Virus record (IMG/VR): IMGVR_UViG_3300032294_002823
Source of the DNA: a virus
Length of the DNA: 64,000 nucleotides
Strand: one strand, 5' to 3'
Shown here: positions 1 through 64,000 of the stretch, piece after piece
How positions within the stretch are numbered: the stretch's first letter is position 1
How the letters are laid out: each line of letters opens with the position of its first letter
The notes under the pieces: model-generated
Seen by the model: the letters and a program-made list of their open reading frames with translations, nothing else
Told to the model about the DNA's origin: nothing
The model's database searches: none
Position numbers and translations under genes: made by a program

Positions 1-345
1 ACTGAAGCTCCAACGACAACCACAACAACAGCGGCACCGACAACAACGACAACAACTGAAGCTCCAGCAACAACGACAACAACTGAAGCTCCAACGACAA
101 CCACAACAACAGCGGCACCGACAACAACGACAACAACTGAAGCTCCAGCAACAACGACAACAACAGGAGCTCCAGCAACAACGACGACAACAGCGGCACC
201 GACAACAACGACAACAACTGAAGCTCCAACGACAACAACGACAACAACAACTGAAGCTCCAACGACAACGACAACATCCACAACTACAACAACATCCACA
301 ACTACAACATCTACGACAACCACGACAACTGCGGCACCAACTACA
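1..345 (+). repeat. Coding tandem repeats (81-bp unit at 1 and 82; shorter ACA/ACG-rich units), reused at about 850-1035
   Basis: actgaagctccaacgacaaccacaacaacagcggcaccg occurs at 1 and 82; gaagctccagcaacaacgacaaca units recur at about 915-990. Confidence 0.85.
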
Positions 346-1185
346 ACACTCTGTTATAGTTCAACATTGGGACTTTCAGGTGTTCAAGGAAGTATATCTG
401 GAGCATGTTCAGCCGCAGCACAATTCACATATTATGTGGGTGGAACCAAGTTGTATACTGACTCGGGATGTGGTACATTTGCATCTAATGGGTATTACGG
501 AGATGGCGGCGGGGTATATTATCAAGTAACAGGCGCAGGTAACTTGACAGGACCAACATCGTGCCCAAGTGTCACAACAACTTCAACCACAACTACAACT
601 ACAGCAGCAACAACAACTACAACATCTTCGTGTATCTCACAGGGTATTAACTTAACAGGTCCCGCAGGAACCGCCGGAGAAGCATGTGCATTGAATGAAA
701 TAGGTGACATCTCAGTGTATGGAAGTGGTGGATTCTACTACACTAATCCTTCATGTACAACTTTTGTAGCAACAGGATTCTACAAGTCAGGATCTGATTA
801 TTATTATGCTGACGGAAGTGGTGGATTAACAGGTCCTACCGTTTGTGGAACAACAACCACAACAACTGCGGCACCGACAACGACAACAACTGCGGCACCG
901 ACAACGACAACAACTGAAGCTCCAGCAACAACGACAACAACTGAAGCTCCAGCAACAACGACAACAACAGGAGCTCCAGCAACAACGACAACAGCAGCAA
1001 CAACAACGACAACAGCAGCAACAACAACGACAACATGTGCTATAGGATGTGTAAACGGTAGTAGAACATGTATAGGTGACGTTGCTGTATGTGACCTTCA
1101 AAGTGACGATTGTTCAATCATATATGGATATACGTTAGAAACATGTGATCCTGGCTGTTGTGCAGGTGGTTTTTGTATCTGCTAA
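1..1185 (+). CDS. Thr-rich mucin-like protein with two 4-Cys modules and a 10-Cys C-terminal domain (5' end outside window); putative virion surface/fibre protein
   Basis: Frame 1 is open from base 1 (TEAPTTTTTTAAPTT...) into the 367..1185 ORF. It has TTTTT(EA/AA/GA)P repeats, two homologous modules ending GNLTGPTSC and GGLTGPTVC, and a terminal CAIGC...GCCAGGFCIC. Confidence 0.8.
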   Translation, partial: TEAPTTTTTTAAPTTTTTTEAPATTTTTEAPTTTTTTAAPTTTTTTEAPATTTTTGAPATTTTTAAPTTTTTTEAPTTTTTTTTEAPTTTTTSTTTTTSTTTTSTTTTTTAAPTTTLCYSSTLGLSGVQGSISGACSAAAQFTYYVGGTKLYTDSGCGTFASNGYYGDGGGVYYQVTGAGNLTGPTSCPSVTTTSTTTTTTAATTTTTSSCISQGINLTGPAGTAGEACALNEIGDISVYGSGGFYYTNPSCTTFVATGFYKSGSDYYYADGSGGLTGPTVCGTTTTTTAAPTTTTTAAPTTTTTEAPATTTTTEAPATTTTTGAPATTTTAATTTTTAATTTTTCAIGCVNGSRTCIGDVAVCDLQSDDCSIIYGYTLETCDPGCCAGGFCIC

Positions 1186-1214
1186 ATCATTAACAACAAG
1201 GTGATATTTACTTT

Positions 1215-2165
1215 ATGAAAAAATTGCGTTACATATCAACTCAACCTGCCATTGATTATTACACATGGCAGGTTGAGGTTATGATACATAACTTTTTAAA
1301 GAATGGTGTGAACGGAAATCACATAGATATTGTCTCCTCTTATAAAGGAACTGTTCCTGACAATTGGAGAAAATTACAGAACAAGTACAATTACATAAGA
1401 TTTTTTTTCTATGAAGATACCCGGGTAGATTCCATTTATCCGGTGACGATTCGTCCACATCTTCTGAAGAAACATTTTGCAGAGCACCCATATTTGGTGG
1501 ATGATGCCATCATGTACCATGATACAGATATTGTATTCACTAAGCCTGTGAATTGGGACCATTATTTGCATGATGATGTATGGTATGGCAGCGATGTTAT
1601 TGGATATCTAGGTTCCAAATATATTCAAAGTAAGAAGTATGGTGTGTATGAACGTATGTGTGATATTGTGGGATTGGAAGAATCCATACCAGAAGAAAAT
1701 GAATTGAACACAATAGGCGCGCAAATCATCATGAAAAATACAACTGTTGAATACTGGGAAAAGGTTGAAAAAGATTGTGAACTTCTTTATCAGTTCTTTT
1801 GCGACCATTTGAAAGCATTCCCAGAGCGTTGTTTAAATAACTACCACCCAATACAGAAATGGACAGCAGAAATGTGGGCTCTATTATGGAATGCGTGGAA
1901 ATTTGGACATGTTACAAAGATAGCAGATGATATGGACTTTTCTTGGCCTATGCATAATCTTGACAGTTGGGAAAAACATTTTATATTTCATAACGCAGGT
2001 GTAATAGCTAAAACTGCGGTAGAAGATAAAATGTTCTTCAAGGGTAATTATGTTGACGGTAAACTTCCCTTTGATATCAGGTTAGAAGATTTTGATGAGA
2101 ATAAATGTACATATAAGTATGTACAAGAGATTTTAGAAACTAAGGAAAAGACATGTCTACTATAA
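1215..2165 (+). CDS. GT-A glycosyltransferase resembling peptidyl O-glycosyltransferases (HPAT/SERGT-like)
   Basis: DxD motif in YHDTDIVFTKP, plus YYTWQ, IRPHLL and KWTAEMWA in the order of the Y..WQ / N(R/K)P / W..EMY blocks recalled for GT95/GT96. Confidence 0.6.
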   Translation: MKKLRYISTQPAIDYYTWQVEVMIHNFLKNGVNGNHIDIVSSYKGTVPDNWRKLQNKYNYIRFFFYEDTRVDSIYPVTIRPHLLKKHFAEHPYLVDDAIMYHDTDIVFTKPVNWDHYLHDDVWYGSDVIGYLGSKYIQSKKYGVYERMCDIVGLEESIPEENELNTIGAQIIMKNTTVEYWEKVEKDCELLYQFFCDHLKAFPERCLNNYHPIQKWTAEMWALLWNAWKFGHVTKIADDMDFSWPMHNLDSWEKHFIFHNAGVIAKTAVEDKMFFKGNYVDGKLPFDIRLEDFDENKCTYKYVQEILETKEKTCLL

Positions 2166-2866
2166 AACTACCAATAGAATGTGTTGAAACTAGAAAAAAA
2201 TATATCTTGTTTAAAAATGATTGTGGAGTTTCAGACCATGCTCGTTGGGGTAGTGTTTATGAATCATACACTTATGATTATATCAAAAAACATATACACA
2301 CAACTAACACAAACATCATTGACATAGGTGCAAATTTTGGATTCCACACGTTGGAATTTGCCGATTTAGTAGGTAATGGAAAAGTATTTTCTTTTGAGCC
2401 ACAACTTCTGGTATATTATCAACTTTGTGGTAACATTATTTTAAATGGATTAAGTAATGTCGTAGCGAAAAATATTGGTGTAGGTGACACAGCTACAACC
2501 TTGAAAATGCAGAATCCTAATTACTTTTCAGAAAGTAAAATTAATATAGGTGATTCTCATTTGGATTGTATTATCGAAGAAAATTTTAATGAGGTTGATG
2601 TACGAACCTTAGATTCTTTCAACATAGAAAATGTTTCAGTTATAAAAATTGATGTTCAAGGATTTGAACCTAGGGTGTTGGATGGTGCCAAAGAAACAAT
2701 TGAAAAAAATAAACCTCATATCTTTATAGAAATTGAACCTCCACAGTTGGCTTTGTATGGATACACCCCAGAGGACATTTTTAATAGATTAGATAATATG
2801 AATTACACCTTTGAAAAAACCATGGACTCTCCTCACCTTTTTGATTACGTGGCATTTCCAAAATGA
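2153..2866 (+). CDS. FkbM-family SAM-dependent methyltransferase
   Basis: IIDIGANFGFHT, VFSFEP and IKIDVQGFE motifs. Confidence 0.9.
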   Translation: MSTIKLPIECVETRKKYILFKNDCGVSDHARWGSVYESYTYDYIKKHIHTTNTNIIDIGANFGFHTLEFADLVGNGKVFSFEPQLLVYYQLCGNIILNGLSNVVAKNIGVGDTATTLKMQNPNYFSESKINIGDSHLDCIIEENFNEVDVRTLDSFNIENVSVIKIDVQGFEPRVLDGAKETIEKNKPHIFIEIEPPQLALYGYTPEDIFNRLDNMNYTFEKTMDSPHLFDYVAFPK

Positions 2867-3657
2867 AGAAAATTAGTTTTGTATGTACGACATTTAGACG
2901 ATTCACATGTGTTAAGAGAATAGTTGCTCAGTTCTATGCACAAACATATCCCAATAAAGAATTGATTATTTTCAACACGGATATGGAATACCCATACTCT
3001 AAAAACTTCCAAGATGATTCAGTTATCATTGTGAATAATGATAAAGATTATCTGACAGGTGCAGATTATATTAATCGTGCACAAATTTGTAGAGATGCTG
3101 TGACACATGCAACAGGTGAGTATTTCATGTTGGCGGACGATGATGACATATATTTACCTTGGCATATGCAACAAGCAGTAGATAGAATTGAAGAAGATGG
3201 TACAGATGCCTGGAAACCTCAAAAAAGTTTTTTTGCGACAGGCAATCGTGTTGAACTATCTCAAAACGTCATGGAAGCTAGTATAATAATTAAGATGGAA
3301 AGAATACGAGAAATTGGATTTAACGAAGGTGAGACAACAGGCCTTGAAGGTATGTCATGGTACAATGTACTGAAACAGGAAGGACACATTGTCGAAGATT
3401 ATGCATATGCTGTCCCTGGATATTCTTTTAATTGGTCTGATCCCGTTGATATTGGCGGAAATAAACAAAGTAGTACAATAGGACGAGAAAATAATTTTGA
3501 ATTGCATAAACTAGAAACTAAAGATTATGCAACATCTCCCTTAGAAAAAATCTTGGAGACAAGAGAAATTTATGAAAAATACTATGACTTTTTTAGAAAA
3601 AATTTACATCTTTTTGAACCTATACTATTGAAAAAATATGTTACCAAATTCATTTAA
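2863..3657 (+). CDS. Glycosyltransferase family 2
   Basis: ISFVCTTFRR...QTYPNKELII and ATGEYFMLADDDDIYLP. Confidence 0.85.
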   Translation: MKKISFVCTTFRRFTCVKRIVAQFYAQTYPNKELIIFNTDMEYPYSKNFQDDSVIIVNNDKDYLTGADYINRAQICRDAVTHATGEYFMLADDDDIYLPWHMQQAVDRIEEDGTDAWKPQKSFFATGNRVELSQNVMEASIIIKMERIREIGFNEGETTGLEGMSWYNVLKQEGHIVEDYAYAVPGYSFNWSDPVDIGGNKQSSTIGRENNFELHKLETKDYATSPLEKILETREIYEKYYDFFRKNLHLFEPILLKKYVTKFI

Positions 3658-4306
3658 TGACGTAGCCAATATCATTGATACATCGTCTGTACCCATTTTA
3701 ATACTTGTGATATCTGAAGGGTGTGAAAATGGATTAAGACCTGAACAACAGCAATTAGAACAAAAGCTACAAGAACATCCTACACCTGTGGTATATTACA
3801 CCTTGTGTATCCCAGAACATCTCATGGGATTCCCTCGCGCGCACACGCCCACGCTATACTATTTTCTGCCGAAAAATCAAACGCCTGTGTTTTGGCGTTT
3901 TGCGGTATTCAATAATACATTGAATGATGATTTAAACATCATCACAAAAATGATGACAGGATTGACATATGACCAAGCTCGTTTCACACCTGAAGAACAA
4001 GAAACCATTTTAAAGGTTGATTATTTTTTAGAACAGGAGAAGGAAACTATCCATAACTTTCCTTCGGTATTTCAACAGGCACGAAGTCTCGCCAAAGAAA
4101 TGTGGAAAACAGGAAAAAACGCCGCAAAGGGGTTACCTGTCATTGTTCCCACTGAAGTGGGATTTGAACGTATGAATACCTGTCAGTCATGTGACAAGTT
4201 GGAAAAAGAAACATTTCGTTGTACTGAATGTGGTTGTTTCATGAAAGCCAAGACTCAGCTCGCCTCAGCATCATGTCCGTTAAATAAATGGGCACCACAT
4301 GTATAA
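3638..4306 (+). CDS. Thioredoxin-like N-terminal domain fused to a Cys-cluster C-terminal domain (DUF6171-like)
   Basis: ILVISEGC...TPTLYYF resembles a Trx fold; C-terminal RMNTCQSC...CTECGCFMKAKT...SCPLNKW. Confidence 0.5.
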   Translation: MLPNSFNDVANIIDTSSVPILILVISEGCENGLRPEQQQLEQKLQEHPTPVVYYTLCIPEHLMGFPRAHTPTLYYFLPKNQTPVFWRFAVFNNTLNDDLNIITKMMTGLTYDQARFTPEEQETILKVDYFLEQEKETIHNFPSVFQQARSLAKEMWKTGKNAAKGLPVIVPTEVGFERMNTCQSCDKLEKETFRCTECGCFMKAKTQLASASCPLNKWAPHV

Positions 4307-4309
4307 ATA
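4302..4309 (+). promoter_or_regulatory. T4-type late promoter (gp55 sigma)
   Basis: TATAAATA upstream of the gene at 4338. Confidence 0.8.
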
Positions 4310-4337
4310 CTATAGAACGATTAATTAGGATTTCTCA

Positions 4338-4751
4338 ATGGCAACGTTAACATTACGAACAGTTAAAGGATCAACATTAACACATCAAGAACTTGATGAC
4401 AATCTCTCAAACTTGAATAGTTTCAAGGTTGAAGGTCGTGCAGGAACGTTAACAACAACAAGTACGTCATCAAATCAACTATTGGATTCTGTTGCAGCTT
4501 CTTCTGTTCGAACATTGCGATACATCGTTCAAGTTGCCAACACAACTACGAGTGAGTTTCATGCCACATCTCTCATGATTATTCATGATGGAACCACTGT
4601 GTATTTAACTGAATATGGCACTGTATTGACAGGAAATTCGTTGGCAACATTTGATGCTGATATTAATGGTGGAAATCTTCGTATTTTAGTTACGCCTACA
4701 AATGCATCATCAACGGTGTTTCGTTTTTCTGCTATGACAATTCAGGCATAA
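4338..4751 (+). CDS. Virion structural protein; C-terminal beta domain shared with the 7854..9794 fibre
   Basis: N-terminal TLRTVKGSTLTHQELDDNL; IHDGTTVYLTEYG...FDADINGGNLRILVTPT parallels the C-terminus of 7854..9794. Confidence 0.6.
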   Translation: MATLTLRTVKGSTLTHQELDDNLSNLNSFKVEGRAGTLTTTSTSSNQLLDSVAASSVRTLRYIVQVANTTTSEFHATSLMIIHDGTTVYLTEYGTVLTGNSLATFDADINGGNLRILVTPTNASSTVFRFSAMTIQA

Positions 4752-4761
4752 TTTCAAAAAT

Positions 4762-4769
4762 TATAAATA
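4762..4769 (+). promoter_or_regulatory. T4-type late promoter
   Basis: TATAAATA immediately upstream of 4778. Confidence 0.75.
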
Positions 4770-4777
4770 TTCAACAT

Positions 4778-5110
4778 ATGGCAACTGTTCGTAACTTAGT
4801 CATTGACCAAGGTAGTACATATTCAATTTCCATTGAACTGTCTGATGCCTTTGGCAATCCTTTAGATTTAACTGATTATACCATTCGTGCCCAAATGCGT
4901 AAAAGTTATGGGTCGAACACGTATACTCAATTCACAACTTCCGCAGGTGATGAACCTGAGAATGGGACAATTACATTATCATTAACATCAACTCAAACAC
5001 GAGCATTACGTTTTGGTCGTTATGTCTATGATATTGAAATTGAAAATGATGATGTAGTTACCAGAGTTCTTGAAGGAATAGTAACCGTAACACCCGAGGT
5101 CACACGATAA
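4778..5110 (+). CDS. Virion structural protein (baseplate/fibre adaptor-like Ig fold)
   Basis: NLVIDQGS...DLTDYT.RAQMRK...GRYVYDIE...RVLEG.VTVTPEVT, a pattern common in T4-like environmental phages; late promoter upstream. Confidence 0.65.
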   Translation: MATVRNLVIDQGSTYSISIELSDAFGNPLDLTDYTIRAQMRKSYGSNTYTQFTTSAGDEPENGTITLSLTSTQTRALRFGRYVYDIEIENDDVVTRVLEGIVTVTPEVTR

Positions 5111-5322
5111 TGGCACTCAAAGTACAAGTATCAACACCTCAAAGAATTAATACAAATGTAAAAAAGGTTTCGTTACCTCTAGTTAATCTAGAAGAATTGA
5201 AGAATGTGAATAAAGCTAATTTAGAAGATGGTGCCACTTTGATATGGAATGAGACGGAACAACGTTGGGATGCGCAGCAAATTCAAGCGATAGCAACAAA
5301 CATAGATGGTGGAACATATTAA
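5110..5322 (+). CDS. Small structural protein with C-terminal DGGTY tag
   Basis: LEELKNV...DGATLIWN...RW fibre-type repeat; ends IDGGTY; translationally coupled to the upstream gene. Confidence 0.6.
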   Translation: MALKVQVSTPQRINTNVKKVSLPLVNLEELKNVNKANLEDGATLIWNETEQRWDAQQIQAIATNIDGGTY

Positions 5323-5343
5323 AAACTTCAAAGGAGATTTTCC

Positions 5344-7050
5344 ATGTCAACAGTAATTCAAATTAAGCGTTCTTCAGGATCAACAGCACCAGCAACATCT
5401 GCCTTAGCAGAAGGCGAATTAGCGTATAGTCAAGACCGCTCCAACAGCGGCGCCGGCGCCATTCTTTACATCGAATCTGTAGGTTCAGATGGCACAACAC
5501 AAGTTATTGATAAAGTAGGTGGTAAATACTACACCAACACAGTTGATGCCTTCTTAGTTCCTGCCACAGGATCAGCAGGTGCAAAGGTGGAATTAAAGGA
5601 TGCTGACGCATCAAATTCCATCACATTAAAGGCACCTAACACAGTTGCAGCGAACGTTACATACACATTACCTTCAACATTCAGTGCAGACCAATATTTA
5701 AAGACTGACGGTTCAGGTAATCTTTCATTCGCTGCCGTTCCATCAGGATCCTTCACACTTGCAGCTGACACAGGCACTGACACTTTCACAACAGGTGAAA
5801 CATTAACATTCACTGGCGGTGAAGGTATTGATACATCAGTTAGCGATAACACCATCACAATTTCTGCCGAAGATGCATCTGATACCAACAAGGGTATTGC
5901 ATCATTTAACAGTACCAACTTCACAGTATCATCAGGTGCTGTAACCATCAATTCTGTTGAAGCCACTAAGGTTAATATTGCAGGTGGCACATCATTAACA
6001 TCATTGGCTGATTCTGATGAATTCTTGGTCTATGATGCCTCAGCAGAAGCAAATCGTCGCATCACAGCAGAAAACGTTGCAGATTACATCTATGCCGGAT
6101 TGTCAGGTGACATCAGTGTAACTGAAGCAGGTGTAGTTTCTATTGCCGCTAACTCAGTAGCACTAGGCACAGACACAACAGGTAACTATGTTGCCACTGT
6201 TGCGGGTACTGCAAATCAAATTTCCATCACTGGCTCAGGCTCAGAAAATGCCGCTGTTACAGTTGCATTAACTGACGATGTGGCATTGGTAGGTGATTTG
6301 ACAGTTGGTGGTAACGACATCAAGATGAGTGGTGGCACAACAGCCATTACATTCTCAGGTTCAGGTGATGTTGCCGTTACTGGTGATTTGAAGGTTGGTG
6401 GTAACGACATCAAGACAGCCAACGGAGCAACTGCTTTAACACTTTCAGATTCAACAGGTAATGTTGAAGTTAAGGGTGATTTACAAGTTACAGGTAACGA
6501 TATCAAGTCATCAACAGGCGCAACAGCTTTAACACTTGATGGCGCTAACGTAACTGTGGCAGGTAACTTAACAGTTAACGGTTCATCAACAATTGTAAAC
6601 TCAACAACTGTAACAATTGATGACGTACTCTTGAAGTTGGCTGATAACAACACAGGCAACTCAGTTGACTCAGGTGTCTATGCTGAATATGTTGAATCAT
6701 CAACAACCAAATATGCTGGTTTCTTCCGCGATGCGTCTGATAACAACATCTTCAAGTTCTTCAAAGGATTAGAATCAGAACCATCAACAACTGTTAACGT
6801 AAGTGGTACAGGTTACTCAGTTGGTACAATCTTAGCCAACTTGACAGGCGGTACTGTTTCAAGTCTAGCAGCAGCAATTGGTGTTGCCGATGGTGGTACA
6901 GGAGCCACAACATTAACAAGTAACGGTGTATTGTATGGTAACGGTACAAGTGCCATTCAAGCAACAGCAGCAGGTACAGCGGGATACTTCTTGTATTCAA
7001 ACAACGGCACGCCTGCTTGGACTAACGTAGTAGATGGTGGTACTTACTAA
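5344..7050 (+). CDS. Tail fibre-like structural protein
   Basis: N-terminal IQIKRS...LAEGELA domain; three GDL.V.GNDIK repeats; ends VDGGTY; SD aaggag upstream. Confidence 0.75.
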   Translation: MSTVIQIKRSSGSTAPATSALAEGELAYSQDRSNSGAGAILYIESVGSDGTTQVIDKVGGKYYTNTVDAFLVPATGSAGAKVELKDADASNSITLKAPNTVAANVTYTLPSTFSADQYLKTDGSGNLSFAAVPSGSFTLAADTGTDTFTTGETLTFTGGEGIDTSVSDNTITISAEDASDTNKGIASFNSTNFTVSSGAVTINSVEATKVNIAGGTSLTSLADSDEFLVYDASAEANRRITAENVADYIYAGLSGDISVTEAGVVSIAANSVALGTDTTGNYVATVAGTANQISITGSGSENAAVTVALTDDVALVGDLTVGGNDIKMSGGTTAITFSGSGDVAVTGDLKVGGNDIKTANGATALTLSDSTGNVEVKGDLQVTGNDIKSSTGATALTLDGANVTVAGNLTVNGSSTIVNSTTVTIDDVLLKLADNNTGNSVDSGVYAEYVESSTTKYAGFFRDASDNNIFKFFKGLESEPSTTVNVSGTGYSVGTILANLTGGTVSSLAAAIGVADGGTGATTLTSNGVLYGNGTSAIQATAAGTAGYFLYSNNGTPAWTNVVDGGTY

Positions 7051-7071
7051 TAACTTTTTAAAGGATTCGTT

Positions 7072-7254
7072 ATGGACACACAAAAACTTTTGAATAAGTA
7101 CATTGCCTCTTTGGGTGAGCAAGTTAAGCAGTTAACAATGGAAAAAACAATGTTGTCTGCTCAACTTGCCATCGCCCAAGAGGAATTGGAAGAATTGAAA
7201 AAGAAGTTAGATACTTCCCCATCAACTGAAGAAAATAATCAATGGCAACAATAA
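7072..7254 (+). CDS. Small coiled-coil protein (possible fibre chaperone)
   Basis: Heptad pattern; SD aagga; lies within the fibre operon. Confidence 0.55.
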   Translation: MDTQKLLNKYIASLGEQVKQLTMEKTMLSAQLAIAQEELEELKKKLDTSPSTEENNQWQQ

Positions 7255-7595
7255 TTAAGCTTAAAAGAAGCGAGTTAGCATTAGCTATACCAACCGTCAA
7301 TGATTTGGCGGTTGGTGAACTTGCTATAAATACTGTTGATAAAGTTTTCTACATCAAAACATCAGGTAATCTGGTTGTTCCTGTTGCCAATTATGTTGAT
7401 ATTGATGCTGAAGCAATTGATAATCGGTTAGAAATTTTAGAAGATGCTTTGATAGGAGCAACATTTCCCATAGGCGATTATGGAAATTTAAATGCTCTTT
7501 CTGTGGACGCTTTTGGTATTTCCGTTAGTCCCACGTATGACTGCTTAAATACTCCTATAGGAGCAGTAGCAGAAATAGATTTAGGCGCATTCTAA
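7242..7595 (+). CDS. Small fibre-associated structural protein
   Basis: IIKLKRS...LAVGELAINTVD N-domain like 5344; ends IDLGAF. Confidence 0.6.
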   Translation: MATIIKLKRSELALAIPTVNDLAVGELAINTVDKVFYIKTSGNLVVPVANYVDIDAEAIDNRLEILEDALIGATFPIGDYGNLNALSVDAFGISVSPTYDCLNTPIGAVAEIDLGAF

Positions 7596-7612
7596 ATATA
7601 GAGGTAACTTCA

Positions 7613-7819
7613 ATGCCAACACCAACTGTCGTACAATTTCGTAGAGGTACTACAGCACAAAACAATTTGTTTACAGGAGCAGAAGGAGAAATTTCTGTAG
7701 ACATTTCTAAAGGAACCATTCGCGTCCATGACGCAGTAACACCGGGTGGGCATGAGTTGATGAAAGTAGATTTAACCAACGTTGCAAATAACGCCAGTTT
7801 GGATGGCGGAACATATTAA
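7613..7819 (+). CDS. Stand-alone fibre N-terminal (Mtd_N-like) domain protein
   Basis: VQFRRGTTAQNNLFTGAEGEISVD...HDAVTPGG, near-identical to the N-terminus of 7854; ends LDGGTY. Confidence 0.7.
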   Translation: MPTPTVVQFRRGTTAQNNLFTGAEGEISVDISKGTIRVHDAVTPGGHELMKVDLTNVANNASLDGGTY

Positions 7820-7853
7820 TGAAAAATACATGACCCGCTTAGGAGAATAATAG

Positions 7854-9794
7854 ATGCCAACACAGGTACAGTTTCGCAGAGGTACTACAACACAGAACAA
7901 TAATTTCACAGGCGCTGCCGGTGAAATTTCTATAGATACCGAAGTAAAAACCATTAGATTACATGATGGCTCCACAGCGGGCGGTATAACAATGGCAAGA
8001 GCTGATTTGTCAAACACATCAGCCATTACTGGTTCTAGTACAACTACATTAACAAACAAGACATTCAATTTATCGAGCAATACATTATCAGGAACAATTG
8101 CTCAGTTCAACACCGCCCTTTCAGACGGTGATTTTGCCACATTGGCAGGTGTTGAAACATTAACAAACAAAACAATTAATGGTGATAACAACACCATTAC
8201 AAATATTGCCAATGGCTCATTAAAAAATAGTAGTATCACGATTAACGGTACATCAACATCACTAGGTGGTACACGAACACTTGTCACCGATGATATTGCA
8301 GAAACAGTCACACCTACCAATAGATATTTCACTGATGCGCGTGCGCGCGGTGTTATTTCTGTAACTGATTCAGGTGGTGATGGTAGTTTAAGTTACAACT
8401 CAACGTCGGGTGTCATCACATATACAGGTCCCAGTGCCACAGAAGTTCGAGCACATTTTTCAGGGGGCACAGGTGTCACAATTTCATCAGGTGTTGTGGC
8501 TATCGGACAAGAAGTAGGAACAGGCTCAAATGTTACATTTAACAATTTAACTGTTTCAGGAAATCTTACAGTTTCAGGCACAAGTACCACAGTTAATACT
8601 GAAACTATTAATCTTGCTGATAACATCATCGTATTGAATAGTAACGCCTCAGGAGCTCCTACTGAAAATGCCGGTCTTGAAGTAAGTAGAGGAACATCAG
8701 ATGCCGTTCAACTTCGTTGGAATGAAGCAAATGATGTATGGGAATACACCAATGACGGTACCACATATTTTGTTGTAACGGGTGCCACTGCAACACAAAC
8801 ATTGACAAACAAGACCATTAGTGGTTCTAGTAACACCATCAGTAATATTGCCAATAGTTCATTAACAAATAGCAGTATCACCATTAACGGTACATCAGTA
8901 TCATTGGGCGGCACACGAACATTAACTGCCGATGATGTTGCTGAAGCAGGTTCACCCACAAATAAGTATTTCACAGATGCGCGTGCTCGCGGCGCCATCT
9001 CTGTATCTGATGTAAGTGGCGATGGTAGCTTATCATATAGTTCATCTACGGGTGTCATCACATATACAGGTCCCAGTGCCACAGAAGTTCGTGCCCATCT
9101 ATCGGCAGGCACAGGATTAACATATACCTCAGGACAATTTGCCATTGATTCATCAGTTGTAACATTGTCAGGTGAACAAACATTAACCAATAAAACCATT
9201 AATGGTGACCAATTGGTTAACGGGTCTGTGGGAAATGTTAAGCTGTCACACAGTACCATTTCAGGTGTTGCATTAGGACATAATTTAAATGCACTAACAA
9301 TTGGTACAGGACTTTCAGGATCATCATATAATGGTTCAAGTTCTGTTACCATTGCCATTGATTCAACAGTTGCAACGTTGTCAGGCACACAAACATTAAC
9401 GAACAAAACTCTTACAAGTCCTACACTCACAACACCTACATTGGGTGTGGCAACAGCAACATCTGTTGCATTAGCCAATGGTATTCTTCGTTCAGCTACA
9501 CTGACAACATCTGCCACAACAGCAAATCAAGTGTTAGATAGTATTGCAATTGCAACATATAGAAGTGTGAAATATCAAATTTCCATCACATCAGGATCTG
9601 CATATCAAATGACTGAAGTTAGCCTCATTCATGATGGAACCGGAGCCTATATCACAGAATATGGTACCATTTCAACAGGCGCATCATTGGCAGACTTTCA
9701 TGCTGATATTTCAAGCGGTAATCTTCGTTTGTTAACAACACCCACAAACGCAGCCACTACATATAAAATCATGGCAACTGCCATCAACGTATAA
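7854..9794 (+). CDS. Tail fibre protein with an internal duplication
   Basis: VQFRRGT N-domain; repeated TLTNKT and YFTDARAR...TYTGPSATEVRAH blocks. Confidence 0.8.
   Translation: MPTQVQFRRGTTTQNNNFTGAAGEISIDTEVKTIRLHDGSTAGGITMARADLSNTSAITGSSTTTLTNKTFNLSSNTLSGTIAQFNTALSDGDFATLAGVETLTNKTINGDNNTITNIANGSLKNSSITINGTSTSLGGTRTLVTDDIAETVTPTNRYFTDARARGVISVTDSGGDGSLSYNSTSGVITYTGPSATEVRAHFSGGTGVTISSGVVAIGQEVGTGSNVTFNNLTVSGNLTVSGTSTTVNTETINLADNIIVLNSNASGAPTENAGLEVSRGTSDAVQLRWNEANDVWEYTNDGTTYFVVTGATATQTLTNKTISGSSNTISNIANSSLTNSSITINGTSVSLGGTRTLTADDVAEAGSPTNKYFTDARARGAISVSDVSGDGSLSYSSSTGVITYTGPSATEVRAHLSAGTGLTYTSGQFAIDSSVVTLSGEQTLTNKTINGDQLVNGSVGNVKLSHSTISGVALGHNLNALTIGTGLSGSSYNGSSSVTIAIDSTVATLSGTQTLTNKTLTSPTLTTPTLGVATATSVALANGILRSATLTTSATTANQVLDSIAIATYRSVKYQISITSGSAYQMTEVSLIHDGTGAYITEYGTISTGASLADFHADISSGNLRLLTTPTNAATTYKIMATAINV
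8407..9091 (+). repeat. Identical 43-bp direct repeat (8407-8449 and 9049-9091) within a duplicated fibre module
   Basis: cgggtgtcatcacatatacaggtcccagtgccacagaagttcg occurs twice. Confidence 0.85.
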
Positions 9795-9821
9795 TTTTAA
9801 CAGCCAAGAGGACAGAGAATC

Positions 9822-12260
9822 ATGGCAACAACAAAACGATTTGTCGCAAAAAACGGATTAGACAACAACGCTCAAAGCATCACAAACGTTGGTGTGTCAG
9901 GATCAACTTTAACAATGTCAAATGCCCATAGTTTGACATTAACAACATCAGGAAATTCAACATTAACAGTTCCCTCAGGATCAGCCACGTTACTTTCTAG
10001 TGGTGGCGCATTGGGAACTCCCAGTTCAGGTACATTAACCAACTGCTCAGGACTTCCTGTATCATCAGGTATTTCTGGATTAGGCACGGGTGTTGCCACA
10101 TTCTTGGCAACACCATCAAGTGCCAACCTATTAGCGGCTGTTACAGATGAAACAGGCACAGGCGCATTGGTGTTTGCCAATACTCCAACACTTGTCACAC
10201 CTACGTTAGGTGTCGCAACAGCAACTAGTGTCAACAAAGTTGCCATCACAGCTCCCGCGACATCAGCAACATTAACCATTGCTGATGGCAAGACATTAAC
10301 AGCAAGTAACACATTGACACTTACAGGTACCGATTCAAGTTCTGTGGCATTTGGCACAGGCGGTACAGTGGCATATACATCAAATAAACTCAGTGCATTT
10401 GCCTCAACATCATCGTCTGAATTGGCAGGAGTACTTTCAGATGAGACAGGTACAGGCGCGTTGGTGTTTGCCAATACTCCAACACTTGTTACACCTGTTC
10501 TTGGTACACCTACGTCAGGTACTTTATCAAACTGTACCGGTCTTCCTGTATCAACAGGTATTTCTGGATTGGGTACAGGTGTTGCCACATTCTTGGCAAC
10601 ACCAACAAGCGCAAATCTTCTTGCAGCAGTCACAGATGAAACAGGCACAGGTACTTTAGTATTCTCTGCTAGCCCTACATTCACAGGAACCGTTAGCGCC
10701 GCTAATTTGACATTGAGTGGCGATTTAACTGTGAACGGTACAACTACTACAATTAATTCAACAACAATTTCTGTTGACGATAAGAATATTGAATTAGGTG
10801 CTGTTTCATCTCCTTCCAATACAACAGCTGATAATGGTGGTATCACATTAAGAGGTACAACAGACAAAACATTTAATTGGGTGAACTCTACAGGTGCCTG
10901 GACAAGTTCTGAGCACATTGAAATTGCCTCAGGTAAGAGTTTGTTCCTCAAAGGTTCAACATCAGGAACCATCACAGTATCTCCTGCTGCAACAGCAGGC
11001 ACTAACACTCTTACTATCCCAGCAGTAACAGGTACTGTTGTTACAACAGGTGACACAGGAAGTGTCACAAACACCATGTTGGCGGGAAGTATTGCTAATG
11101 CTAAACTTACTAATAGTACCATCTCAGGTGTGGCATTAGGTAGTAATTTAAATACATTGACAATTGGTACTGGGTTGTCAGGCACAAGTTATAACGGATC
11201 AGCAGGTGTCACAATTGCCAATACAGGTGTCACAAGTAACGTGGCAGGCACAGGTATTTCTTTGTCAGGGGGCACGGGCGCTGTCACCATCACCAACTCA
11301 GGTGTAACAAGTGCTGTTGCGGGCACAGGTATTTCTTTGTCAGGCGGCACAGGTGCTGTTACCATTACAAACTCAGGTGTAACTGCTGTTAACGGCAGTA
11401 CAGGTTCTGTCACGGTAGCGGCAACCAATCAAACGATGAACATTGGTACCACAGCCGTTGCCATTAATCGAGGTTCGGCAAACTTAGCGTTGACAGGTAT
11501 TTCAAGTGTGGCAATGCCAGGCTCAACATCAGGTACAGTGACATTACAACCTGCAGCAACAGCAGGCACCACAACAATCACATTACCCGCTACAACAGGT
11601 ACTGTGATTACATCAGGTGATTCTAGTACAGTCACGAATACAATGTTGGCAGGTAGTATTGCCAACGCAAAGTTGACTAACAGTTCCGTTACTGTCACAG
11701 CGGGTACAGGTATGTCAGGCGGCGGTTCTGTTGCACTTGGTAGTTCAATAACCTTGACAAATGCGGGCGTCACAGGTATCACTGGAGGAACAGGCGTGAC
11801 TGCATCAGCCTCAACGGGCAGCGTAACGGTGTCTATCGGGCAAGCAGTAGCAACATCTTCAAACGTACAATTTGGTGGTATAGGTGTAGGCACAGGTACT
11901 ATTGCAAGTAACGAAGTTCGAGCAACAGGCGAAATCACAGCCTTCTTCTCATCGGATGCTCGATTGAAGGAAAATGTAACTCCTATTACTAACGCTCTAG
12001 AAAAGTTGAGTCAAATTCGCGGTGTGAAATTTGATTGGACACAAAGTCATATAGATAGTAGAGGCGGAGAAGATGGTTACTTTGTGCGTAAGCATGATGT
12101 GGGTGTGATTGCCCAAGAAGTTGAAGCTGTCCTTCCAGAAGTTGTTGCAGACAGAGAAGATGGATTCAAGGCTGTAAAGTATGACAAACTTGTTCCTCTT
12201 TTGATTGAAGCCATTAAGGAATTACAAGCCGAAGTTGCTGAACTCAAAAAATCTCGTTAA
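9822..12260 (+). CDS. Long tail fibre with C-terminal peptidase S74 intramolecular chaperone
   Basis: G/T/S-rich repeats (DETGTG, GVTS.VAGTGISLSGGTGAVTITN); SSDARLKENV...GVIAQEVE.VLPEVV...YDKLVPLLIEAIKEL. Confidence 0.85.
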   Translation: MATTKRFVAKNGLDNNAQSITNVGVSGSTLTMSNAHSLTLTTSGNSTLTVPSGSATLLSSGGALGTPSSGTLTNCSGLPVSSGISGLGTGVATFLATPSSANLLAAVTDETGTGALVFANTPTLVTPTLGVATATSVNKVAITAPATSATLTIADGKTLTASNTLTLTGTDSSSVAFGTGGTVAYTSNKLSAFASTSSSELAGVLSDETGTGALVFANTPTLVTPVLGTPTSGTLSNCTGLPVSTGISGLGTGVATFLATPTSANLLAAVTDETGTGTLVFSASPTFTGTVSAANLTLSGDLTVNGTTTTINSTTISVDDKNIELGAVSSPSNTTADNGGITLRGTTDKTFNWVNSTGAWTSSEHIEIASGKSLFLKGSTSGTITVSPAATAGTNTLTIPAVTGTVVTTGDTGSVTNTMLAGSIANAKLTNSTISGVALGSNLNTLTIGTGLSGTSYNGSAGVTIANTGVTSNVAGTGISLSGGTGAVTITNSGVTSAVAGTGISLSGGTGAVTITNSGVTAVNGSTGSVTVAATNQTMNIGTTAVAINRGSANLALTGISSVAMPGSTSGTVTLQPAATAGTTTITLPATTGTVITSGDSSTVTNTMLAGSIANAKLTNSSVTVTAGTGMSGGGSVALGSSITLTNAGVTGITGGTGVTASASTGSVTVSIGQAVATSSNVQFGGIGVGTGTIASNEVRATGEITAFFSSDARLKENVTPITNALEKLSQIRGVKFDWTQSHIDSRGGEDGYFVRKHDVGVIAQEVEAVLPEVVADREDGFKAVKYDKLVPLLIEAIKELQAEVAELKKSR

Positions 12261-12277
12261 TTTAGGAGTAGTATACC

Positions 12278-12556
12278 ATGGGTACAATACCAGCAACTGG
12301 TACTAGAATAGGTATGGGATTTGCAGCTAAAGCATTTGGGTTAGCTGGTAATGCAGCACGCGGTACATATGCTGTTCGATTACGCGGAAATTCCGGTGAT
12401 AATGCAGGTCTAGGACAAAATGCTTGGACTACGCTAAACTCCACCACATCAGGTACAACAGATAAACGAGGACAAGCTGCTCCAACCGGCACAATGCAAC
12501 TCAGTGCCCACTTAGGATTAAAATCCACCCCCTTTGATTACACTGGACCATCCTAA
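12278..12556 (+). CDS. Small protein downstream of fibre (possible tip/adhesin component)
   Basis: SD aggag; position directly after the S74 fibre; Gly/Thr-rich. Confidence 0.45.
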   Translation: MGTIPATGTRIGMGFAAKAFGLAGNAARGTYAVRLRGNSGDNAGLGQNAWTTLNSTTSGTTDKRGQAAPTGTMQLSAHLGLKSTPFDYTGPS

Positions 12557-12557
12557 C

Positions 12558-12586
12558 TTGACAATATAAGTAATAGTAGTTAAATT
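12558..12586 (+). promoter_or_regulatory. sigma70-type promoter
   Basis: TTGACA-N17-TAAATT. Confidence 0.65.
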
Positions 12587-12613
12587 AATACATTATTTCT
12601 TTTTGAGGTGATT

Positions 12614-13075
12614 ATGACTGACGTAAACATTGATACACTAATACAATCCATTAATGAAAACCCATCGGAATATGAAGAACGATATTTCCGATGGGTTTCT
12701 ATTGGTTATGACAAACAAACTCTCGTAAAGATGTTATATGAATTGAAATATCTTCGTGAGCAAGAAGTAAAGGATGAAAAGAAGATTGCGTTATTTGAAA
12801 AAATTTTAAGCGAACAAGATTTAAACTTTCTTCAAAATTTATTGTCCAATGACTTCCATGCCTCTAGAATGGCAATGATTGAAAAGTATTCTCGTATTGC
12901 TGCAATGGAAATTTTAATTGATGGTAAATATTCTGTTGAAACATTGAACACCATCACACAATTTCCTTTGGGTGATTATCAATTAGTGGTAATGAGAACA
13001 CAGGAACTAGTAGGTCTCATCAACGATATCTCCACCCAGGCATCTGATTTGGCATCAGGAGTTCCAGGATTATGA
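12614..13075 (+). CDS. Hypothetical protein
   Basis: ORF with SD gaggtg; overlaps the next gene by ATGA. Confidence 0.7.
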   Translation: MTDVNIDTLIQSINENPSEYEERYFRWVSIGYDKQTLVKMLYELKYLREQEVKDEKKIALFEKILSEQDLNFLQNLLSNDFHASRMAMIEKYSRIAAMEILIDGKYSVETLNTITQFPLGDYQLVVMRTQELVGLINDISTQASDLASGVPGL

Positions 13076-13779
13076 AAAGTTTATACACCGTGAGTAGTTG
13101 GAAAACAGGTAAAAAACAGGACAACCCCACAAAACTTGCCATTTTAGTTCCTTGCCGTGAAACAGTTGAAACACTGTTTGCATCAGCTTTGACGGAACTT
13201 GTTAAAGCCACAACAAAGGTGGGGATGGATGTCTATACTCTATTTGATACCAGTACGATTCTTTTAAATCAACGAGAAAAATTGGCACAGCAAGCATTAG
13301 AAATGAATGCTGACTATGTTCTTTGGTTGGATTCTGATATGATGTTTCCACCAACAACAGCACTTCGTTTAATGGCACATGATAAAGATATTGTTGCTGC
13401 CAATTATATGAAACGATCCACTCCGTTAACTACAGTAGCATATAAGACTCGGGGTGATTGGGATAGTTGGTTACCCCTAGAATCTCAAACAGATTTAGAA
13501 AAGGTAGAAGGTATTGGCATGGGATGTATGTTAATGAAAACACATATCCTACATGAATTAGAAAAACCTTGGTTTAGTTTTGAGTGGAAAGATGATTCAT
13601 GGCACGGGGAAGACTTTTTCTTTCAAGAAAAACTACGACAGGCAGGGCATGATATTTTTGTTGATATGAATCTAAGCCGTCAAATTCGTCATATAGGTAA
13701 CTGGGCATTTGGACCTAGTATTGGTACCAATCAAGAACAAATCATTAAACGTCAAATAAAGAGAAATAAAAATGCTTGA
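13072..13779 (+). CDS. GT-A fold glycosyltransferase (GT2-like)
   Basis: ADYVLWLDSDMMFP, GIGMGCMLM, GEDFFF and IRHIG motifs. Confidence 0.8.
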   Translation: MKSLYTVSSWKTGKKQDNPTKLAILVPCRETVETLFASALTELVKATTKVGMDVYTLFDTSTILLNQREKLAQQALEMNADYVLWLDSDMMFPPTTALRLMAHDKDIVAANYMKRSTPLTTVAYKTRGDWDSWLPLESQTDLEKVEGIGMGCMLMKTHILHELEKPWFSFEWKDDSWHGEDFFFQEKLRQAGHDIFVDMNLSRQIRHIGNWAFGPSIGTNQEQIIKRQIKRNKNA

Positions 13780-14893
13780 TAATGAAACTTGGTTATTGCA
13801 TAGTGACGTATTTAAAAAACATTGGATAGTTGAAAGTAAAAATTGGGCACGGTCTTTAGGTTGGTTTTCTGAACTACATGATAGTGCATTAGACACAGAT
13901 GGGTGGTTACTATATGGAGACCATGAGTTACAAGTATCTGATTACATCAATATTGTTGATGCTCTAGATGCTGAAAAGAAACTGTATGCATATAAAGATA
14001 ACAACTGGACCTTCATCCACGGACCTATACTTTTTACTGTTAGAAAAAATGACAATGAAGTGTTTGTTGCTGGTTGGGCAGGTGAAAAAAACATTATTGC
14101 TGAGTTAAAGGAAAAAGAAAATAATCCATGGCAGTGGCCGGGTATTCACACAGTAGAAATTACTCCTAAAATTGCCATGCCAGTATCACAAGCAATCGTA
14201 CCACAGAAAATTCAATTACCTGTATTTTTCGTCAGTAACGGTGAAACTAATGCTGAAGAAAATTGGCATCACCTTAAAAGAATTTGTCCTCGTGCACATC
14301 GCGTGGAAAACATCAATGGTAGACGACGGATGTTTCAAGAATGTGCCACATTGGCAGGAGCTGCATCGCACTTTTTCATTGTCACCGGAAAAAACTTTGT
14401 AACAGATAGTACTGTATTTGATTTCTATCCCACATCTGATGTTCCAAAATCTCATATTGTTTTTCAATCTCGGAATATGAGTAATCGTTTAGAATATGGA
14501 CATATGGCAATTGTGTGTTACAACACTGAAGTTGTACTCAGTACGCCCGAAACATTCGGTCTAGATTTCACTGAATATGGAACCATTCATCTAATACCTA
14601 AAACTGTGAGTGAAGGACACTTTGCTACAACACCGTTTGAAGCGTGGAGAACAGCATTCCGTGAAACTGTAAAACTTACTATGCGGGATAATCAGGAACA
14701 ATCAAAACAGTGGTTAAAACGTTGGCTATCGTTTGCTGAGGGTGCTCACAGTGAATGGGTACTGTTAGGTGCTCAACAAGGACACGAATATGCCTTACAG
14801 CATCGAGGAAATATTGAAGAACTATTAAAAACTGTGGATTGGAATTGGCTATCAGAGTATTTCCATAAAACAGCACAGGTTGTTTCAATATAA
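13772..14893 (+). CDS. Phage glycosyltransferase-like protein with a degenerate DxD site
   Basis: VFFVSNGETNAEENW...TPFEAWRTAFRETVKL resembles a phage GT-A-like family; FFIVTGKN sits where VDxD is expected. Confidence 0.45.
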   Translation: MLDNETWLLHSDVFKKHWIVESKNWARSLGWFSELHDSALDTDGWLLYGDHELQVSDYINIVDALDAEKKLYAYKDNNWTFIHGPILFTVRKNDNEVFVAGWAGEKNIIAELKEKENNPWQWPGIHTVEITPKIAMPVSQAIVPQKIQLPVFFVSNGETNAEENWHHLKRICPRAHRVENINGRRRMFQECATLAGAASHFFIVTGKNFVTDSTVFDFYPTSDVPKSHIVFQSRNMSNRLEYGHMAIVCYNTEVVLSTPETFGLDFTEYGTIHLIPKTVSEGHFATTPFEAWRTAFRETVKLTMRDNQEQSKQWLKRWLSFAEGAHSEWVLLGAQQGHEYALQHRGNIEELLKTVDWNWLSEYFHKTAQVVSI

Positions 14894-14904
14894 TCATGAA
14901 TTAG

Positions 14905-14912
14905 TATAAATA
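14905..14912 (+). promoter_or_regulatory. T4-type late promoter for gp13
   Basis: TATAAATA. Confidence 0.8.
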
Positions 14913-14940
14913 GTTGGGAGATGATTTCCCAACTATTTTT
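14908..14940 (+). terminator. Intrinsic terminator overlapping the late promoter
   Basis: Stem aaatagttgggag / tttcccaactattt followed by a T run. Confidence 0.7.
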
Positions 14941-14954
14941 ATTAGAGAGAGACC

Positions 14955-15929
14955 ATGGCTATTACAACACGCCAAGAATTAAAAGATTATTGTTTGCGTC
15001 GTTTAGGGTATCCCGTCATTGAAATCAATGTAGATGACGACCAAATAGAAGATAGAATTCAAGATGCCATTGACTTTTTTCATGAGTATCATTTCGATGG
15101 AGTGGAACGTGTTTATTTCACCCCAAAAATTACTTTATCTGAACTCTTTCTTTCAGGTATTTTAGGTGAAAATTTTGAAATAGGTGAGACTGTAGAAGGG
15201 GCAACATCAGAAGCCATAGGTGTTGTTGTTAGAAAATCACCTGGTATTTTAGTTATTAAAGGAGATGATCCTTTAAGACCTTTCGTTGCCAATGAAGTTA
15301 TTACAGGTTCGACTTCAGGATTTTCAACTACACTTCGAAACACGAATCCATATTTTGCAGGATCATTTGCAAAAAAATATTTTGATGTAGCGGACCCGGT
15401 CACAGGTGTTATCCGCGTTTTCCCATTGGGGTCAGCAGGATCAAGTTCAGCAGGCACCACAAATATTTTCAATGTTGTATATCAATTCAGATTGAATGAC
15501 ATGTATAATTTGTTGTCATCTGATGTTACATATTACAATCAAGTGAAAATGCACTTACAATTACTTGATGATATGTTTGCGGGTAATAGAACTATTCGTT
15601 TCAATAGAAAAATGAATCGTTTGTATATTGATGTAAATTGGGAAGAAACATTTTCTGAGGGTGATTATGTGGCAGTTGAGGCTTTTGTGATGGTTGAACC
15701 AGAAACATTCACAGAAGTATATAATGATATGTTTTTAAAGAGATATGCCACAGCCCTTATCAAACGTCAATGGGGTACAAACTTAAAGAAGTTCCAAGGT
15801 ATGCAACTTCCAGGCGGCGTTCAAATGGATGGTCAACGCATGTTCGAAGAATCCATGGAAGAAATTCGTCAAATCGAAACAGAAATGCAAAGTCGCTACG
15901 AACTTCCTGTTGACTTTATGGTGGGATAA
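14955..15929 (+). CDS. gp13: Neck protein gp13
   Basis: RQELKDYCLRRLGYPVIEINVDDDQIEDRI and YATALIKRQWG motifs; synteny. Confidence 0.95.
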   Translation: MAITTRQELKDYCLRRLGYPVIEINVDDDQIEDRIQDAIDFFHEYHFDGVERVYFTPKITLSELFLSGILGENFEIGETVEGATSEAIGVVVRKSPGILVIKGDDPLRPFVANEVITGSTSGFSTTLRNTNPYFAGSFAKKYFDVADPVTGVIRVFPLGSAGSSSAGTTNIFNVVYQFRLNDMYNLLSSDVTYYNQVKMHLQLLDDMFAGNRTIRFNRKMNRLYIDVNWEETFSEGDYVAVEAFVMVEPETFTEVYNDMFLKRYATALIKRQWGTNLKKFQGMQLPGGVQMDGQRMFEESMEEIRQIETEMQSRYELPVDFMVG

Positions 15930-16669
15930 TGCCAACCAATTTTTATTTTCAAAGCGGTAACACCTCGGGTGTTACCAATGAACAGCGACTTCTGGAAGAT
16001 TTAATCATTGAAAGCATCAAGATTTATGGTCATGATGTGTATTATCTTCCTCGTTCATCAGGTAATCAAGATAATGTATTGGGTGAAGATGTATTAAGTC
16101 GCTTTGATACTGCCATTCCATTAGAAATGTATTTGGCAAACATTCAAGGATGGGACGGAAATGGTGAATTGTTCACAAAGTTTGGTATCAATGTAAATGA
16201 CCAAGCTACGTTTGTTGTTTCAAAACGTAGATGGGAAGATACTGTAGGAGCAAGTCCACCTGAATTACTACAAATCCCATCTCGTCCCGCTGAAGGAGAT
16301 TTAATTTATCTCCCGAAAACTAACAGTATGTTTGAAATTAAGTTCGTGCAGCATCTTGATCCATTCTATCAATTAGGCAAATTTTACATCTACAGTATGA
16401 GTTGTGAATTGTATCAATACAGTTCAGAGGTGTTTGCAACAGGTGTTGCAGAAATTGATATCACGGTTGATACCATTACCCAAGATGCCTATGAATATGA
16501 AGTGTTAACTCAAACAGGCGGCAGATTGTTAACACAAGCAGGATTCTCAATTATCAAACAAGATTTCAAAACAATTGATAATGTACCGTTTTCTGACACA
16601 GAATTTTTTGAATCTGAGGGAAGCGACATTCTTGATTTTTCTGAAGTTAATCCATTTGGTGAATACTAA
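15929..16669 (+). CDS. gp14: Neck protein gp14
   Basis: ESIKIYGHDVYYLPR, RPAEGDLIYLP, PFYQLGK and NPFGE motifs. Confidence 0.95.
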   Translation: MPTNFYFQSGNTSGVTNEQRLLEDLIIESIKIYGHDVYYLPRSSGNQDNVLGEDVLSRFDTAIPLEMYLANIQGWDGNGELFTKFGINVNDQATFVVSKRRWEDTVGASPPELLQIPSRPAEGDLIYLPKTNSMFEIKFVQHLDPFYQLGKFYIYSMSCELYQYSSEVFATGVAEIDITVDTITQDAYEYEVLTQTGGRLLTQAGFSIIKQDFKTIDNVPFSDTEFFESEGSDILDFSEVNPFGEY

Positions 16670-17478
16670 TGTTTAATAATCGTCACTTCTATCATCAACA
16701 CATACGTAAGGCTATTATTGCTTTTGGTACGTTGTTCAATAACATCACGTTACGTAGAATAAACGCCGAAGGTGAAGTTGCACAAAGTTTGTTTGTGCCA
16801 TTAAGTTATGCCCCAAAGCAAAAGTTCATAGACCGTATTCGTGAAGCTCCTGAACTAGAAACAGGTCGTGCAACGTTTCAAATTACATTACCCCGTATGG
16901 GATTTGAGATAACAAATTTCAACTATGATGCATCTAGAAAATTAGCCGTTACACAAAATGTTCGTTCAGTTGATACAACAGGTACAACAAATACGGGTGT
17001 TCGCTATTCATATATTTCTACCCCATATAACATGGGGATTAGTTTAAGTGTGTTTGCAAAAAATCAAGATGATGGATTACAAATTGTGGAACAAATTCTC
17101 CCCTATTTCAATCCTGATTTCAATGTCACGATTAATGAAATTCCTGAACTGGGCGTGAAACGTGACCTACAAATTGTACTGGATAACATCAGTTATCAAG
17201 ATGAGTGGGAGGGAGGATTTGATAAGCGGTTGAGTGTAATTTGGGATTTGAACTTTACAATTAAAATGAACTTCTTTGGGTATGTGCAAGATGCCAATCT
17301 CATCAAGAAAACAATACAAAACATATATACAGATTATGGATTGTTTGAAGGACAACCTCCTACAAATACACAGGTTGGTAGAAGAATCACAACTACCACA
17401 GACCCAGAAAATGCAACACCTATAGATAATTATACATTCGTACAAGAATTTGATGACATTTTTTCGAGTGAAATATGA
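16669..17478 (+). CDS. gp15: Tail sheath stabilizer/terminator gp15
   Basis: FYHQHIRKAIIAFGTLFN, VPLSYAPKQKF, LPRMGFE and QIVEQILPYFNP. Confidence 0.95.
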   Translation: MFNNRHFYHQHIRKAIIAFGTLFNNITLRRINAEGEVAQSLFVPLSYAPKQKFIDRIREAPELETGRATFQITLPRMGFEITNFNYDASRKLAVTQNVRSVDTTGTTNTGVRYSYISTPYNMGISLSVFAKNQDDGLQIVEQILPYFNPDFNVTINEIPELGVKRDLQIVLDNISYQDEWEGGFDKRLSVIWDLNFTIKMNFFGYVQDANLIKKTIQNIYTDYGLFEGQPPTNTQVGRRITTTTDPENATPIDNYTFVQEFDDIFSSEI

Positions 17479-17876
17479 GCTTTGATAAGTTAGATGAAAA
17501 ATTTCAAGTTGTTTCAACGACAGTAGACGAGGTGGAAGAAAAAACATCTCCTGTAATAGAAGATGATGCCCAACACGCCCGTGAAACATTGAGAAATTTA
17601 ATTGATAAGGGGAATGAAGCCATTGACGGTATCTTACATATTGCAAAAAACAGTGACCATCCCCGAGCATATGAAGTTGCAGGACAACTCATTAAGACTG
17701 TTTCTGATACTGCCAAGGATTTACTTGAAGTTCAAAAGCGGAAAAAAGAATTGGAAAAAACAGATAAACCAAAAATACAGACACAAAACAATTTGTTCGT
17801 TGGTTCAACTCATGAGTTATTGAAAGCCATGAAGAAAGTCAATGAACCCATTACAATACAGGATGTAAATGATTGA
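17475..17876 (+). CDS. gp16: Terminase small subunit gp16
   Basis: HPRAYEVAGQLIK and NNLFVGST. Confidence 0.95.
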   Translation: MSFDKLDEKFQVVSTTVDEVEEKTSPVIEDDAQHARETLRNLIDKGNEAIDGILHIAKNSDHPRAYEVAGQLIKTVSDTAKDLLEVQKRKKELEKTDKPKIQTQNNLFVGSTHELLKAMKKVNEPITIQDVND

Positions 17877-19512
17877 AGAAAACAATTCGTACCATGGCAA
17901 TCCTAACTTAAAACCCGTTGGTCATCAACACCAGTTCACACCTGAAGAAATTCAGGAATTTGTGAAGTGTCAAGAGGATCCAATTTATTTCATTGAGAAT
18001 TATTGTCACATTGTTACACTTGACCATGGATTACAACTTTTCAAACTGTACGGATGTCAGAAAACGAAAGTTAATGTTATTCTGAATAATCGTAAAGTGG
18101 TACTTATGGAAGGGCGTCAGCAAGGAAAAACCATCACGGCTGCCGCATGTATCCTATGGTATACATTATTTCAAGAGAGTAAAACTGTAGCAATTCTAGC
18201 CAATAAAGGTAGTGCTGCGCGTGAAGTATTAGACCGTTATCAAATCATGTATGAACATCTTCCCATCTGGATGCAACAAGGAGTTCGTACTTGGAACAAA
18301 GGTAACGTTGAATTGGAAAATGGAAGTAAGGTGTTTACTGCTGCCACAACAGGATCCGGTATTCGTGGTAAGTCTGTTAACTGGCTGTATATTGACGAAG
18401 CTGCCATTATCCCGAACAACATTGCAGAACAATTCTTTGCGTCTGTATATCCGACAATTTCTGCCGGTACAACAACCAAGATTCTGCTAACCTCCACCCC
18501 ATTAGGTTACAATCATTTTTGGAAATTCTGGAACGAAGCTGAAAAGGGTAAAAACGGGTTCGTTCATCACTTTATTCCATATTGGGAAATTCCGGGTCGT
18601 GATGAAGCCTGGGCAGAAGAACAAAGAAAGACGTTGGGTGATGTGAAATTCAATCAAGAAGTACTATGTCAGTTTTTGGGTTCTACAAACACGTTGATTA
18701 ATGGCGCAACACTGGCATATATGAGTAGTATGGATCCTGTGTTTTACAATGAAATGGGGTTGTCCATTTATACTGAACCCAACAAAGATAGAATGTATGT
18801 CATTTGTGTTGACGTTGCTCGAGGTGTGGGGGGAGATTATTCGGCATTCACCATTGTTGATGTCACTGAGATGCCGTATAAACTTGTGGGTAAGTTTAAA
18901 AACAATACCATTTCTCCCATGTTGTTCCCAGATGTCATTGTGAAAGCTGCACGAGATTACAATAATGCATATATACTTGTAGAAACAAATGACATTGGTG
19001 GACAAATTGCAGACATTCTACATATTGAACATGAATATGAAAATATGCTCTGTACAATACAAGAAAACAAACAAACCTACATTAGTCCAGGATTTGCCAA
19101 ATCCACAACAATGGGTGTTAGAACCACAAAGTCTGTGAAACGTCAAGGGTGTTTCGCCATCAAATCTCTCCTCGAGGAGAAAAAACTAAATATATTTGAC
19201 GCCGAAACCATTCATGAATTTTCAACGTTCATTGAGAAGAATGGTACATTCGTAGCTGACGAAGGATATCATGATGACTTAGTGATGACGTTAGTACTAT
19301 TTGGTTGGCTTACCACAAACCAATATTTCCGCGAACTCACAGACATCAACGTTCGTGAGAGAATCTACAAACAACAAATGATGCAAATTGAAGATGAACT
19401 GACACCATTTGGTTTCATAGATGACGGCACTTCAGAATCCATATTTGTTGAGAACAATATTGTGTGGTCAACCGATAAATCTTTGCCATGGAACAACATC
19501 TACAAGAATTAA
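17869..19512 (+). CDS. gp17: Terminase large subunit gp17
   Basis: GRQQGKT Walker A, YIDEAA Walker B, STPLG, VDVARG and HDDLVM. Confidence 0.97.
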   Translation: MIEENNSYHGNPNLKPVGHQHQFTPEEIQEFVKCQEDPIYFIENYCHIVTLDHGLQLFKLYGCQKTKVNVILNNRKVVLMEGRQQGKTITAAACILWYTLFQESKTVAILANKGSAAREVLDRYQIMYEHLPIWMQQGVRTWNKGNVELENGSKVFTAATTGSGIRGKSVNWLYIDEAAIIPNNIAEQFFASVYPTISAGTTTKILLTSTPLGYNHFWKFWNEAEKGKNGFVHHFIPYWEIPGRDEAWAEEQRKTLGDVKFNQEVLCQFLGSTNTLINGATLAYMSSMDPVFYNEMGLSIYTEPNKDRMYVICVDVARGVGGDYSAFTIVDVTEMPYKLVGKFKNNTISPMLFPDVIVKAARDYNNAYILVETNDIGGQIADILHIEHEYENMLCTIQENKQTYISPGFAKSTTMGVRTTKSVKRQGCFAIKSLLEEKKLNIFDAETIHEFSTFIEKNGTFVADEGYHDDLVMTLVLFGWLTTNQYFRELTDINVRERIYKQQMMQIEDELTPFGFIDDGTSESIFVENNIVWSTDKSLPWNNIYKN

Positions 19513-19535
19513 AGTATTTTGAAGGTGTGTAAAGT

Positions 19536-19543
19536 TATAAATA
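19536..19543 (+). promoter_or_regulatory. T4-type late promoter for gp18
   Basis: TATAAATA. Confidence 0.8.
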
Positions 19544-19611
19544 TTATAAACCATAGTGTAATCACGCCCTGAAAATACTATTAAGATTTCAATCACTAAC
19601 AGGAGAATAAA

Positions 19612-21285
19612 ATGGCATTTCAATTATCACCAGGCGTACTTGTAGTCGAAAAAGACCTAACAGGTATCGTTCCTGCTGTTGCCACATCAATAGGTGGCTA
19701 CGTAGGAGCCTTCCAATGGGGTCCGGTAGAAAAAATCACAACCATCAGCAACGAAGCTGAACTCGTCAAAACTTTTGCAAAGCCAAACAATACAGTTGCC
19801 GCTAGCTGGTTCTCAGCTGCCAACTTCTTGGCATATGGCAACAACTTAAAGGTTGTTCGCTCAGTAGGTAGTAATGCAAAGAATGCTGTAACATCAGGTA
19901 CAGCAATTCTCATCAAGAACGAAGACCAATGGGAAGCACAATATTCAAACGGCGCCGCCTCAGTAGGTGAATGGGCTGCTAAGTTCCCAGGTGTTCTAGG
20001 TAACTCATTAAAGGTGTCAGCATGTGACGCTTCAGGCTTCTCAGCATGGACCTATCGCACAGAATTCGACGCAGCACCTGGCACATCAGACTTCCTTGTG
20101 AATTTAGGAAACACTGAAGCCGGCGACGAAATGCACATTGTCGTTGTTGACGAAGATGGTTTATGGACAGGCACACCTGGTACTGTACTAGAAAAGTTTG
20201 CATTCGTTTCAAAGGGTAGTGACGTTAAGAAGGCTGATGGATCAAATGCATTCTATCGTGATGTACTTCGTGGTTCACGTTACGTATATTGGATGGATCA
20301 TCCTGCAGGAACAAACTGGGGCAGTGCTGCATCAGCATCAATCGAATATGATGGCTTAGGATCAGATGATTGGTCACTTGCCAATGGTGTTTCTGACGAT
20401 GCACCATCAACCGGCGCACTTCAAACAGGCTGGGACTTATTTGCCAATGCAGAAATCGTTGATGTAAATCTTCTATTCAACGGTCCTAACGCATTAGCAG
20501 TTGGACAATACATGATTCAAACTGCTCAAGCACGTATGGATTGCGTAGGTTTCGTTTCACCTCTCTTAGCATCTGTATTAAATAACGCAGGCGACGAAGC
20601 TGAGGACATCATCACAGACCGTCAAGATACATTAAATGTCAATACATCATATGGTGTTATGGACTCAGGTTGGAAATATCAATACGACAAGTACAATGAT
20701 TTGTATCGTTGGGTTCCATTGAATGCCGACATTGCAGGTCTCTGTGCACGTACTGACACCATTGCCGATCCTTGGTTCTCACCAGGTGGTTTAAATCGTG
20801 GTCAAATCAAGAATGTTGTGAAGTTGGCATATTCACCTGACAAGACTGACCGTGATGAACTATATAAGAATGGCATCAACCCAGTTGTGTCATTCCCAGG
20901 CGAAGGTACTGTATTGTTTGGCGACAAGACACTTCTTGCCAAGCCATCAGCTTTCGATAGAATCAACGTTCGTCGTTTGTTCATCGTTCTAGAAAAGGCA
21001 ATTGCCACAGCAGGCAAGTATCAATTGTTTGAATTCAACGATGCCTTCACACGCGCACAATTCCGTAACTTAGTGGAACCATTCTTGCGCGATGTTCGTG
21101 GTCGTCGTGGTATCTTTGACTTCCGCGTAGTTTGCGATGAAACAAATAACACAGGCGAAGTCATTGACCGTAACGAATTCGTAGCTGACATCTTCATCAA
21201 GCCAGCTCGTTCAATCAACTTCATGCAATTGAACTTCATCGCCACACGTACTGGTGTGAGCTTTGAAGAAGTCGTAGGCGCCTAA
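19612..21285 (+). CDS. gp18: Tail sheath protein gp18
   Basis: SPGVLVVEKD, PWFSPGG, SAFDRINVRRLF and FIKPARSINF. Confidence 0.97.
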   Translation: MAFQLSPGVLVVEKDLTGIVPAVATSIGGYVGAFQWGPVEKITTISNEAELVKTFAKPNNTVAASWFSAANFLAYGNNLKVVRSVGSNAKNAVTSGTAILIKNEDQWEAQYSNGAASVGEWAAKFPGVLGNSLKVSACDASGFSAWTYRTEFDAAPGTSDFLVNLGNTEAGDEMHIVVVDEDGLWTGTPGTVLEKFAFVSKGSDVKKADGSNAFYRDVLRGSRYVYWMDHPAGTNWGSAASASIEYDGLGSDDWSLANGVSDDAPSTGALQTGWDLFANAEIVDVNLLFNGPNALAVGQYMIQTAQARMDCVGFVSPLLASVLNNAGDEAEDIITDRQDTLNVNTSYGVMDSGWKYQYDKYNDLYRWVPLNADIAGLCARTDTIADPWFSPGGLNRGQIKNVVKLAYSPDKTDRDELYKNGINPVVSFPGEGTVLFGDKTLLAKPSAFDRINVRRLFIVLEKAIATAGKYQLFEFNDAFTRAQFRNLVEPFLRDVRGRRGIFDFRVVCDETNNTGEVIDRNEFVADIFIKPARSINFMQLNFIATRTGVSFEEVVGA

Positions 21286-21314
21286 ACTAAATAACTTCTA
21301 GGAGATAGAAACAA

Positions 21315-21830
21315 ATGGATATTACCCAATTTAGAAACAAGTTAGGCGCAGGTGGTGCTCGTCCAAATCAATTTTTGGTAACACTTACTTGGCCTGCAGC
21401 AGTAGGAGTAGCCGCTTCTGATGACTCATTACTTGTCACAGCCGCTGCACTCCCTGCATCAAACGTTAACCCAACAATCGTTCAATATCGTGGTCGTGAA
21501 GTAAAGATGGCAGGAGAACGCATCTTTGATCCATGGACAATCACAGTTATCAACGATACATCTTTGAAGATGCGTCAATACTTCGAACGCTGGACAAACT
21601 TAATGAACGACCGTGTAAACAACGGTGGTCAATTAACCCCTGCGTTGTATCAATGTGATTTACGTGTACAACAATTGGATAGAAATGATGTTACACTTCG
21701 TACATATGAAATTCGTAACGCATTCCCAATTAACGTTTCAGAAATTGCATTAGCATACAGTCAAAATGATGTCATTTCAGAATTCACAGTGACTTTCCAA
21801 TATTCGCATTTTGACGTAACACCTGTTTAA
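21315..21830 (+). CDS. gp19: Tail tube protein gp19
   Basis: GGARPNQF, YRGREVKMAGER.FDPWTITVIND and EFTVTFQY. Confidence 0.95.
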   Translation: MDITQFRNKLGAGGARPNQFLVTLTWPAAVGVAASDDSLLVTAAALPASNVNPTIVQYRGREVKMAGERIFDPWTITVINDTSLKMRQYFERWTNLMNDRVNNGGQLTPALYQCDLRVQQLDRNDVTLRTYEIRNAFPINVSEIALAYSQNDVISEFTVTFQYSHFDVTPV

Positions 21831-21852
21831 TCTTTGACAAGGTAAAAATATT

Positions 21853-23436
21853 ATGGATATTTTTGGATATAGCATCAAGCGGAAGGAGCCCGCACGAACT
21901 GAAATTAGTTTCGTGCCTCCTTCCGACGATGGTGCTCTCGACACTGTCCGGGCAGGTGGGTACTACGGTACCTACCTCGACCTGGATAATGCAGCAAAAA
22001 ATGAATCAGATTTAATTCAACGCTATCGTGCCATTTCTTTAATGGCGGATGTTGATAGTGCCATTGATGATATCGTCAATGAATCCATTGCCAATATTGA
22101 AGATGAGGATCCTATTGAAATTGATTTAGATGATGTAAAGGCTCCAGCATCAATTAAGAAAGCCATCAAAGAAGAATTTGCAAACATCACACAAATTCTT
22201 GACTTTAAACATCGAGCACAAGATTATTTTCGTCGCTGGTATGTAGATGGTCGTGTGTATTTTCACAAAGTTGTAGACGTAGCAAAACCCAAACAAGGGT
22301 TAACTGATATTCGTTATATTGATCCAAGAAAAATCAAGAAAATCAGAAACGTCATTAAAGAAACTGAAAAAAATACAGGTGTAGAACTTGTGCGTAAGGT
22401 GGAAGAATTTTTCGTATATAATGAAAAGGGTGTATTAACTACACCTGTGACACAAGCAAGTCCAAGTGCCACACAAGGATTGAAAATAACCAAAGACGCC
22501 ATTTGTTATGTCCCATCAGGTTTAGTTGATGTAGATAATAACATGGTGTTGAGCTATTTACATAAAGCCATCAAAACAGCAAATCAATTGCGTATGATGG
22601 AAAATGCTCTTGTCATCTATCGTTTAGCAAGAGCACCCGAAAGAAGAATTTTCTATATTGATGTAGGTAACCTTCCTAAGTTGAAGGCTGAACAATACAT
22701 CAAGGACATCATGAATCGTTATCGCAACAAGTTGGTGTATGATGCCAACACAGGCGAGATTCGTGATGATAAAAAGACTATGAGCTTGTTGGAAGATTTC
22801 TGGTTGCCTCGTCGTGAAGGAGGTAAGGGTACTGAAATTGATACTCTACCTGGTGGTCAAAACCTCGGTGAAATTGCCGACATTGAATACTTCCAACGTA
22901 AGTTGTATGAAAGTTTATATGTTCCTGTTTCTCGTTTACAACAACAATCAGGATTGAACTTTGGTCGTGCCGCTGAAATTAATCGTGATGAATTGAAGTT
23001 CACAAAATTCATTAATAAATTGCGCCGTCAATTTTCACGTATGTTTGATGACCTGTTGAAAACACAACTTGTGTTAAAAGGTGTCACAACTGAAACTGAT
23101 TGGGAAGAAATGAAGGAAGATATCAAGTATAAGTTTGCTCAAGATGCCTATTATTCTGAAAGCAAAGACCAAGAATTGTTGCGGGCTCGCGTTGAATTAC
23201 TATCACAACTTGCAGAATTTGATGGTAAATATATAAGTAAGAGTTACATTCAAAAGCATGTGTTGCGTTTAACTGATGAAGAAATTGCACAAATGAATTC
23301 AGAAAACGAAGAAGCTGCTTCAGCAGGAATGGATTACTCTGAACCCCTTGAAGACCCAAATCAGCCCGGCAACATATTACCTAAGGGATCTCCTTTCCCC
23401 GCCCCACCGGAGAAGAAAAAGAATGGAACTACATGA
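21853..23436 (+). CDS. gp20: Portal protein gp20
   Basis: RRWYVDGR, IYRLARAPERRIFYIDVGNLP and EDFWLPRREGGKGTEI. Confidence 0.97.
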   Translation: MDIFGYSIKRKEPARTEISFVPPSDDGALDTVRAGGYYGTYLDLDNAAKNESDLIQRYRAISLMADVDSAIDDIVNESIANIEDEDPIEIDLDDVKAPASIKKAIKEEFANITQILDFKHRAQDYFRRWYVDGRVYFHKVVDVAKPKQGLTDIRYIDPRKIKKIRNVIKETEKNTGVELVRKVEEFFVYNEKGVLTTPVTQASPSATQGLKITKDAICYVPSGLVDVDNNMVLSYLHKAIKTANQLRMMENALVIYRLARAPERRIFYIDVGNLPKLKAEQYIKDIMNRYRNKLVYDANTGEIRDDKKTMSLLEDFWLPRREGGKGTEIDTLPGGQNLGEIADIEYFQRKLYESLYVPVSRLQQQSGLNFGRAAEINRDELKFTKFINKLRRQFSRMFDDLLKTQLVLKGVTTETDWEEMKEDIKYKFAQDAYYSESKDQELLRARVELLSQLAEFDGKYISKSYIQKHVLRLTDEEIAQMNSENEEAASAGMDYSEPLEDPNQPGNILPKGSPFPAPPEKKKNGTT

Positions 23437-24616
23437 GGTTAAGATAGGCGATACCGTTTCTTTCACCCATAAAGGAAAGAAAGTTACAGGTAGAGTAATA
23501 CATCGTCACGACGGAAATAAGAATTCTGCCCTTGCGGGTCATGTGAATATTCAGCCATCAAATGCAGATTCTAATCCCCATACCATACATGTGTCTAAAT
23601 TAAAACCTGCTACACAAATAAAAGAGGATATTCAGATGGCAGATATTAACGAACAAATTTTAGATTTAATTGATAACATTGAAGCAGGCAATCATCTAGA
23701 AGCCAATAACATCTTCAACGAATTGTTACAATCCAAAATTGATGCTTTGCTTGATGCAAAGAAAAATGAAGTTTCTTCATCAATGTTCAACACAGAAGAA
23801 TGTGCTGAATGTATGGAAGAAGAAAAGAAAATGAAGAAGGAAAAGAAAGAAGATGAGGATGAGGATGACGATGAAGAAGATGACTACGAAGATGAAGATG
23901 AAAGAATGGATGAAGCCTTAATTGGTGGTCAAAAGAAAATTGATGTCAACAAGAATGGTAAATTAGATGCCATGGACTTCAAGATGCTTCGTGCCAAGAA
24001 GAAGGGTATGAAAGAAGAAGTGGAATCAACTTCAGAAGCCTATTCAGATCCATATGCTGCCAAGAAGGCGGCTGAAATGAAGAAGTCATATAGTAAGACT
24101 ATGGCAGATGCCAAGAAGGAATATGAAGCTGCCAAGAAGCCAAAGTTTGCCAAGAACTTCATGAAGATGAAGAACGAAGAAGTGAAGCCCATTGATGAAT
24201 TGAAATCTGCAACGCTCGGTTCGTATATCAAAAAGGCAGCAGATTCATATGCAGGTGAAGCTCAGTCTGGTACATACCAAAAGGTAGACAAGCGAGAAAG
24301 AGGAATTGCAAATGCTACAAACAAGCTTGTTAAGCGTGCAAAGGCTAATGAAGAAGTGAAGCCCATTGATGAAATTTCTTCTGAAACTTTGAAGTCGTAT
24401 CAACGAAAGTCCATGGATCAAGGCACCAGAGTGTTGAAGAAGCAAGAAGCACCTTTGTCAGCAAAAAAGTTTGCCAAGCGCGTGAAGGGTATGGCCCGTT
24501 CCTCACAAATATTAGACAAGCGTGAACCTCCCAAAAAACTTTATAGAGGTGACAACAAGGGTGGATATCCAAAACAATGGGATGAAAGTACAAAGTTCAC
24601 CGTTGAAAAGGATTAA
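23423..24616 (+). CDS. Extended prohead core protein: N-terminal SH3-like domain, gp67-like region, and acidic/basic internal-peptide modules
   Basis: ATG 23423 overlaps the gp20 end; internal SD gagga plus ATG 23636 (MADINEQILDLID...) begins a gp67-like helix; D/E tract; NEEVKPIDE twice. Confidence 0.65.
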   Translation: MELHEVKIGDTVSFTHKGKKVTGRVIHRHDGNKNSALAGHVNIQPSNADSNPHTIHVSKLKPATQIKEDIQMADINEQILDLIDNIEAGNHLEANNIFNELLQSKIDALLDAKKNEVSSSMFNTEECAECMEEEKKMKKEKKEDEDEDDDEEDDYEDEDERMDEALIGGQKKIDVNKNGKLDAMDFKMLRAKKKGMKEEVESTSEAYSDPYAAKKAAEMKKSYSKTMADAKKEYEAAKKPKFAKNFMKMKNEEVKPIDELKSATLGSYIKKAADSYAGEAQSGTYQKVDKRERGIANATNKLVKRAKANEEVKPIDEISSETLKSYQRKSMDQGTRVLKKQEAPLSAKKFAKRVKGMARSSQILDKREPPKKLYRGDNKGGYPKQWDESTKFTVEKD

Positions 24617-24618
24617 TC

Positions 24619-24969
24619 ATGGCAAAGATGAGCGAAAAGGATATGGCTCAACGAGAAAAGATTGTGAAGTCCATGAAGAAAAAATTCAAAGACTTTCGCA
24701 AACGTTACGGTGCCAATGCAAAAAATGTAATGTATGCCACAGCCACTAAAATGGCAATGAAGGAAGAAACATCCGAAGAAAGAGGTGAATATGATTATGA
24801 AGGTGATATGGCAAAATCTTCATTGAAAACAATTATTCGTAATGCACAAGAAATGCATGATATGTTATCTGAAGATACCAATCTTCCTGAATGGGTTCAA
24901 GGCAAAATTACCTTAGCAGAAGATTATATTGTATCGGCTGCACAATATATGCAATCAGAATCGGAGTAA
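24619..24969 (+). CDS. Head internal/prohead core-associated protein
   Basis: RYG..AKNVMYATATKMA and EGDMAK...LPEWVQGKIT motifs typical of T4-like head clusters. Confidence 0.55.
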   Translation: MAKMSEKDMAQREKIVKSMKKKFKDFRKRYGANAKNVMYATATKMAMKEETSEERGEYDYEGDMAKSSLKTIIRNAQEMHDMLSEDTNLPEWVQGKITLAEDYIVSAAQYMQSESE

Positions 24970-24972
24970 CAA

Positions 24973-25347
24973 ATGGCCATATCAATACTTAAAAAGACAC
25001 CCATACATGTTGTAGTTGCCATTACAGGCGCAAATGCATCTGAAACCATTGATTTAGAAACAACACTAGAAACTACAACACAGAATGCCGCAACACCTAA
25101 GGCAAATATTAGTGGCATCTATTGGTCAATACCTTCAGGTAACGGAACCGTTTCAAGAAATTCTGTACAACTTTGGGCTATGACAGGTGCACGTGATTTT
25201 CAATTTCACGGATTTTCTGATAACAGAGAAAATGGTAGTAACATAGTTGTGACATTACCCGCAGGTGGTGGTACCATTATTCTTGAAATCATGAAGGTCT
25301 CAGGATATGGTGATACACAACATCTTAATCAATCAATAGGAGCATAA
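24973..25347 (+). CDS. Hypothetical head-cluster protein
   Basis: SD ggag; beta-rich; lies between the core genes and gp21. Confidence 0.6.
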   Translation: MAISILKKTPIHVVVAITGANASETIDLETTLETTTQNAATPKANISGIYWSIPSGNGTVSRNSVQLWAMTGARDFQFHGFSDNRENGSNIVVTLPAGGGTIILEIMKVSGYGDTQHLNQSIGA

Positions 25348-25349
25348 TC

Positions 25350-26000
25350 ATGAGACTCATTGCTGAAATAGTTGAAGATGTTCAAATCATCAACGAAGAA
25401 AATTCAAAAAATCTTTTCATTGAAGGTGTGTTTCTTCAAAGTGAAATCGCCAATAAAAATTCACGTATCTATCCCAAGACAGTTATGGAACGCGAAGTAA
25501 AGCGTTACATGAAGGAATATGTCGAAGCCAATCGTGCATTTGGTGAACTAGGACATCCTGAAGGTCCAACCATCAATCTTGACCGTGTCTCTCACATGAT
25601 TGTGTCATTGAAGGAAGATGGAAACAATTATGTTGGTCGTGCAAAAATCATGAACACCCCAATGGGTAATATTGCACGTAACATCATTGAAGGTGGTGGT
25701 AAGTTGGGTGTGTCGTCACGCGGATTGGGTTCATTAAAAACCACTTCAGAAGGTATCAACGAAGTTCAAGATGATTTCTATCTTGCAACGGCGGCTGACA
25801 TTGTGGCTGACCCTTCGGCACCTGATGCTTTCGTACAAGGGATTATGGAAAATAAGGATTGGATGTTTGTAAATGGTTCATGGACATATCAAAATATGGA
25901 TGAAACTAAGAAGCTGATTGAAAAGACCAATCAACGTCAATTGCAAGAAATGAAGATTCGTGCCTTTGAAACCTTCTTAAATGCCATTTCAAAGAAATAA
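25350..26000 (+). CDS. gp21: Prohead protease gp21
   Basis: GELGHP, LGVSSRGLGS and DIVADPSAPDAFV. Confidence 0.97.
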   Translation: MRLIAEIVEDVQIINEENSKNLFIEGVFLQSEIANKNSRIYPKTVMEREVKRYMKEYVEANRAFGELGHPEGPTINLDRVSHMIVSLKEDGNNYVGRAKIMNTPMGNIARNIIEGGGKLGVSSRGLGSLKTTSEGINEVQDDFYLATAADIVADPSAPDAFVQGIMENKDWMFVNGSWTYQNMDETKKLIEKTNQRQLQEMKIRAFETFLNAISKK

Positions 26001-26005
26001 ACTCG

Positions 26006-26013
26006 TATAAATA
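26006..26013 (+). promoter_or_regulatory. T4-type late promoter for gp22
   Basis: TATAAATA. Confidence 0.8.
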
Positions 26014-26049
26014 ATATAAAGTTTTTGAAACAACTACAGGAGATACTAA

Positions 26050-27333
26050 ATGTCAGTAGAAAACAAGATTCGAGAAATGATGGCTAAAAAGCTCGATGAA
26101 GCCTTCCCAGGAATGGGTAAGAATTTGGAAACTAAGGCTCCAGCTCAAGGCTCATCACAAACACTAGAAGTTCAAATGATGCACAAGGGCGGTGGCGCAG
26201 AAAAGCCATCAAACCCTGTAAATCAATTACAAGCAGGCGCAGGCCCCAAAGAAGCTGCTCCCATGAAGCAAGGTTCATCACAAGATGCTTCAATTGATTT
26301 AGAAACTGATGAAAAGAATCAAGGTAAGGCACAAGCATCAAAGAAGGCTAAGATGCCTACTGTTTCACATCAAGGTGCAGGCGCTGCCACTAACTACACA
26401 ACAGTAGCAGATCCATCATCTGTCATCAACCAAGCATCTTCAAAGGGCAATGTTCACCAAGAAGAAGCTGAAGTAGAAGGCGAAGAAGTCATTTCAGAAG
26501 AAGAATACAATGCTCTTTCAGAAGAAGAAAAGGCACAATATTCATTGGTAGAAGAAGGCCCAGAAGAAACTGAAGAAGAAGATGAAACAGCACTTGCCGA
26601 AGCCATGGAAAACATGAAGGCTGAATTGGCAAAGGATGTTGAAAATCTTTTTGCATCAGAAGTTGACTTGTCAGAAGAATTCAAGACAAAGGCAGCTTCA
26701 TTATTCGAAGCCGTCGTAACTGCTCGCGTTGCTCACGAAGTAGAAAAGATGCAAGATGCGCTTGCTGAACAAGCAGCACACACCGTCGTGAACATCCACG
26801 AAGAAATGGTTTCAAAGATTGATGCCTATCTCTCATATGTTGCTGAACAATGGTTGGCAAACAATGAAGTTGCAATTGAAACAGGACTTCGTGCAGAAGT
26901 CACTGAAGATTTCATTGCAGGCTTGAAGGTGTTGTTCAAGGAACACTACATTGAAGTTCCTGAAGAAAAGTACGATGTTTTAGGCGACATGCAAAATCAA
27001 ATTGATACATTAACTGCACAAGTTAACGAATCATTGGCAAAGGCAGTTGAACTTAATACAGAGTTGAACGAAGCAAAGCGTGAAGTTGTATTCTCAAAGG
27101 CAACAAGTGACTTAGCACAAACTGAAGCTGAAAAACTTCGCGGCTTGATTGAAGAAGTTGAATTTGAAAATGAAGAATTATTTGAACAAAAGATTTCAGT
27201 TATTAAAAATAACTACTTCCCCAAGTCAACTGTTTCTTCACCCATCACAGAAGAAGTGGTAGAAACACAAGAAGTATCAGGTACGGTTGCTAAATATGCA
27301 GAAATGCTTTCACGCAACACATTTGGAAAATAA
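26050..27333 (+). CDS. gp22: Prohead scaffold protein gp22
   Basis: LSEEFKTKAASLFEA, IDAYLSYVAEQW and LFKEHYIEVPEEKYDV. Confidence 0.93.
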   Translation: MSVENKIREMMAKKLDEAFPGMGKNLETKAPAQGSSQTLEVQMMHKGGGAEKPSNPVNQLQAGAGPKEAAPMKQGSSQDASIDLETDEKNQGKAQASKKAKMPTVSHQGAGAATNYTTVADPSSVINQASSKGNVHQEEAEVEGEEVISEEEYNALSEEEKAQYSLVEEGPEETEEEDETALAEAMENMKAELAKDVENLFASEVDLSEEFKTKAASLFEAVVTARVAHEVEKMQDALAEQAAHTVVNIHEEMVSKIDAYLSYVAEQWLANNEVAIETGLRAEVTEDFIAGLKVLFKEHYIEVPEEKYDVLGDMQNQIDTLTAQVNESLAKAVELNTELNEAKREVVFSKATSDLAQTEAEKLRGLIEEVEFENEELFEQKISVIKNNYFPKSTVSSPITEEVVETQEVSGTVAKYAEMLSRNTFGK

Positions 27334-27339
27334 AGCTAG

Positions 27340-27347
27340 TATAAATA
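27340..27347 (+). promoter_or_regulatory. T4-type late promoter for gp23
   Basis: TATAAATA. Confidence 0.8.
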
Positions 27348-27389
27348 ATAGTAACGTTTAACAGTAAACAAAAACTCAGGAGAACGTAA

Positions 27390-28682
27390 ATGTTTTTATC
27401 AGAATCATTACAAAAGAAGTGGGCTCCAGTTCTAGAACACGGATCCCTACCAGCCATCAAAGACAACTACAAGAAGGCTGTTACTGCCGTTATTCTTGAA
27501 AACCAAGAAAAGGCATTGCGCGAAGAAAAGCAAGCATTGTTCGAAGCTGTTCCAGTTAACAACATTGCTGGCTCAGGATCAACCGAAATTGACCGTTACG
27601 ACCCAATCTTAATTTCATTGGTTCGTCGTTCACTTCCAAACTTGATGGCCTATGACGTAGCCGGCGTACAACCAATGACTGGTCCAACTGGCCTCATCTT
27701 CGCCATGAAGTCACGTTATTCAACCCAAGATGGTGCAGAAGCATTATTCAATGAAGCTGATACCGACTTCTCAGGCACAGGCACACACGAAGGTACAAAC
27801 CCAGTTGATGGCACATACACATACGGCACAGGCTTAACAACAGCAGCAGCTGAAGCTCTAGGCACAGGCGGTATGGCTGGTGACTTCAACGAAATGGCTT
27901 TCAGTATCGAAAAGACAACTGTAACAGCCAAGTCACGCGCATTGAAGGCCGAATACACAGTTGAATTAGCACAAGACTTGAAGGCAATTCACGGTCTTGA
28001 TGCAGAAAGTGAATTATCAAACATTCTTTCACAAGAAATTCTTGCTGAAATGAACCGTGAAGTAATTCGTACTATCTACAAGGTTGCTAAGCCAGGTGCT
28101 GCTTCAACAGCAACAGCAGGTACATTCGACCTTGACGTTGACTCAAACGGTCGTTGGTCAGTAGAACGCTTCAAGGGCTTGATGTTCCAAATCGAACGCG
28201 ATGCAAACGTAATCGCACAAGAAACTCGTCGTGGACGCGGTAACTTCATCGTCTGTTCATCAGACGTTGCAGCAGCTCTTGCCATGACAGGTAAGTTGGA
28301 TTACACACCTGCTCTTTCAGGCAACGACGGCATCTCAATGGATGACACAGGCAACACATTCGCAGGTACATTGAATGGTCGCTTCAAGGTGTTCATTGAT
28401 CCATACTCAGCCAACACAAACTCAGCTTCACAATTCGTAGTAGTTGGTTATAAGGGTTCAAATGCATATGACGCAGGTATCTTCTACTGCCCATACGTTC
28501 CATTACAAATGGTACGTGCCATTGACCCATCTTCATTCCAACCCAAGATTGGATTCAAGACACGTTACGGCATGATTGCAAATCCATTCGTAACACAATC
28601 CAACGGTACAACTGACGGCGATACATTCACCGCTAACCGTAATCACTACTATCGTCGCTTGAAGGTCACAAACCTTCTATAA
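27390..28682 (+). CDS. gp23: Major capsid protein gp23
   Basis: GVQPMTGPTGLIFAM, KSRALKAEYTVELAQDLKAIHGLDAE and FQPKIGFKTRYG. Confidence 0.98.
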   Translation: MFLSESLQKKWAPVLEHGSLPAIKDNYKKAVTAVILENQEKALREEKQALFEAVPVNNIAGSGSTEIDRYDPILISLVRRSLPNLMAYDVAGVQPMTGPTGLIFAMKSRYSTQDGAEALFNEADTDFSGTGTHEGTNPVDGTYTYGTGLTTAAAEALGTGGMAGDFNEMAFSIEKTTVTAKSRALKAEYTVELAQDLKAIHGLDAESELSNILSQEILAEMNREVIRTIYKVAKPGAASTATAGTFDLDVDSNGRWSVERFKGLMFQIERDANVIAQETRRGRGNFIVCSSDVAAALAMTGKLDYTPALSGNDGISMDDTGNTFAGTLNGRFKVFIDPYSANTNSASQFVVVGYKGSNAYDAGIFYCPYVPLQMVRAIDPSSFQPKIGFKTRYGMIANPFVTQSNGTTDGDTFTANRNHYYRRLKVTNLL

Positions 28683-28707
28683 TCGAAGTAGCAGATGAAA
28701 CAGGAAA

Positions 28708-28740
28708 GGGAGAGGCTGAAAAGTCTCTCCCAATCCTTTT
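28708..28740 (+). terminator. Intrinsic terminator after gp23
   Basis: gggagaggct-GAAA-agtctctccc, then aatcctttt. Confidence 0.75.
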
Positions 28741-28832
28741 GCTATATACTTGTATACTTTCTCAGGAGTAGGGAGTATATAGCTGTTTTATAGTATCATA
28801 AATAGTATTATCAATTCATCCCAGACATAGTG

Positions 28833-28861
28833 AGTTTAACACTCTGTCAAGTGCCAGTCAA
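28833..28861 (-). promoter_or_regulatory. Candidate antisense sigma70 promoter in the gp23-gp3 intergenic region
   Basis: Minus strand TTGACT-N17-TAAACT with an extended -10 TG. Confidence 0.4.
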
Positions 28862-28877
28862 GAGAGATAGGTGAAAC

Positions 28878-29474
28878 ATGTCAACCGAAATCACAGAAGC
28901 AAAATGGACTAATCGCCAACCTGAGGAACTAGATTTTCTACGTCCCAATGGCTTTCGTTTCATGATTCAAAGTCTGCCGAAAGTAACATACTTTTGTCAG
29001 GCAGCAAACATCCCGTCCATGAATTTAGGTGTAGCAAAACAACCCACACCATTGATTGATATCCCAAAGCCAGGTGAAAAACTTGACTTCGGTGAACTCA
29101 CCATTCGTTTCATGATTCAGGAAGACATGGCAAATTACATTGAATTGTACAACTGGATGATTGCTTTAGGTTTCCCAGAGAACCATAAACAATTTCAAAA
29201 GAGATTCGCGGATCAAGCATTCCGAACACCTGAAATCAATAACCAAGATGTAGGTACACAACGTAGAACTGACCTACCGGAATATAGTGATGCCACATTA
29301 ATGGTATTGAATTCCAATGACCTCCCAATTGTTCGGTTAAACTTCATAGATTGTTTCCCCATCTCGTTATCTGGATTGGATTTCGATGTATCAACAGGAA
29401 ACACACAATACTTTGTAGGCAACGCCGTCTTTAAATATCGCATGTTCACGGTGGAGTCTTTATTGACTACTTGA
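28878..29474 (+). CDS. gp3: Tail completion/tube terminator gp3
   Basis: FLRPNGFRF, YFCQAANIP, PGEKLDFGEL, EDMANY.E.YNW, SDATL and FP.SLS; upstream CATAAATA. Confidence 0.9.
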   Translation: MSTEITEAKWTNRQPEELDFLRPNGFRFMIQSLPKVTYFCQAANIPSMNLGVAKQPTPLIDIPKPGEKLDFGELTIRFMIQEDMANYIELYNWMIALGFPENHKQFQKRFADQAFRTPEINNQDVGTQRRTDLPEYSDATLMVLNSNDLPIVRLNFIDCFPISLSGLDFDVSTGNTQYFVGNAVFKYRMFTVESLLTT

Positions 29475-29499
29475 CAAATGTAGTTGTACTGTGTATGTT
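29471..29499 (+). promoter_or_regulatory. sigma70-type promoter for uvsY
   Basis: TTGACA-N17-TATGTT. Confidence 0.65.
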
Positions 29500-29526
29500 A
29501 CATGATGTATTAACAAGTGAGGTGGT

Positions 29527-29967
29527 ATGAAGTTACAAGAAATACAGGACATGTGGACAGAAGATTGTAAAATTGACCAAACTAATTTAGGGCGTAGTGC
29601 CGCCCGTGTTCCTGAACTTCACGCAAAATATCTCAACATGATGTCATCAGTCCGCCTTCAATATCGTAAGGCTGAGGCTGAATACCTTCGTATCCGAAAG
29701 TTGAAAGGTAGATATTATCGCGGCGAACTCTCAAAAGAAGAACTTAGTGAATTGGGATGGGAACAATATCTCAATGCGCGTCCATTGAAAAATGAAATGG
29801 ATGATGTCATGAATACTGACGATGATGTTATCCGCATGACGGATAAGTTGGAATATTTAAAAACTGTCATGTACCAATTGGAACAAATCATTAAAAGCAT
29901 CAATAGTAGAACATGGGACATCAAGTCTGCTATTGAATGGTATAAGTTTACGAATGGTGGATTATGA
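29527..29967 (+). CDS. uvsY: Recombination mediator UvsY
   Basis: W.EDCKID, P.LHAKYL and R.WDIKSAIEWYKF. Confidence 0.93.
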   Translation: MKLQEIQDMWTEDCKIDQTNLGRSAARVPELHAKYLNMMSSVRLQYRKAEAEYLRIRKLKGRYYRGELSKEELSELGWEQYLNARPLKNEMDDVMNTDDDVIRMTDKLEYLKTVMYQLEQIIKSINSRTWDIKSAIEWYKFTNGGL

Positions 29968-31445
29968 GTGATGTTACCATTAGCAAGAAAGATGAGGTTT
30001 ATCTTCATGTAGATGCCGATGCATCCATTCTACTTGAAATGAATGACTTCTTCACGTTTGCAGTTCCGGGTGCTCAATTCACACCCCAATATCGTGCAAA
30101 ACTTTGGGACGGAAAAATTCGTCTACTAAGTTTGTTCACAAAGGAGTTATATGTAGGTCTTGCTCCTTATGTAAAAGAATTTTGTAAGTCAAACAATTAT
30201 ACACTTACAAATCATTTACCTTCATATGCCGAAGATGTTGAACAAGCAAAACAATTCATTGCATCATTGAATTACCATTCAAATGGTAAGCCCGTTGATA
30301 TTCGTGATTATCAAGAAGATGCTGTACTAGAATCCATTCATCGTGGACGAACACTTCTTCTTTCTCCTACTGCGTCAGGCAAAAGTTTAATCATTTATTC
30401 TTTGGTTCGTTGGCATCAGACCCAAGGGCGCCGACAACTTATCATCGTTCCCACAACTTCTTTAGTCGAGCAATTGTATGGTGACTTTGCTGATTATGCT
30501 ACAGCGTCGGATTGGAAAGTATCTGAAAACTGCACCCGCATTTATTCAGGTAAAGAAAAAGTTACAAACGTTCCTATTGTAATCTCCACGTGGCAGAGCA
30601 TCTACAAGATGCCGAAAAGTTATTTTGAAAATTTTGATGTGGTATATGGTGATGAGTGCCATTTGTTTAAAGCCAAATCATTATCATCAATTTTACACAA
30701 ATGCACCAAGGCACCTTTTAAGATAGGTACAACAGGAACATTGGATGGCACCAAGACACATCGTTTAGTATTAGAAGGATTGTTTGGTGCTGTTCATAAA
30801 GTGACAACCACAAAGAAGTTAATGGACACACAACAGCTTGCTGATTTAAAGATTCGATGCTTACAGTTGGATTACAGTGATGAAGAAAAACAGTTGTGTA
30901 AGAAGTTCACCTATCAACAAGAATTAGATTGGTTAGTCACACACCCTAAGAGAAATAAATTTATACAAAATTTAGTGCTTGACCAAAAAGGAAATACTCT
31001 AGTATTATTCCAATATGTTGAAAAACATGGTGAAGTATTGTTTGATATGCTCTCTGAAAAAGTTGAAAAGGGACGAGAGTTATTCTTTGTACATGGTGGA
31101 GTTGAAACTAAAGATAGAGAAGCAGTTCGTGCCATTACAGAAAAATCTGAGAATGCCATTATTCTTGCTTCATACGGAACATTCTCTACGGGGATAAATA
31201 TTAGAAATCTCCACAACATTGTATTTGCTTCACCCTCGAAATCTCGTATCAGAAATTTACAAAGTATTGGTCGCGGTCTTCGATTAGGGGAACAAAAAAC
31301 AAGTTGTAAGTTGTATGATATCGGAGATAACCTCTCATGGAAAACACATAAAAATTACACCCTACTTCATTTAATTGAACGTGTAAAAATTTACAATGAA
31401 GAAGGATTCAATTATAAACTATTAACAATACCCTTACATGCATAG
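29964..31445 (+). CDS. uvsW: DNA helicase UvsW
   Basis: SPTASGKS, DECH, TTGT and LQSIGRGLR. Confidence 0.96.
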   Translation: MSDVTISKKDEVYLHVDADASILLEMNDFFTFAVPGAQFTPQYRAKLWDGKIRLLSLFTKELYVGLAPYVKEFCKSNNYTLTNHLPSYAEDVEQAKQFIASLNYHSNGKPVDIRDYQEDAVLESIHRGRTLLLSPTASGKSLIIYSLVRWHQTQGRRQLIIVPTTSLVEQLYGDFADYATASDWKVSENCTRIYSGKEKVTNVPIVISTWQSIYKMPKSYFENFDVVYGDECHLFKAKSLSSILHKCTKAPFKIGTTGTLDGTKTHRLVLEGLFGAVHKVTTTKKLMDTQQLADLKIRCLQLDYSDEEKQLCKKFTYQQELDWLVTHPKRNKFIQNLVLDQKGNTLVLFQYVEKHGEVLFDMLSEKVEKGRELFFVHGGVETKDREAVRAITEKSENAIILASYGTFSTGINIRNLHNIVFASPSKSRIRNLQSIGRGLRLGEQKTSCKLYDIGDNLSWKTHKNYTLLHLIERVKIYNEEGFNYKLLTIPLHA

Positions 31446-31905
31446 TTACAACAAGTATAATGAGGGAACGTATTATAAGATTGTGAAATTGAAAACAGGA
31501 GAAACTATACTCTGTACCATGAATCACGATGTTCGGTCGTTGGCATCTGAAACACATTTACAAATGAATGTTCCTGTACAGGTTATCCCTCATCAAGAAA
31601 CACGACGCAATGGTCAAGTGATAGGCGAAAGTTTTGTTTTGCGTCCATGGATTGGATTAAGTGATAGTGATGAATTTACAATTAGTACTGACATTGTATT
31701 AACAATAGGAAGTTTAAAGAAAGAGGTACGTCAACAATATGTCAACTATATTGAACATACCATTGAAACACAAAAGCGCCAAGAAGAACAAATAGAACGT
31801 GAAGAAGCAGCAGAAAATTTATTACGTGAAATTACACCCGGTGAGTTATATTTTGTTGATGAACCTTTGAATATGGAAAATAACCATGACGAAAACCAAG
31901 AGTAA
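31438..31905 (+). CDS. Conserved hypothetical protein (Sm-like N-terminus)
   Basis: IVKLKTGETI...PW motif; usual position between uvsW and gp55. Confidence 0.6.
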   Translation: MHSYNKYNEGTYYKIVKLKTGETILCTMNHDVRSLASETHLQMNVPVQVIPHQETRRNGQVIGESFVLRPWIGLSDSDEFTISTDIVLTIGSLKKEVRQQYVNYIEHTIETQKRQEEQIEREEAAENLLREITPGELYFVDEPLNMENNHDENQE

Positions 31906-32497
31906 AACAAACAATCATTACATAGATAATAAAAAGTTTCTACAAGCCTTAATAGATTATAAAGTAGAGGTACGTGAAGCAGAACAGAACAAAGAGGAAC
32001 GTCCACAAGTTCCAGAATACATAGGCGACTGCTTCATTAAAATTGCCAATCATTTAGCCTATAAAAATAATTTCATTAATTACAGTTTCCGTGAGGATAT
32101 GATTTTAGATGCCATTGAAAATTGTCTCACATACATGGACAACTTCGATCCCGCGAAATCAAGCAATCCCTTTGCCTACTTCACACAAATTACCTATTAT
32201 GCCTTTGTGCGAAGAATTCAAAAAGAGAAGAAGCATCTACAAACCAAATATAAGTATATTGCTTCGTTAGATGTGGATAACATCATTCGTCAAGCTCATG
32301 ACGAAGGCACACATACAAATGAATTCATTCGGTACTTGCAAAAGCAAGCTGATGCCGCCAACCAAGAATTAAGTGCCGACAAAGAAACGAAAAAGATTAC
32401 ACGTAAACCAAAATATCTACAGGCACTTGATGACGATGTGGTGATTATTGAATCTGAGTATATTGATGTTGAAGAAGTGGATGAATATGATGAGTGA
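31886..32497 (+). CDS. gp55: Late sigma factor gp55
   Basis: HYIDNKKF, YIGDCFIKIA and NPFAYFTQI.YYAF.RRIQKEKK. Confidence 0.96.
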   Translation: MTKTKSKTNNHYIDNKKFLQALIDYKVEVREAEQNKEERPQVPEYIGDCFIKIANHLAYKNNFINYSFREDMILDAIENCLTYMDNFDPAKSSNPFAYFTQITYYAFVRRIQKEKKHLQTKYKYIASLDVDNIIRQAHDEGTHTNEFIRYLQKQADAANQELSADKETKKITRKPKYLQALDDDVVIIESEYIDVEEVDEYDE

Positions 32498-32500
32498 AAC

Positions 32501-32529
32501 TTGACAAATACCTAAATAGTCTGTAGATT
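32501..32529 (+). promoter_or_regulatory. sigma70-type promoter of the deazaguanine cluster with a nested CTAAATA
   Basis: TTGACA-N17-TAGATT; the spacer contains cctaaata. Confidence 0.65.
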
Positions 32530-32558
32530 GTTATATAACTTTGTGATTGGAGTGTGAT

Positions 32559-33464
32559 ATGCGTATTCGTTACTCAGAAATCTTTTATTCATTTCAAGGT
32601 GAAGCTGAATTGGCAGGAACGCCTGCCGTTTGGTTACGTTTCTTTGGTTGTAATTTAAATTGTAGTGGATTCGGACAAAAGAATCCCACAGACCCATCTA
32701 CATATGAATTACCATTCGAAACATTCGATGTGGATTCTGTGAAGCATGTCAATGACCTTCCCGTGTGGAAGTTTGGGTGTGACTCATCCTATTCTTGGTC
32801 ACAACGTTTCAAGCATCTAGCGCACGATGCTTCTCCCGAAGAAATTGCTGACCGTTTAGTTGAAGCTAACAAGAGCGAGCATAACCCACAAGGATTGTTC
32901 ATTCATCCTGTAACACAACAACCCATCATGCTATGCTTCACGGGCGGTGAACCCATGATGCAACAAAAGGCGATGATGGAAATTCTTCGTGTATTGCGTG
33001 ACAGAAATAATGCACCACAACTTGTCACGGTGGAAACAAATGCCACACGCCCCTTGTCAGAAGAATTAAGAAAATTCATGTCATTTGAATTCCCATTCAT
33101 GGGAAATGGTAAGGCGCGTTGGCATTGGTCAATGAGTCCAAAATTGTTCACGGTATCAGGTGAAGATAATGTGGTGAGTGCAGAACACATTCATGAATAT
33201 TCACTTGCCAATGCCACATCCATTTTGAAATTTGTGTGTAACGGGACAAAAGAAAATTGGGATGAACTTGACAATCACCTAAATAGAATTAGATTACTAT
33301 GTGGGAGATACATGCCAGACGTATGGGTGATGCCTGTCGGCGCCACAAAGGATGCTCAAGAGGATCCGTATATTGGTGATTTGTGTATCGAAGCAATGAA
33401 TCGTGGTTATAAAGTTGCCACACGAAATCATTGTTATGTCTTTGGCAACGTCATTGGGAGATAA
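32559..33464 (+). CDS. queE: 7-carboxy-7-deazaguanine synthase (radical SAM)
   Basis: EIFYSFQGE, LRFFGCNLNC...CDS, TGGEP, VETN and SMSPK. Confidence 0.92.
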   Translation: MRIRYSEIFYSFQGEAELAGTPAVWLRFFGCNLNCSGFGQKNPTDPSTYELPFETFDVDSVKHVNDLPVWKFGCDSSYSWSQRFKHLAHDASPEEIADRLVEANKSEHNPQGLFIHPVTQQPIMLCFTGGEPMMQQKAMMEILRVLRDRNNAPQLVTVETNATRPLSEELRKFMSFEFPFMGNGKARWHWSMSPKLFTVSGEDNVVSAEHIHEYSLANATSILKFVCNGTKENWDELDNHLNRIRLLCGRYMPDVWVMPVGATKDAQEDPYIGDLCIEAMNRGYKVATRNHCYVFGNVIGR

Positions 33465-33465
33465 T

Positions 33466-34167
33466 ATGAAGTCACAACATCGTTTTAACGCATCAGCTAT
33501 TCGTTCTGCCATGGGCAAGACTGATCCTGAATTGGGGTTACAGGTACATAAGCATCTTGTTGCTCAGGGTGTAGAGACACCTTTCATGCAGACGGAAGAA
33601 TATAGTGACAAGAAGATTAAGAAGATTGAAAAACATTTCACTGAAATCATGACAACTCTAGGTATGGATTTGACTGATGACAGTCTCCAAGATAGTCCTA
33701 AGCGTGTTGCCAAGATGTTTGTGAATGAACTATTTTGGGGATTAGATTATGCAGCATTCCCGAAGTGTACTGCCATTGAGAATAAGATGGGGTATGATGA
33801 GATGGTTCTTGAAAAGAACATCACGGTGACTTCGGCTTGTGAGCATCACTTTGTCACTATTTCAGGTGTGGCACATGTTGCCTACATCCCTAAAAATAAG
33901 GTGCTGGGGTTGAGTAAGTTGAATCGTGTTGTTGAATATTTCTCACGCCGTCCTCAGGTTCAAGAGCGCCTTGCAGAACAAATTTATCATGCTCTGTCAT
34001 TCATCCTTGACACGCCTGATGTAGCGGTTGTCATTGACGCCGAACATTTCTGTGTAAAGGCACGAGGTGTTGAGGATCCACATTCCAATACAATCACATC
34101 GAAGTTGGGTGGCGGATTCAAGGAGAATCCTGCCCTTCGTTCAGAATTCATGCATCTCATCAAGTAA
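33466..34167 (+). CDS. folE: GTP cyclohydrolase I
   Basis: SACEHHF, GLSKLNR, RRPQVQERL and HFCVKARG. Confidence 0.96.
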   Translation: MKSQHRFNASAIRSAMGKTDPELGLQVHKHLVAQGVETPFMQTEEYSDKKIKKIEKHFTEIMTTLGMDLTDDSLQDSPKRVAKMFVNELFWGLDYAAFPKCTAIENKMGYDEMVLEKNITVTSACEHHFVTISGVAHVAYIPKNKVLGLSKLNRVVEYFSRRPQVQERLAEQIYHALSFILDTPDVAVVIDAEHFCVKARGVEDPHSNTITSKLGGGFKENPALRSEFMHLIK

Positions 34168-34171
34168 TATC

Positions 34172-34687
34172 ATGTCAAGTGATATCAATGTAATGATTGA
34201 CTTGGAAACCATGAGTACCGAGTCAAACGCAGCAATCGCCTCTATTGGTGCGGTAAAATTTTCTATCGAAGCAGGTGTGATAGATACATTTTACTGCACG
34301 GTAGATGTGGCTGACTGTAAATTACAGGGATTACACATTTCTGCTGATACTGTGAAATGGTGGAGTAAGCAACCCAAGGAAGTATTAGAAATGCTTCGTG
34401 AAAATAATCTATCTCTGCGCGAAGCTCTTACAAAGTTTTCTCAATGGTATGGAACAGTACAATATCCTACATGGGGGTGTGGTTCTGATTTTGATAATGT
34501 CATTATGGAAAATGCCTATAAGGTAGTAAGTATGGTACGTCCTTGGAACGCCTGGAGAAACAGGTGCTATCGCACAATACGCGAAGTAATTAAATTACCA
34601 GAAGCTGAACGAACAGGCACATATCACAATGCACTTGATGATGCGTTACATCAGACACATCATCTACTTAAAATCTTTGGGAGCTAA
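34172..34687 (+). CDS. DEDDh 3'-5' exonuclease (Rv2179c-like)
   Basis: VMIDLETM, WGCGSDFD and HNALDDALHQ. Confidence 0.85.
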   Translation: MSSDINVMIDLETMSTESNAAIASIGAVKFSIEAGVIDTFYCTVDVADCKLQGLHISADTVKWWSKQPKEVLEMLRENNLSLREALTKFSQWYGTVQYPTWGCGSDFDNVIMENAYKVVSMVRPWNAWRNRCYRTIREVIKLPEAERTGTYHNALDDALHQTHHLLKIFGS

Positions 34688-34689
34688 TA

Positions 34690-35949
34690 ATGTTTGAATA
34701 TGTTGCTTCTGGGTTATCCTTTCTGCGTTGCAACTTTAAGGATACACATACAGGATATCTATTGGGTGAATTGAATAAAATGTGGGGACATATTCGTGGT
34801 AAATATGACCACGAATTTTCATTCCTGTATAACGCCTATATTGAAAAGCATTTCGGTGAGGTGTTTTATGGTGCCTATCGTGGTAAAGGTATTAACCAGG
34901 TGTATGCCGACTCAGGCGGTCTACAAATTGTCACACAGGGATTGACCATCACGCCTACATTAAAACAGAAGGTGTACGAGAGTCAAGCCATGTACTCTGA
35001 TTGCGCCATGAGTTTTGATGAAATTCCTGTGAGCATTATTGGCACAAAGGCGGTACGTTCAGATATTAACAGTAAATATTTTGATAGAAATAAATTTGAA
35101 TGGTGTGCGCGTGAATCAGGCAGAAATGTGAAGAACCAAATTGACACATTCATCGCCATGAAATCTGATGCCAAGCCCATGTTCATTGTACAAGGCGGTG
35201 ACCTTGACACATACATCAAATGGTGTGAGTTGGCACTGGAAGAAATTCCTAAGGAATATCATGAACGCATTGGCGGTGTCGCCATGGGTTCAGGTGGTAT
35301 CGGTAACGGGATGTTTGAAGATTGTAAGCGAGCATTTTATTACACACAAACACCCTTGTTTGAAATGAACAATCATCTCCATTTGTTAGGTATTGGTGCA
35401 GTATCACGTATGGTACCTACATTGGCAATGATTGAAAGTGGCTTATACACAAACAAACATATTAGTTATGATAGTACAACCCATACATCGGGTGTACAAA
35501 TGGGAAGATACTATGGTCCTGATTTCTCTTGGATTACCCCCGGCAAACATTTCATCAATGAAAATGGTCCTCAGTATTCCATTATCAATGCCGACATCAA
35601 GAAAAATGTTCCGTTCTATGATGTAACAGATGAAGTATTCCATGAGGTCATGAACATCAGTGTTCGAAAGTATCAGGCAAAAACAAATGATCCTAATCCG
35701 CCTATTCTTGCATTTAACGCATACTTCACTTCATCAGTCATTAACTTTCTACGTCACTTAGATACCATGAGAAAGGATTTTTCACAGATTCATACATTGA
35801 TGAGTGACGATGAATACAATGCCATGATGGCGTTTAGTCGAGTTAAAAACAGAGTGGATTTTGAAAAGTGGGAAAATGAAATGGGACGATATCTCCCAAG
35901 TCAAGCTGTTCGTGATGGCATACCTGCAACATTACCTGAGGACTTTTAA
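34690..35949 (+). CDS. dpdA: TGT-fold guanine transglycosylase, DpdA-like
   Basis: YADSGGLQ, SFDEIP, IVQG, HLHLLG and SYDSTT; context of queE, folE and queD. Confidence 0.8.
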   Translation: MFEYVASGLSFLRCNFKDTHTGYLLGELNKMWGHIRGKYDHEFSFLYNAYIEKHFGEVFYGAYRGKGINQVYADSGGLQIVTQGLTITPTLKQKVYESQAMYSDCAMSFDEIPVSIIGTKAVRSDINSKYFDRNKFEWCARESGRNVKNQIDTFIAMKSDAKPMFIVQGGDLDTYIKWCELALEEIPKEYHERIGGVAMGSGGIGNGMFEDCKRAFYYTQTPLFEMNNHLHLLGIGAVSRMVPTLAMIESGLYTNKHISYDSTTHTSGVQMGRYYGPDFSWITPGKHFINENGPQYSIINADIKKNVPFYDVTDEVFHEVMNISVRKYQAKTNDPNPPILAFNAYFTSSVINFLRHLDTMRKDFSQIHTLMSDDEYNAMMAFSRVKNRVDFEKWENEMGRYLPSQAVRDGIPATLPEDF

Positions 35950-35951
35950 TC

Positions 35952-36323
35952 ATGATAAAGCGTTACATTGAAGTGACATTTCAGAAAGAAGGTATTCACA
36001 AATATCCCGCAGCATTGACTGACCCGAAATTGAAAGATGTAGAATTTTTAGGATATCCTCATAGACATATGTTTCATTTCCGTGTTCGTGTATCGGTGAC
36101 ACACAATGACCGAGATATTGAATTCATCTTATTCAAGCGTGAACTTGAACATCTATATCAAGGCACGTTGCATGTTGATTATAAGAGTTGTGAAATGTTG
36201 GCAGAAGATTTAATAGAGTACATTACTAATGTTTATCCGGGCAGAGAAGTTGAAGTAGGTGTGAGTGAAGATGGTGAGAACGGTGCAATCATTCAATATC
36301 AACCAATGGGGAGTTTGACATGA
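35952..36323 (+). CDS. QueD-paralog T-fold protein, DpdL-like (putative CDG decarboxylase)
   Basis: LGYPHRHMF fits the LxxxHRHxF signature recalled for DpdL; also SCEMLA and VSEDGENGA; a canonical queD is present separately. Confidence 0.65.
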   Translation: MIKRYIEVTFQKEGIHKYPAALTDPKLKDVEFLGYPHRHMFHFRVRVSVTHNDRDIEFILFKRELEHLYQGTLHVDYKSCEMLAEDLIEYITNVYPGREVEVGVSEDGENGAIIQYQPMGSLT

Positions 36324-37483
36324 AGATTTTCTATATGGGATTGGAATCATATGAATCACGATATACATTGCAATTAACTAAGTGGGCAACTACCACTATG
36401 GATCGTCGTGGTGTTGAATATGTGATTGTTCCTGGCAAGACCATTGATAACAGTCAGGCAATTTCTGTGGGGCAGGTTCTTGATGCACATGGAAGAAGTT
36501 ATTTCGCCATGTCACAAATGATGAATCTTGTGCAGATGATGAAAGATGGAACAGTCACAGGTGAAGATGCCATCTTTTTTGAAGATATGTTTCAACCCGG
36601 CATTGAATCGCTTCCTTACATCATGAATCAAATCCCTGAACAGGATCGACCGAAGGTGTGGGTACGTTGTCTTGCACAAAGCATTGATCCTGATGACTTT
36701 GTTCATGTGTGGGGTATGGCACCTTGGATGAGTAAGTATGAACACATGGTGAATGATTTTGTTACGGGTGTTCTTGCGTCAAATGAAGAAATGGTGGCAC
36801 ACATGAAGATTGCCGGTTGGACAGCACCTCTCTACAACATTTCAGGCTTGACGTTTGACCGCGATGAGGTGAGAAGTCGAGTATCGCATATTCCAGAATT
36901 CTCATCTAGAAAGATGCGTGTTGTATTTGCTGCTCGGTTTGACCAAGAAAAGCAACCCAACTTCTTCATGGATATTGCTGAACAAGTTGCAGAAACATAT
37001 AACATTGAATTTGCCATAGTATCGGGCGGTCCATTACGGAGTAACAATCCGGTATATTTGGAACGTGCTCGTAAATTAGAAAAGAGTGGGCTTTTAAAGA
37101 TTTATGATAATCTTTCTAAGAATGAGTATTATGAGATTGTTGCCAATAGTCGTGTATTGTTTAATTGTGCATTACAAGATTGGGTAAGTAACACGGTGTC
37201 TGAGGCAGATGCACTTGAATGTAATGTGTTGTATCCTGCCTATCGGTCATTCCCAGAAACGTTTGCCAATGATGCTGAACGTTTATATGTACCTTGGTCA
37301 CAACAAGATGCCATTAACAAGTTGTTCAGGCACTTGAATGAACCTCATAGAAACATGGGGAAGATTTCAGCTTGGACATCACAGACAATGGATAGAATTC
37401 TAGATGTGATGTTGGGTCAAGGTGAAGCATGGCGCCGGGATGATAATCGTTATCGTGACTACACTTCTACAAACAAATACTGA
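36320..37483 (+). CDS. GT-B fold glycosyltransferase inside the deazaguanine cluster
   Basis: VVFAARFDQEKQP, LSKNEYYEIV and ALQDWVSNTVSEA...YP...SFPE (GT4-like C-domain); coupled by an ATGA overlap. Confidence 0.75.
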   Translation: MKIFYMGLESYESRYTLQLTKWATTTMDRRGVEYVIVPGKTIDNSQAISVGQVLDAHGRSYFAMSQMMNLVQMMKDGTVTGEDAIFFEDMFQPGIESLPYIMNQIPEQDRPKVWVRCLAQSIDPDDFVHVWGMAPWMSKYEHMVNDFVTGVLASNEEMVAHMKIAGWTAPLYNISGLTFDRDEVRSRVSHIPEFSSRKMRVVFAARFDQEKQPNFFMDIAEQVAETYNIEFAIVSGGPLRSNNPVYLERARKLEKSGLLKIYDNLSKNEYYEIVANSRVLFNCALQDWVSNTVSEADALECNVLYPAYRSFPETFANDAERLYVPWSQQDAINKLFRHLNEPHRNMGKISAWTSQTMDRILDVMLGQGEAWRRDDNRYRDYTSTNKY

Positions 37484-37493
37484 GGAGATGACA

Positions 37494-37937
37494 ATGAAAT
37501 TCTATTCAACGAAAACATTTGGTAATGAGCGTGGTTTGAGCTGTGCATTTCGTCAATGGCGAGCAAAATCACATTGCAATCAAATTCATGGTTATAGTTT
37601 AGGATTTCGTTTCATCTTTGAGGCAGATGTCCTAGATGAAAGAAACTGGGTATATGACTTTGGTGATACCAAGTGGATTAAGGAATATTTAGATGTTGCC
37701 TTTGACCACACAACGGCAGTTGCCAAGGATGATCCTTTGCTTCCCTTGTTCAAACAAATGGATAAGGAAGGCGGATGCACATTGCGTATTTTTGATAGTG
37801 TTGGTTGTGAAGCCTTTGCTCATATGGTATATGTTGACATTGCCCCCGGTGTTGTACACAAGACGAATGGGCGAGTTCGCCTTAAGAGTGTGGAAGTATT
37901 TGAACATGGGAGCAACTCTGCCCTGTACGAGGGATAA
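37494..37937 (+). CDS. queD: 6-carboxy-5,6,7,8-tetrahydropterin synthase
   Basis: SHCNQIHGY, VYDFG, FDH, GCEAFA and VEVFEH. Confidence 0.9.
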   Translation: MKFYSTKTFGNERGLSCAFRQWRAKSHCNQIHGYSLGFRFIFEADVLDERNWVYDFGDTKWIKEYLDVAFDHTTAVAKDDPLLPLFKQMDKEGGCTLRIFDSVGCEAFAHMVYVDIAPGVVHKTNGRVRLKSVEVFEHGSNSALYEG

Positions 37938-38981
37938 ATGAAAGTTGCCATAATCACAGATACACATTTTGGTGCGCGAAATGATTCACAACATTTTGAC
38001 GCCTATTTCCGAAAATTTTATGATGAAGTATTTTTCCCATATCTAGATGAAACGGGAATCAAAACTCTTTTGCATTTAGGGGATGTATTCGATAGAAGAA
38101 AGTACATCAACTTCAATACACTACGTTCATGTAAGGAATATTTTTTCGAGCAACTAAAGATACGTGGTATTGACATGAAGGTGATTCCTGGCAATCATGA
38201 TACATATTATAAGAATACAAATGAAGTGAATAGTTTAGATTTATTGTTACGGGAATATCATAACATTGAAATCATTGAAGACCCAACCATCACACAATTA
38301 GATGGTCGCACAGTATCTTTTATTCCTTGGATGTGTGCAGAGAACTATGATGCCTGTATGAAAGTCATTCAACAACCTGCTGAGTTATGTTTTGGGCATT
38401 TTGAAATTGCCGGATTTGATATGTTTCGTGGGGCAAAGAATGATGGAGGTATGGATAGACAGGTTCTGAAAAACTATTCAATGGTACTCACAGGACATTT
38501 CCATCATCGTAGCACTGATGACAATGTATATTACTTAGGAAGTCCCTATGGGTTCACATGGAGTGACTATGATGATAAACGAGGATTCCATGTATTGGAT
38601 TTAGATACATTGGACCTACAATTAATAGAAAATCCATTTGAAATTTTTCATAAGATTTATTATGATGACCGCGAGAAAACCATTGATGCATCCAAGTATG
38701 CAAAGGCATGTGTGAAATTGATTGTTGTCCATAAAAATGATTATCAAAAATTTGACAAACTGCTTGATGCGTTGTATATTAATGAAGTGATTGAATTAAC
38801 TATCCACGAAGATTTTTCAGAATTTGAGTCTGAGGCATTGGATAGTGAGACGGTGAATATTGAAGATACAATGACACTTCTTTCTGAATATATTGATTCC
38901 GTTGAATCAGCCAAAGACAAGAATAAATTGAAAACGTTGCTGAAAACCTTATACGTTGAGGCACAGAATCTTGAACTATGA
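37938..38981 (+). CDS. gp47: Recombination nuclease gp47 (Mre11/SbcD-like)
   Basis: TDTHFG, LGDVFDRR, GNHD and GHFH. Confidence 0.95.
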   Translation: MKVAIITDTHFGARNDSQHFDAYFRKFYDEVFFPYLDETGIKTLLHLGDVFDRRKYINFNTLRSCKEYFFEQLKIRGIDMKVIPGNHDTYYKNTNEVNSLDLLLREYHNIEIIEDPTITQLDGRTVSFIPWMCAENYDACMKVIQQPAELCFGHFEIAGFDMFRGAKNDGGMDRQVLKNYSMVLTGHFHHRSTDDNVYYLGSPYGFTWSDYDDKRGFHVLDLDTLDLQLIENPFEIFHKIYYDDREKTIDASKYAKACVKLIVVHKNDYQKFDKLLDALYINEVIELTIHEDFSEFESEALDSETVNIEDTMTLLSEYIDSVESAKDKNKLKTLLKTLYVEAQNLEL

Positions 38982-40690
38982 TACATTTTAAAACCGTTCG
39001 ATGGAAAAACTTTCTCTCAACAGGGAATGCATTTACTGAAATAGAACTTAATAGACGCCCCACAACTCTTGTTGTGGGTGAGAATGGTAGTGGCAAAAGT
39101 ACGATGCTTGATGCCATTTGTTTTGCTTTGTTTGGTAAACCTTATCGTAACATTAATAAGCCACAACTTGTCAACACCATTAATGGCAAGCATTGTTTGG
39201 TTGAGATTGAATTTTCTATTGGCGGGAAAAACTATAAAATCAATCGAGGTATCAAGCCTGGTATTTTTGAAATCTGGGTGAATGGTACACTTCTCAATCA
39301 AGATGCTGCATCACGGGACTATCAGAAATATCTTGAAGATAACATTTTGAAATTGAATTTTAAATCATTCACACAAATTGTTATTCTGGGTTCAGCATCA
39401 TTTACTCCCTTCATGCAATTGCCCGCGGCATCTCGGCGTGAGGTGATTGAAGATATTTTGGATATCAAGATATTCACATCCATGAATATTGTGTTGAAGG
39501 ATAAAATCACAGAGTTGAAGAATAAATTACATGATGTCGAAGGAAAAATTTCTGTGGCGAAGTCAAAGGCTGAAATTCAACAAGAGTATATCAAAACGTT
39601 GGAACAAGACCGTGATGCACGAATAGAAGAATTGAACGCTAAGATTCAGGAGGCACTACATGAAATTTCTGAAAAACGTATTTTATGCGATGGTATTGAT
39701 GCTCGAAGAAATGATTATCTTAATAGCATTGGGGACCTATCTAGTATCACAGAAAATCTCCGAGAAGCTGTTCAACAAATCAATGAATATGAAGTAGGTT
39801 CAACAAAACTGGAAAAAGAAATTTCATTCTATCATAACAATGATACATGTCCCAAGTGTAAGCAGGGTATCGGACATGATTTCAAGAATGAAGTAATTCA
39901 AGAACATCAAGGCGAACTCTCACAGATTCATGCACACATCAATGCCATTGAGAACACTAAGAAGGAGTTGGAAGTTCGCTTAAAAGAAATTGGTAACGTC
40001 AATAAAGAAATTTCAAAGCTCACTGATGAAGTGAACACCTTTAAGAATGAAATTAATTCAAGTGAACGATTCATTCAACGCCTAGAGTTGGAAAAGGCGG
40101 ATGTCTCACAGAAAGTTGGAAACATTGAAGTAGAAAAAATGAAGTTGAAAGATTTGGCAAAAGACACCATGGCGATTGTCAAAGACCGATTAGAACTCAA
40201 TGAACAATCTGATTATTATGACATCGCCTCAGTCTTATTGAAAGACTCAGGTATTAAAACAAAAATTATTCGTCAATATTTACCTGCGATAAATAAACTT
40301 GTGAATAAGTTCTTAACGTCTATGGACTTCTTCGTACAGTTTACTTTAGATGAGAAATTTGATGAAGTTATTAAATCGCGCTATCGGGATGATTTTAGTT
40401 ATGAAAGCTTTAGTGAAGGCGAGAAACAAAGAATTGACTTGGCGCTTCTTTTTACGTGGCGTACAATCGCCAAGCTCAAGAATTCTGCTAGTACTAATCT
40501 CCTTATCCTTGATGAAGTATTTGATAGCAGTTTAGATACAACTGCAACCGAATATGTCATGCAACTATTAAACACGTTGGGTGATGGGACAAACGTATGG
40601 GTCATCTCTCATAAAGGCGACCAATTGTTTGATAAGTTCACGCATGTCGTGAAATTTACAAAGAAACAAAACTTTTCTGTTATTGTATAA
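38978..40690 (+). CDS. gp46: Recombination ATPase gp46 (Rad50/SbcC-like)
   Basis: GENGSGKS, CPKC hook, FSEGEKQRID and LILDEVFD. Confidence 0.96.
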   Translation: MIHFKTVRWKNFLSTGNAFTEIELNRRPTTLVVGENGSGKSTMLDAICFALFGKPYRNINKPQLVNTINGKHCLVEIEFSIGGKNYKINRGIKPGIFEIWVNGTLLNQDAASRDYQKYLEDNILKLNFKSFTQIVILGSASFTPFMQLPAASRREVIEDILDIKIFTSMNIVLKDKITELKNKLHDVEGKISVAKSKAEIQQEYIKTLEQDRDARIEELNAKIQEALHEISEKRILCDGIDARRNDYLNSIGDLSSITENLREAVQQINEYEVGSTKLEKEISFYHNNDTCPKCKQGIGHDFKNEVIQEHQGELSQIHAHINAIENTKKELEVRLKEIGNVNKEISKLTDEVNTFKNEINSSERFIQRLELEKADVSQKVGNIEVEKMKLKDLAKDTMAIVKDRLELNEQSDYYDIASVLLKDSGIKTKIIRQYLPAINKLVNKFLTSMDFFVQFTLDEKFDEVIKSRYRDDFSYESFSEGEKQRIDLALLFTWRTIAKLKNSASTNLLILDEVFDSSLDTTATEYVMQLLNTLGDGTNVWVISHKGDQLFDKFTHVVKFTKKQNFSVIV

Positions 40691-40699
40691 CGAGGACCT

Positions 40700-41236
40700 A
40701 TGACTTTGAAACTTGAAGATTTGCAATTAATTCATTTTGCTGACCCACGTATGACCACAAAGCCCCCTGAGTTTGATTTCCAGAAGGATGGCGATATTGC
40801 AGAGGAGTTGGCAACGATACTCCATAAGCGAATGTTACAGTTGGGAGGATTAGGATTATCAGCCAATCAAGTGGGCTTACCTTATCGTGTGTTTGTGTTT
40901 GGCAATGCCGAACAGCGATATGCCTTATTCAATCCCATTGTGATTGGTGTAAGTAAGGAACAGACCACGATGGAAGAAGGATGCCTGTCATTCCCAGGAT
41001 TCATGTTGACATTACAGCGTCCATCTGAAGTTACCGTGGAATATCAAGATGTGTCTGGCACAACTCAACGCATGTCATTTAAGAATATTGCTGCGCGTGT
41101 GGTGTTACATGAATATGACCACATGGAAGGATTAAACTTCACACATCATGCATCAAACTTTAAGTTGCGTTGGGAACTAAATAAATTAAAGAAGAAGAAC
41201 AAGAAACTTCAACGCAGGATGAAACATGGCAAGTAA
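40700..41236 (+). CDS. def: Peptide deformylase
   Basis: GLGLSANQ, EGCLS and HEYDH. Confidence 0.93.
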   Translation: MTLKLEDLQLIHFADPRMTTKPPEFDFQKDGDIAEELATILHKRMLQLGGLGLSANQVGLPYRVFVFGNAEQRYALFNPIVIGVSKEQTTMEEGCLSFPGFMLTLQRPSEVTVEYQDVSGTTQRMSFKNIAARVVLHEYDHMEGLNFTHHASNFKLRWELNKLKKKNKKLQRRMKHGK

Positions 41237-41609
41237 TGATTTTGATTTTGGCTTTACATTCGCAGACGATGAATTTTCTTCATCCGCCACATCGTCAGGC
41301 ACACCTCAACCTGCCATTGTTGACCCAGAATTTAAAGATGAACTTTTTCTAAAGATTCAAAAATTAGAGCAACAAATTGAAGCTCTAACTGAAGGTGATA
41401 CAAATGATTTGATTGAACAGCATAAACAATTACTAACAAAAGAAATACGTGGCAAGTTACAAGAAGTTGAACAATTGATCCTCCCGCTTCTTTACAATCT
41501 GCAAAAGAATCCTGACAAGGAATATATTCATTGGCCGAATCGTAAAGACATTATTCAAAAACAAATTGAACGTATTCAACAGGTGACGAGACATTATGGA
41601 CAAGACTGA
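41226..41609 (+). CDS. Conserved phage hypothetical protein
   Basis: DFDFGFTF...ILPLLYNLQKNPDKEYIHWPNR. Confidence 0.7.
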   Translation: MASNDFDFGFTFADDEFSSSATSSGTPQPAIVDPEFKDELFLKIQKLEQQIEALTEGDTNDLIEQHKQLLTKEIRGKLQEVEQLILPLLYNLQKNPDKEYIHWPNRKDIIQKQIERIQQVTRHYGQD

Positions 41610-42219
41610 AATTATGGCAGGTAATAATATTACCGCTTTTACCGACCGCCCTATCTCAAAGGTGCACAAATTCTATTTGTCGGGAGATATTAAATCACCC
41701 GCTGAATATGTACAATGGTTTGAAACCATTAGAAATTCAAGTGAGAATGATGTGATTGTCGTTCACATTAATAGTTATGGTGGCGACTTATTTACGGCAA
41801 TTCAATTTATGCGTGTATTTGCTGAATCAAAGGCAAATGTTGTGGCATCAGTTGAAGGTGCATGTATGAGTGCTGCTACAATCATTTTCCTTTCTGCCAA
41901 GCATTGGGAGATTAGTAATCATTCCATGTTCATGTTTCATAACTATACCAGCGCAACCATTGGCAAGGGCGGCGAAATGTATGACAACATAATCCATGAA
42001 CGCAAGTGGAGTGAAAAACTTTGGCAGGATATCTACAGTGGGTTTTTAACAGCAAATGAAATTAAATCAATTCTTGATAGCAAAGATATTTGGATGTCAG
42101 GTGAAGAGGTTTCGAAGCGGTTACAAGAAAAATTTGCACCGAAATCTCTGAGAACGCCTAAGAAAACCCCTAAAAAAGTCACGAAAACAGTAAAAACCAA
42201 GAAGAAATCAGTTTCGTAA
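41596..42219 (+). CDS. clpP: ClpP-like serine protease (S14)
   Basis: HINSYGGD, CMSAAT (catalytic Ser), MFMFH and D.W; Lys-rich tail. Confidence 0.8.
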   Translation: MDKTEIMAGNNITAFTDRPISKVHKFYLSGDIKSPAEYVQWFETIRNSSENDVIVVHINSYGGDLFTAIQFMRVFAESKANVVASVEGACMSAATIIFLSAKHWEISNHSMFMFHNYTSATIGKGGEMYDNIIHERKWSEKLWQDIYSGFLTANEIKSILDSKDIWMSGEEVSKRLQEKFAPKSLRTPKKTPKKVTKTVKTKKKSVS

Positions 42220-42279
42220 GTGCTTATTTTTCAATAACTTACGTCAGGGCTTGACAAACGGCTTATCGGGTGCTAGATT
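42215..42279 (+). promoter_or_regulatory. Early promoter with upstream 29-bp operator (inverted copy)
   Basis: cgtaagtgcttatttttcaataacttacg, then GGGC-TTGACA-N17-TAGATT. Confidence 0.8.
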
Positions 42280-42322
42280 ACTAGTATCCGATAAGCCTTC
42301 GTGACCTTCAAAGAGGTATACT

Positions 42323-44584
42323 ATGTCGAACGTCCTAGACAACACAAAGTCAACCCTAGGCAAGCTCCTAGCGGCAGAAAATATTCGCATCGAGCATCGG
42401 CAGGTTCGAGGCCCCAGCTTCGATGTTAAGAACCGAGTTCTGGTTCTCCCCATCTGGAAGGAAATTGACGCTGACCTGTATGACCTCATGATTGGTCACG
42501 AGGTTGGTCATGCTCTCTACACACCTACCGATGGTTGGATGGATCGGGTACAGGAGCACGGAAAGAATTTCAAGGGTATTCTTAATGTTGTTGAGGATGC
42601 TCGTATTGAAAAGCTCATGAAGCGTAAGTTTCCGGGTCTGCGGAAGCCCATGTATAATGGATACACCCAGCTTGTGGAGCGCGGGTTCTTCGGTGTCGGT
42701 CTGGATGATATGAAGCATCTCCCGTTTGCTGACCGTGTGAACGTGCATTTCAAGCTCGGTCCTCGCGCAGGTATTACATTTACGGATGCTGAGCAAAATC
42801 TTGTTTCTCGTATTGAGAATGCCGAGACATGGGATGAGGTGATGTCCTTGTCTGAGGAGCTGTTTGCGGCAGCGGATGGTGAGTTCAATGATATTTCCGA
42901 TGACATTTTCGACAACCTCGATGCTCTGTCTGACGCCATTGACAACATGGATGAAGGCGGCGAGGGCGAGGGCACGGGCGAAGGGTATGGTGAATATTCC
43001 AGCGATACTCCAGGTAGTGGCAAGACGCTGCAGGATGTTATAGACCAGCTTCGCGCCGCAGGTAAGGATAATGCTGCCGACAAGCTGGAACGCATGTCTA
43101 AGAGCAATGCCTATCGTAGGATGATGACGGAATGGGCTGAGAATCAGGAAATGGGATCCATCACTGACGAGGCTCTTGAGGCTAATCAGGAAAAGCTCAT
43201 TGATGAGGATGCCTATCCTAATACATATATTTTCTGGCCTGAATTGAATCACAAGGATTATGTAATCCCTGCCCGTGTGGTGCATCAGCAGATGCGGTCT
43301 GAATACAAGCCGGAATATTTGGCGAAGGAGAATGACCTATACAACACCTTCATGAGCACCAATCGTAATTACATTAAGTATTTGGTTAAGGAGTTTGAGC
43401 TAAAGCGAAATGCCAAGCAGTTCGCCAAGGCGCGTGTTAGCAAGACGGGTAAGCTGAACACAGAAAAACTTTGGCGCTATCAGATTTCAGAGGATCTGTT
43501 CCTACAGTCAACCGAAATTCCCAATGGGAAGAATCATGGAATGCTTATGGTTATTGATTTGTCAAGTTCCATGACTGAAAACATGGCAGGTACCATTGAG
43601 CAAATCATTAATCTTTCCATGTTTTGCCGAAAGGTGAATATCCCCTTCGATGTGTATGGGTTCATTGAGACCTCAGCTGAAAAGGATTTCATGTTGTCGG
43701 GTATTACACGCTCTGAGAGCAAGCATCCAATTTTCGGTACGATGTATCGCACATGTCCTAACGACAATCGTGACCGATCCATTCAAATTAACAATGTTGA
43801 TTTTCGCTTGAAGCAGTTGCTCCATTACAACATGGGTGCTGCAGAATTTAACGTGTCGGTGAAAAATCTTCTTCTCTTGGCGAACGCCTATAAGCGTTCA
43901 GCAAACTATTACTATTATTCTTCAAGCTACCACCATGTTCCCCCTTCGATGCATTTGGGTGGGACTCCATTGAACGAAGCTGTTTTGGTTCTTCGCTCGC
44001 TTGCTGAGGAATTCAAGAAAAACACCCGTGTGGAAATTCTAAACACGGTACTGCTTACTGACGGTGATGCATCATATGGATTGCCGTTCAAGGATGGTGA
44101 GCAGATGGGTAACGCCGGTGGAATGTACCGGGGTCGGATTGTGATTGAGGATCGCAAGACAAAGAAGCAGGTCATGGTGTCGAAGTGTGGTAACATCACG
44201 TTGGCACTTCTTGAAATGTATCGGCAGCATACAGGTTCGCGGGTGGTGGGTTTCTATCTGATGTCAGGTCGCAACTATCGCAGTCAGGTGATGGGAACCT
44301 TGACGCGAAATAATCCTGAATTCAATCAGGAAGTGTTCGATAAGCAGTATGCCGATGAATTCGCAAAGTACAAGTATTTCGGTATGAAGCTCGCCGGGTA
44401 TGATGTATACTACATGGTGCCAGGTGATGAACTAGAAGTTGAAGATGTGGATATGGATACAGTCCTCAAGAGCTACAAGGATGGCTCAAAGAAGGGGTCT
44501 CTGCTCAAGGCATTTAAGAAAATGCAAAATACGAAAATGATTTCGCGGGTATTCTTAAATAGGTTCATTGAACAGATGGCGTAA
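42323..44584 (+). CDS. CobT-like protein: HExxH metallopeptidase-like N-domain, acidic linker and VWA domain
   Basis: GHEVGHAL and NVVEDARIE; VIDLSSSM MIDAS; GGTPL; LLTDG. Confidence 0.8.
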   Translation: MSNVLDNTKSTLGKLLAAENIRIEHRQVRGPSFDVKNRVLVLPIWKEIDADLYDLMIGHEVGHALYTPTDGWMDRVQEHGKNFKGILNVVEDARIEKLMKRKFPGLRKPMYNGYTQLVERGFFGVGLDDMKHLPFADRVNVHFKLGPRAGITFTDAEQNLVSRIENAETWDEVMSLSEELFAAADGEFNDISDDIFDNLDALSDAIDNMDEGGEGEGTGEGYGEYSSDTPGSGKTLQDVIDQLRAAGKDNAADKLERMSKSNAYRRMMTEWAENQEMGSITDEALEANQEKLIDEDAYPNTYIFWPELNHKDYVIPARVVHQQMRSEYKPEYLAKENDLYNTFMSTNRNYIKYLVKEFELKRNAKQFAKARVSKTGKLNTEKLWRYQISEDLFLQSTEIPNGKNHGMLMVIDLSSSMTENMAGTIEQIINLSMFCRKVNIPFDVYGFIETSAEKDFMLSGITRSESKHPIFGTMYRTCPNDNRDRSIQINNVDFRLKQLLHYNMGAAEFNVSVKNLLLLANAYKRSANYYYYSSSYHHVPPSMHLGGTPLNEAVLVLRSLAEEFKKNTRVEILNTVLLTDGDASYGLPFKDGEQMGNAGGMYRGRIVIEDRKTKKQVMVSKCGNITLALLEMYRQHTGSRVVGFYLMSGRNYRSQVMGTLTRNNPEFNQEVFDKQYADEFAKYKYFGMKLAGYDVYYMVPGDELEVEDVDMDTVLKSYKDGSKKGSLLKAFKKMQNTKMISRVFLNRFIEQMA

Positions 44585-44591
44585 TACTGTG

Positions 44592-44663
44592 AAGCCCTAC
44601 GTAAGTTGTTGAAAAATAAGCACTTACGTAGGGCTTGACAGACGAGAGAAATGGTGTTATATT
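44592..44663 (+). promoter_or_regulatory. Early promoter with 29-bp operator inside a perfect 15-bp inverted repeat
   Basis: aagccctacgtaagt...acttacgtagggctt; TTGACA-N17-TATATT with extended TG. Confidence 0.85.
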
Positions 44664-44715
44664 TATAGTATAATCTGAGATGTACACTTCATCATTCAAG
44701 CACACAGGAGTAAAC

Positions 44716-45846
44716 ATGACCCGACTCATTGATGCCCTTCGCGCTACTGGTAAGACCGAGTTTTCTCGTCCTGATGTTCTCACGGTCGCCCGTGAGGTGG
44801 GTGAAAGTCCCAATGTGTTTTTGAATGACCCAGCATACAAGGTTCGGCGTGGCGTCTATGCCATCACGCCTACAAGCACTGGAAACTATACGCCTATTCA
44901 GGCAGAGGCACCTATTGTGAGTAATGCATCTACAATGTATCTATCGCAGCCGAAGCTCAAGATTGAGGTGGACAACCTTGTACCAAACAAGGATAGCACT
45001 TATGTACCTTTCGGGTTTCATAAGGATCTCATGACCATCATCGCCTCCAAGCAATTCTATCCCGTGTTCATTACAGGATTGTCTGGTAATGGTAAGACCA
45101 CCATGGTGGAGCAGGTGTGTGCCGCATTGAAGCGTGAGTGTATCCGCGTCAACGTCACCATTGAAACTGACGAGGATGACCTCATTGGAGGTAATACTCT
45201 TGTGGATGGCAACGTGGTGTATCGTGAAGGTCCCGTGACCATTGGGATGAAGCGCGGCGCTGTGGTCATTCTGGACGAGAGCGACCGCGGCAGTAACAAG
45301 CTGATGTGCCTACAGGCAATCCTTGAAGGAAAGCCGTATTTCAATAAAAAGACGGGCGAGATTATTCACCCTGCCCCAGGTTTCAATATCGTGGCAACGG
45401 GTAACACCAAGGGTCAGGGCTCTGACGATGGTAAGTACATGTCCGCACAGATTCTGGACGATGCACTCCTCGAGCGTTTCGCCGTGACCATCGAACAGGA
45501 GTATCCTAACTCCCGGGTGGAGAAGAAGATTATCATGAAGAAGATGGAGCGTGTGGAGAAGGTGGACGAGGATTTCGCCGACAAGCTGGTGGCATGGGCA
45601 GAAATCATTCGTAAGACGTTCATGGAGGGTGCTGTGGATGAACTCATCTCCACGCGGCGTCTGGAGCATATCGTGAACGCCTACGCTATGTTTGGTGACC
45701 GTCTCAAGGCAATCAACCTCTGTATTGCCCGATTCAATTCTGAGACCAAGGCGAGCTTTCTCGACCTCTACACAAAGGTGGATGCAGGTGTCACGATGAC
45801 CCCAGCCGAACAGGCTGAGGGTTATCCCGATGATATTCCCTTCTAA
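44716..45846 (+). CDS. MoxR/CobS-like AAA+ ATPase
   Basis: GLSGNGKT, ILDE, ATGNTKG, ALLERF and ISTRRL; SD aggag. Confidence 0.88.
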   Translation: MTRLIDALRATGKTEFSRPDVLTVAREVGESPNVFLNDPAYKVRRGVYAITPTSTGNYTPIQAEAPIVSNASTMYLSQPKLKIEVDNLVPNKDSTYVPFGFHKDLMTIIASKQFYPVFITGLSGNGKTTMVEQVCAALKRECIRVNVTIETDEDDLIGGNTLVDGNVVYREGPVTIGMKRGAVVILDESDRGSNKLMCLQAILEGKPYFNKKTGEIIHPAPGFNIVATGNTKGQGSDDGKYMSAQILDDALLERFAVTIEQEYPNSRVEKKIIMKKMERVEKVDEDFADKLVAWAEIIRKTFMEGAVDELISTRRLEHIVNAYAMFGDRLKAINLCIARFNSETKASFLDLYTKVDAGVTMTPAEQAEGYPDDIPF

Positions 45847-45856
45847 TAGGTGATAT

Positions 45857-46165
45857 ATGGAAAACCCGTGGAAGGACAAGTATCTCGCTGAAGCCGCGAA
45901 GCACGACGAGACGGTGCGGAAACTTGCAGCACTGACTTCACACCTGAACCAAGTGCATGAGGAACTAGGCGGCACCGACACTGTTCTGACGCTGGAAGCC
46001 GCGCAGCTCGTCATGGTCCGCCTCGCCGCGTGTGAGCGGGTGGTGAAGGCGGCACGGGCTGTCGTGTTGGACGCACGAGCGCAGCACGGATACGACCAGT
46101 ACGCTGTCGGTACTGCGACCATTGATGCCCTCCGCGCCGCCGTCACCGCCGAGACACAGGAGTAA
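45857..46165 (+). CDS. Hypothetical protein, GC-rich (likely recent acquisition)
   Basis: ORF with SD aggtg; 43/60 G+C in 46021-46080 against 16/60 in 46201-46260. Confidence 0.6.
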   Translation: MENPWKDKYLAEAAKHDETVRKLAALTSHLNQVHEELGGTDTVLTLEAAQLVMVRLAACERVVKAARAVVLDARAQHGYDQYAVGTATIDALRAAVTAETQE

Positions 46166-46167
46166 GT

Positions 46168-46779
46168 ATGGAAAACCCAATGGTGAATTATTCTAAAATC
46201 ATCGCTGAAACAAATAGTAAAATGTATAATGTTCGGGATGAATATAAGAATAATAGTGTTGAAGAAAACATTGCCATTTGCAATAAGGAACACTTGAAGT
46301 TCTCGGTGGGGTGTATTAACATTACAGGAGAACTCAACATTGGGATGATGATTCGGTCAGCGTGTCTATTGGGTGCAGAGAATTTCTATATCTTTGGGCG
46401 TAATAAGTTTGACAGACGCAGCACAGTTGGTGCTGAGAATTATATTAACATCGTTCAATATAGTTATGACGACCCGATACACGCCGACGCCGAAATCAAT
46501 GAACGATTGGAATATATGTTGAAGTGGAACACTGTGGTGTTGTGTGAACAGGGCGGCGATGAAATTGGATCACGAAAAATGGCGTTGAAATATTCGGAAG
46601 AAATAATAAATCCGTTGTTCGTATTCGGTTCAGAGAGTCATGGTATTCCTCCGCTGATAACTACTAATGAACACTTTTATAAAGTGAGTATTCCTCAACG
46701 TGGAGTCCTTCGTTCGTTTAACGTGAGTGCTGCCATGAATATCATTGTGTGGGATTACATCAAGGAAATGCATCTATGA
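46168..46779 (+). CDS. SpoU/TrmH-family RNA 2'-O-methyltransferase
   Basis: NIGMMIRSA, VFGSESHG and IPQRGVLRSFNVSAA SPOUT motifs. Confidence 0.88.
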   Translation: MENPMVNYSKIIAETNSKMYNVRDEYKNNSVEENIAICNKEHLKFSVGCINITGELNIGMMIRSACLLGAENFYIFGRNKFDRRSTVGAENYINIVQYSYDDPIHADAEINERLEYMLKWNTVVLCEQGGDEIGSRKMALKYSEEIINPLFVFGSESHGIPPLITTNEHFYKVSIPQRGVLRSFNVSAAMNIIVWDYIKEMHL

Positions 46780-47048
46780 ACTTGACAAAACTTAAAGAAG
46801 CGGGTGTACTATTTTTAATTCAGCTCTTGAATTATTCCATATGGTGTATTAACTTTCGTGCAGTTGCCGATACACATTATCATACCGCAGCAGCCAGTGA
46901 TTTTATGCTCGCGTCTATACAATTTTTTGTGATTCGAAAAATTGCTCAGGGTCAAGATAAGTGGCATCAATGGTTGGGATATGCCTTGGGTAGTGTGGGT
47001 GGTAGTTACTTAGGTATTTGGATTTCTGCAACATTCTTTAATGGTTAA
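46776..47048 (+). CDS. Small membrane protein
   Basis: Hydrophobic segments; GYALGSVGGSYLGIWI. Confidence 0.6.
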   Translation: MNLTKLKEAGVLFLIQLLNYSIWCINFRAVADTHYHTAAASDFMLASIQFFVIRKIAQGQDKWHQWLGYALGSVGGSYLGIWISATFFNG

Positions 47049-47059
47049 GAGGAGCTTTA

Positions 47060-47329
47060 ATGATTTGCCCAATCTGTAAAGAACAAGATATGAAAAGTCA
47101 TGTTTTCATCATCAATACAAGTTCAGAAAATACAGGAGAGGTATTTCAATACTTTGACGAGGAAGGGAAGTGGCATAATCATATAGACATGATTACAATT
47201 ATTAAATACAGGTGCCACAATTATCATTATTTTCAAAAGATTGAAAAACCAAAATGTTGGTGTATGTCACAAGAAGGTGTAATAGAAATATTACCATACG
47301 AACCTACAGAAGAAGAACGAAAAAAATAA
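47060..47329 (+). CDS. Hypothetical Cys/His (zinc-binding-like) protein
   Basis: CPIC...C..YH...CWC; SD gaggag. Confidence 0.6.
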   Translation: MICPICKEQDMKSHVFIINTSSENTGEVFQYFDEEGKWHNHIDMITIIKYRCHNYHYFQKIEKPKCWCMSQEGVIEILPYEPTEEERKK

Positions 47330-47342
47330 TCGGAGAAGATGT

Positions 47343-47510
47343 ATGGTCTTGACAAAGGACGAACTACTTGTTATGTTAAAGAAGGCCTATTTACGAGGCG
47401 TGTGGGAACACGCAGAACAAAAAGTAAAGTCGCGTGTTGATATGAAGGGTCCATACCGGATGTTAACTATTCCGGATTCTGTTGTTGAAGATTTAATTGA
47501 GGAGAAATAA
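47343..47510 (+). CDS. Small hypothetical protein (55 aa, absent from the ORF track)
   Basis: Manual translation MVLTKDELLVMLKKAYLRGVWEH...EDLIEEK*; SD ggag; fills the gap between its neighbours. Confidence 0.6.
   Translation: MVLTKDELLVMLKKAYLRGVWEHAEQKVKSRVDMKGPYRMLTIPDSVVEDLIEEK
47349..47377 (+). promoter_or_regulatory. sigma70-type promoter embedded in the small ORF
   Basis: TTGACA-N17-TATGTT with extended TG. Confidence 0.6.
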
Positions 47511-47512
47511 TT

Positions 47513-47875
47513 ATGGCTAAGGCAGCATCACCGAGGTATCCCACGTTTGTTGTGTATGAAGGATATGACAGGGCTCTTGCTCTAGAGTCAGTGGGAAAGG
47601 GTTGGGCATCACTCATCAATGAAGTATTTGATTTCATTGAACAGCAAAAGATTACGAACATTCGTATTATCCAAGTGAAGGAGAAGTGGGGCGGACTTCG
47701 CATCTACACCGACCTGATTCATGATGTTTTGGATGAAAAAATTCGTGACGCTGAACGGCGTAGCTTTACAATTTGTGAAGTCTCAGGCGCACCGGGCAAG
47801 CTCCGTAACTGCAATGGATGGTATCGCACGTTGTCTGATGTTGAAGGTGGACAATATCCTGTGGTACAGGCATAA
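47513..47875 (+). CDS. Conserved phage hypothetical protein
   Basis: GW..LI, QVKEKWGGLRIY and ICEVSG.PG motifs. Confidence 0.7.
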   Translation: MAKAASPRYPTFVVYEGYDRALALESVGKGWASLINEVFDFIEQQKITNIRIIQVKEKWGGLRIYTDLIHDVLDEKIRDAERRSFTICEVSGAPGKLRNCNGWYRTLSDVEGGQYPVVQA

Positions 47876-48207
47876 TGCAGACAACCATTCCCGTTACAAA
47901 AATATCAGGAACACTGAAGATGCACAATTATCGCTATTCTGAGGATAGAATTCTTCAGGAAATTCAGGCATACATTAATAAGACCTACACCCAACATTAT
48001 TCACGAAACAAGTTTCAAGCATCTGAATTCATTTTTGATAATGGTCACGGTGTTGGGTTTACTGTAGGTAACATCATGAAGTATGCTCAACGATATGGAA
48101 AAAAGAATGGACATAATCGTGATGACATCTTGAAAATCATTCACTACGCTATTATGTTACTATACGTACATGACACTTACATTGAGGAGAAACAACATGA
48201 AGATTAG
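47875..48207 (+). CDS. DUF3310-like protein
   Basis: TY.QHY, GFTVGNIMKYAQRYGKK.G and D.LKIIHYA. Confidence 0.75.
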   Translation: MQTTIPVTKISGTLKMHNYRYSEDRILQEIQAYINKTYTQHYSRNKFQASEFIFDNGHGVGFTVGNIMKYAQRYGKKNGHNRDDILKIIHYAIMLLYVHDTYIEEKQHED

Positions 48208-48874
48208 TTCCAAGACGGTATCACTGCTACAGAGTTTCGCACAGATTAGTCCTAACCTTCTAGTGAAGGCGGGTAATAAGTTGGCAACTCGTAATGCAGT
48301 AAATAGTATTCAGGCACGGGCTGTGGTTGAGGAAACATTTCCTCAGCAGTTCGCTATTTACGATTTGACACAGCTTCTAACACTTCTATCACTGTCTCAG
48401 ACGCCCGATATTGAGTTTCATGAAAAACATCTTGAAATCAAACATGGCCAGTGGCATCACCGATTTAATTATGCAGATGAGAGTCTGGTAACGGCTCCTG
48501 CAGATAATCCGCCTCAACTTGAACATTTGTATTCATTTAAACTCACGGCATCTGACATTAACATGATTGTCAAGACGGCTTCGGTTGTATCTGCCACAAT
48601 GATGAACATCGTATCAAAGAATGGTAAGGTGACATTGTTTGTAAATGATCCGAAGAATTCAACGTCTCATTCATTAACTCAGCCCTTGGGAGAAAGTGAT
48701 GTGTCGTTTGATGTCAAGATGGCAATTGATACATTCAAGATTGTTCCTGGTGAGTATAAGGTGCATGTATCACACGCCATCGCCAAGGCAGGTAAGGTAT
48801 TGGTATTTTTCTTTGAATCTACAACTTCTGAACTAACATATTTGATTGCAGCCGACACTACATCAAAGGTGTAA
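48197..48874 (+). CDS. gp45: Sliding clamp gp45
   Basis: MKISSKTVSLLQSFAQI, FAIYDL and PGEYKV; directly upstream of gp44. Confidence 0.85.
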   Translation: MKISSKTVSLLQSFAQISPNLLVKAGNKLATRNAVNSIQARAVVEETFPQQFAIYDLTQLLTLLSLSQTPDIEFHEKHLEIKHGQWHHRFNYADESLVTAPADNPPQLEHLYSFKLTASDINMIVKTASVVSATMMNIVSKNGKVTLFVNDPKNSTSHSLTQPLGESDVSFDVKMAIDTFKIVPGEYKVHVSHAIAKAGKVLVFFFESTTSELTYLIAADTTSKV

Positions 48875-48880
48875 TATATT

Positions 48881-49822
48881 ATGGAAGCAAATCGTGAGCA
48901 GTTTCTTTGGGTTGAAAAGTATCGTCCGCGGAAAATTTCTGATTGTATTCTTCCGCAGACATTGAAGAACACGTTCCAAGAGTTTGTGGATAAGGATAAT
49001 ATTCCTAACATGCTCTTGGCGGGTACAGCAGGGACAGGTAAGACCACGATAGCCCGGGCTCTGTGTGAAGAATTAGGTTGTGAGTATATTATTATCAACG
49101 GATCTGAGGAATCAGGTATTGATGTACTCAGAACCAAGATTAAAGATTTTGCCAGTACAGTTTCTTTGGCTGGTAAAACAAAGGTCGTGATTCTTGATGA
49201 GGCAGATTATTTAAATCCTAATTCCACACAACCCGCACTTCGTGGTTTCATTGAGGAGTTTAGTAAGAATTGTCGGTTCATTTTCACTTGTAATTACAAG
49301 AATAGAATTATTCCTCCACTACACAGTAGAACCACCGTGGTGGATTTCAAACTCTCAAAGGATGATAAGCCTGCCATGGCGGCGAAATTCTTTAAGAGAG
49401 TATCAGACATCTTGAAGGAAGAACAAGTCACGTTTGATCCGAAAGCTGTTGCTGAGGTGTTAAACAAGCACTTCCCTGATTATCGGCGTGTATTAAATGA
49501 GTTGCAACGATATGCCTCATCGGGTAATATTGATGCAGGTATTCTTACGAACATCAGTGATGCAAACATGAAGGAACTTCTCACGGCTCTCCGTGAAAAG
49601 GATTTCAAGAAGATGCGCGGTTGGGTTGTGAACAACATGGACAACGATCCGAACATGCTCTTTCGAAAGTTGTATGATACGTTACTCACTGAGGTGGTTC
49701 AAGTTCCTCAGTTGGTATTGCTATTGGCTGATTATCAATACAAGGCGGCGTTCGTTGCCGATGCTGAAATTAATTTAGTAGCATGTCTGACAGAAATCAT
49801 GGCAGCATGTGAGATGAAGTAA
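48881..49822 (+). CDS. gp44: Clamp loader ATPase gp44
   Basis: WVEKYRP, GTGKTT, ILDEAD and PLHSR. Confidence 0.96.
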   Translation: MEANREQFLWVEKYRPRKISDCILPQTLKNTFQEFVDKDNIPNMLLAGTAGTGKTTIARALCEELGCEYIIINGSEESGIDVLRTKIKDFASTVSLAGKTKVVILDEADYLNPNSTQPALRGFIEEFSKNCRFIFTCNYKNRIIPPLHSRTTVVDFKLSKDDKPAMAAKFFKRVSDILKEEQVTFDPKAVAEVLNKHFPDYRRVLNELQRYASSGNIDAGILTNISDANMKELLTALREKDFKKMRGWVVNNMDNDPNMLFRKLYDTLLTEVVQVPQLVLLLADYQYKAAFVADAEINLVACLTEIMAACEMK

Positions 49823-49834
49823 TAGGAGAATACT

Positions 49835-50326
49835 ATGAATCTTATTCCCAGTTCTTATTCGACATTTGTGACTGACCATGAAAAAGGACAAATCACACAA
49901 CTAATGGCTAAGACATATTTCATTTATCGAGGTTGGGAGACATCAACTCCTGAGAATCCATGCTCTCCATATGATTTATTGATTCGTCATCCCCGAACAG
50001 GAAAGTCTTTACTGGTACAAGTAAAGTCATTAACTAGTAAAAATAGAAGTGTTGAAACATATGCTAAAGGAAATGGTAGGGACAAGGGCTCAAAAAGAAA
50101 AAAGACAGATTATGCCAAATGTGGTATTGATTTTCTTCTTGGGGTTGATGTTGACACTTCAAATGTCTATCTGTATCCGTTAGATTTCTATCGGGGAAAG
50201 AGTACTATCAATGTAGATAAAAATCCTTCGTTTGATGTTGAATTCATCACAGAACGAGGGTATAGAAACTTTAAGATGCACGAAGAAATTTCCACATTAG
50301 ACCTACTGGCACATGATAAATCTTGA
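49835..50326 (+). CDS. Free-standing PD-(D/E)XK endonuclease (homing-endonuclease-like)
   Basis: PYDLLI...LVQVKS...IDFLLGV; lies between gp44 and gp62. Confidence 0.65.
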   Translation: MNLIPSSYSTFVTDHEKGQITQLMAKTYFIYRGWETSTPENPCSPYDLLIRHPRTGKSLLVQVKSLTSKNRSVETYAKGNGRDKGSKRKKTDYAKCGIDFLLGVDVDTSNVYLYPLDFYRGKSTINVDKNPSFDVEFITERGYRNFKMHEEISTLDLLAHDKS

Positions 50327-50762
50327 TGGCGAAGAAATCGTAGAAGAAAAAATTGAGGAATATAAAACTCCGAAAATTAGTCCTTTCGATTTCGTGAATG
50401 CCATTCATTACTCTAAGGATGCACTCATTGTGGATGAGTGGAGTGAGAAACAGTATAATCCCTATCTTGTAAACAAGAGTTTAAGTTTCGGGGCAGACAC
50501 AGTAATTGCTGCCAATGAAATGAATAGTCGTCCCCACCTGGAGAAACGCCTCCAGTTTGATTTTCTTATAAATATAGTGAGACCTCGAAAGAGATTCAAC
50601 AAGTGGTTGAAGGCTGAAAAAGTCGAAGATATTGATGTGGTTAAACAGTATTATAAATACAATACTGAGAAAGCATTTCAGGCTCTTGCTCTTTTGACGC
50701 CAGAACAAATTCTCACAATTAAAGAAAAATTGAACACAGGTGGATTGACAAATGGCGCATGA
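50313..50762 (+). CDS. gp62: Clamp loader subunit gp62
   Basis: SPFDFVN, ANEMN, LQFDFL and RPRKRF.KW. Confidence 0.93.
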   Translation: MINLDGEEIVEEKIEEYKTPKISPFDFVNAIHYSKDALIVDEWSEKQYNPYLVNKSLSFGADTVIAANEMNSRPHLEKRLQFDFLINIVRPRKRFNKWLKAEKVEDIDVVKQYYKYNTEKAFQALALLTPEQILTIKEKLNTGGLTNGA

Positions 50763-51171
50763 TTTAATAAATATACCCGCAATTCCTGGGTATGAACCAT
50801 TAGAAGTTAAATTGGTGAATCCGGATGACTTCTTGAAGGTTCGGGAAACATTAACACGTATTGGTGTTGCCTCACGAAAGGATCAAACACTATACCAAAG
50901 CTGTCACATCTTACATAAGCAAGGCAGATATTTCATTGTTCACTTTAAGGAACTTTTTGCCCTTGACGGTAAGCATGCTGATTTATCAGATAACGATTTA
51001 CACAGACGTAATACAGTTGCTCATCTTCTTGAAGATTGGGGATTGGTTGACATTGTGAACCCAGACCTATGTGAAGATACCGCACCGTTATCACAAATCA
51101 AAGTACTTGCATTTGGTGAAAAGAACAATTGGAATTTAGTAGCAAAATATAATATTGGAAAAAAGAAATAA
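50752..51171 (+). CDS. regA: Translational repressor RegA
   Basis: DDFLKVRETLTRIGVASR and LYQSCHILHKQGRYFIVHFKELF. Confidence 0.97.
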   Translation: MAHDLINIPAIPGYEPLEVKLVNPDDFLKVRETLTRIGVASRKDQTLYQSCHILHKQGRYFIVHFKELFALDGKHADLSDNDLHRRNTVAHLLEDWGLVDIVNPDLCEDTAPLSQIKVLAFGEKNNWNLVAKYNIGKKK

Positions 51172-51172
51172 G

Positions 51173-51720
51173 ACTTGACTGTAGGGGTGTTAGGAGTTAA
51201 CTTAACCTTAGATACGCCGAAAGGGTATCACTAACACATTCGCTCAAAGGAGGAATTATGACACGTACCTTTACTTTTAACTCTGCTTCTCTTAATACAC
51301 CATGGGCTATTGGCTTTGATAGTCTCTGGGACCGTTTTCATACCATTGAATCGGTTAATAGTGCAAGCAATTATCCCCCATACAACATCGTTAAGCATGA
51401 TGCTGAGCATTGGAGCATCGAACTTGCCGTGGCAGGTTTCAAGCGGAATGAACTTGATGTTGAATTGGCTGAGGGAGTTCTTACCATTTCAGCAAAGACA
51501 GAAACTTCAGAAACCGAAGTGGAATATGTCCATCGCGGTTTGGCAAAGCGTGCGTTCACTCGCAAGTGGACACTCGCTGATGATGTAGTTGTTCGTGATG
51601 CGTCACTTGTTGATGGTGTTCTCACCATTGATTTGGAACGCATCGTCCCCGAGGATAAGAAGCCTCGGAAGATTGACATTTTGTAATTAAATAATCCTCC
51701 TAACACCCTTACAGTTGAGT
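51173..51720 (+). repeat. 24-nt inverted repeat bracketing hsp20 (51173-51196 and 51697-51720)
   Basis: acttgactgtaggggtgttaggag against ctcctaacacccttacagttgagt gives 21 Watson-Crick and 3 G-U pairs. Confidence 0.85.
51258..51686 (+). CDS. hsp20: Small heat-shock protein Hsp20
   Basis: NYPPYNI, ELAVAGF, YVHRGLAKRAF and DGVLTIDLER. Confidence 0.95.
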   Translation: MTRTFTFNSASLNTPWAIGFDSLWDRFHTIESVNSASNYPPYNIVKHDAEHWSIELAVAGFKRNELDVELAEGVLTISAKTETSETEVEYVHRGLAKRAFTRKWTLADDVVVRDASLVDGVLTIDLERIVPEDKKPRKIDIL

Positions 51721-51725
51721 TTATA

Positions 51726-52022
51726 ATGATTAAATGCATCAAGTTAGTTACAGGCGAAGATTTGATTGGTGACGTTGAAGTACAAGGTGATTCACTCACC
51801 ATCGAAACGCCGTGTGCGGTTGTGCTCATCCCAACCCAAGAACATCAATACTCTGTTGGTCTTGCACCATTTCTTCCGTTTGCTGCCTCCAAGAAGTTTT
51901 CATATTCCCGTGAACATGTTGTGCTGGTATATGAAGCAGCCGACCAATTGAAGAATGAATACAATAGGATTACAGGCAAGGGTATTGTTCTTCCTGAACG
52001 CCCAAAGTTAGAACTAGTCTAA
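51726..52022 (+). CDS. Conserved hypothetical protein (Sm-like) upstream of gp43
   Basis: IKLVTGEDLIG...GIVLP. Confidence 0.7.
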   Translation: MIKCIKLVTGEDLIGDVEVQGDSLTIETPCAVVLIPTQEHQYSVGLAPFLPFAASKKFSYSREHVVLVYEAADQLKNEYNRITGKGIVLPERPKLELV

Positions 52023-52028
52023 TACATT

Positions 52029-52054
52029 GAAACCTCTCGGAGACGGGAGGTTTC
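52029..52054 (+). terminator. Hairpin, probable terminator
   Basis: gaaacctctcg-gaga-cgggaggtttc; weak U tail. Confidence 0.55.
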
Positions 52055-52062
52055 CTGCCTAC

Positions 52063-52090
52063 TTGACAAAGTGTGGCATCATGTTATATT
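52063..52090 (+). promoter_or_regulatory. sigma70-type promoter for gp43
   Basis: TTGACA-N16-TATATT with extended TG. Confidence 0.65.
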
Positions 52091-52132
52091 TCATACATAT
52101 CTTAAAAACATTCAAGACCCGGGAGAGGTTGA

Positions 52133-54643
52133 ATGAAGAATTTCTACACGAACGTATTACAATATGGTAATAGAATTCTTGTCCGTGAAATTAAAAACGG
52201 CAAGCGTGACAACCACAAGGTGGAATTCCGCCCCACGATGTTCATTAAGGCGCAGACTGAAACAAAACATAAAAGTTTGTTTGGTGATAATCTAGAGCCT
52301 ATTCAATTTGGTGACATCAACGAAGCAAAAGAATTCATGAAGAAATATAAGGAAGTAGAAAACTTCCCCATCTTCGGTAACACTTCTTTTGCCTATCAGT
52401 ACATCACAGAGAAGTATCCTACTGAGGTTGATTATGATATTAGTCAGCTCACCATCTTCTCACTCGACATTGAGACAGCCTCAGAGAATGGCTTTCCGAG
52501 TATTGACAATCCCATTGAGGAAGTCTTGCTCATCACAGTACAAGATAACAACACAAAGAAGATTACAACCTTTGGCGCAAAAAAGTTTGACATTGAAAAC
52601 ATCAAGCATATTTCCAATAAGAACAATTTCGAATATGTGAAGTGTCGTGACGAAGCAGATTTGCTCAGCACATTTCTTCGTTTCTGGCAAGCCACAACTC
52701 CTGATGTTGTGACAGGATGGAACACACAGCTATTCGATATGCCTTATCTTCTGGTTCGTATCAAGAGAGTTTTGGGTGAAGATAAAGTTAAGGATTTGTC
52801 GCCATGGCGTATTGTTAATGAACGATACATCACGATGAATGGTCGTGAATTTCTCACTGCTGATATTTTTGGTGTGAGTAGCTTAGATTATTTGGACTTG
52901 TACAAGAAGTTTACATACTCGGCACAAGAAAGTTATAAGCTCGATTATATCGCACAGCAGGAATTGGGAAGAAAGAAACTAGAAACGGAATATGAAACAT
53001 TCAAGGATCATTATACAAATGATTGGCAATCGTTTGTGGAATATAACGTTGTTGACGTAGAACTGGTTGACGCCTTAGAAGATAAGATGAAGTTGATTGA
53101 ATTGGTTATCACGATGGCATATGATGCCAAGTGTAACTTCAATGACATCTTCTCGGCGGTGCGAACCTGGGATTGTATTCTTCACAATCATTTGTGGGCA
53201 AAGAATATTATTGTTCATCAAAAGGAACATCATGAAGGTAGAACAATTGCCGGTGCCTATGTGAAAGAACCCGTGCCGGGTAAGTATGATTGGGTCGTGA
53301 GCTTCGACGCGGCATCACTATATCCTAGCATCATCATGCAGTATAACATGAGTCCTGAAACAATGGTGGCGGGTGCATCACTAGACATCACTCCTGAAAA
53401 ACTTTTGGCAGGACATACGGAACACGTTGGTCAACTCCATGACAAGAATGTGGCAATGGCAGCAAATGGCTATTGTTATACACAAACACACCAAGGATTG
53501 TTCCCAGAAATTGTTGAAAAGATTTTCAGTGAACGTGTGTTCTACAAGAAGAAGATGATTGAGGCACAGAAGGAATATGAAAAGACAAAGGATGTTGAAC
53601 AGGTAAAGTTGATTTCCAAATATAACAACATTCAAATGGCTCGTAAGATTCAGTTGAATAGTTTATATGGTGCCTGGGCAAATCAATACTTTCGTTTCTA
53701 TGATGATAGGATTGCCGAAGGTATCACGTTGACAGGACAATACATTATTCAACATATTGGTCGAGCATTGAATGATTATCTGAACAAGACATGTGGAACC
53801 ACTGATGTGGAGTATACTTTCTATTCCGATACTGATAGTTGTTACATCACATTGGATAAGTTGGTTGAACAACATTTCTCACAGTTGGATAAGAACAAGA
53901 TTGTGGATGTGATTGACAAGTTTTGTAAGGATAAAATTAGTAAGGTGTTATCTCGCGCCTGTGAAGAAATCATGGATGTGACACATGGATACGTGTCGAA
54001 GATGGAGTTCAAACGTGAGGTGATTGCTGATAAGGCAATCTGGGTGGCGAAGAAGCGATATGCCTTGAACGTCTATGATAGTGAAGGTGTTCGATACAAG
54101 GAACCCAAGCTGAAGGTACAGGGGCTTGAAATTGTTCGTAGTTCAACGCCTGGGAGTGTCCGTGAATATCTTCGAAACACAGTGAAGATGGCACTGACAA
54201 AAACACAAGATGAGATTCAAGAGTATATTGCTGACCTTGAACAGAAATTCATGCAGATGACACCTGAGGAGATTGCATTTCCGCGAAGTGCCAACAATCT
54301 CTCCAAGTATCATTCACAGGCAACCATATATCAGAAGGCGACACCTATGCATGTTCGAGGTGCACTGTTATACAATCATCACATTAAGTTGAAGAAGTTG
54401 GAAAGAAAGTATGAGCTAATTAAAGAAGGTGATAAAATCAAGTATTTGTATTTGAAGGAACCCAATCCCATCAAGGAAAACAGCATTGCATTTGTGACAT
54501 CGTTACCAAAAGAACTTGACATACATAAGTATGTTGATTATAATACAATGTTCGAAAAGAGTTTTCTAGAACCTATGCGAACCATTCTTGATTGTATGGG
54601 TTGGTCAACACGAAAAATTGCCACACTGGATGATTTATTCTAA
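52133..54643 (+). CDS. gp43: Family B DNA polymerase gp43
   Basis: DIET exonuclease motif, SFDAASLYPS, KIQLNSLYG, YSDTDS and KKRY. Confidence 0.98.
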   Translation: MKNFYTNVLQYGNRILVREIKNGKRDNHKVEFRPTMFIKAQTETKHKSLFGDNLEPIQFGDINEAKEFMKKYKEVENFPIFGNTSFAYQYITEKYPTEVDYDISQLTIFSLDIETASENGFPSIDNPIEEVLLITVQDNNTKKITTFGAKKFDIENIKHISNKNNFEYVKCRDEADLLSTFLRFWQATTPDVVTGWNTQLFDMPYLLVRIKRVLGEDKVKDLSPWRIVNERYITMNGREFLTADIFGVSSLDYLDLYKKFTYSAQESYKLDYIAQQELGRKKLETEYETFKDHYTNDWQSFVEYNVVDVELVDALEDKMKLIELVITMAYDAKCNFNDIFSAVRTWDCILHNHLWAKNIIVHQKEHHEGRTIAGAYVKEPVPGKYDWVVSFDAASLYPSIIMQYNMSPETMVAGASLDITPEKLLAGHTEHVGQLHDKNVAMAANGYCYTQTHQGLFPEIVEKIFSERVFYKKKMIEAQKEYEKTKDVEQVKLISKYNNIQMARKIQLNSLYGAWANQYFRFYDDRIAEGITLTGQYIIQHIGRALNDYLNKTCGTTDVEYTFYSDTDSCYITLDKLVEQHFSQLDKNKIVDVIDKFCKDKISKVLSRACEEIMDVTHGYVSKMEFKREVIADKAIWVAKKRYALNVYDSEGVRYKEPKLKVQGLEIVRSSTPGSVREYLRNTVKMALTKTQDEIQEYIADLEQKFMQMTPEEIAFPRSANNLSKYHSQATIYQKATPMHVRGALLYNHHIKLKKLERKYELIKEGDKIKYLYLKEPNPIKENSIAFVTSLPKELDIHKYVDYNTMFEKSFLEPMRTILDCMGWSTRKIATLDDLF

Positions 54644-54652
54644 GGAGATGCT

Positions 54653-55702
54653 ATGTCATTAATTAACAAGTTACGAAAAAATTCCACAATTCGTGAAACA
54701 GAAATCCTAACTGAAAGTAAATTCTTTTCAGCAAAGGACATGATTCAAACCCCTGTCCCGATGATTAATGTTGCTCTATCGGGTCGTCTTGATGGTGGTC
54801 TTACGCCTGGTTTAACAGTGTTCGCAGGTCCCTCTAAACACTTTAAGACAGCGTTCGCCATGCTTCTTGCGAAGTCATATTTGGAGAAATATGAGGATGC
54901 AGCCATTCTGTTCTATGATTCAGAGTTTGGCGCACCCGCGGGATACTTCAAGAGCTTCGGTATTGATACCGACCGCGTGATCCACACACCGATTACCGAT
55001 ATTGAGCAACTCAAACATGATATGATGTCACAGATTAACAACATTGAACGTGGTGAGCATGTCATCATCATTGTTGATTCTGTTGGTAACTTGGCGTCAA
55101 AGAAAGAAGTTGAAGATGCACTGGAAGGAAAGAGTGTGGCAGACATGACCAGAGCCAAGCAGCTCAAGAGTCTGTTCCGCATGTGTACACCCCACTTAAC
55201 CATCAAGGACATTCCCATGGTGGTTGTGAATCACACATACAAGGAAATTGGTATGTTCCCGAAGGACATTGTATCAGGCGGTACAGGCATCTATTACTCA
55301 GCCGATAACATCTTCATCATTGGTCGTCAGCAAGAGAAGGATGCCGATGGTCTCACAGGATATAACTTCATCATCAATGTTGAGAAGTCTCGCTTTGTTC
55401 GTGAAAAGAGTAAGATTCCTGTTGAGGTATCATTTGAAGGAGGTATTAGCACATGGTCAGGATTGTTGGATGTGGCACTTGAATCCGGACATGTTGTGAA
55501 GCCCGCAAATGGTTGGTATCAAAAGAAGGGAGAAGAAAAGAAGCATCGCTTAAATGACACATACACCCGGGAATTCTGGATGTCTATTCTTTCGGATAGC
55601 ACGTTCAGAGATTGGATTAAAACACATTATGCCATCTCCAACTCGTCCCTAGTGGCAGAATTTACTGATGAACTCATTCAAGAGGAATACGATAATGTCT
55701 AG
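54653..55702 (+). CDS. uvsX: RecA-like recombinase UvsX
   Basis: AGPSKHFKT, YDSEFG and DMTRAK. Confidence 0.96.
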   Translation: MSLINKLRKNSTIRETEILTESKFFSAKDMIQTPVPMINVALSGRLDGGLTPGLTVFAGPSKHFKTAFAMLLAKSYLEKYEDAAILFYDSEFGAPAGYFKSFGIDTDRVIHTPITDIEQLKHDMMSQINNIERGEHVIIIVDSVGNLASKKEVEDALEGKSVADMTRAKQLKSLFRMCTPHLTIKDIPMVVVNHTYKEIGMFPKDIVSGGTGIYYSADNIFIIGRQQEKDADGLTGYNFIINVEKSRFVREKSKIPVEVSFEGGISTWSGLLDVALESGHVVKPANGWYQKKGEEKKHRLNDTYTREFWMSILSDSTFRDWIKTHYAISNSSLVAEFTDELIQEEYDNV

Positions 55703-56039
55703 TTTTATTGTAAAGGAAAACACAGAATACACGGAAGTAAATACCGCAACCCATTATATTGAAATTGATAGTGGCCCTTTAAACGGACTATGTTTTATAT
55801 TTGGTCCGGTAGAATTCATGGGTGAGGATGAAGAAGGGAATGGAAAGATTAATTTCGATTATCACTTGATTCATGTCCCAGAAACAATTACGTTTCAAGA
55901 ACGACGAGATGAAATTGAAGGTAACATTGGCAAAATTCTACAAATCATTATTGAACAGCAAGTTGCCCAAGAACGAGATAATCAAGAGGTCGTAAATGAA
56001 ACTGGAACAGGTGATACTGAACAATCTACTGAAGGATGA
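55695..56039 (+). CDS. Hypothetical protein at the gp40 position (possible head-vertex assembly chaperone)
   Basis: Lies between uvsX and gp41 as T4 gene 40 does; the call is positional only. Confidence 0.45.
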   Translation: MSSFIVKENTEYTEVNTATHYIEIDSGPLNGLCFIFGPVEFMGEDEEGNGKINFDYHLIHVPETITFQERRDEIEGNIGKILQIIIEQQVAQERDNQEVVNETGTGDTEQSTEG

Positions 56040-57390
56040 AACATATCTTCGTAAAGTCATTCCTTTTTTAAAGGATGAGTATTTCATAGATGCAACTGAA
56101 AAGAAGGTGTTTCAAACGATTAATTCTTTTGTGGGGGAGTATAACGCTTCCCCCACAATTGAAGCCGTACACATCTCATTACAGAATGACAAAACAATTC
56201 GTGAAGATGAGTATGAGAGAATTGTAGAACTTGTCAATTCATTTCAAAGTGATGCTGAGAAGAATAAAGAATGGTTATTGAATGAGACAGAAACGTTTTG
56301 TAAGGACAAGGCGGTGTATAACGCCATTGTTCAATCCATTCAAATCATTGATGGTAAGAATGATAAACTGACATCTGATGCCATTCCTGAAATTCTCAAG
56401 GATGCCTTAGCCATTAGTTTTGATAATAGTGTGGGACATGATTATCTTGATGATAGTGAAACTCGGTATGATTTCTATCATCGTGTGGAAGAAAAGATTC
56501 CTTTCGACTTGGATTTCTTCAACAAGATTACAAAGGGTGGATTGTCCAACAAGACATTGAACATTGCACTGGCAGGTACAGGTGTAGGTAAGAGTTTGTT
56601 CATGTGTCACGTTGCAGCAGGCGCCTTGAGTCAAGGGAAAAATGTTCTGTACATCACGATGGAAATGGCAGAAGAAAAGATTGCAGAACGTATTGACGCT
56701 AATTTGATGAATGTCACAATGGATGATTTGAAGAATCTTCCGAAGCAAATGTTTGATGACAGAATTAGTCGTATCAAAAACAAGACGGAAGGAAAACTCA
56801 TCATTAAGGAATATCCCACAGCCTCAGCACATGCAGGACATTTTCGAGCATTGTTGAATGAGTTGAGTTTAAAGAAGGATTTTCGTCCGGATTTGATTTT
56901 CATTGATTACTTGAACATTTGTGCTAGTAGTCGTTTCAAAATGTCTGGGAGCGTGAACAGTTACATTTACATCAAGGGTATTGCAGAAGAACTTCGTGGA
57001 TTGGCTGTGGAATTCAATGTACCTATCGTATCGGCAACTCAAACAACACGAACGGGATATTCCAATAGTGATGTGGAATTGACTGACACATCAGAATCAT
57101 TTGGATTGCCGGCAACAGCCGACTTCATGTTCGCCTTGATTTCCACAGAAGATTTGCAGAAGTTGGATCAAATCATGATAAAACAATTGAAGAACAGATA
57201 TGCCGATCCCAATCATCATAAGCGATTTGTGATTGGCGTTGACCGCGCTAAAATGAAGTTGTTCGATTTGGACATGTCAGCACAAAAAATGGTTTTGAAA
57301 AATGACACACCCTCATCAAGTCAGGAGTCAAAGCCCAATTTTGTCACATCGAAAACGTTCTCACGAAACTTTGAAAGTATTAAAATATAA
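55996..57390 (+). CDS. gp41: Replicative helicase gp41
   Basis: AGTGVGKS, IFIDYLNI, AEELRGLA, SESFGLPATAD and KQLKNRY. Confidence 0.97.
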   Translation: MKLEQVILNNLLKDETYLRKVIPFLKDEYFIDATEKKVFQTINSFVGEYNASPTIEAVHISLQNDKTIREDEYERIVELVNSFQSDAEKNKEWLLNETETFCKDKAVYNAIVQSIQIIDGKNDKLTSDAIPEILKDALAISFDNSVGHDYLDDSETRYDFYHRVEEKIPFDLDFFNKITKGGLSNKTLNIALAGTGVGKSLFMCHVAAGALSQGKNVLYITMEMAEEKIAERIDANLMNVTMDDLKNLPKQMFDDRISRIKNKTEGKLIIKEYPTASAHAGHFRALLNELSLKKDFRPDLIFIDYLNICASSRFKMSGSVNSYIYIKGIAEELRGLAVEFNVPIVSATQTTRTGYSNSDVELTDTSESFGLPATADFMFALISTEDLQKLDQIMIKQLKNRYADPNHHKRFVIGVDRAKMKLFDLDMSAQKMVLKNDTPSSSQESKPNFVTSKTFSRNFESIKI

Positions 57391-57393
57391 ATA
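57386..57393 (+). promoter_or_regulatory. T4-type late promoter
   Basis: TATAAATA at the gp41 stop. Confidence 0.75.
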
Positions 57394-57422
57394 GAGAGTG
57401 GTGTCTTAACCCAGGGGGAATT

Positions 57423-58106
57423 ATGTATCTGGCTAGTAAGCTACACAAAGAAATAAATACTCATTTTTCACCCGATGAGATTATTGGTAGTGAGCTGACG
57501 TATGCGCAGATAAGTAGAAGAATGAATAAAATTCTTCGCCCTCTGGGTGCCAAAGGAAAAGTGGTTCGAGATGACAATTTAAAGAGTAAGTCTAACTCCC
57601 GTCAATACTATTCCTTTTCGGGATACTATGACACAGAGGCGACAGGTATTCCCATTGTGATTAATGTTCACTTTGCGTCGAATAGAAAAACCTTTTCGTT
57701 TACTCGGGCGCGGTACAATGGATTCATGTTCATGTTGTCACAGATTATTCAACATGAATTCATCCATAAGAGTCAATATGAGTTTCGTCCAGAACACTCG
57801 GAACGTTTAGTGAAGGTGTATCACTCAGATAAGTTGTCGAAAAAGCGGTTAAAGCAAATAGAATATTTAAGTTCATGGTGTGAGATTGAGGCGTATGCCC
57901 ATGACATCGCTATGGAAATTAATCAATATTATCCAACGTCGAATCCGTCAACCATTTTGAAGCATATTGATGGACATAGAAAATTGTATAGTTACAAGTT
58001 CTATAAAGATGCCTTCAAGGGAACAGACTGGGATAGACTGAAAAAATCATTAATGCGGAAAATCTGGCGTTGGCTCCCCTCAGCACAGGGGTTTCAAGCC
58101 GTGTAA
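57423..58106 (+). CDS. Putative zincin-like metalloprotein
   Basis: QHEFIH..Q plus downstream YL...EIEAYA. Confidence 0.55.
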   Translation: MYLASKLHKEINTHFSPDEIIGSELTYAQISRRMNKILRPLGAKGKVVRDDNLKSKSNSRQYYSFSGYYDTEATGIPIVINVHFASNRKTFSFTRARYNGFMFMLSQIIQHEFIHKSQYEFRPEHSERLVKVYHSDKLSKKRLKQIEYLSSWCEIEAYAHDIAMEINQYYPTSNPSTILKHIDGHRKLYSYKFYKDAFKGTDWDRLKKSLMRKIWRWLPSAQGFQAV

Positions 58107-58166
58107 GTTGTTGTAAAATAAGCACTTAGCGGAGGGCTTGACAAATCCCCCAAATGGTGTTATATT
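58103..58166 (+). promoter_or_regulatory. Early promoter with the third copy of the operator
   Basis: gtaagttgttgtaaaataagcactta, then GGGC-TTGACA-N17-TATATT; shares aaatggtgttatattta with the 44635 promoter. Confidence 0.85.
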
Positions 58167-58206
58167 TAAAGAGTAAGACATTCAAAACTAAACCGAGGGT
58201 TCGACA

Positions 58207-58383
58207 ATGACGCAAAATGTGCAGGACCCTGAGGATGAGGCGGTTACAGTAACCGGACGATTCTGGGCAGAAGTGGATTTAGATGAGCAAGAATATCTAG
58301 ACCGGCTGGCCAGTTTCGGAGAAGGATACTATGACTTTTCCACATTTTCAGGAGAAGGAAGTGGTGAAATGAGTTTAGCATAG
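58207..58383 (+). CDS. Small acidic early protein (58 aa, absent from the ORF track)
   Basis: Manual translation MTQNVQDPEDEAVTVTGRFWAEVDLDEQEYLDRL...EMSLA*; SD gaggg; first gene after the promoter. Confidence 0.6.
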   Translation: MTQNVQDPEDEAVTVTGRFWAEVDLDEQEYLDRLASFGEGYYDFSTFSGEGSGEMSLA

Positions 58384-58385
58384 GC

Positions 58386-58414
58386 TTGACAAACGGTACT
58401 ACTTGTAGTATATT
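58386..58414 (+). promoter_or_regulatory. sigma70-type promoter
   Basis: GGC-TTGACA-N17-TATATT. Confidence 0.75.
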
Positions 58415-58457
58415 TAAGTTGTAGGTGAAAACTCTAACTTTCTCAGGAGGCTACATT

Positions 58458-58781
58458 ATGCGTAATTCAGACAAGGTCAACTTCGTTGGTTTCTCTACTG
58501 GTGGCAAGGGCTGCAACGGCACGAAGGTTCGCTTCGCGGTCGAGAAGGTTCGTCGCAGCAAGGTGCTTCAGAAGATTGGCGCAACTAACATCATTTGGCA
58601 TGCTCTTCCCGAGGCGATGACGAAGGCGGATGCTGTCAACTATCTTCAGAATCAGACCACTTCGCTCAGCCTCGACCAGGTACAGCAGGAGGCGGTGGCA
58701 CGTGCCACCAATCGTCTGATCCCTAAGACCAAGACGGCGCCTGCGCCTAAGGCGGCTTCGAAGGCGAAGCGTAGCAAGTAA
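58458..58781 (+). CDS. Basic hypothetical early protein
   Basis: SD aggagg; KVRFA...LPEAMTKADAV; Lys/Ala-rich tail. Confidence 0.7.
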   Translation: MRNSDKVNFVGFSTGGKGCNGTKVRFAVEKVRRSKVLQKIGATNIIWHALPEAMTKADAVNYLQNQTTSLSLDQVQQEAVARATNRLIPKTKTAPAPKAASKAKRSK

Positions 58782-58833
58782 AGTATAAAAAGGTTTACGG
58801 TTATCCTAATTGAAAACCGTATTTCATTATATG

Positions 58834-58880
58834 ATTGTTAGATGCACCGCCACAATCTAACAATTCTTGACTTGTGTGGC
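58834..58880 (+). promoter_or_regulatory. H-type pseudoknot in the 5' UTR of the HTH gene
   Basis: Stem 1 attgttagat/atctaacaat; loop gccaca pairs with tgtggc just before SD aggag. Confidence 0.6.
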
Positions 58881-58895
58881 AATAGGAGATTTACC

Positions 58896-59138
58896 ATGAC
58901 TCAGAATGAACGTCTTATCCAGTATCTTTCAACCGGTCGTACCCTCACCGCAGCTCAGGCTCGTAGCCGTTTCGGCGTCCGTAACCTTCGTGCTCGCGTG
59001 AACGACCTTCGTAACGATGGCTTCTGCGTGTACACCAATCGCAACAGCAACGGTGTCACCTATCGCATGGGAACCCCATCCCGCGCCATCGTCGCCGCAG
59101 CCTATAACAAGGCTGGCAGCGCTCTCTTTTCCCGCTAA
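58896..59138 (+). CDS. Winged helix-turn-helix protein
   Basis: MTQNERLIQYL..GRTLTAAQARSRFGVRNLRARVNDLR..G. Confidence 0.8.
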   Translation: MTQNERLIQYLSTGRTLTAAQARSRFGVRNLRARVNDLRNDGFCVYTNRNSNGVTYRMGTPSRAIVAAAYNKAGSALFSR

Positions 59139-59151
59139 GGAAAAGTAGAAC

Positions 59152-59484
59152 ATGGACACGGTGAAGAGCATTATGGGTAATTGGTATCACATTCCTACGG
59201 CAATGGCCTTTACATACATGATGCTCTCACCGGCCAAGTTCTTTAAACAGGTGGACACTGTGGTTCTGCAAGAACCCGATAAAGATGATGTTATTGACTG
59301 CCCCTCAGAAATTATTTGTCAAGGAGATTCTATGGAAGACATTCTGCGCGACGAACGGGTATTGAACAACATCAACATGATGATTTCTAACGCTACAAAT
59401 CCTGATGTAAAACAACTTTGGGAAGTGAAGAAGGCGGAGTTTGAACGGGCACTACGTTGGAAGCGTCAGACCCGATATAACTAA
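59152..59484 (+). CDS. Hypothetical protein
   Basis: ORF with SD aagga. Confidence 0.6.
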   Translation: MDTVKSIMGNWYHIPTAMAFTYMMLSPAKFFKQVDTVVLQEPDKDDVIDCPSEIICQGDSMEDILRDERVLNNINMMISNATNPDVKQLWEVKKAEFERALRWKRQTRYN

Positions 59485-59488
59485 AAAT

Positions 59489-59776
59489 ATGATTAAGAAA
59501 AATCTAGACTTCGTGAAGTCTGTCGGCGAAAGTATGGCGAATGAATATTCCATTAATTGGGAAAGTTGGACAGAAGAAGAAACGAAGCGAATTGAAAAAG
59601 AAGCAAACATTTCCATGAAGTTTTATGAAAAGCTGTTCAGAGAATTCAATATAGATAACGAAGAACATACCGTTGAAATGTTTGAAGATATACTTGAAAA
59701 TCTTGTATCAGGATATGTTTTACTATCCATTATCAATAGAAAAAAGGCGGTAGATGAGCTATTGTCTAGTGTGTGA
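59489..59776 (+). CDS. Hypothetical protein
   Basis: ORF tightly packed after 59484; start uncertain. Confidence 0.55.
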   Translation: MIKKNLDFVKSVGESMANEYSINWESWTEEETKRIEKEANISMKFYEKLFREFNIDNEEHTVEMFEDILENLVSGYVLLSIINRKKAVDELLSSV

Positions 59777-59777
59777 G

Positions 59778-59785
59778 TATAAATA
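59778..59785 (+). promoter_or_regulatory. T4-type late promoter inside a hairpin arm
   Basis: TATAAATA within tgagtataaa...tttatactca. Confidence 0.75.
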
Positions 59786-59819
59786 GTAGTGTCTTTATAC
59801 TCAGAGATGGTTGAAACTT

Positions 59820-61604
59820 ATGGTTAGTAAACAAAATAAGCATTTAGAACACCTCGAAGATGATATCATCAACTTAGGTTATAAAGGCGCCCAACAATCC
59901 ATAGCGTTTGTTGAGGCGCTTTTGCAGCTGTTTCAGGGAGCTGCCAATACAGGGGTTAACGTCACAGTGAAATGGGACGGAGCCCCTGCTGTTGTTGCGG
60001 GACGAGACCCAGAAACAGGCTTATTTTTCGTTGCTACAAAACACGGTGCCTTTGCCAAAACACCCAAACTCTGCTTCTCAGAAACCATGGTGGACATGTA
60101 TCATGAAGGGGGTTTGGCAGACACGTTGAAAACATGTTTCCGAGAACTACAACCCTTGAATATGAAAGATGTTCTACAAGGGGATGTCATGTTTACGCCC
60201 GCCACAAAAAAGATGCAGGTCATTGATGGTGAAGAATACATCACATTCAAGCCTAACACCATTGTGTATGCTATACCCACCCAGGATCCTTTGTCTGAAA
60301 AGATACGAAATAGCAATCTTGGAATTGTCTTTCATACTAAATATTTAGGTACGGGACCGGTAAATACTTTATCTGCCTCGTTTGGTGTTGACACAAGCCG
60401 GCTAAAATCTAGAACCGCCTGGATTGAGGATGCGACATACAAGGACTTGTCCGGAAAAATGACGCTGACGGCACAGGAAACTCGTACGGTTAGTACAAAA
60501 TTAGCCTCCGCCAAAACCAACGCCATATCAGTACGAAAATTTCTTGACGAACTCTCAACACAAAACACTGACCTCACGGTTGGTTACATGTTTAAGATAT
60601 TCGTTAATCGTTTGGTTCGCGCCAACACCCCTATAACACGGAAAAGTCTTTCTGGGTTAGAACCTTTTGTTATCAGTAGAATTACTGAAAAAGAAGCAGG
60701 GGTGAAAACAAGTGCAGCAAAAATGCGTTATGCGGGATTACGTAAAGAGATTCAGGAATATTTACGGGTGAATAGTTCAAATCTTCGAACTATGTTTTCA
60801 TTATACGAAGATTTATTGATGATGAAAAATATTCTTGTTAAGAAGTTGAATGGAGCACAAGGCATTCCTACGTTTATTGAAACAGAGAAAGGATTTAAGG
60901 TGACAGATCCTGAAGGATATGTTGCCATTGATAAAAAAGGAAATGCTGTAAAGTTAGTGAATAGAATGGAGTTTTCAGCAGCAAATTTCAATGCAGTAAA
61001 AGATTGGACAGGACCTGCTCCTGTTGCTCCTGAATTGAATACGCCATTGAAAACTATGGTGTTTGCTTTTGGAAGAATGAATCCTCCAACTATAGGTCAT
61101 GAAAAACTTATAAAGAAAGTGTTGGAGACGGCACGAACAGAAAAAGGTGAGTATGTCATCGTGCTTTCAAAAACTCAGAAATCACCTAAGGATCCATTGG
61201 ACCCAGAAACAAAATTGAAGTTTGCGAAAAAGATGTTTCCTCGTGTCAATCTTGAATTGGCAACTCAACAAATGCCCACAATGTTTGGGTGGTTGAAAAA
61301 GTTTTACGAAGAACAATATGATAAAGTCATCATGATAGGTGGGTCTGATAGAGTGCGGGAATATCAAGAACTCCTTAATAAGTATAATGGAAAAGCTGAC
61401 CAATATACCTTTAAAGTTCTTGAAGTAATATCCGCCGGCGAACGTGACCCTGATGCTGATGGAGCATCAGGTATGTCGGCAAGTAAAATGCGTGAGTATG
61501 CTAAAAATGATGACTTTAAAAATTTCAAGCGAGGGCTTCCATCAACGTTACGTGAAGCCGAAGCAAAACAACTCATGGACGCCGTACAGGCAGGTATGGA
61601 ATAA
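59820..61604 (+). CDS. Fusion of a ligase-like nucleotidyltransferase domain (DUF6267-like) and a HIGH-family cytidylyltransferase-like domain
   Basis: TVKWDG, LQGDVMF, PEGYVA and AVKLV, followed by FGRMNPPTIGH, GSDR and MSASKMR. Confidence 0.75.
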   Translation: MVSKQNKHLEHLEDDIINLGYKGAQQSIAFVEALLQLFQGAANTGVNVTVKWDGAPAVVAGRDPETGLFFVATKHGAFAKTPKLCFSETMVDMYHEGGLADTLKTCFRELQPLNMKDVLQGDVMFTPATKKMQVIDGEEYITFKPNTIVYAIPTQDPLSEKIRNSNLGIVFHTKYLGTGPVNTLSASFGVDTSRLKSRTAWIEDATYKDLSGKMTLTAQETRTVSTKLASAKTNAISVRKFLDELSTQNTDLTVGYMFKIFVNRLVRANTPITRKSLSGLEPFVISRITEKEAGVKTSAAKMRYAGLRKEIQEYLRVNSSNLRTMFSLYEDLLMMKNILVKKLNGAQGIPTFIETEKGFKVTDPEGYVAIDKKGNAVKLVNRMEFSAANFNAVKDWTGPAPVAPELNTPLKTMVFAFGRMNPPTIGHEKLIKKVLETARTEKGEYVIVLSKTQKSPKDPLDPETKLKFAKKMFPRVNLELATQQMPTMFGWLKKFYEEQYDKVIMIGGSDRVREYQELLNKYNGKADQYTFKVLEVISAGERDPDADGASGMSASKMREYAKNDDFKNFKRGLPSTLREAEAKQLMDAVQAGME

Positions 61605-62998
61605 TGGCACAATATATTAAGCCGCAAGATGTACAAGATGGAGAACAACGCTATGAAGTTGTCATGCTTGCAGCAGGCAAGGATGGTAGTGTGGTCGAAG
61701 CCACGAATCCCTTACCTGTTACAGGCGGTTATGGCAATAACAATTCATTACTAGTATCTCTGGGCGGCACAAACCTCGATGCGTTTGGTCGCCTTCGTAT
61801 CTCTGAACCACATACACTTGCTGATTATAGTCATACCTACGGAGAAGAAGTTGAACTCTTAACCGCATCAAGTGGATCAGGAACAAAAACTCTCCGAGCC
61901 AATGAAGCATCAGTTCGTTTAACTGTGGGCACAGGCGATGGTGATTTCGTAGTGCATCAAAGTAGAATGCATCATCACTACATGCCAGGAAAAAGTCAAT
62001 TGGCATTGATGAGTTTCATGTTCGGTAACGCCCGAGCCAATACAGTAAAGCGTGTGGGATTATTCGGAGAAGAAGATGGCGTATATTTTCAACAAGCTGG
62101 TAATGGCACTTTACAATTTGTGAAGCGCACAAGTATTAGCGGATCTGTGGTTGATGAAACACCCATCAATCAAGCAAACTGGAACGTAGATAAGTGTGAC
62201 GGAACAGGCGCATCAGGATTTGATTTAGAAATCACTGCTACTCAACTGTTTTTCTGTGATTATCAATGGCTAGGTGTGGGACGTTTGCGTGTAGGATTTG
62301 TGCATAACGGCGAGTTCATTGTGGCTCATGAATTCACACATAGTAATACCTTATCTACTGTATATTGGAGAAATCCTAACCTTCCCATTCGTTGTGAAAT
62401 TCGTAATATCGGTACAGCTGTTGGAACTGCCTTCATGGATCAAGTGTGTTCCACAGTGATGTCAGAAGGGGGATACATTGAATCAGGTGTAAACTTCAGT
62501 AATTATGCGGAAAACATTCTCCTATCAAAAGGATCTCCTGCCGCGGCAAAATGTTTAATGGCTATTCGCTTAACTGACACCTATCAATCTCTACCTAACA
62601 GAAGTGTTGTTCGCTTAACAGATATGAATATATTGTCTGATGGTGCATCCATTGTGTTTGAATTATGGCGCCTCCCCGGAGATGCCAACATCACGGGCGG
62701 TAGTTGGGTGGCGGCTAACAGCTCCTCTGTAGTAGAATACAACATCACGGCAGGCACTAGCTTCAATACTACAGGTGGTGAATTGTTTGCAAGTGGATTT
62801 GTTGCTGCCAACAATCCTTCAGGAAAACAAGCCTCTGGGGGCAATAGTATTGCCGATCCCATCAAGGCAAAACGTGCCTATATCAGTCAAAACATCACAT
62901 CAACAGAAAGTAATGTCTTTGCATTAGTTGCCAGAAACTTAAGCACTACTGCTGATACCAATGCCTTTGCATCAATGCAATGGCGCGAAACTCGTTAA
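61604..62998 (+). CDS. Putative virion structural protein (beta-rich)
   Basis: NPLPV, DAFGRLRIS, YMPGK and DYQWLGVG motifs seen in phage structural proteins; late operon. Confidence 0.55.
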   Translation: MAQYIKPQDVQDGEQRYEVVMLAAGKDGSVVEATNPLPVTGGYGNNNSLLVSLGGTNLDAFGRLRISEPHTLADYSHTYGEEVELLTASSGSGTKTLRANEASVRLTVGTGDGDFVVHQSRMHHHYMPGKSQLALMSFMFGNARANTVKRVGLFGEEDGVYFQQAGNGTLQFVKRTSISGSVVDETPINQANWNVDKCDGTGASGFDLEITATQLFFCDYQWLGVGRLRVGFVHNGEFIVAHEFTHSNTLSTVYWRNPNLPIRCEIRNIGTAVGTAFMDQVCSTVMSEGGYIESGVNFSNYAENILLSKGSPAAAKCLMAIRLTDTYQSLPNRSVVRLTDMNILSDGASIVFELWRLPGDANITGGSWVAANSSSVVEYNITAGTSFNTTGGELFASGFVAANNPSGKQASGGNSIADPIKAKRAYISQNITSTESNVFALVARNLSTTADTNAFASMQWRETR

Positions 62999-63017
62999 CT
63001 CTAACCGGAACAAATAA

Positions 63018-63617
63018 ATGGATATTCAAAAGCTCAAGGGACATGTTCCCGATACTGTAATCGCACAAATTCCAGAAGTCATGGAAAAGTTTCAAATCAA
63101 TACCCCACTTCGTTTATGCCACTTCTTGTCACAATGTGGACATGAATCAGGCAACTTCAAGGCAGTCAATGAAAATTTGAACTATGGCGCCAAGGGATTG
63201 TTGGGATTGTTCAAGAAGTATTTCCCAACCGAAGCCAAGGCATTGGAATACGAACGTAAGCCTGAAAAGATTGCCAATCTTATTTACGGCGGTCGTATGG
63301 GTAATGGTCCAGAAGCCTCAGGTGAAGGATACAAGTATCGTGGTCGTGGCTACATTCAATTGACAGGTAAGGATAACTATGGTGCCTTTGATAAGGTGGT
63401 ACCAGAAAACATTCTTGAAACACCTGATTTGGTTGCCACCAAGTATCCCCTTCTTTCAGCCGCTTGGTTCTGGAACTCACGTGGATTGAATGCCTTGTCA
63501 GACAAGGGTGCTACAGATGCCGATGTCACAGCCATCACAAAGAAAGTAAACGGTGGTACTATTGGCTTGGCAGATAGAATCAAGCACTTCAAAGAATTCT
63601 ACGCTTTGTTGAAGTAA
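63018..63617 (+). CDS. Glycoside hydrolase family 19 endolysin
   Basis: HFLSQCGHES, ENLNY, YRGRGYIQLTG, SAAWFW and INGG-like VNGG. Confidence 0.92.
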   Translation: MDIQKLKGHVPDTVIAQIPEVMEKFQINTPLRLCHFLSQCGHESGNFKAVNENLNYGAKGLLGLFKKYFPTEAKALEYERKPEKIANLIYGGRMGNGPEASGEGYKYRGRGYIQLTGKDNYGAFDKVVPENILETPDLVATKYPLLSAAWFWNSRGLNALSDKGATDADVTAITKKVNGGTIGLADRIKHFKEFYALLK

Positions 63618-63643
63618 TAAATAATTAAAAAGAGGACCTTTCC

Positions 63644-64000
63644 ATGTTGACAAAGAATTTAAAATATATGATTGCAATATCCATATCATTATGGGTCATC
63701 TTTGTCTACATGGATGGTCGTAGTAAAGATAAAATGCAGGAGTATATTGATAACTACAAGATATTCCAAGCACAAGCAGATTCAGCAGTAAAGTTTGCTG
63801 ATAGTTTGAAAACACAAATCATCATTGAAGAAACTGAAGCAAAACTTGCACAAGACAAAGCCAGTGAATATGCCCAAGATGTACTAGAATTACGAAACAC
63901 AACGTCTATATTACAAAGTAGACGAGCTGCTTTATTGAAAGAAACCGAAATGCCGCAGACTGTCACGGATTCTTTATCGCACATGACATCAATCATCTCG
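63644..64000 (+). CDS. Putative inner-membrane spanin (3' end outside window)
   Basis: Manual translation MLTKNLKYMIAISISLWVIFVYMDGR... shows a TM segment then a coiled coil; SD gagga; follows the endolysin; open to the window end. Confidence 0.5.
   Translation, partial: MLTKNLKYMIAISISLWVIFVYMDGRSKDKMQEYIDNYKIFQAQADSAVKFADSLKTQIIIEETEAKLAQDKASEYAQDVLELRNTTSILQSRRAALLKETEMPQTVTDSLSHMTSIIS

Follow-up and report, generated by a model that had tools for sequence, protein, structure and literature searches.

The gene cassette and its surroundings

Within the window, the whole stretch of 64,000 nucleotides of viral DNA analysed, positions 1..4306 hold five tightly packed or overlapping plus-strand genes for a Thr-rich protein, a GT-A glycosyltransferase, an FkbM-family methyltransferase, a GT2 glycosyltransferase and a DUF6171 protein, all of them part of the fibre module in a marine myovirus of T4-like type. 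The T4-like markers of the window comprise terminase, sheath, portal, gp23-type capsid, gp15 and gp43 polymerase, and the capsid protein is 65-67% identical to its counterparts in Methylophilales phage Melnitz and Pelagibacter phage HTVC008M. The glycosyltransferase and methyltransferase genes overlap by 13 nt, the methyltransferase and GT2 genes by 4 nt and the GT2 and DUF6171 genes by 20 nt, while fibre-like genes (PHROG tail matches, Mtd_N, Peptidase_S74) follow from 4338. An earlier note on this DNA had described a Thr-run protein followed by a DxD glycosyltransferase, an FkbM enzyme and a GT2 upstream of fibre genes; these reading frames are all in place, and the span is to be extended by the fifth gene (3638..4306). 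All five proteins are free of transmembrane segments, and no gene for nucleotide-sugar synthesis was seen in the locus. A second glycosyltransferase cluster, Anp1-like, is located at 13072..13779.

A T4-type late promoter motif, TATAAATA, occurs on the plus strand at 4302..4309 and marks where the following transcription unit begins. By motif count the window contains 12 copies versus 3.35 expected, which precede, among others, the sheath, scaffold and capsid genes. The preceding copy, seen at position 913 of a near-identical contig (L117), lies ahead of a Peptidase_S74 fibre gene that precedes the Thr-rich gene, and the cassette genes together with this one fibre gene sit between two late-promoter motifs.

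The Thr-rich protein (1..1185, reading frame open at its 5' end) is represented by the 394 C-terminal residues of 495, the start of the window removing the first approximately 100 residues. Its full-length version (L117:2039-3526) consists of 35.8% Thr, with low-complexity linkers at residues 75-217, 293-311 and 384-446 that contain 162 Ser/Thr in total, in runs such as TTTTTTEAP and TTTTTTAAP broken by two Cys-containing modules. In the window, the translation opens with the end of a long mucin-like linker of 27-nt/9-aa repeats of the type TTTTTT(E/A)AP (1..351), followed by two copies of a 72-aa Cys-containing beta module (352..567 and 631..849, 38% identical, delineated by HMM iteration), a third Thr/Ala/Pro linker (850..1035) and a knot-like 50-aa C-terminal domain with 10 Cys (1036..1185). 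Tandem repeats of the gene have periods of 27 and 81 nt, and the window and L117 contain different numbers of repeats. The AlphaFold model of the beta module (copy A, pLDDT 89.9) matches no solved structure (best Z 3.4) and resembles uncharacterised proteins of uncultured phages (TM 0.8-0.88); by HMM iteration the module recurs in the Thr-linker proteins of six other loci with the glycosyltransferase. The 10-Cys domain is 67% identical in relatives of the type of G001, a 124-kb relative, and a comparable domain in another locus (L013) has weak knottin Pfam matches. Residues 1-22 are shared with the Thr-linker protein of a distant phage, likewise encoded behind a giant structural gene, as expected for an attachment domain judging from the sequences. 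Since neither Pfam nor PHROGs gave a structural family for the protein and no carrier was found among cultured relatives, its place in the virion remains putative. The Thr-rich gene is the single reading frame of the window with at least six consecutive Thr, and in G001 six consecutive Thr codons are confined to its ortholog, which makes it the sole candidate substrate in both.

Of the genes further downstream, the candidate glycan O-methyltransferase of the SAM-dependent FkbM family (2153..2866; PF05050 1.4e-16, TIGR01444 1.5e-30) has weak similarity to RfbT and is replaced in G001 by another FkbM-type gene. The candidate glycan extender of family GT2 (2863..3657; PF00535 3.6e-7, 30.7 bits with a cut-off of 23.3) is weakly similar to PglI and is kept at 59-63% in L009-L013. 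The 222-aa protein encoded last (3638..4306) ends in a DUF6171 Cys motif (PF19668 1.7e-5), with a weak thioredoxin-like lead for its N-terminus; it is 93% conserved in G001 relatives, adjoins the glycosyltransferase in L014 and has its C-terminal half fused to a glycosyltransferase homologue in P0064.

The glycosyltransferase and its poly-Thr neighbours

The product of 1215..2165 is an orphan GT-A glycosyltransferase (phrog_4417, PHROG 1e-67), a candidate initiating protein O-glycosyltransferase on poly-Thr, which matches no Pfam or NCBIfam family, has no sequence relative in the PDB and belongs to a family of about 1000 clusters. Across 42 homologues the motif Y101-x-D103-x-D105 is invariant, as is an HNAG motif, and the distal His is present. 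The AlphaFold model (pLDDT 95.3) has a GT-A fold with glycogenin, LgtC, Skp1 alpha-GalT, UGGT and GlyE as top structural matches (Z 13-14.6 over 211-246 aligned residues), several of which use protein substrates. As modelled, the fold is closest to retaining GT8-type enzymes, and none of the 42 family members matches the GT8 profile PF01501. Members of the family are often fused to GT2, GT6, GT7C, GT32-like and GT25-like domains or to methyltransferases, a domain composition which fits a logic of initiation plus tailoring.

The glycosyltransferase and poly-Thr are coupled in a near-obligate manner. Among 80 viral loci encoding a homologue, 73 contain a run of at least six Thr no more than 4 kb away, which with few exceptions belongs to the gene immediately upstream; three of the seven remaining loci are contigs cut short. 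Homologues without a Thr-rich neighbour, which the earlier note had named as a potential refutation, are thus almost absent. The density of such runs is 0.44 per kb near the glycosyltransferase versus 0.046 per kb farther off. A stricter criterion gives 0.75 per kb for the first kilobase upstream versus about 0.02-0.03 beyond 4 kb, with almost all of the runs on the same strand. Once the closest relatives are set aside, the enzyme has a single conserved partner, the poly-Thr protein. The pair also occurs in cultured phages, namely Chryseobacterium MA9V-3, Enterococcus phiFL1A and VPE25, Lactobacillus PLE3 and Clostridium phiCTP1. Wherever a lineage allows the carriers to be named, these are proteins of the virion. 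The glycosyltransferase of Gram-positive siphophages is positioned in the late structural operon between major tail protein and tail chaperones, and the tracts there form the very C-terminal ends of the major tail protein, encoded directly upstream, and of the major head protein; near these acceptors no further glycosyltransferase was found by similarity.

Sister phages offer a closer comparison. Among Enterococcus phiFL-like major tail proteins, a poly-Thr tail is present in 12 of 12 loci with a downstream glycosyltransferase versus 0 of 14 sister loci without it; for the capsid protein the figures are 11/12 versus 0/14, and no Thr run was found in 110 kb of the loci without the enzyme. On the tail-protein tree the state takes four changes, at least two of which are forced by well-supported branches. 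By these sequence comparisons, the enzyme and the poly-Thr tails arise and disappear jointly. As the tail of the tail protein adjoins the glycosyltransferase, one recombination event could shift both; pure hitch-hiking is less likely given that the capsid tail, 2 kb away, is coupled too, an argument limited to this one phage group. On the other hand, a glycosyltransferase of this family accompanies just 7 of 79 sampled viral loci with at least eight consecutive Thr (6 of 50 with enough flank), so that such tracts can also be plain linkers or serve other enzymes.

Proposed glycosylation and its alternatives

We regard it as probable that the locus is a late-expressed cassette for cytoplasmic protein O-glycosylation with a Thr-rich virion fibre or decoration as its product. 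The soluble GT-A enzyme would draw on a nucleotide sugar, with a metal bound at the DxD, to place a first sugar on the poly-Thr hydroxyls of the upstream-encoded protein, which offers about 160 Ser/Thr as potential acceptor sites over three linkers. An alpha linkage is probable, given that the fold of the enzyme is nearest to those of retaining enzymes of the GT8 type. The GT2 may then add a further sugar and the FkbM enzyme may O-methylate the glycan; these extending and capping roles are plausible by analogy and agree with the fusions of the glycosyltransferase family and with the gene set of mycobacteriophage Che8. The predicted product is an extended mucin-like glycoprotein in which small disulfide-type modules are spaced by stiff glycosylated linkers. 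Close relatives retain the candidate substrate and the first glycosyltransferase and exchange the tailoring genes, by which the glycan would differ between strains. The pairing of enzyme and substrate, the core of what the earlier note proposed, gains strong support from comparative genomics (73/80 loci; 12/12 versus 0/14).

That the enzymes modify the host envelope polysaccharide, LPS or phage DNA, the Thr-rich protein being an unmodified fibre with plain Thr/Pro spacers, seems improbable to us. The frequency of viral poly-Thr linkers without the glycosyltransferase and the Anp1-like second cluster of the window would suit such a target, as would the usual reading of the many glycosyltransferase genes of marine T4-like phages as cell-surface modifiers (PMC12801897), host envelope polysaccharide/LPS having been proposed as the target of cyanophage clusters. 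Left unexplained would be the poly-Thr beside the enzyme in most loci and the joint gain and loss with tails on homologous capsid and tail proteins; moreover, the enzymes have no transmembrane segment, and the glycosyltransferase is encoded in late structural operons and not in lysogeny or DNA-metabolism modules. Little probability is equally assigned to a transfer of sugar-1-phosphate (Stealth-like phosphoglycosylation) or of another nucleotide-activated group to poly-Thr: GT8-type glycosyltransferases score clearly higher (Z 13-14.6) than Stealth-type phosphotransferases, CpsY and GlcNAc-1-phosphotransferases (Z about 10) or nucleotidyltransferases (about 9.6-10.4), and ordinary glycosyltransferases are the fusion partners. 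The Stealth_CR2 similarity that speaks for it spans residues 244-278 including the invariant HNAG, but is weak (E 0.04), lies far under the cut-off (14.5 versus 39.4 bits) and is found in just 2 of 42 family members.

The Thr-rich protein is most likely a virion fibre or decoration because it is co-transcribed with fibre genes, although its virion location and coat function can be argued but loosely, from gene position and analogy. We find it unlikely that the glycosylated protein acts outside the virion, either inside the cell or as a soluble glycoprotein freed by lysis that could be a decoy, a factor for matrix formation or aggregation, or a shield against proteases or grazers. A late unit that also includes a Peptidase_S74 fibre gene, a location flanked by baseplate and fibre genes, the virion nature of all nameable carriers and the putative N-terminal attachment domain shared with a distant phage count against such a role, for which the missing match to a recognised structural family, the disulfide-type modules, suggestive of oxidising seawater and not necessarily of a particle, and the Thr-linker protein of one relative (L016), a subtilase and thus an enzyme rather than a fibre, can be cited.

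Relation to known glycosylation systems

Virion O-glycosylation has been described for mycobacteriophages Che8 (gp108-110), Corndog and Myrna, in the work of Freeman et al. (2023, Cell Host Microbe) as relayed in PMC12363180 and PMC12619734. In the Che8 system as presented there, the phage brings its own soluble glycosyltransferases, which act in the cytoplasm on its structural proteins; this is proven for Che8 and predicted here. The parts are alike, Che8 having a GT-A enzyme along with two GT2 enzymes, one of which (gp108) carries a fused TylF-type O-methyltransferase, and for the Gram-positive relatives of the present enzyme the C-termini of capsid and tail tube are likewise the candidate acceptors. 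A homology of the family to the GT25-like gp110 of Che8 was considered and rejected (hhalign probability 0.2). The C-termini in Che8 are ...NKTGS for the capsid and ...YSDGS for the tail tube, whereas the loci of the 1215..2165 family have poly-Thr, and the candidate acceptor in the window is a dedicated mucin-like protein; the hosts are actinobacteria for the mycobacteriophages and marine Gram-negative-type bacteria or Firmicutes for this family.

In the serine-rich-repeat adhesins of streptococci and staphylococci, Ser/Thr tracts are likewise O-glycosylated in the cytoplasm by adjacently encoded soluble glycosyltransferases, and GlyE (5gvv), a GT8 enzyme of this pathway, is among the top structural matches (Z 13.1). 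There, the GT4 pair GtfA/B initiates and GT8 enzymes extend, whereas the candidate initiator here has a GT8-type fold, which weighs against its proposed initiating role, and no GtfA/B-like gene was seen in the cassette; the adhesins have Ser-based dipeptides and accessory Sec export, in contrast to the Thr/Pro/Ala repeats of the window protein, which has no accessory Sec. Chlorovirus PBCV-1 also combines virus-encoded cytoplasmic glycosylation of a virion protein with methylated sugars and fusions of glycosyltransferase and methyltransferase. Its A064R protein is multi-domain, with two rhamnosyltransferase domains and a methyltransferase domain, and A64R (2p6w) appears in the fold list below the GT8 clan (Z 10.8). 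Unlike the present phage, PBCV-1 is a giant virus of eukaryotes whose capsid glycans are N-linked and atypical, and a poly-Thr acceptor plays no part there.

With eukaryotic mucin-type glycosylation, in which GT27 polypeptide GalNAc-transferases act on PTS domains, the window protein shares tandem Pro/Thr/Ser repeats between Cys-rich globular modules and an expected bottle-brush form, but the phage enzyme lacks a GT27 or PF00535 signature as well as a lectin domain, and the proposed compartment is the bacterial cytoplasm instead of the Golgi. The label 'mucin-type' in the earlier note can thus be kept as an analogy of the substrate and does not extend to the enzyme, which is not GT27 by sequence and has GT8-type enzymes as nearest folds. 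Glycogenin and LgtC, the GT8 references, share the GT-A fold, the DxD and the distal His at Z 14.4-14.6, and glycogenin with the same fold glycosylates a protein hydroxyl directly, while sequence-level GT8 membership is lacking throughout the family. T4 Hoc, a dispensable Ig-like decoration of the capsid surface, has been proposed to adhere weakly to glycans or gels ('bacteriophage adherence to mucus'); where Hoc binds glycans, the Thr-rich protein would itself bear them. The occurrence of this glycosyltransferase family beside the poly-Thr of particle proteins suggests a widespread, previously undescribed sugar-coating by phages of their own particles.

Gene content and expression of the locus

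The source of the window is a T4-like myovirus, in which genes for terminase, sheath, portal, scaffold, a gp23-type capsid protein, gp15, a UvsW-type helicase and the gp43 polymerase follow the T4 order, and whose capsid protein, with 65-67% identity to its counterparts in Methylophilales phage Melnitz and Pelagibacter phage HTVC008M, marks it as a marine relative. At the left end of the window five genes are tightly packed on the + strand, namely a Thr-rich ORF with open 5' end (1..1185), a glycosyltransferase of 316 aa here called the GT (1215..2165; PHROG 4417), an FkbM methyltransferase (2153..2866; PF05050, 1.4e-16; TIGR01444, 1.5e-30), a GT2 enzyme (2863..3657; PF00535) and, according to the family scan, a protein with a DUF6171-type C-terminus (3638..4306), with fibre-like genes downstream. 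ORFs and family matches confirm the locus that the earlier note had described, a Thr-rich protein followed by a DxD glycosyltransferase, an FkbM enzyme and a GT2 ahead of fibre genes, and the identities of the FkbM enzyme (61.5 bits vs a cut-off of 22.7 for PF05050; 106.5 vs 37.7 for TIGR01444) and the GT2 (30.7 bits vs a gathering score of 23.3 for PF00535, residues 5-118) both lie above the curated cut-offs. A megablast comparison of 1..6000 with 50,697 phage records gave 0 matches, and scans of the annotated genes in 1..17478 retrieved no GT4 or Sec family, to which the initiating pair GtfA/GtfB and the accessory Sec genes of serine-rich-repeat protein glycosylation would belong.

The window contains 12 copies of the T4-type late-promoter motif TATAAATA, more than the 3.35 expected, with copies at 4302, 4762, 14905, 19536, 26006, 27340 and other positions located just upstream of fibre, sheath, scaffold and capsid genes. 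The copy preceding that at 4302 lies ahead of a fibre gene (Peptidase_S74) upstream of the Thr-rich gene, so that fibre gene, candidate substrate and enzymes probably belong to a single late unit. All five cassette proteins have 0 transmembrane segments, and the enzymes are probably cytoplasmic, with expression probably late in infection. A second cluster of three overlapping genes, located between fibre and neck genes (12608-14893), has as its middle gene an Anp1 match (GT62-type mannosyltransferase, PF03452, 5.9e-10) and might feed the glycan of the cassette or a different one.

The transferase and its candidate substrate

The GT matches phrog_4417, annotated as 'unknown function', over residues 5-310 (E 1e-67). 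A word search retrieves 313 homologues, each of them annotated 'hypothetical', and a profile search extends the family to 1013 clusters at 50% identity. Pfam and NCBIfam provide no family for the protein, Pfam none even for 42 aligned homologues at E up to 1, and a PDB sequence search returned 0 relatives; it belongs to no named family. Nor did the Pfam scan of the 42 homologues point to the plant peptidyl O-glycosyltransferases HPAT (GT95) or SERGT (GT96). Invariant in the alignment of the 42 homologues are Y101-x-D103-x-D105, GAQ168-170 and H259-N-A-G. The AlphaFold model (pLDDT 95.3, pTM 0.92) has a GT-A fold and, in Foldseek, 173 matches at E <=1e-3, those listed all being GT-A enzymes. 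Fold matches to the model include glycogenin (Z 14.6), LgtC (Z 14.4), Skp1 alpha-galactosyltransferase (Z 14.4), WbbM (Z 14.0), the GT8 protein 3tzt (Z 13.9), the UGGT catalytic domain (Z 13.8), LARGE1 (Z 13.2) and GlyE of the serine-rich-repeat pathway (Z 13.1). The best structural matches are thus retaining GT8-type enzymes, in concordance with Foldseek, and CAZy GT8 is the family of closest three-dimensional similarity, next to which a Stealth-like transfer of sugar phosphate by the GT is a minor alternative; even at E up to 1, PF01501 (Glyco_transf_8) gave no match to any of the 42 aligned homologues. With retaining enzymes as nearest folds, the linkage made by the GT is probably alpha. 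The designation as a DxD glycosyltransferase is right, because the confident GT-A model and its GT-A/GT8-type matches coincide with D103-x-D105 in 42/42 sequences, the combination of Rossmann-like GT-A fold and DxD motif that defines metal-dependent glycosyltransferases. The label 'mucin-type', which stands for GT27, finds no support at the sequence level, as the single domain of 316 aa is devoid of a PF00535 or lectin domain match. GT27 is not among the 50 matches listed for either fold search with the model, and may stand lower down.

The full-length Thr-rich protein, available from a near-identical contig (L117:2039-3526), has 495 aa with 35.8% Thr, and its linkers comprise 162 Ser/Thr. An N-terminal domain of 74 aa is followed by a linker of ~145 aa composed of 9-aa units such as TTTTTT(E/A)AP that derive from 27-nt repeats, by two copies of a 72-aa Cys-containing module (window 352-567 and 631-849) with a shorter linker between them, by a third linker and by a 50-aa domain with 10 Cys. 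The 27-nt repeats encoding TTTTTT(E/A)AP correspond to the tandem Pro/Thr/Ser-type acceptor of mucin-type O-glycosylation, and TTTTTTAAPTTTTTT is the sequence intended for a reporter as putative acceptor of the GT. The number of repeats differs between window 1-351 and L117:2300-2760 in otherwise identical assemblies; either the mucin-like tract truly varies in length or repeats were collapsed during assembly.

At least six consecutive Thr occur in no other ORF of the 64-kb window, and in the nearest record (124 kb) such runs are confined to the orthologous gene. Neither the non-repetitive part of the protein nor its N-terminal 75 residues gave a usable match in tblastn searches, and on sequence grounds the putative substrate gene is carried by no cultured relative. 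The N-terminal domain has just 3 word-search homologues and its look-alikes are unnamed viral proteins; its first 22 residues are common to a T-linker protein of a distant phage at the equivalent genomic position, and a role as attachment domain would fit, which is no proof. The 72-aa module is modelled as a small beta domain (pLDDT 89.9); the proteins it resembles are all uncharacterised and come from uncultured phages. As comparison with solved structures gave no match (best Z 3.4), no carbohydrate-binding or other function is assigned to it. Modules of this kind with two invariant Cys are strung on Thr linkers in many proteins of aquatic phages (loci L015, L016, L020, L023, L026 and L028) and match no Pfam family, making the module a candidate new small domain. 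A segment rich in Cys that is flanked by Thr linkers in another viral locus (L013:6820-7842, residues 158-183) has weak knottin-type Pfam matches (Toxin_35, 0.0012) and recalls the 10-Cys C-terminal domain of the Thr-rich protein. The Thr-rich protein itself would be located on the virion.

Coupling of the transferase to poly-Thr tracts

Homologues of the GT occurring apart from any Thr/Ser-rich neighbour had been named in the earlier note as the result that would speak against an enzyme and its substrate, and a six-frame scan of 80 viral loci with GT homologues (32-64% identity), out of 193 found, revealed the opposite. A Ser/Thr-rich run lies within 3 kb of the GT homologue in 58/80 loci, and the density of strict Thr runs, nearly all on the same strand, is about 30-fold higher in the 1 kb immediately upstream of the GT than more than 4 kb away. 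Under the criteria used at first (80% Ser/Thr in 15 aa; at least 9 Thr in 12), no run was recorded for 22-30 loci, but most of these apparent exceptions turned out on inspection to have a shorter terminal tail (6 to 10 Thr); with the criterion restated after this inspection as at least six consecutive Thr, a tract is present in 73/80 loci, and three of the seven misses have less than 600 nt of sequence upstream of the GT. The window obeys the rule derived here, a poly-Thr tract in a neighbouring structural gene, with an upstream gene product of 36% Thr.

The carrier of the tract varies. In siphophages of Gram-positive hosts (Enterococcus, Lactobacillus, Staphylococcus, Clostridium) the major tail protein, encoded directly upstream of the GT, has the tract at its extreme C-terminus, and the major head protein, ~2 kb off, also ends in a poly-Thr tract. 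In aquatic phages a wide variety of modular proteins (300-1150 aa), each encoded just upstream of the GT, contain the tracts as long internal linkers, and in the cultured Chryseobacterium phage MA9V-3 a PPTTTTTTSTTTTTTSSTTTTTTAAPT linker is found in the gene just upstream of the GT homologue. Beyond the closest relatives, the poly-Thr carrier is the sole neighbour of the GT to be conserved. In one aquatic locus a phage subtilase (L016:6634-8523; PF00082, 1.1e-34) with a C-terminal poly-Thr linker and a further domain has another T-linker protein and the GT homologue downstream of it; the subtilase is possibly a glycosylated enzyme on or with the virion.

In the reverse direction, 118 viral loci with eight consecutive ACN codons were sampled, 79 of which have an in-frame run of at least 8 Thr. 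The GT is present in just 7 of these 79 loci, abutting the Thr-run gene in 5 of the 7, and in 6 of the 50 such loci with at least 1.5 kb of downstream sequence. Poly-Thr tracts are thus much commoner than the GT, and the GT almost never occurs without a tract, an asymmetry which matches what an enzyme and its acceptor would show. With poly-Thr so much more frequent than the GT, tracts can also be plain linkers or acceptors of other enzymes.

Phages related to phiFL1A, an Enterococcus siphophage with the GT, display joint gain and loss of both elements. Among 27 loci that encode a homologue of the major tail protein of phiFL1A, this protein ends in ...TTTTTTxxTTTTTTT in 12/12 loci with a GT downstream and soon after the conserved core in 14/14 loci without GT, and the capsid protein has a poly-Thr tail in 11/12 vs 0/14 loci, respectively. 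The GT-less loci contain 0 Thr runs in 110 kb. In a tree of the tail-protein cores tailed and untailed states are interleaved, with 4 changes, at least 2 of which are forced by well-supported branches. As the tail of the tail protein abuts the GT, one recombination could move both together; the capsid tail does not abut the GT. Modification of host LPS or of DNA by the cassette is set aside, with the coupling of GT and poly-Thr and the position inside structural operons both speaking against it.

Candidate tailoring genes, known systems and implications

The FkbM enzyme and the GT2 show weak similarity to Vibrio cholerae RfbT (E 0.0016) and to PglI (8.6e-6, far below its cut-off), respectively, a hint that they may work on glycans. 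The nearest relatives (the 124-kb record G001 and loci L009-L012, with flanks ~80% identical in DNA) keep substrate, GT, GT2 and DUF6171 gene, and carry, in place of the FkbM gene, another FkbM-type gene and an additional DXD glycosyltransferase (PF04488; L007:12580-13785 in G001 vs window 2153-2866), which is the pattern expected of glycan-tailoring genes. We infer an order of enzyme action and methylation of the glycan by the FkbM enzyme. Furthermore, many GT-family members are 500-1160 aa long; the extra domains of ten sampled long members are GT2, GT6, GT7C, GT32-like, GT25-like, Methyltransf_24 and radical SAM-SPASM. In one member the fused domain is class I methyltransferase-like, as judged by eye from the sequence, and another is fused to the C-terminal half of the DUF6171 protein. 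A radical SAM-SPASM gene is located directly downstream of the GT homologue in some aquatic phages (L015:11919-12944 and L020:10942-11967), and in P0130 (658 aa) enzyme and homologue form one fusion protein, which suggests a further modification tied to the GT pathway. The N-terminal ~165 residues of the DUF6171 protein (3638-4306) have weak thioredoxin-like look-alikes; this reading, for which an Atlas score of 0.77 is the one support, is set aside. The abundance of paired Cys in the substrate would allow for a redox or folding helper, as speculation only.

Glycosylation of virion proteins by phage-encoded enzymes is so far established for mycobacteriophages, in which it weakens recognition by antibodies (Freeman 2023, as summarised in PMC12363180), and Che8, Corndog and Myrna are described to glycosylate the C-termini of capsid and tail tube with their own enzymes (PMC12363180, PMC12619734, PMC13445384). 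In Che8, gp108 is a PF00535 GT2 fused to a TylF/Methyltransf_24-type methyltransferase, gp109 a PF00535 GT2 and gp110 a GT25-like protein matching PF01755, a match that the GT does not have; homology of the GT family with gp110 was rejected (hhalign probability 0.2). An accessory GT2 and an O-methyltransferase are found in both systems (PF00535 and PF05050 in the window), although the methyltransferase families are not the same. Logic and parts list are therefore shared, whereas the initiating enzyme and the acceptor differ: the C-termini of Che8 capsid and tube are not poly-Thr, and the window, unlike Che8, has a dedicated mucin-like candidate substrate. No description of the GT family or the poly-Thr rule was found in the literature searched, which is no proof of absence.

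The proposal of a phage enzyme system acting on its own Thr-rich protein hence stands in part: for the putative core, a GT with its poly-Thr acceptor, the comparative evidence is strong, and the 'mucin-type' (GT27) element has no support at the sequence level. The cassette points to virion O-glycosylation by a second system, which would be non-homologous to that of the mycobacteriophages, widely distributed and apparently undescribed. Taken jointly, we lean slightly towards the full proposition that the GT-A family (~1000 clusters at 50% identity) and poly-Thr form a portable enzyme-and-tag pair which O-glycosylates particle proteins in Enterococcus, Lactobacillus, Staphylococcus and Clostridium siphophages, a Chryseobacterium phage and marine T4-like myoviruses, and which has been scaled up in aquatic phages to mucin-like fibres with strain-variable, methyl-capped glycans.

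If true, ~1000 clusters of 'hypothetical' proteins would gain a function, and a minimal pair of Thr-tag and transferase would become available for cytoplasmic glyco-engineering. The rule, a poly-Thr tract with its cognate GT, is simple and readable, and spans phages of the medically and industrially important genera Enterococcus, Staphylococcus, Lactobacillus, Lactococcus and Clostridium as well as abundant aquatic phages. Equally, it would provide a new picture of capsid and tail surfaces in many therapeutic and dairy phages, with respect to immunogenicity, stability and adsorption, and account for the puzzling Thr-rich linker proteins of marine phages. Virion glycosylation would then be a common phage trait rather than a curiosity of actinobacteriophages.

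Follow-up and report, generated by a model that had tools for sequence, protein, structure and literature searches.

A proposed peptidyl-threonine O-glycosyltransferase family of phages and bacteria, coupled to poly-threonine tracts and encoded beside a mucin-like protein in a T4-like myovirus

O-glycosylation of virion proteins has been described for the actinobacteriophages Che8, Corndog and Myrna (Freeman et al. 2023, Cell Host Microbe 31:1216; cited in PMC12619734, PMC12801897 and PMC13313380). According to the accounts given in the citing papers, one or more phage glycosyltransferases (GTs), often together with a methyltransferase, modify capsid and tail-tube subunits in their C-terminal portions; the enzymes are encoded close to the structural genes, and the particle ends up coated with glycan (PMC12619734, PMC13313380). 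Within the literature found, virion glycosylation of phages was cited only for actinobacteriophages, and a search of that literature returned no paper on the transferase family treated here or on phage proteins with poly-threonine (poly-Thr) tails. Outside the phages, two further systems offer a comparison. Animal mucin-type O-glycosylation (GT27) employs a GT-A enzyme that initiates densely on Thr/Pro-rich tandem repeats, after which other enzymes extend the glycans. The plant enzymes HPAT1-3 (GT95; PF23452) and SGT1 (GT96; peptidyl-serine alpha-galactosyltransferase) are peptidyl O-glycosyltransferases that initiate on repetitive hydroxy-amino-acid tracts of structural proteins (PMC8012813).

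Here we describe a transferase gene at positions 1215..2165 of a 64,000-nucleotide stretch of viral DNA (IMG/VR record IMGVR_UViG_3300032294_002823), which as a whole is referred to as the window. The transferase gene resembles its actinobacteriophage counterparts, as the citing papers describe them, in lying beside virion structural genes. The proposed acceptor signal of the window family is an explicit poly-Thr run, unlike that of the actinobacteriophage system as those papers describe it. The hosts are Bacillota, Bacteroidota and the hosts of aquatic T4-like phages rather than those of actinobacteriophages, and the carrier in the window is a 495-aa modular mucin-like protein, whereas the actinobacteriophage acceptors are the tails of capsid or tube subunits. 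The proposal made below is similar to GT27-type initiation, yet the window enzyme is unrelated in sequence to GT27, has no lectin domain and would be cytoplasmic rather than Golgi-resident. The HPAT and SGT1 enzymes likewise act on repetitive, extended hydroxy-amino-acid acceptors of structural proteins, as is proposed for the poly-Thr acceptor of the window enzyme. They differ in that they occur in plants rather than in phages and bacteria, carry a type II Golgi membrane anchor where the window enzyme is soluble and unanchored, and modify hydroxyproline or serine where the likely acceptor of the window enzyme is threonine.

The transferase gene and its neighbours

The window derives from a T4-like myovirus, as its portal, sheath and tube genes match those of cyanomyoviruses at about 67% nucleotide identity, and the phage origin claimed for ORF 1215..2165 is thereby borne out. 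The ORF begins with ATG and encodes 316 aa, as described in the earlier note, and a Shine-Dalgarno-like AAGGTGA is located about 12 nt 5′ of it. It is flanked by fibre genes, so that the transferase gene stands amid virion structural genes, and, as its last 13 nt are shared with the next gene, it can be regarded as a member of an operon. No hydrophobic segment is present in the protein (the maximum Kyte-Doolittle mean over 19 residues is 0.55), and neither hydropathy nor the start of strand 1 at residue 4 reveals a type II membrane anchor or Golgi topology of the HPAT kind. Because it lacks a hydrophobic segment and strand 1 begins so early, the enzyme is taken to be soluble and cytoplasmic. 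The features of the locus are collected in Table 1.

Table 1. Features of the transferase locus, in window coordinates
Feature	Position	Strand	Basis or remarks
Mucin-like poly-threonine protein, 3′ part (394 codons), proposed acceptor	1..1185	+	36% Thr; cut by window edge
Soluble GT-A glycosyltransferase, unnamed family (PHROG 4417), proposed peptidyl-threonine O-glycosyltransferase	1215..2165	+	Fold, conservation, profile searches
YYTWQ block, aa 15-19, start of helix 14-29	1257..1271	+	W18 invariant, Q19 >=90% (A1); W-E in Bacillota members
YPVTIRP block, aa 75-81	1437..1457	+	Y75 invariant (A1); Pro >=90% in A2, A3
H-D-T-D, aa 102-105, DxD metal/nucleotide-sugar motif, right after strand 98-102	1518..1529	+	H102, D103, D105 invariant (A1); DxD retained in A1/A2/A3
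WTAEMW block, aa 216-221, start of helix 215-229	1860..1877	+	W216, M220, W221 invariant or near-invariant (A1/A2/A3)
HNAG block, aa 259-262, strand 257-259; candidate third metal ligand	1989..2000	+	His invariant in A1/A2/A3
FkbM-family methyltransferase, candidate sugar O-methylase (capping)	2153..2866	+	PF05050 E=1.4e-16; TIGR01444 E=1.5e-30
GT2-family glycosyltransferase, candidate chain extender	2863..3657	+	PF00535 E=3.6e-07
Thioredoxin-fold domain (aa 1-108, single Cys 'EGCE') + C-terminal DUF6171-type zinc ribbon	3638..4306	+	

The poly-Thr ORF immediately upstream is interrupted by the edge of the window; its full-length form, P0121, is a protein of 495 aa encoded in an overlapping contig (L007:2039-3526). 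P0121 opens with an N-terminal region of 75 aa and further comprises long TTTTTT(E/A)AP runs, two Cys-containing modules of about 65 aa and a Cys-rich C-terminus; Thr makes up 36% of the whole protein, and its gene contains tandem repeats of 27, 54 and 81 nt. Within the 64-kb window, the upstream ORF is the sole one with a Thr run of at least 8 in 12 residues. P0121 matches no PHROG or Pfam family, and a tblastn search of its 76-aa N-terminus against cultured phages gave no match. In the overlapping contig the carrier gene comes after a tail-fibre gene whose product bears a Peptidase_S74 chaperone domain, and the position of the gene suggests that P0121 is part of the virion. It is proposed to be the acceptor substrate of the 1215..2165 enzyme.

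The genes downstream vary from locus to locus. Over 164 loci, the transferase has an FkbM gene as neighbour in 2, a GT2 gene in 15 and a DUF6171 protein gene in 7, and the four-gene cassette of the window was accordingly rejected as a conserved unit. The DUF6171-type protein accompanies the transferase occasionally, and some relatives have the two fused.

Conserved blocks, predicted fold and family relationships

Conservation was assessed in three alignments, A1 with 38 homologues at 47-82% identity, A2 with 102 more distant representatives and A3 with 120 Bacillota prophage proteins, the last of which belong to the same family as the window enzyme (profile-profile E=2e-82). All four blocks that had been pointed out in the earlier note (YYTWQ; YPVTIRP; HDTDIVFTKP, aa 102-111; QKWTAEMWA, aa 214-222) are present, and a fifth, FHNAG (aa 258-262), was absent from its list. 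The invariant columns of A1 include W18, Y75, H102, D103, D105, Q214, W216, M220, W221, H259, N260 and G262. In both A2 and A3, full invariance or conservation of at least 90% extends to the two DxD aspartates, to W and M of the W..EM block and to the HNAG His, and H102, D103, D105, H259 and Gln170 of a GGAQ sequence are invariant in the family across the three alignments; the Q of the 'WQ' block is not universal and is replaced by E in the Bacillota branch. By this sequence conservation the blocks are a true family signature rather than chance words. The HNAG His is a candidate third metal ligand, by analogy with GT8 enzymes.

The family is large and is covered by no named family. When 1.84 billion representatives were searched with a profile, 1003 proteins matched at E<=1e-3 and 575 still did so at E<=1e-30, and all 150 matches listed in the representative search belong to the close family, with no bridge to named families. 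Relatives are entered in public records as 'hypothetical protein' or 'prophage pi2 protein 34', and PHROGs places the window protein in phrog_4417, 'unknown function' (E=1e-67). The Pfam scan of the protein gave a single match, to Stealth_CR2, which is below threshold (E=0.041, 14.5 vs 39.4 bits); the GT8 profile (PF01501) had no significant match, NCBIfam had none, and an HMM search of PDB sequences with the single sequence and with the A1 profile returned nothing meaningful.

The claim that the protein is a glycosyltransferase is upheld by its predicted fold. The AlphaFold2 model built with A1 (pLDDT 96.1, pTM 0.91) is a Rossmann-like alpha/beta/alpha arrangement of alternating strands and helices in which the DxD motif directly follows strand 98-102, as is characteristic of GT-A enzymes. 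The best solved structures are GT8-type enzymes, and the lipopolysaccharide (LPS) enzymes LgtC and WbbM are among the closest solved folds. Known comparators among the retaining GT-A enzymes of GT8 type are LgtC (1g9r), glycogenin, the UGGT catalytic domain (GT24), the Skp1 alpha-galactosyltransferase AgtA (6mw8) and GlyE (5gvv), which takes part in the glycosylation of serine-rich-repeat adhesins. The window protein differs from the GT8-type enzymes in being only 6-13% identical to them, in having about 70-100 model residues that do not align, and in the WQ, IRP and W..EMW blocks, which are peculiar to its own family.

It had also been suggested, from the order of the blocks, that the protein belongs to a GT95/GT96 clade, and the blocks of the window protein follow the order that the earlier note gives for these enzymes (WQ, N(R/K)P, DxD and W..EMY). 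Comparisons of predicted structures lend this idea partial support. In a structure search of the ESM Atlas, a Chlorophyta cluster in which 99% of the members carry PF23452 was among the nearest predicted models (TM 0.75 over 286 of 316 residues), and this algal HPAT cluster was the only named non-viral family among the structural neighbours listed there, all of which are predicted models. When language-model features of the same atlas were compared, HPAT was the commonest label, occurring in some share in 19 of the 30 nearest named clusters, and DUF7164 occurred in 6. As a scale, in BFVD the Orf49 protein of Lactobacillus phage LP65, a true distant member of the family with 23% identity, has a TM of 0.74 to the window model, and generic viral GT8 proteins have TM values of 0.35-0.5.

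The profile evidence does not share this direction. The Pfam HPAT profile (PF23452; gathering score 23.9 bits) had no match to the window protein at E<=10, and across about 276 family members, including those from Bacillota, Bacteroidota and cultured phages, it had one match at E=0.089 and none above the cut-off. Neither the nearest viral record nor 5 genomes that carry the family nor 401 Cyanobacteriota genomes yielded a match to PF23452, and 401 Pseudomonadota genomes yielded none to PF23741 (DUF7164). The best-matching solved structures are indeed generic GT8-type enzymes, an outcome that the earlier note had itself set against its idea; because no GT95 or GT96 chain is among the solved-structure matches of the model, this result does not refute the HPAT idea. 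Judged from the models, a remote kinship of the window family with HPAT (GT95) and SGT1 (GT96) is plausible, with about an even chance of being correct, and membership in GT95/GT96 is not demonstrable.

Coupling of the transferase to poly-threonine tracts

The transferase family is coupled in a near-obligate manner to poly-Thr tracts. The suggestion that the enzyme is encoded beside its likely substrate is strongly borne out, as a poly-Thr carrier ORF ends just upstream of the transferase gene in 112 of 164 loci. Among 80 IMG/VR loci with a homologue, 53 of 78 contain a same-strand tract with at least 15 Thr in 30 aa whose end is no more than 1 kb upstream of the transferase; the corresponding fractions were 0.02-0.15 in the other upstream kilobase bins and about 0 in the downstream bins. 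With the Thr tracts masked, the upstream carriers fall into 26 clusters that are unrelated in sequence and range from 60-aa fragments to structural proteins of 2200 aa. In roughly one third of the loci there is no poly-Thr ORF upstream, and some of these, not all, are truncated contigs.

In cultured Gram-positive siphophages the transferase gene is located 3′ of a major tail or major capsid gene with a Thr-tailed product. The Thr-tailed proteins include gp50 and gp45 of Enterococcus phage phiFL1A, the capsid protein and gp8 of Lactobacillus phage iLp84, the tail protein of Enterococcus phage VPE25 and gp18 of Clostridium phage phiCTP1. In a set of 73 loci from bacterial genomes, nearly all of the Bacillota prophages have a major tail protein (phrog_88) ending in ...YPxTTTTTTTTSA, the stop codon of which precedes the transferase start by 2-20 nt.

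Homologous major tail proteins with and without the poly-Thr tail provide a control for this association. A set of 80 IMG/VR proteins homologous to the major tail protein of Bacillota was collected (A4), 73 of which have enough downstream sequence to be judged. The tail is present in 18 of the 73, and the transferase gene follows in every one of these 18, at most 14 nt from the stop in 17 and 467 nt away in one. The transferase is found in none of the 55 without a tail (Fisher p=1.8e-17 over all 73), yet as the loci compared are related, such raw counts overstate independence, and the tree contrasts, of which four are firm and 11 appear on the best tree, are the safer measure. In a tree of the tail proteins built from sequences stripped of their poly-Thr tails, the paired trait of tail plus transferase undergoes 11 changes on the best tree, at least 4 of which are forced by strongly supported branches. 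Tail and transferase change together in all 11 contrasts and in all 4 of those on strongly supported (starred) branches. The tail and the gene change in the same direction in every contrast, and therefore the tag and the enzyme move as one cassette.

In the Bacteroidota genera Chitinophaga, Pedobacter, Sphingobacterium and Olivibacter, the chromosomal homologues lack a poly-Thr neighbour and are found in clusters that encode a Peptidase_C39-ABC exporter, a C39-VKOR-thioredoxin protein, a thioredoxin/AhpC protein and a LanC-like protein, together with small ORFs in which double-glycine leaders (...LSREQLKxVLGG) are followed by S/T/C/G-rich cores. This architecture is like that of glycocin biosynthesis, with its SunS/GccA-type GT2 enzymes, SunT-type C39-ABC exporters and thiol-disulfide oxidoreductases, and because the architecture is shared, the Bacteroidota clusters point once more to peptide acceptors. 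To our knowledge, the glycocin transferases described so far are GT2 enzymes and the glycocin clusters come from Bacillota. The Bacteroidota clusters differ from glycocin systems in that their transferase belongs to the family of the window enzyme and is fused to a second domain.

Proposed mechanism, alternative explanations and significance

The reading that is favoured, and that appears likely, is that ORF 1215..2165 encodes a metal-dependent GT-A enzyme with a protein acceptor, which starts the O-glycosylation of poly-Thr tracts and gives rise to a mucin-like virion glycoprotein. In the cytoplasm of the infected cell, the enzyme, presumably catalytically active, would bind a host nucleotide sugar as donor and a divalent metal ion via D103/D105 and probably H259. 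It would then recognise the threonine runs of P0121 and place the first sugar on their hydroxyls, with threonine as the expected acceptor site and chemistry that is probably retaining by likeness to GT8-type enzymes. The GT2 enzyme encoded downstream would extend this sugar, and the FkbM methyltransferase may cap it by methylation. The product would be a stiff, protease-resistant, mucin-like stalk of bottle-brush form that displays small Cys-rich modules on the virion.

An unlikely alternative is that the window enzyme extends a glycan whose first sugar is set on threonine by a host enzyme or by the neighbouring GT2 enzyme. The presence of this second glycosyltransferase in the window is in keeping with such a role, and the fold by itself does not separate initiating from extending enzymes. 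The distribution of the genes argues otherwise, since the window family is the conserved element beside poly-Thr tracts, whereas the other transferases vary or are absent. In two-domain relatives this transferase domain forms the constant N-terminal half and is followed by a second GT domain of changing type: GT7C, GT2, GT6, GT25, GT29, GT32 or GT61. In phage phiFL1A, where gp51 belongs to the window family and gp45 and gp50 bear the poly-Thr tails, no further glycosyltransferase is annotated among the 61 genes; if these tails are glycosylated, the family enzyme must therefore touch protein. The constant domain with interchangeable extenders, the single annotated GT of phiFL1A and the non-conserved downstream genes together favour an initiating role, and we infer that the window enzyme initiates rather than extends.

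The remaining alternatives concern what is transferred, to what, and whether anything is transferred at all. A Stealth-like hexose-1-phosphate transferase, which would leave a sugar-phosphate on threonine in place of a glycosidic bond, is suggested by the weak Stealth_CR2 similarity, which recurs in 5 of the 38 A1 members with a best E of 0.002. Stealth enzymes would be expected to show CR1-CR4 above the Pfam cut-offs, and CR2 alone is touched by the window protein. This reading is quite improbable. A similarly low probability is given to a non-protein acceptor, be it a host envelope polysaccharide, teichoic acid or LPS (as in serotype conversion or superinfection exclusion) or phage DNA. Most phage glycosyltransferases described do act on DNA or host surface glycans, according to the accounts of papers cited in PMC12619734 and PMC12801897, and two LPS enzymes are among the closest solved folds. 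Against such acceptors stand the location of the gene within late structural operons, where it often starts 2-20 nt after a tail or capsid stop, its gain and loss together with the poly-Thr tail, and the lack of a membrane segment in the window enzyme. The last alternative is a GT-fold protein devoid of catalytic activity that attaches to poly-Thr tails and serves as a chaperone or scaffold in assembly; in its favour, the gene stands where siphophage tail modules have their accessory or chaperone genes. Against it, the positions that mark active GT-A enzymes (DxD, His and Gln) do not vary over about 260 aligned members, and fusions to second bona fide GT domains are frequent; this explanation is very improbable indeed.

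With initiation on poly-Thr tracts as the favoured reading, phages that encode a poly-Thr protein together with the transferase probably sugar-coat their own particle proteins. What is new here is that the transferase family reaches T4-like aquatic myoviruses, where it accompanies a large, mucin-like modular carrier rather than a short tail; the structural evidence of HPAT kinship and the Bacteroidota leader-peptide clusters that carry the family are likewise new. A wider reading is put forward tentatively, at somewhat less than an even chance, namely that these enzymes form a large, unrecognised peptidyl-threonine O-glycosyltransferase family, a prokaryotic and viral sister of GT95/GT96, that travels with its poly-Thr tag as a portable cassette and has been reused for Bacteroidota bacteriocins.

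If these proposals are correct, the plant-specific GT95/GT96 enzymes would have their first prokaryotic or viral relatives, and the Bacteroidota clusters would specify a new class of glycosylated peptides. The short poly-Thr tail would be a glycosylation tag that can be transferred and is served by one cognate soluble enzyme, a pair that could be used to glycosylate proteins in the bacterial cytoplasm. Sugar-coated particles would be common in phages of enterococci, lactobacilli, staphylococci, listeriae and clostridia, and also in Bacteroidota phages and aquatic T4-like myoviruses. For these tailed phages, which infect Bacillota, Bacteroidota and aquatic hosts, mucin-type coating of capsids, tails and fibres would have consequences for immunogenicity, clearance in therapy, adherence to mucus and host recognition.

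Poly-threonine reading frames beside the transferase gene

In Staphylococcus phage RQ1, the annotated major tail protein ends in ...GSTTTTTTTP, and an overlapping ORF in another frame adds approximately 80 residues of TTTTTTT(V/E/Q)AP repeats, with these overlapping poly-Thr forms located immediately 5′ of the transferase gene. This arrangement looks like a programmed frameshift that would generate long and short poly-Thr versions of the tail tube protein. The two adjoining poly-Thr ORFs of a related T4-like contig (L010) are probably a carrier gene that was either miscalled or frameshifted; in this interval, the public gene call has two small minus-strand genes instead.

Coordinates of features associated with transferase homologues (L-handles denote compared loci)
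Feature	Coordinates	Context
Major tail protein and overlapping poly-Thr ORF	L006:4229-4931	Staphylococcus phage RQ1, PV344601.1
Adjoining poly-Thr ORFs, different frames	L010:4313-5404 and 5408-5968	Upstream of transferase, related T4-like contig
Carriers with C-terminal Cys-rich modules	window 1-1185; L012, L018, L021, L023, L031, L043, L052, L057, L089	
Radical SAM/SPASM enzyme gene	L011:8400-9440; L012:6921-7925	Two related large phage contigs
Fibre-like ORFs sharing a short N-terminal word	window 4338-9794; L007:1067-2017	
Bacteriocin/RiPP-like clusters with transferase homologue	L141:2663-10719; L104:532-8812	Bacteroidota
Further cluster coordinates	L136:4200-4505; L166:4160-4354; L145:4390-4620	Bacteroidota

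Cysteine-rich modules and fibre-like neighbours

Many aquatic-phage carriers terminate in small Cys-rich modules, with Cys found within the last 1-6 residues. The window carrier ends in ...GGFCIC and contains two copies of a module of approximately 65 amino acids (C..GAC...YY...LYTD..C.TF..GYY...LTGP..C), for which no family match was found. A radical SAM/SPASM gene immediately follows the transferase, or the transferase's neighbour, in L011 and L012, and the domain is fused to the transferase in one family representative; this adjacency and single fusion hint that Cys-rich carriers undergo further peptide modification.

The fibre-like ORFs of the window and the overlapping contig L007 begin with MATLTLR..., MATIIKLKR..., MPTPTVVQFRRGT...FTGAEGEISVD or the Mtd_N-like MPTQVQFRRGT...FTGAAGEISID, and this common N-terminal word suggests a paralogous fibre family that would fit one common socket.

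Bacteroidota homologues

Chromosomal transferase homologues of Bacteroidota have a two-domain architecture (505-711 aa). Their cluster partners include a Peptidase_C39-ABC exporter, a C39+VKOR+thioredoxin fusion, an AhpC/thioredoxin protein and a LanC-like protein, along with small precursors in which a double-glycine leader (MKKISLKNLNLKEVEQLSREQLKDVLGG) precedes an S/T/C/G-rich core. Such gene sets may represent a novel kind of glycocin cluster.

Follow-up and report, generated by a model that had tools for sequence, protein, structure and literature searches.

Introduction

Why should a complete phage gene lie inside a long RNA helix, and which of its transcripts could form such a helix at all? 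This question is raised by a locus in a window of 64,000 nucleotides (the whole stretch of viral DNA analysed, IMG/VR record IMGVR_UViG_3300032294_002823), in which the gene of a small heat-shock protein is bracketed by two inverted-repeat arms. Conserved gene-enclosing long-range helices in bacterial or phage mRNAs have seldom been documented with comparative support. Here, we show that the helix around hsp20 is real and conserved in one clade of freshwater T4-like phages. Based on predicted folds, we suggest that RNA reading through from upstream and RNA initiated at the hsp20 promoter are probably folded, and translated or cut, differently by means of this helix.

According to the list of open reading frames and profile searches, this section of the window is part of the replication module of a T4-like myovirus, with the following genes and signals:

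48881-49822: gp44 clamp loader
49835-50326: PD-(D/E)XK ORF
50313-50762: gp62
50752-51171, plus strand: regA, translational repressor (PF01818, E 2.5e-46); its stop codon TAA at 51169-51171 abuts or overlaps the first helix pair
51258-51686, plus strand: hsp20, small heat-shock protein (PF00011, E 6.7e-19; phrog_432), entirely within the 500-nt loop
51726-52022, plus strand: ORF98, predicted Sm/LSm-like protein of 98 aa (profile match to the family of PDB 3BY7, predicted fold)
52029-52090, plus strand: hairpin without a U-run (52029-52054, hairpin search), then TTGACA-N16-TATATT before gp43 (promoter scan)
52133-54643: gp43 DNA polymerase

The TTGACA promoter ahead of gp43 is strong and, together with the preceding hairpin, likely forms the downstream limit of the unit. 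In a DNA search of public phage genomes regA alone was matched, at about 70% nucleotide identity and mostly in cyanomyoviruses; no genome matched over hsp20 or the arms. The ORF following regA in cyanophage ACG-2014b was considered as an ORF98 homologue and rejected, as it is an unrelated ORF of 97 aa.

Results

Geometry and predicted stability of the helix

A repeat search yielded two arms of 24 nt, 51173-51196 and 51697-51720, which are 88% complementary and 500 nt apart. A first reading of the locus, made from the sequence only, had stated that the arms pair without a gap, that all three DNA-level mismatches are G-U pairs on the sense strand, and that the right arm ends just before the next start codon. 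All of this holds: the 24 positions comprise 21 Watson-Crick and three G-U pairs (U-G, G-U and G-U in the plus-strand sequence), and the start codon in question is that of ORF98. When G-U pairs were allowed in an ungapped pairing search, the helix extended to 26 bp, formed by these two strands:

51171-51196, plus strand: left (5') arm L, core 51173-51196, defined by pairing and conservation; contains an SD-like UAGGAG
51697-51722, plus strand: right (3') arm R, core 51697-51720; spans an SD-like GAG at 51717-51719, with its 3' end 4-6 nt before the ORF98 AUG

The L:R duplex has a computed energy of -41.8 kcal/mol and is found in both the minimum-free-energy and the centroid fold of 51165-51730 (z = -6.3). 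All folds presented here are equilibrium predictions, in which ribosomes and kinetics are left out of the model. In the window's read-through RNA, the pair probability of L:R is about 0.98 at 25, 37 and 45 °C. These values bear on a suggestion of the sequence-only reading, namely that the long helix is a thermosensor which opens on heat shock to switch on the downstream gene. The helix indeed encloses a heat-shock gene, but given its energy and a predicted pairing that stays unchanged from 25 to 45 °C (still 0.97 at 45 °C), we regard this explanation as scarcely credible.

With up to three mismatches allowed, the arm occurs at two sites of the window only, against an expectation of 0.00 from 100 shuffles. 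In a related IMG/VR record of 124 kb, which is 66% complete and has 68% of the window's sampled 31-mers in common, the 17-nt core of the arm (up to three mismatches) is likewise confined to the same two places. Hence, the arm is not a dispersed repeat.

Conservation of the helix in a single phage clade

Scans of IMG/VR and JGI metagenomes, based on Hsp20 and on patterns, recovered about 45 contigs of a single clade, mostly from lakes and estuaries and among others from the IMG samples 3300005527, 3300008117 and 3300032116, with the gene order regA-hsp20-ORF98-gp43. Members of the clade share 72-100% identity in Hsp20, while identities fall as low as 60% in the N-terminus of gp43 and 48% in ORF98. 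The helix is present in each of the 37 distinct clade sequences that cover both flanks. It is uninterrupted over 24-26 bp at 31 of these loci and consists of 17+6 bp with one mismatch, or carries one bulge, at the rest. RNAalifold, working from the alignment alone, returned a consensus with the same 26 pairs and with both hairpins of the hsp20 leader described below.

Beyond the clade the picture changes. Loci with an Hsp20 about 45% identical have no comparable helix, and none was found in 30 more distant regA-hsp20 loci by a Smith-Waterman pairing search with shuffles, in which the window scored 58 against a shuffle maximum of 27, whereas the distant loci reached roughly half of the window's score and differed by no more than about 10 points from the maxima of their own shuffles. 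Many of these 30 phages keep ORF98 and gp43 in the same order after hsp20. Being missing from distant phages with the same gene order, the helix is thus an innovation of this clade. The idea that a bracketing helix is a general trait of phage hsp20 genes was rejected because of its absence at about 45% Hsp20 identity and in sister clades with the same order.

The same distribution speaks to the origin of the arms. Inverted repeats of 24-26 bp that sit exactly at both intergenic borders of one gene could be the terminal repeats of a mobile hsp20 cassette, left behind with no present function. However, the order regA-hsp20-ORF98-gp43 is common to far more distant phages that lack the repeats; the gene order is therefore older than the arms, which are not scars of a recent cassette insertion. 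Moreover, the genome holds two copies only, no target-site duplication is visible in the sequence, no recombinase gene is adjacent, and the arms are under strong purifying selection. Transposition, which the earlier reading had named as a competing event, was accordingly not seen, and we judge the cassette explanation to be very improbable.

The strength of this selection is apparent from mean pairwise differences, which amount to 0.035 for the left arm, 0.027 for the right arm and 0.026 for the leader (51211-51257), compared to 0.068 at second and 0.36 at third codon positions of hsp20 and 0.51 at third positions of the first ORF98 codons. The conservation of the arms hence exceeds that of synonymous sites about 12-fold. 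Since a constraint on pairing only would permit much more covariation at this divergence, each arm should be under further constraints; conservation of arms and leader above the level of second codon positions points to a sequence-specific constraint besides pairing.

Pairing in RNA or a signal in DNA

Across the 37 loci, 98.6% of the alignment cells are paired. Shifting the 3' partner by 1-3 columns lowers this share to 41-49%, and if the same table is read for the antisense strand, the share is only about 87%. Eighteen of the 26 pairs are invariant, six vary on one side and always via G-U, and two have changed on both sides. Taken over the whole clade, the two DNA copies differ at eight positions, and in seven of them the difference is a G-U pair on the sense strand, with no transversion at all (p ~0.002 by our estimate, which assumes that one third of random differences are of that type). 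One internal pair is compensatory: the basal lineages have C-G and the others U-A, with a C.A intermediate in two loci (L016 and L033). In locus L015, the left arm has lost one G of its G-run and the right arm one C of its C-run, a matched deletion; in L008 and L009, a U is left bulged by a 1-nt deletion without compensation. Parsimony on the hsp20 tree gives about ten one-sided changes that keep pairing versus two to three that break it, and two of the breaks were later compensated. The excess of pairing-keeping transitions alone is marginal (p ~0.05-0.1 by our estimate, with about 56% of possible arm transitions keeping pairing).

From these comparisons of sequences we conclude that sense-strand RNA pairing is under selection, with covariation evidence that is moderate and not strong. 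The first reading had taken the three G-U pairs as a sign of selection on RNA structure, and the clade agrees in its G-U pattern, its compensatory pair and its matched indel. That reading had also proposed to look for covariation across relatives: compensatory changes do exist, but the signal is thin, with most pairs invariant and double changes limited to two.

An explanation at the level of DNA deserves consideration at this point. The arms could be inverted binding sites, such as an operator pair looping out hsp20, or a recombination site, with the RNA pairing being incidental. Both arms are extremely conserved in sequence, more so than second codon positions, which fits such a role, as does the location of the left arm over a promoter spacer, a typical operator position; where the two copies changed in parallel (C/T with G/A, and the matched deletion), they could have co-evolved with a binding protein. 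On the other hand, the bias of the copy differences towards sense-strand G-U pairs and the lack of transversions are at odds with a DNA signal, the spacing of the arms among relatives varies by codon indels and not by helical turns, the arm motif is unrepeated elsewhere in the genome, and no recombinase gene adjoins. DNA inversion, another alternative raised at the outset, was not observed either: hsp20 points in the direction of regA and gp43 at every one of the about 40 loci with identifiable flanks. We consider a DNA-level function improbable.

A putative promoter within the left arm

The left arm overlaps a putative promoter:

51175-51203, plus strand: putative sigma-70-type hsp20 promoter with -35 TTGACT (51175-51180), a 17-nt spacer and -10 TAACTT (51198-51203)

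In the clade, the -35 box is kept as TTGAC/T-T and the spacer as 17 nt (16 nt in L015). The -10 hexamer sits in the sole variable stretch of the regA-hsp20 intergenic region, and it nevertheless reads TAnnnT in 37 of 37 loci, with inner bases that vary (TAACTT, TATCTT, TATATT, TACATT, TAAATT, TATCAT, TAATAT and TAACAT). A -10 box should vary in just this way. At the corresponding position, immediately 3' of the regA stop codon, the sister clades carry a near-consensus TTGACT-N17-TATAAAT, after which come a GC hairpin, closed by a UUCG loop, and a U-run. The window's own TTGACT-N17-TAACTT was not called by a consensus promoter scan, since its -10 box matches at 3 of 6 positions only. From the conserved elements we infer promoter activity and a transcription start at about 51210-51212, at the base of the first leader hairpin. 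A search for short contigs derived from transcripts yielded a single long genomic contig only.

Two statements of the sequence-only reading, that the left arm overlaps this promoter and that only read-through RNA can contain both arms, are thereby strengthened, even though the -10 box of the window itself is weak. RNA started at the hsp20 promoter would lack L because L itself constitutes the -35 box and the spacer. The L:R duplex would thus be confined to RNA that reads through from the gp44-gp62-regA operon.

Two further promoter candidates were rejected. CTAACA-N16-TATAAT (51700-51727) within the right arm, considered as a cause of its conservation, would start RNA inside ORF98, and its -10 box overlaps the ATG. 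For a promoter in antisense direction, the minus-strand copy of the arm offers a -35 box changed to CTCAAC and an unconserved -10 position.

The hsp20 leader

Downstream of the putative start, the leader holds two hairpins:

51211-51229, plus strand: leader hairpin 1, GAUAC.GCC-GAAA-GG.GUAUC, located where promoter-initiated RNA is predicted to begin
51238-51256, plus strand: leader hairpin 2, ROSE-like, in which UCGCU with bulged G51242 pairs with the SD

Hairpin 1 had been noticed in the initial reading as a GAAA-loop hairpin, and it recurs in the RNAalifold consensus; its stem is invariant in the clade and variation is restricted to bases of the loop (GAAA, GACA or GAAC). In hairpin 2 the loop varies and the stem is kept, and two C-to-U changes in L016 result in G-U pairs. 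Sister clades have CUCGCUUAAUAGGAG at this hairpin.

The ROSE signature consists of a U(U/C)GCU stretch that has its G bulged out and pairs with the SD, within the final hairpin of the 5' UTR (PMC4152365). The window shows this arrangement, with UCGCU at 51240-51244 opposite AGGA and G51242 bulged. Covariance models of the curated Rfam set gave no ROSE match at E up to 10 over 50700-52200, and a permissive Rfam scan of the same interval gave two chance-level matches only (CRISPR-DR24 and L2 leader) and no other family. We find it plausible that the thermosensor candidate of this locus is the small ROSE-like hairpin 2, and not the long helix. The leader resembles ROSE elements and the Anabaena ‘avalong’ leader (PMC4152365) in its stable first hairpin and its short last U(U/C)GCU hairpin with a bulged G on the SD, and the Anabaena leader likewise has a second anti-SD elsewhere that is able to compete for the SD. 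It differs from ROSE in the lack of an Rfam model match and in the position of the competing anti-SD, which in our locus is found 440 nt downstream, past the stop codon, and itself makes up one half of a 26-bp helix.

A distal anti-SD at the start of the right arm

The two sequences concerned are:

51248-51259, plus strand: M, comprising the hsp20 SD AGGAGGA (51248-51254) and the start region; complementary to 51691-51701
51691-51701, plus strand: anti-SD-like AUAAUCCUCCU, overlapping the start of the right arm (pair probabilities)

Here, the hsp20 SD is matched by an exactly complementary UCCUCCU (51695-51701), and the UUAU over the hsp20 start codon by a complementary AUAA (51691-51694). C51696 is invariant in the clade although it lies outside the L:R helix. 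The M:R duplex has an energy of -13.2 kcal/mol. In the window's promoter-initiated RNA, folded from 51211, the pair probabilities of M are 0.54-0.93, and in that of the relatives the SD-anti-SD pairing has p = 0.73-1.0 in 16 of 17 cases, with 0.15 in the remaining one (L019). A heat-labile thermometer made of M and R was rejected, as the duplex stays paired up to 55 °C in the model. The complementarity of M and R follows partly automatically from L being SD-like; two further core bases and the 4-bp extension are independent of it.

Folding of read-through RNA (from 51160) gave a different distribution of partners. The L:R pairing has p ~1.0 in the window and in 16 relatives, and hairpin 2 has p = 0.85-0.98 in 15 of 16 relatives and a weaker 0.67 in the window. 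The probability of the ORF98 SD being unpaired is 0.00-0.11 in this RNA (0.01 in the window), a predicted sequestration of the T4 type. In RNA from 51211 it is 0.08-0.25 for the SD-like GAG of the window and 0.02-0.40 among the relatives, most of which have a more open SD in this RNA.

ORF98 as a candidate Sm-like protein

ORF98 has no above-threshold match in Pfam, with consistent sub-threshold matches to DUF6561 and Sm_like. A profile built from 28 ORF98 homologues of the relatives' loci matched PDB entry 3BY7 at E 2.6e-21. The AlphaFold (AF2) model of ORF98 has a pLDDT of 89.7, and Foldseek aligned it with 3by7 at a TM-score of 0.78-0.90 and an rmsd of 1.3-2.4 Å, the next matches being Lsm/Sm proteins. 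On the basis of profile and predicted fold, we identify ORF98 as an Sm/LSm-like protein of the 3BY7 family, for which, to our knowledge, no RNA-binding function has been shown. With this identity of ORF98, the helix would gate the ribosome site of a putative RNA-binding protein.

Discussion

A proposed switch set by the origin of the transcript

But, what could a phage gain from a helix that only one class of its hsp20 transcripts can form? The reading to which we incline, with some reserve, is an RNA switch that depends on the origin of the transcript, possibly with RNase III cleavage alongside. Three partners would have R in common: L, the hsp20 SD region M and the ribosome site of ORF98. 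In read-through RNA, L would capture R (26 bp, -42 kcal/mol), so that the ribosome site of the Sm-like gene would be buried and the hsp20 SD would be held by the weak ROSE-like hairpin alone. In promoter-initiated RNA, R would be free. The hsp20 SD could then be bound by the UCCUCCU anti-SD of R, and the Sm-like gene would no longer be blocked by the 3' half of R. M:R pairing in vivo, effects on translation and any cleavage are inferred.

A more elaborate version may be put forward with little confidence. One shared anti-SD would make up a three-partner switch, in which a decoy SD (in L), the hsp20 SD (in M) and the ribosome site of the Sm-like gene compete via R, and the origin of the transcript reciprocally gates a chaperone and an RNA chaperone-like protein. 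Feedback by the Sm-like product or by RegA, and irreversibility conferred by RNase III, could be added to this scheme.

Alternatively, the helix may primarily serve RNase III. The arms would then form a processing stem of which the host enzyme cuts both strands in read-through RNA, giving an hsp20 RNA with paired ends, ending the regA message and either freeing or inactivating the Sm-like cistron. The uninterrupted duplex of 24-26 bp, about two helical turns, is beyond the at least ~20 bp of double-stranded RNA called for, and it is longer than hiding a ribosome site needs, with its full length kept in most relatives. RNase III is known to cut long-range intramolecular mRNA duplexes spanning hundreds of nucleotides in B. 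subtilis (PMC11780869), and the stems flanking rRNAs are the textbook case (PMC6582327). In contrast, an enzyme with a sequence-independent need for double-stranded RNA predicts free covariation, and the arms are nearly invariant; in addition, no RNase III gene was found in the related 66%-complete record. As an account of the helix in its own right, processing therefore appears rather unlikely to us. It is compatible with the switch and not exclusive of it: a perfect double strand of two turns is a plausible RNase III substrate, so that cleavage may accompany or execute the switch. The 16S and 23S rRNA stems and the B. subtilis mRNA targets (PMC11780869) share with our helix a long, near-perfect duplex whose strands lie hundreds of nucleotides apart and bracket a functional RNA unit. 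They differ from it in that the enclosed unit here is a protein-coding cistron of a phage, that the arms are sequence-invariant instead of freely covarying, and that cleavage is a candidate event only.

Relation to known regulatory systems

Returning to the proposed origin-dependent switch, its separate parts have precedents. We know of no gene-enclosing, origin-sensing mRNA switch described in a DNA phage. Lambda offers a parallel in the sib retroregulation of int. There, as proposed for our locus, two classes of transcripts run over the same gene, only one of them contains the whole of an RNase III-sensitive structure, and expression is set by the point at which a transcript starts or ends. 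The lambda classes differ at the 3' end by terminator read-through and the structure is a local hairpin, whereas the hsp20 transcripts would differ at the 5' end and form a long-range helix.

The closest likeness is to T4, in which long transcripts sequester ribosome sites and RNA from promoters located in the 5' strand of the stem is translated (PMC3014915). In the T4 genes e, soc, 49 and I-TevI, as predicted here, a promoter lies inside the DNA for the 5' strand of the inhibitory helix, so that the helix over the ribosome site can form in RNA from upstream but not in RNA that starts at the internal promoter (PMC3014915). The T4 structure is a local hairpin, while the hsp20 helix closes a 500-nt loop holding a complete gene and its own leader. 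The T4 promoter is of the late TATAAATA type and the hsp20 promoter is sigma-70-like; in the 37-locus alignment, no TATAAATA occurs in the -10 region of the clade. Furthermore, the 3' arm at the hsp20 locus, unlike that of the T4 genes, has a second possible partner in the hsp20 SD.

For this second partner there is precedent as well. Anti-SD-like sequences hundreds of nucleotides downstream can pair with a ribosome binding site and repress in vivo (PMC12697547), and competing anti-SDs are known from a cyanobacterial sHsp leader (PMC4152365). The element of our locus is of the kind described by Gill et al. 2025 (PMC12697547): it is rich in pyrimidines, of the CCUCC type, located hundreds of nucleotides downstream and complementary to the gene's own ribosome binding site. 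In that study such sequences were found to be selected against in genes, whereas the one at the hsp20 locus shows strict conservation, and an upstream decoy provides it with a stronger partner.

The locus thus offers a compact natural test case for transcript origin setting the fate of an mRNA, for the action of RNase III on gene-bracketing stems beyond rRNA operons, and for distal anti-SD pairing being used for regulation as opposed to being merely avoided. It joins a ROSE-like thermometer candidate and a phage Sm-like protein in a single unit beside regA and gives a concrete handle on both.

The position of the helix relative to regA deserves a final remark. In the relatives, the left arm starts 0-9 nt from the regA stop codon, and in the window the stop codon touches the first helix pair. 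A ribosome terminating there should open part of L, which would link formation of the helix to translation of regA. The gene directly upstream of the helix is that of another RNA-binding regulator.

Sequence shared between the leader and the helix arms

The heptamer CUAACAC was found twice at the hsp20 locus, once in the leader (51231-51237) and once in the right arm (51700-51706) of the long-range RNA helix that encloses the gene. Since the leader also carries this motif, the GUGUUAG of the left arm is predicted to be able to form a local duplex with leader RNA as well (-10.6 kcal/mol), and such a local pairing possibly represents a co-transcriptional intermediate. The leader also contains a hairpin:

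51238-51256, ROSE-like hairpin masking the Shine-Dalgarno sequence, UCGCU with a bulged G

Scanning window positions 50700-52200, which include the hsp20 leader region, with the Rfam ROSE models gave no match. In more distant clades (loci L154, L155, L161, L162, L165, L212 and L228), a related CUCGCUUAAUAGGAG motif was observed upstream of hsp20, preceded by a GC hairpin, closed by a UUCG loop, together with a U-run.

Deletion variants and neighbouring genes

Two compared loci carry deletions affecting hsp20. At L039:3290-3420 (IMGVR_UViG_3300008259_001317), 166 nt are missing, which joins hsp20, near codon 115, to ORF98, near codon 17, with the reading frame kept; the right arm is lost, while the left arm is intact. 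The deletion may be natural, or it may be an artefact of assembly. At L042:2990-3400 (IMGVR_UViG_3300008113_004040), a 73-nt deletion near the start of hsp20 causes a frameshift, and this hsp20 copy is likely a pseudogene; both arms, leader and promoter are all intact. Homologues of ORF98 (window 51726-52022) lie 3' of hsp20 in many T4-like phage contigs.

Upstream in the replication module, we found a nuclease-family gene:

49835-50326, PD-(D/E)XK endonuclease-family ORF between gp44 and gp62, 163 aa (PF11645, phrog_5018)

The gap between gp44 and gp62 is a typical place for free-standing homing-type nucleases in T4-like phages.

Other hairpin and promoter modules

Further hairpin-forming elements occur in the window:

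10089-10114 and 10578-10603, 26-nt palindromic hairpin sequence GGTGTTGCCACATTCTTGGCAACACC, two identical copies 489 nt apart
42215-42244 and 44599-44628 (also 44587-44641), 30-nt quasi-palindromic element, both orientations, 97% complementary
52029-52090, stable hairpin without a U-run, immediately followed by TTGACA-N16-TATATT, 5' of gp43

Each copy of the 30-nt element (42215-42244, 44599-44628) adjoins a GGGCTTGACA promoter-like site, and together they read as a PeSL- or operator-like hairpin-plus-promoter module. The hairpin within 52029-52090 (-17.9 kcal/mol, z -4.6) and its promoter motif read as a further stem-loop-plus-early-promoter unit in the window.
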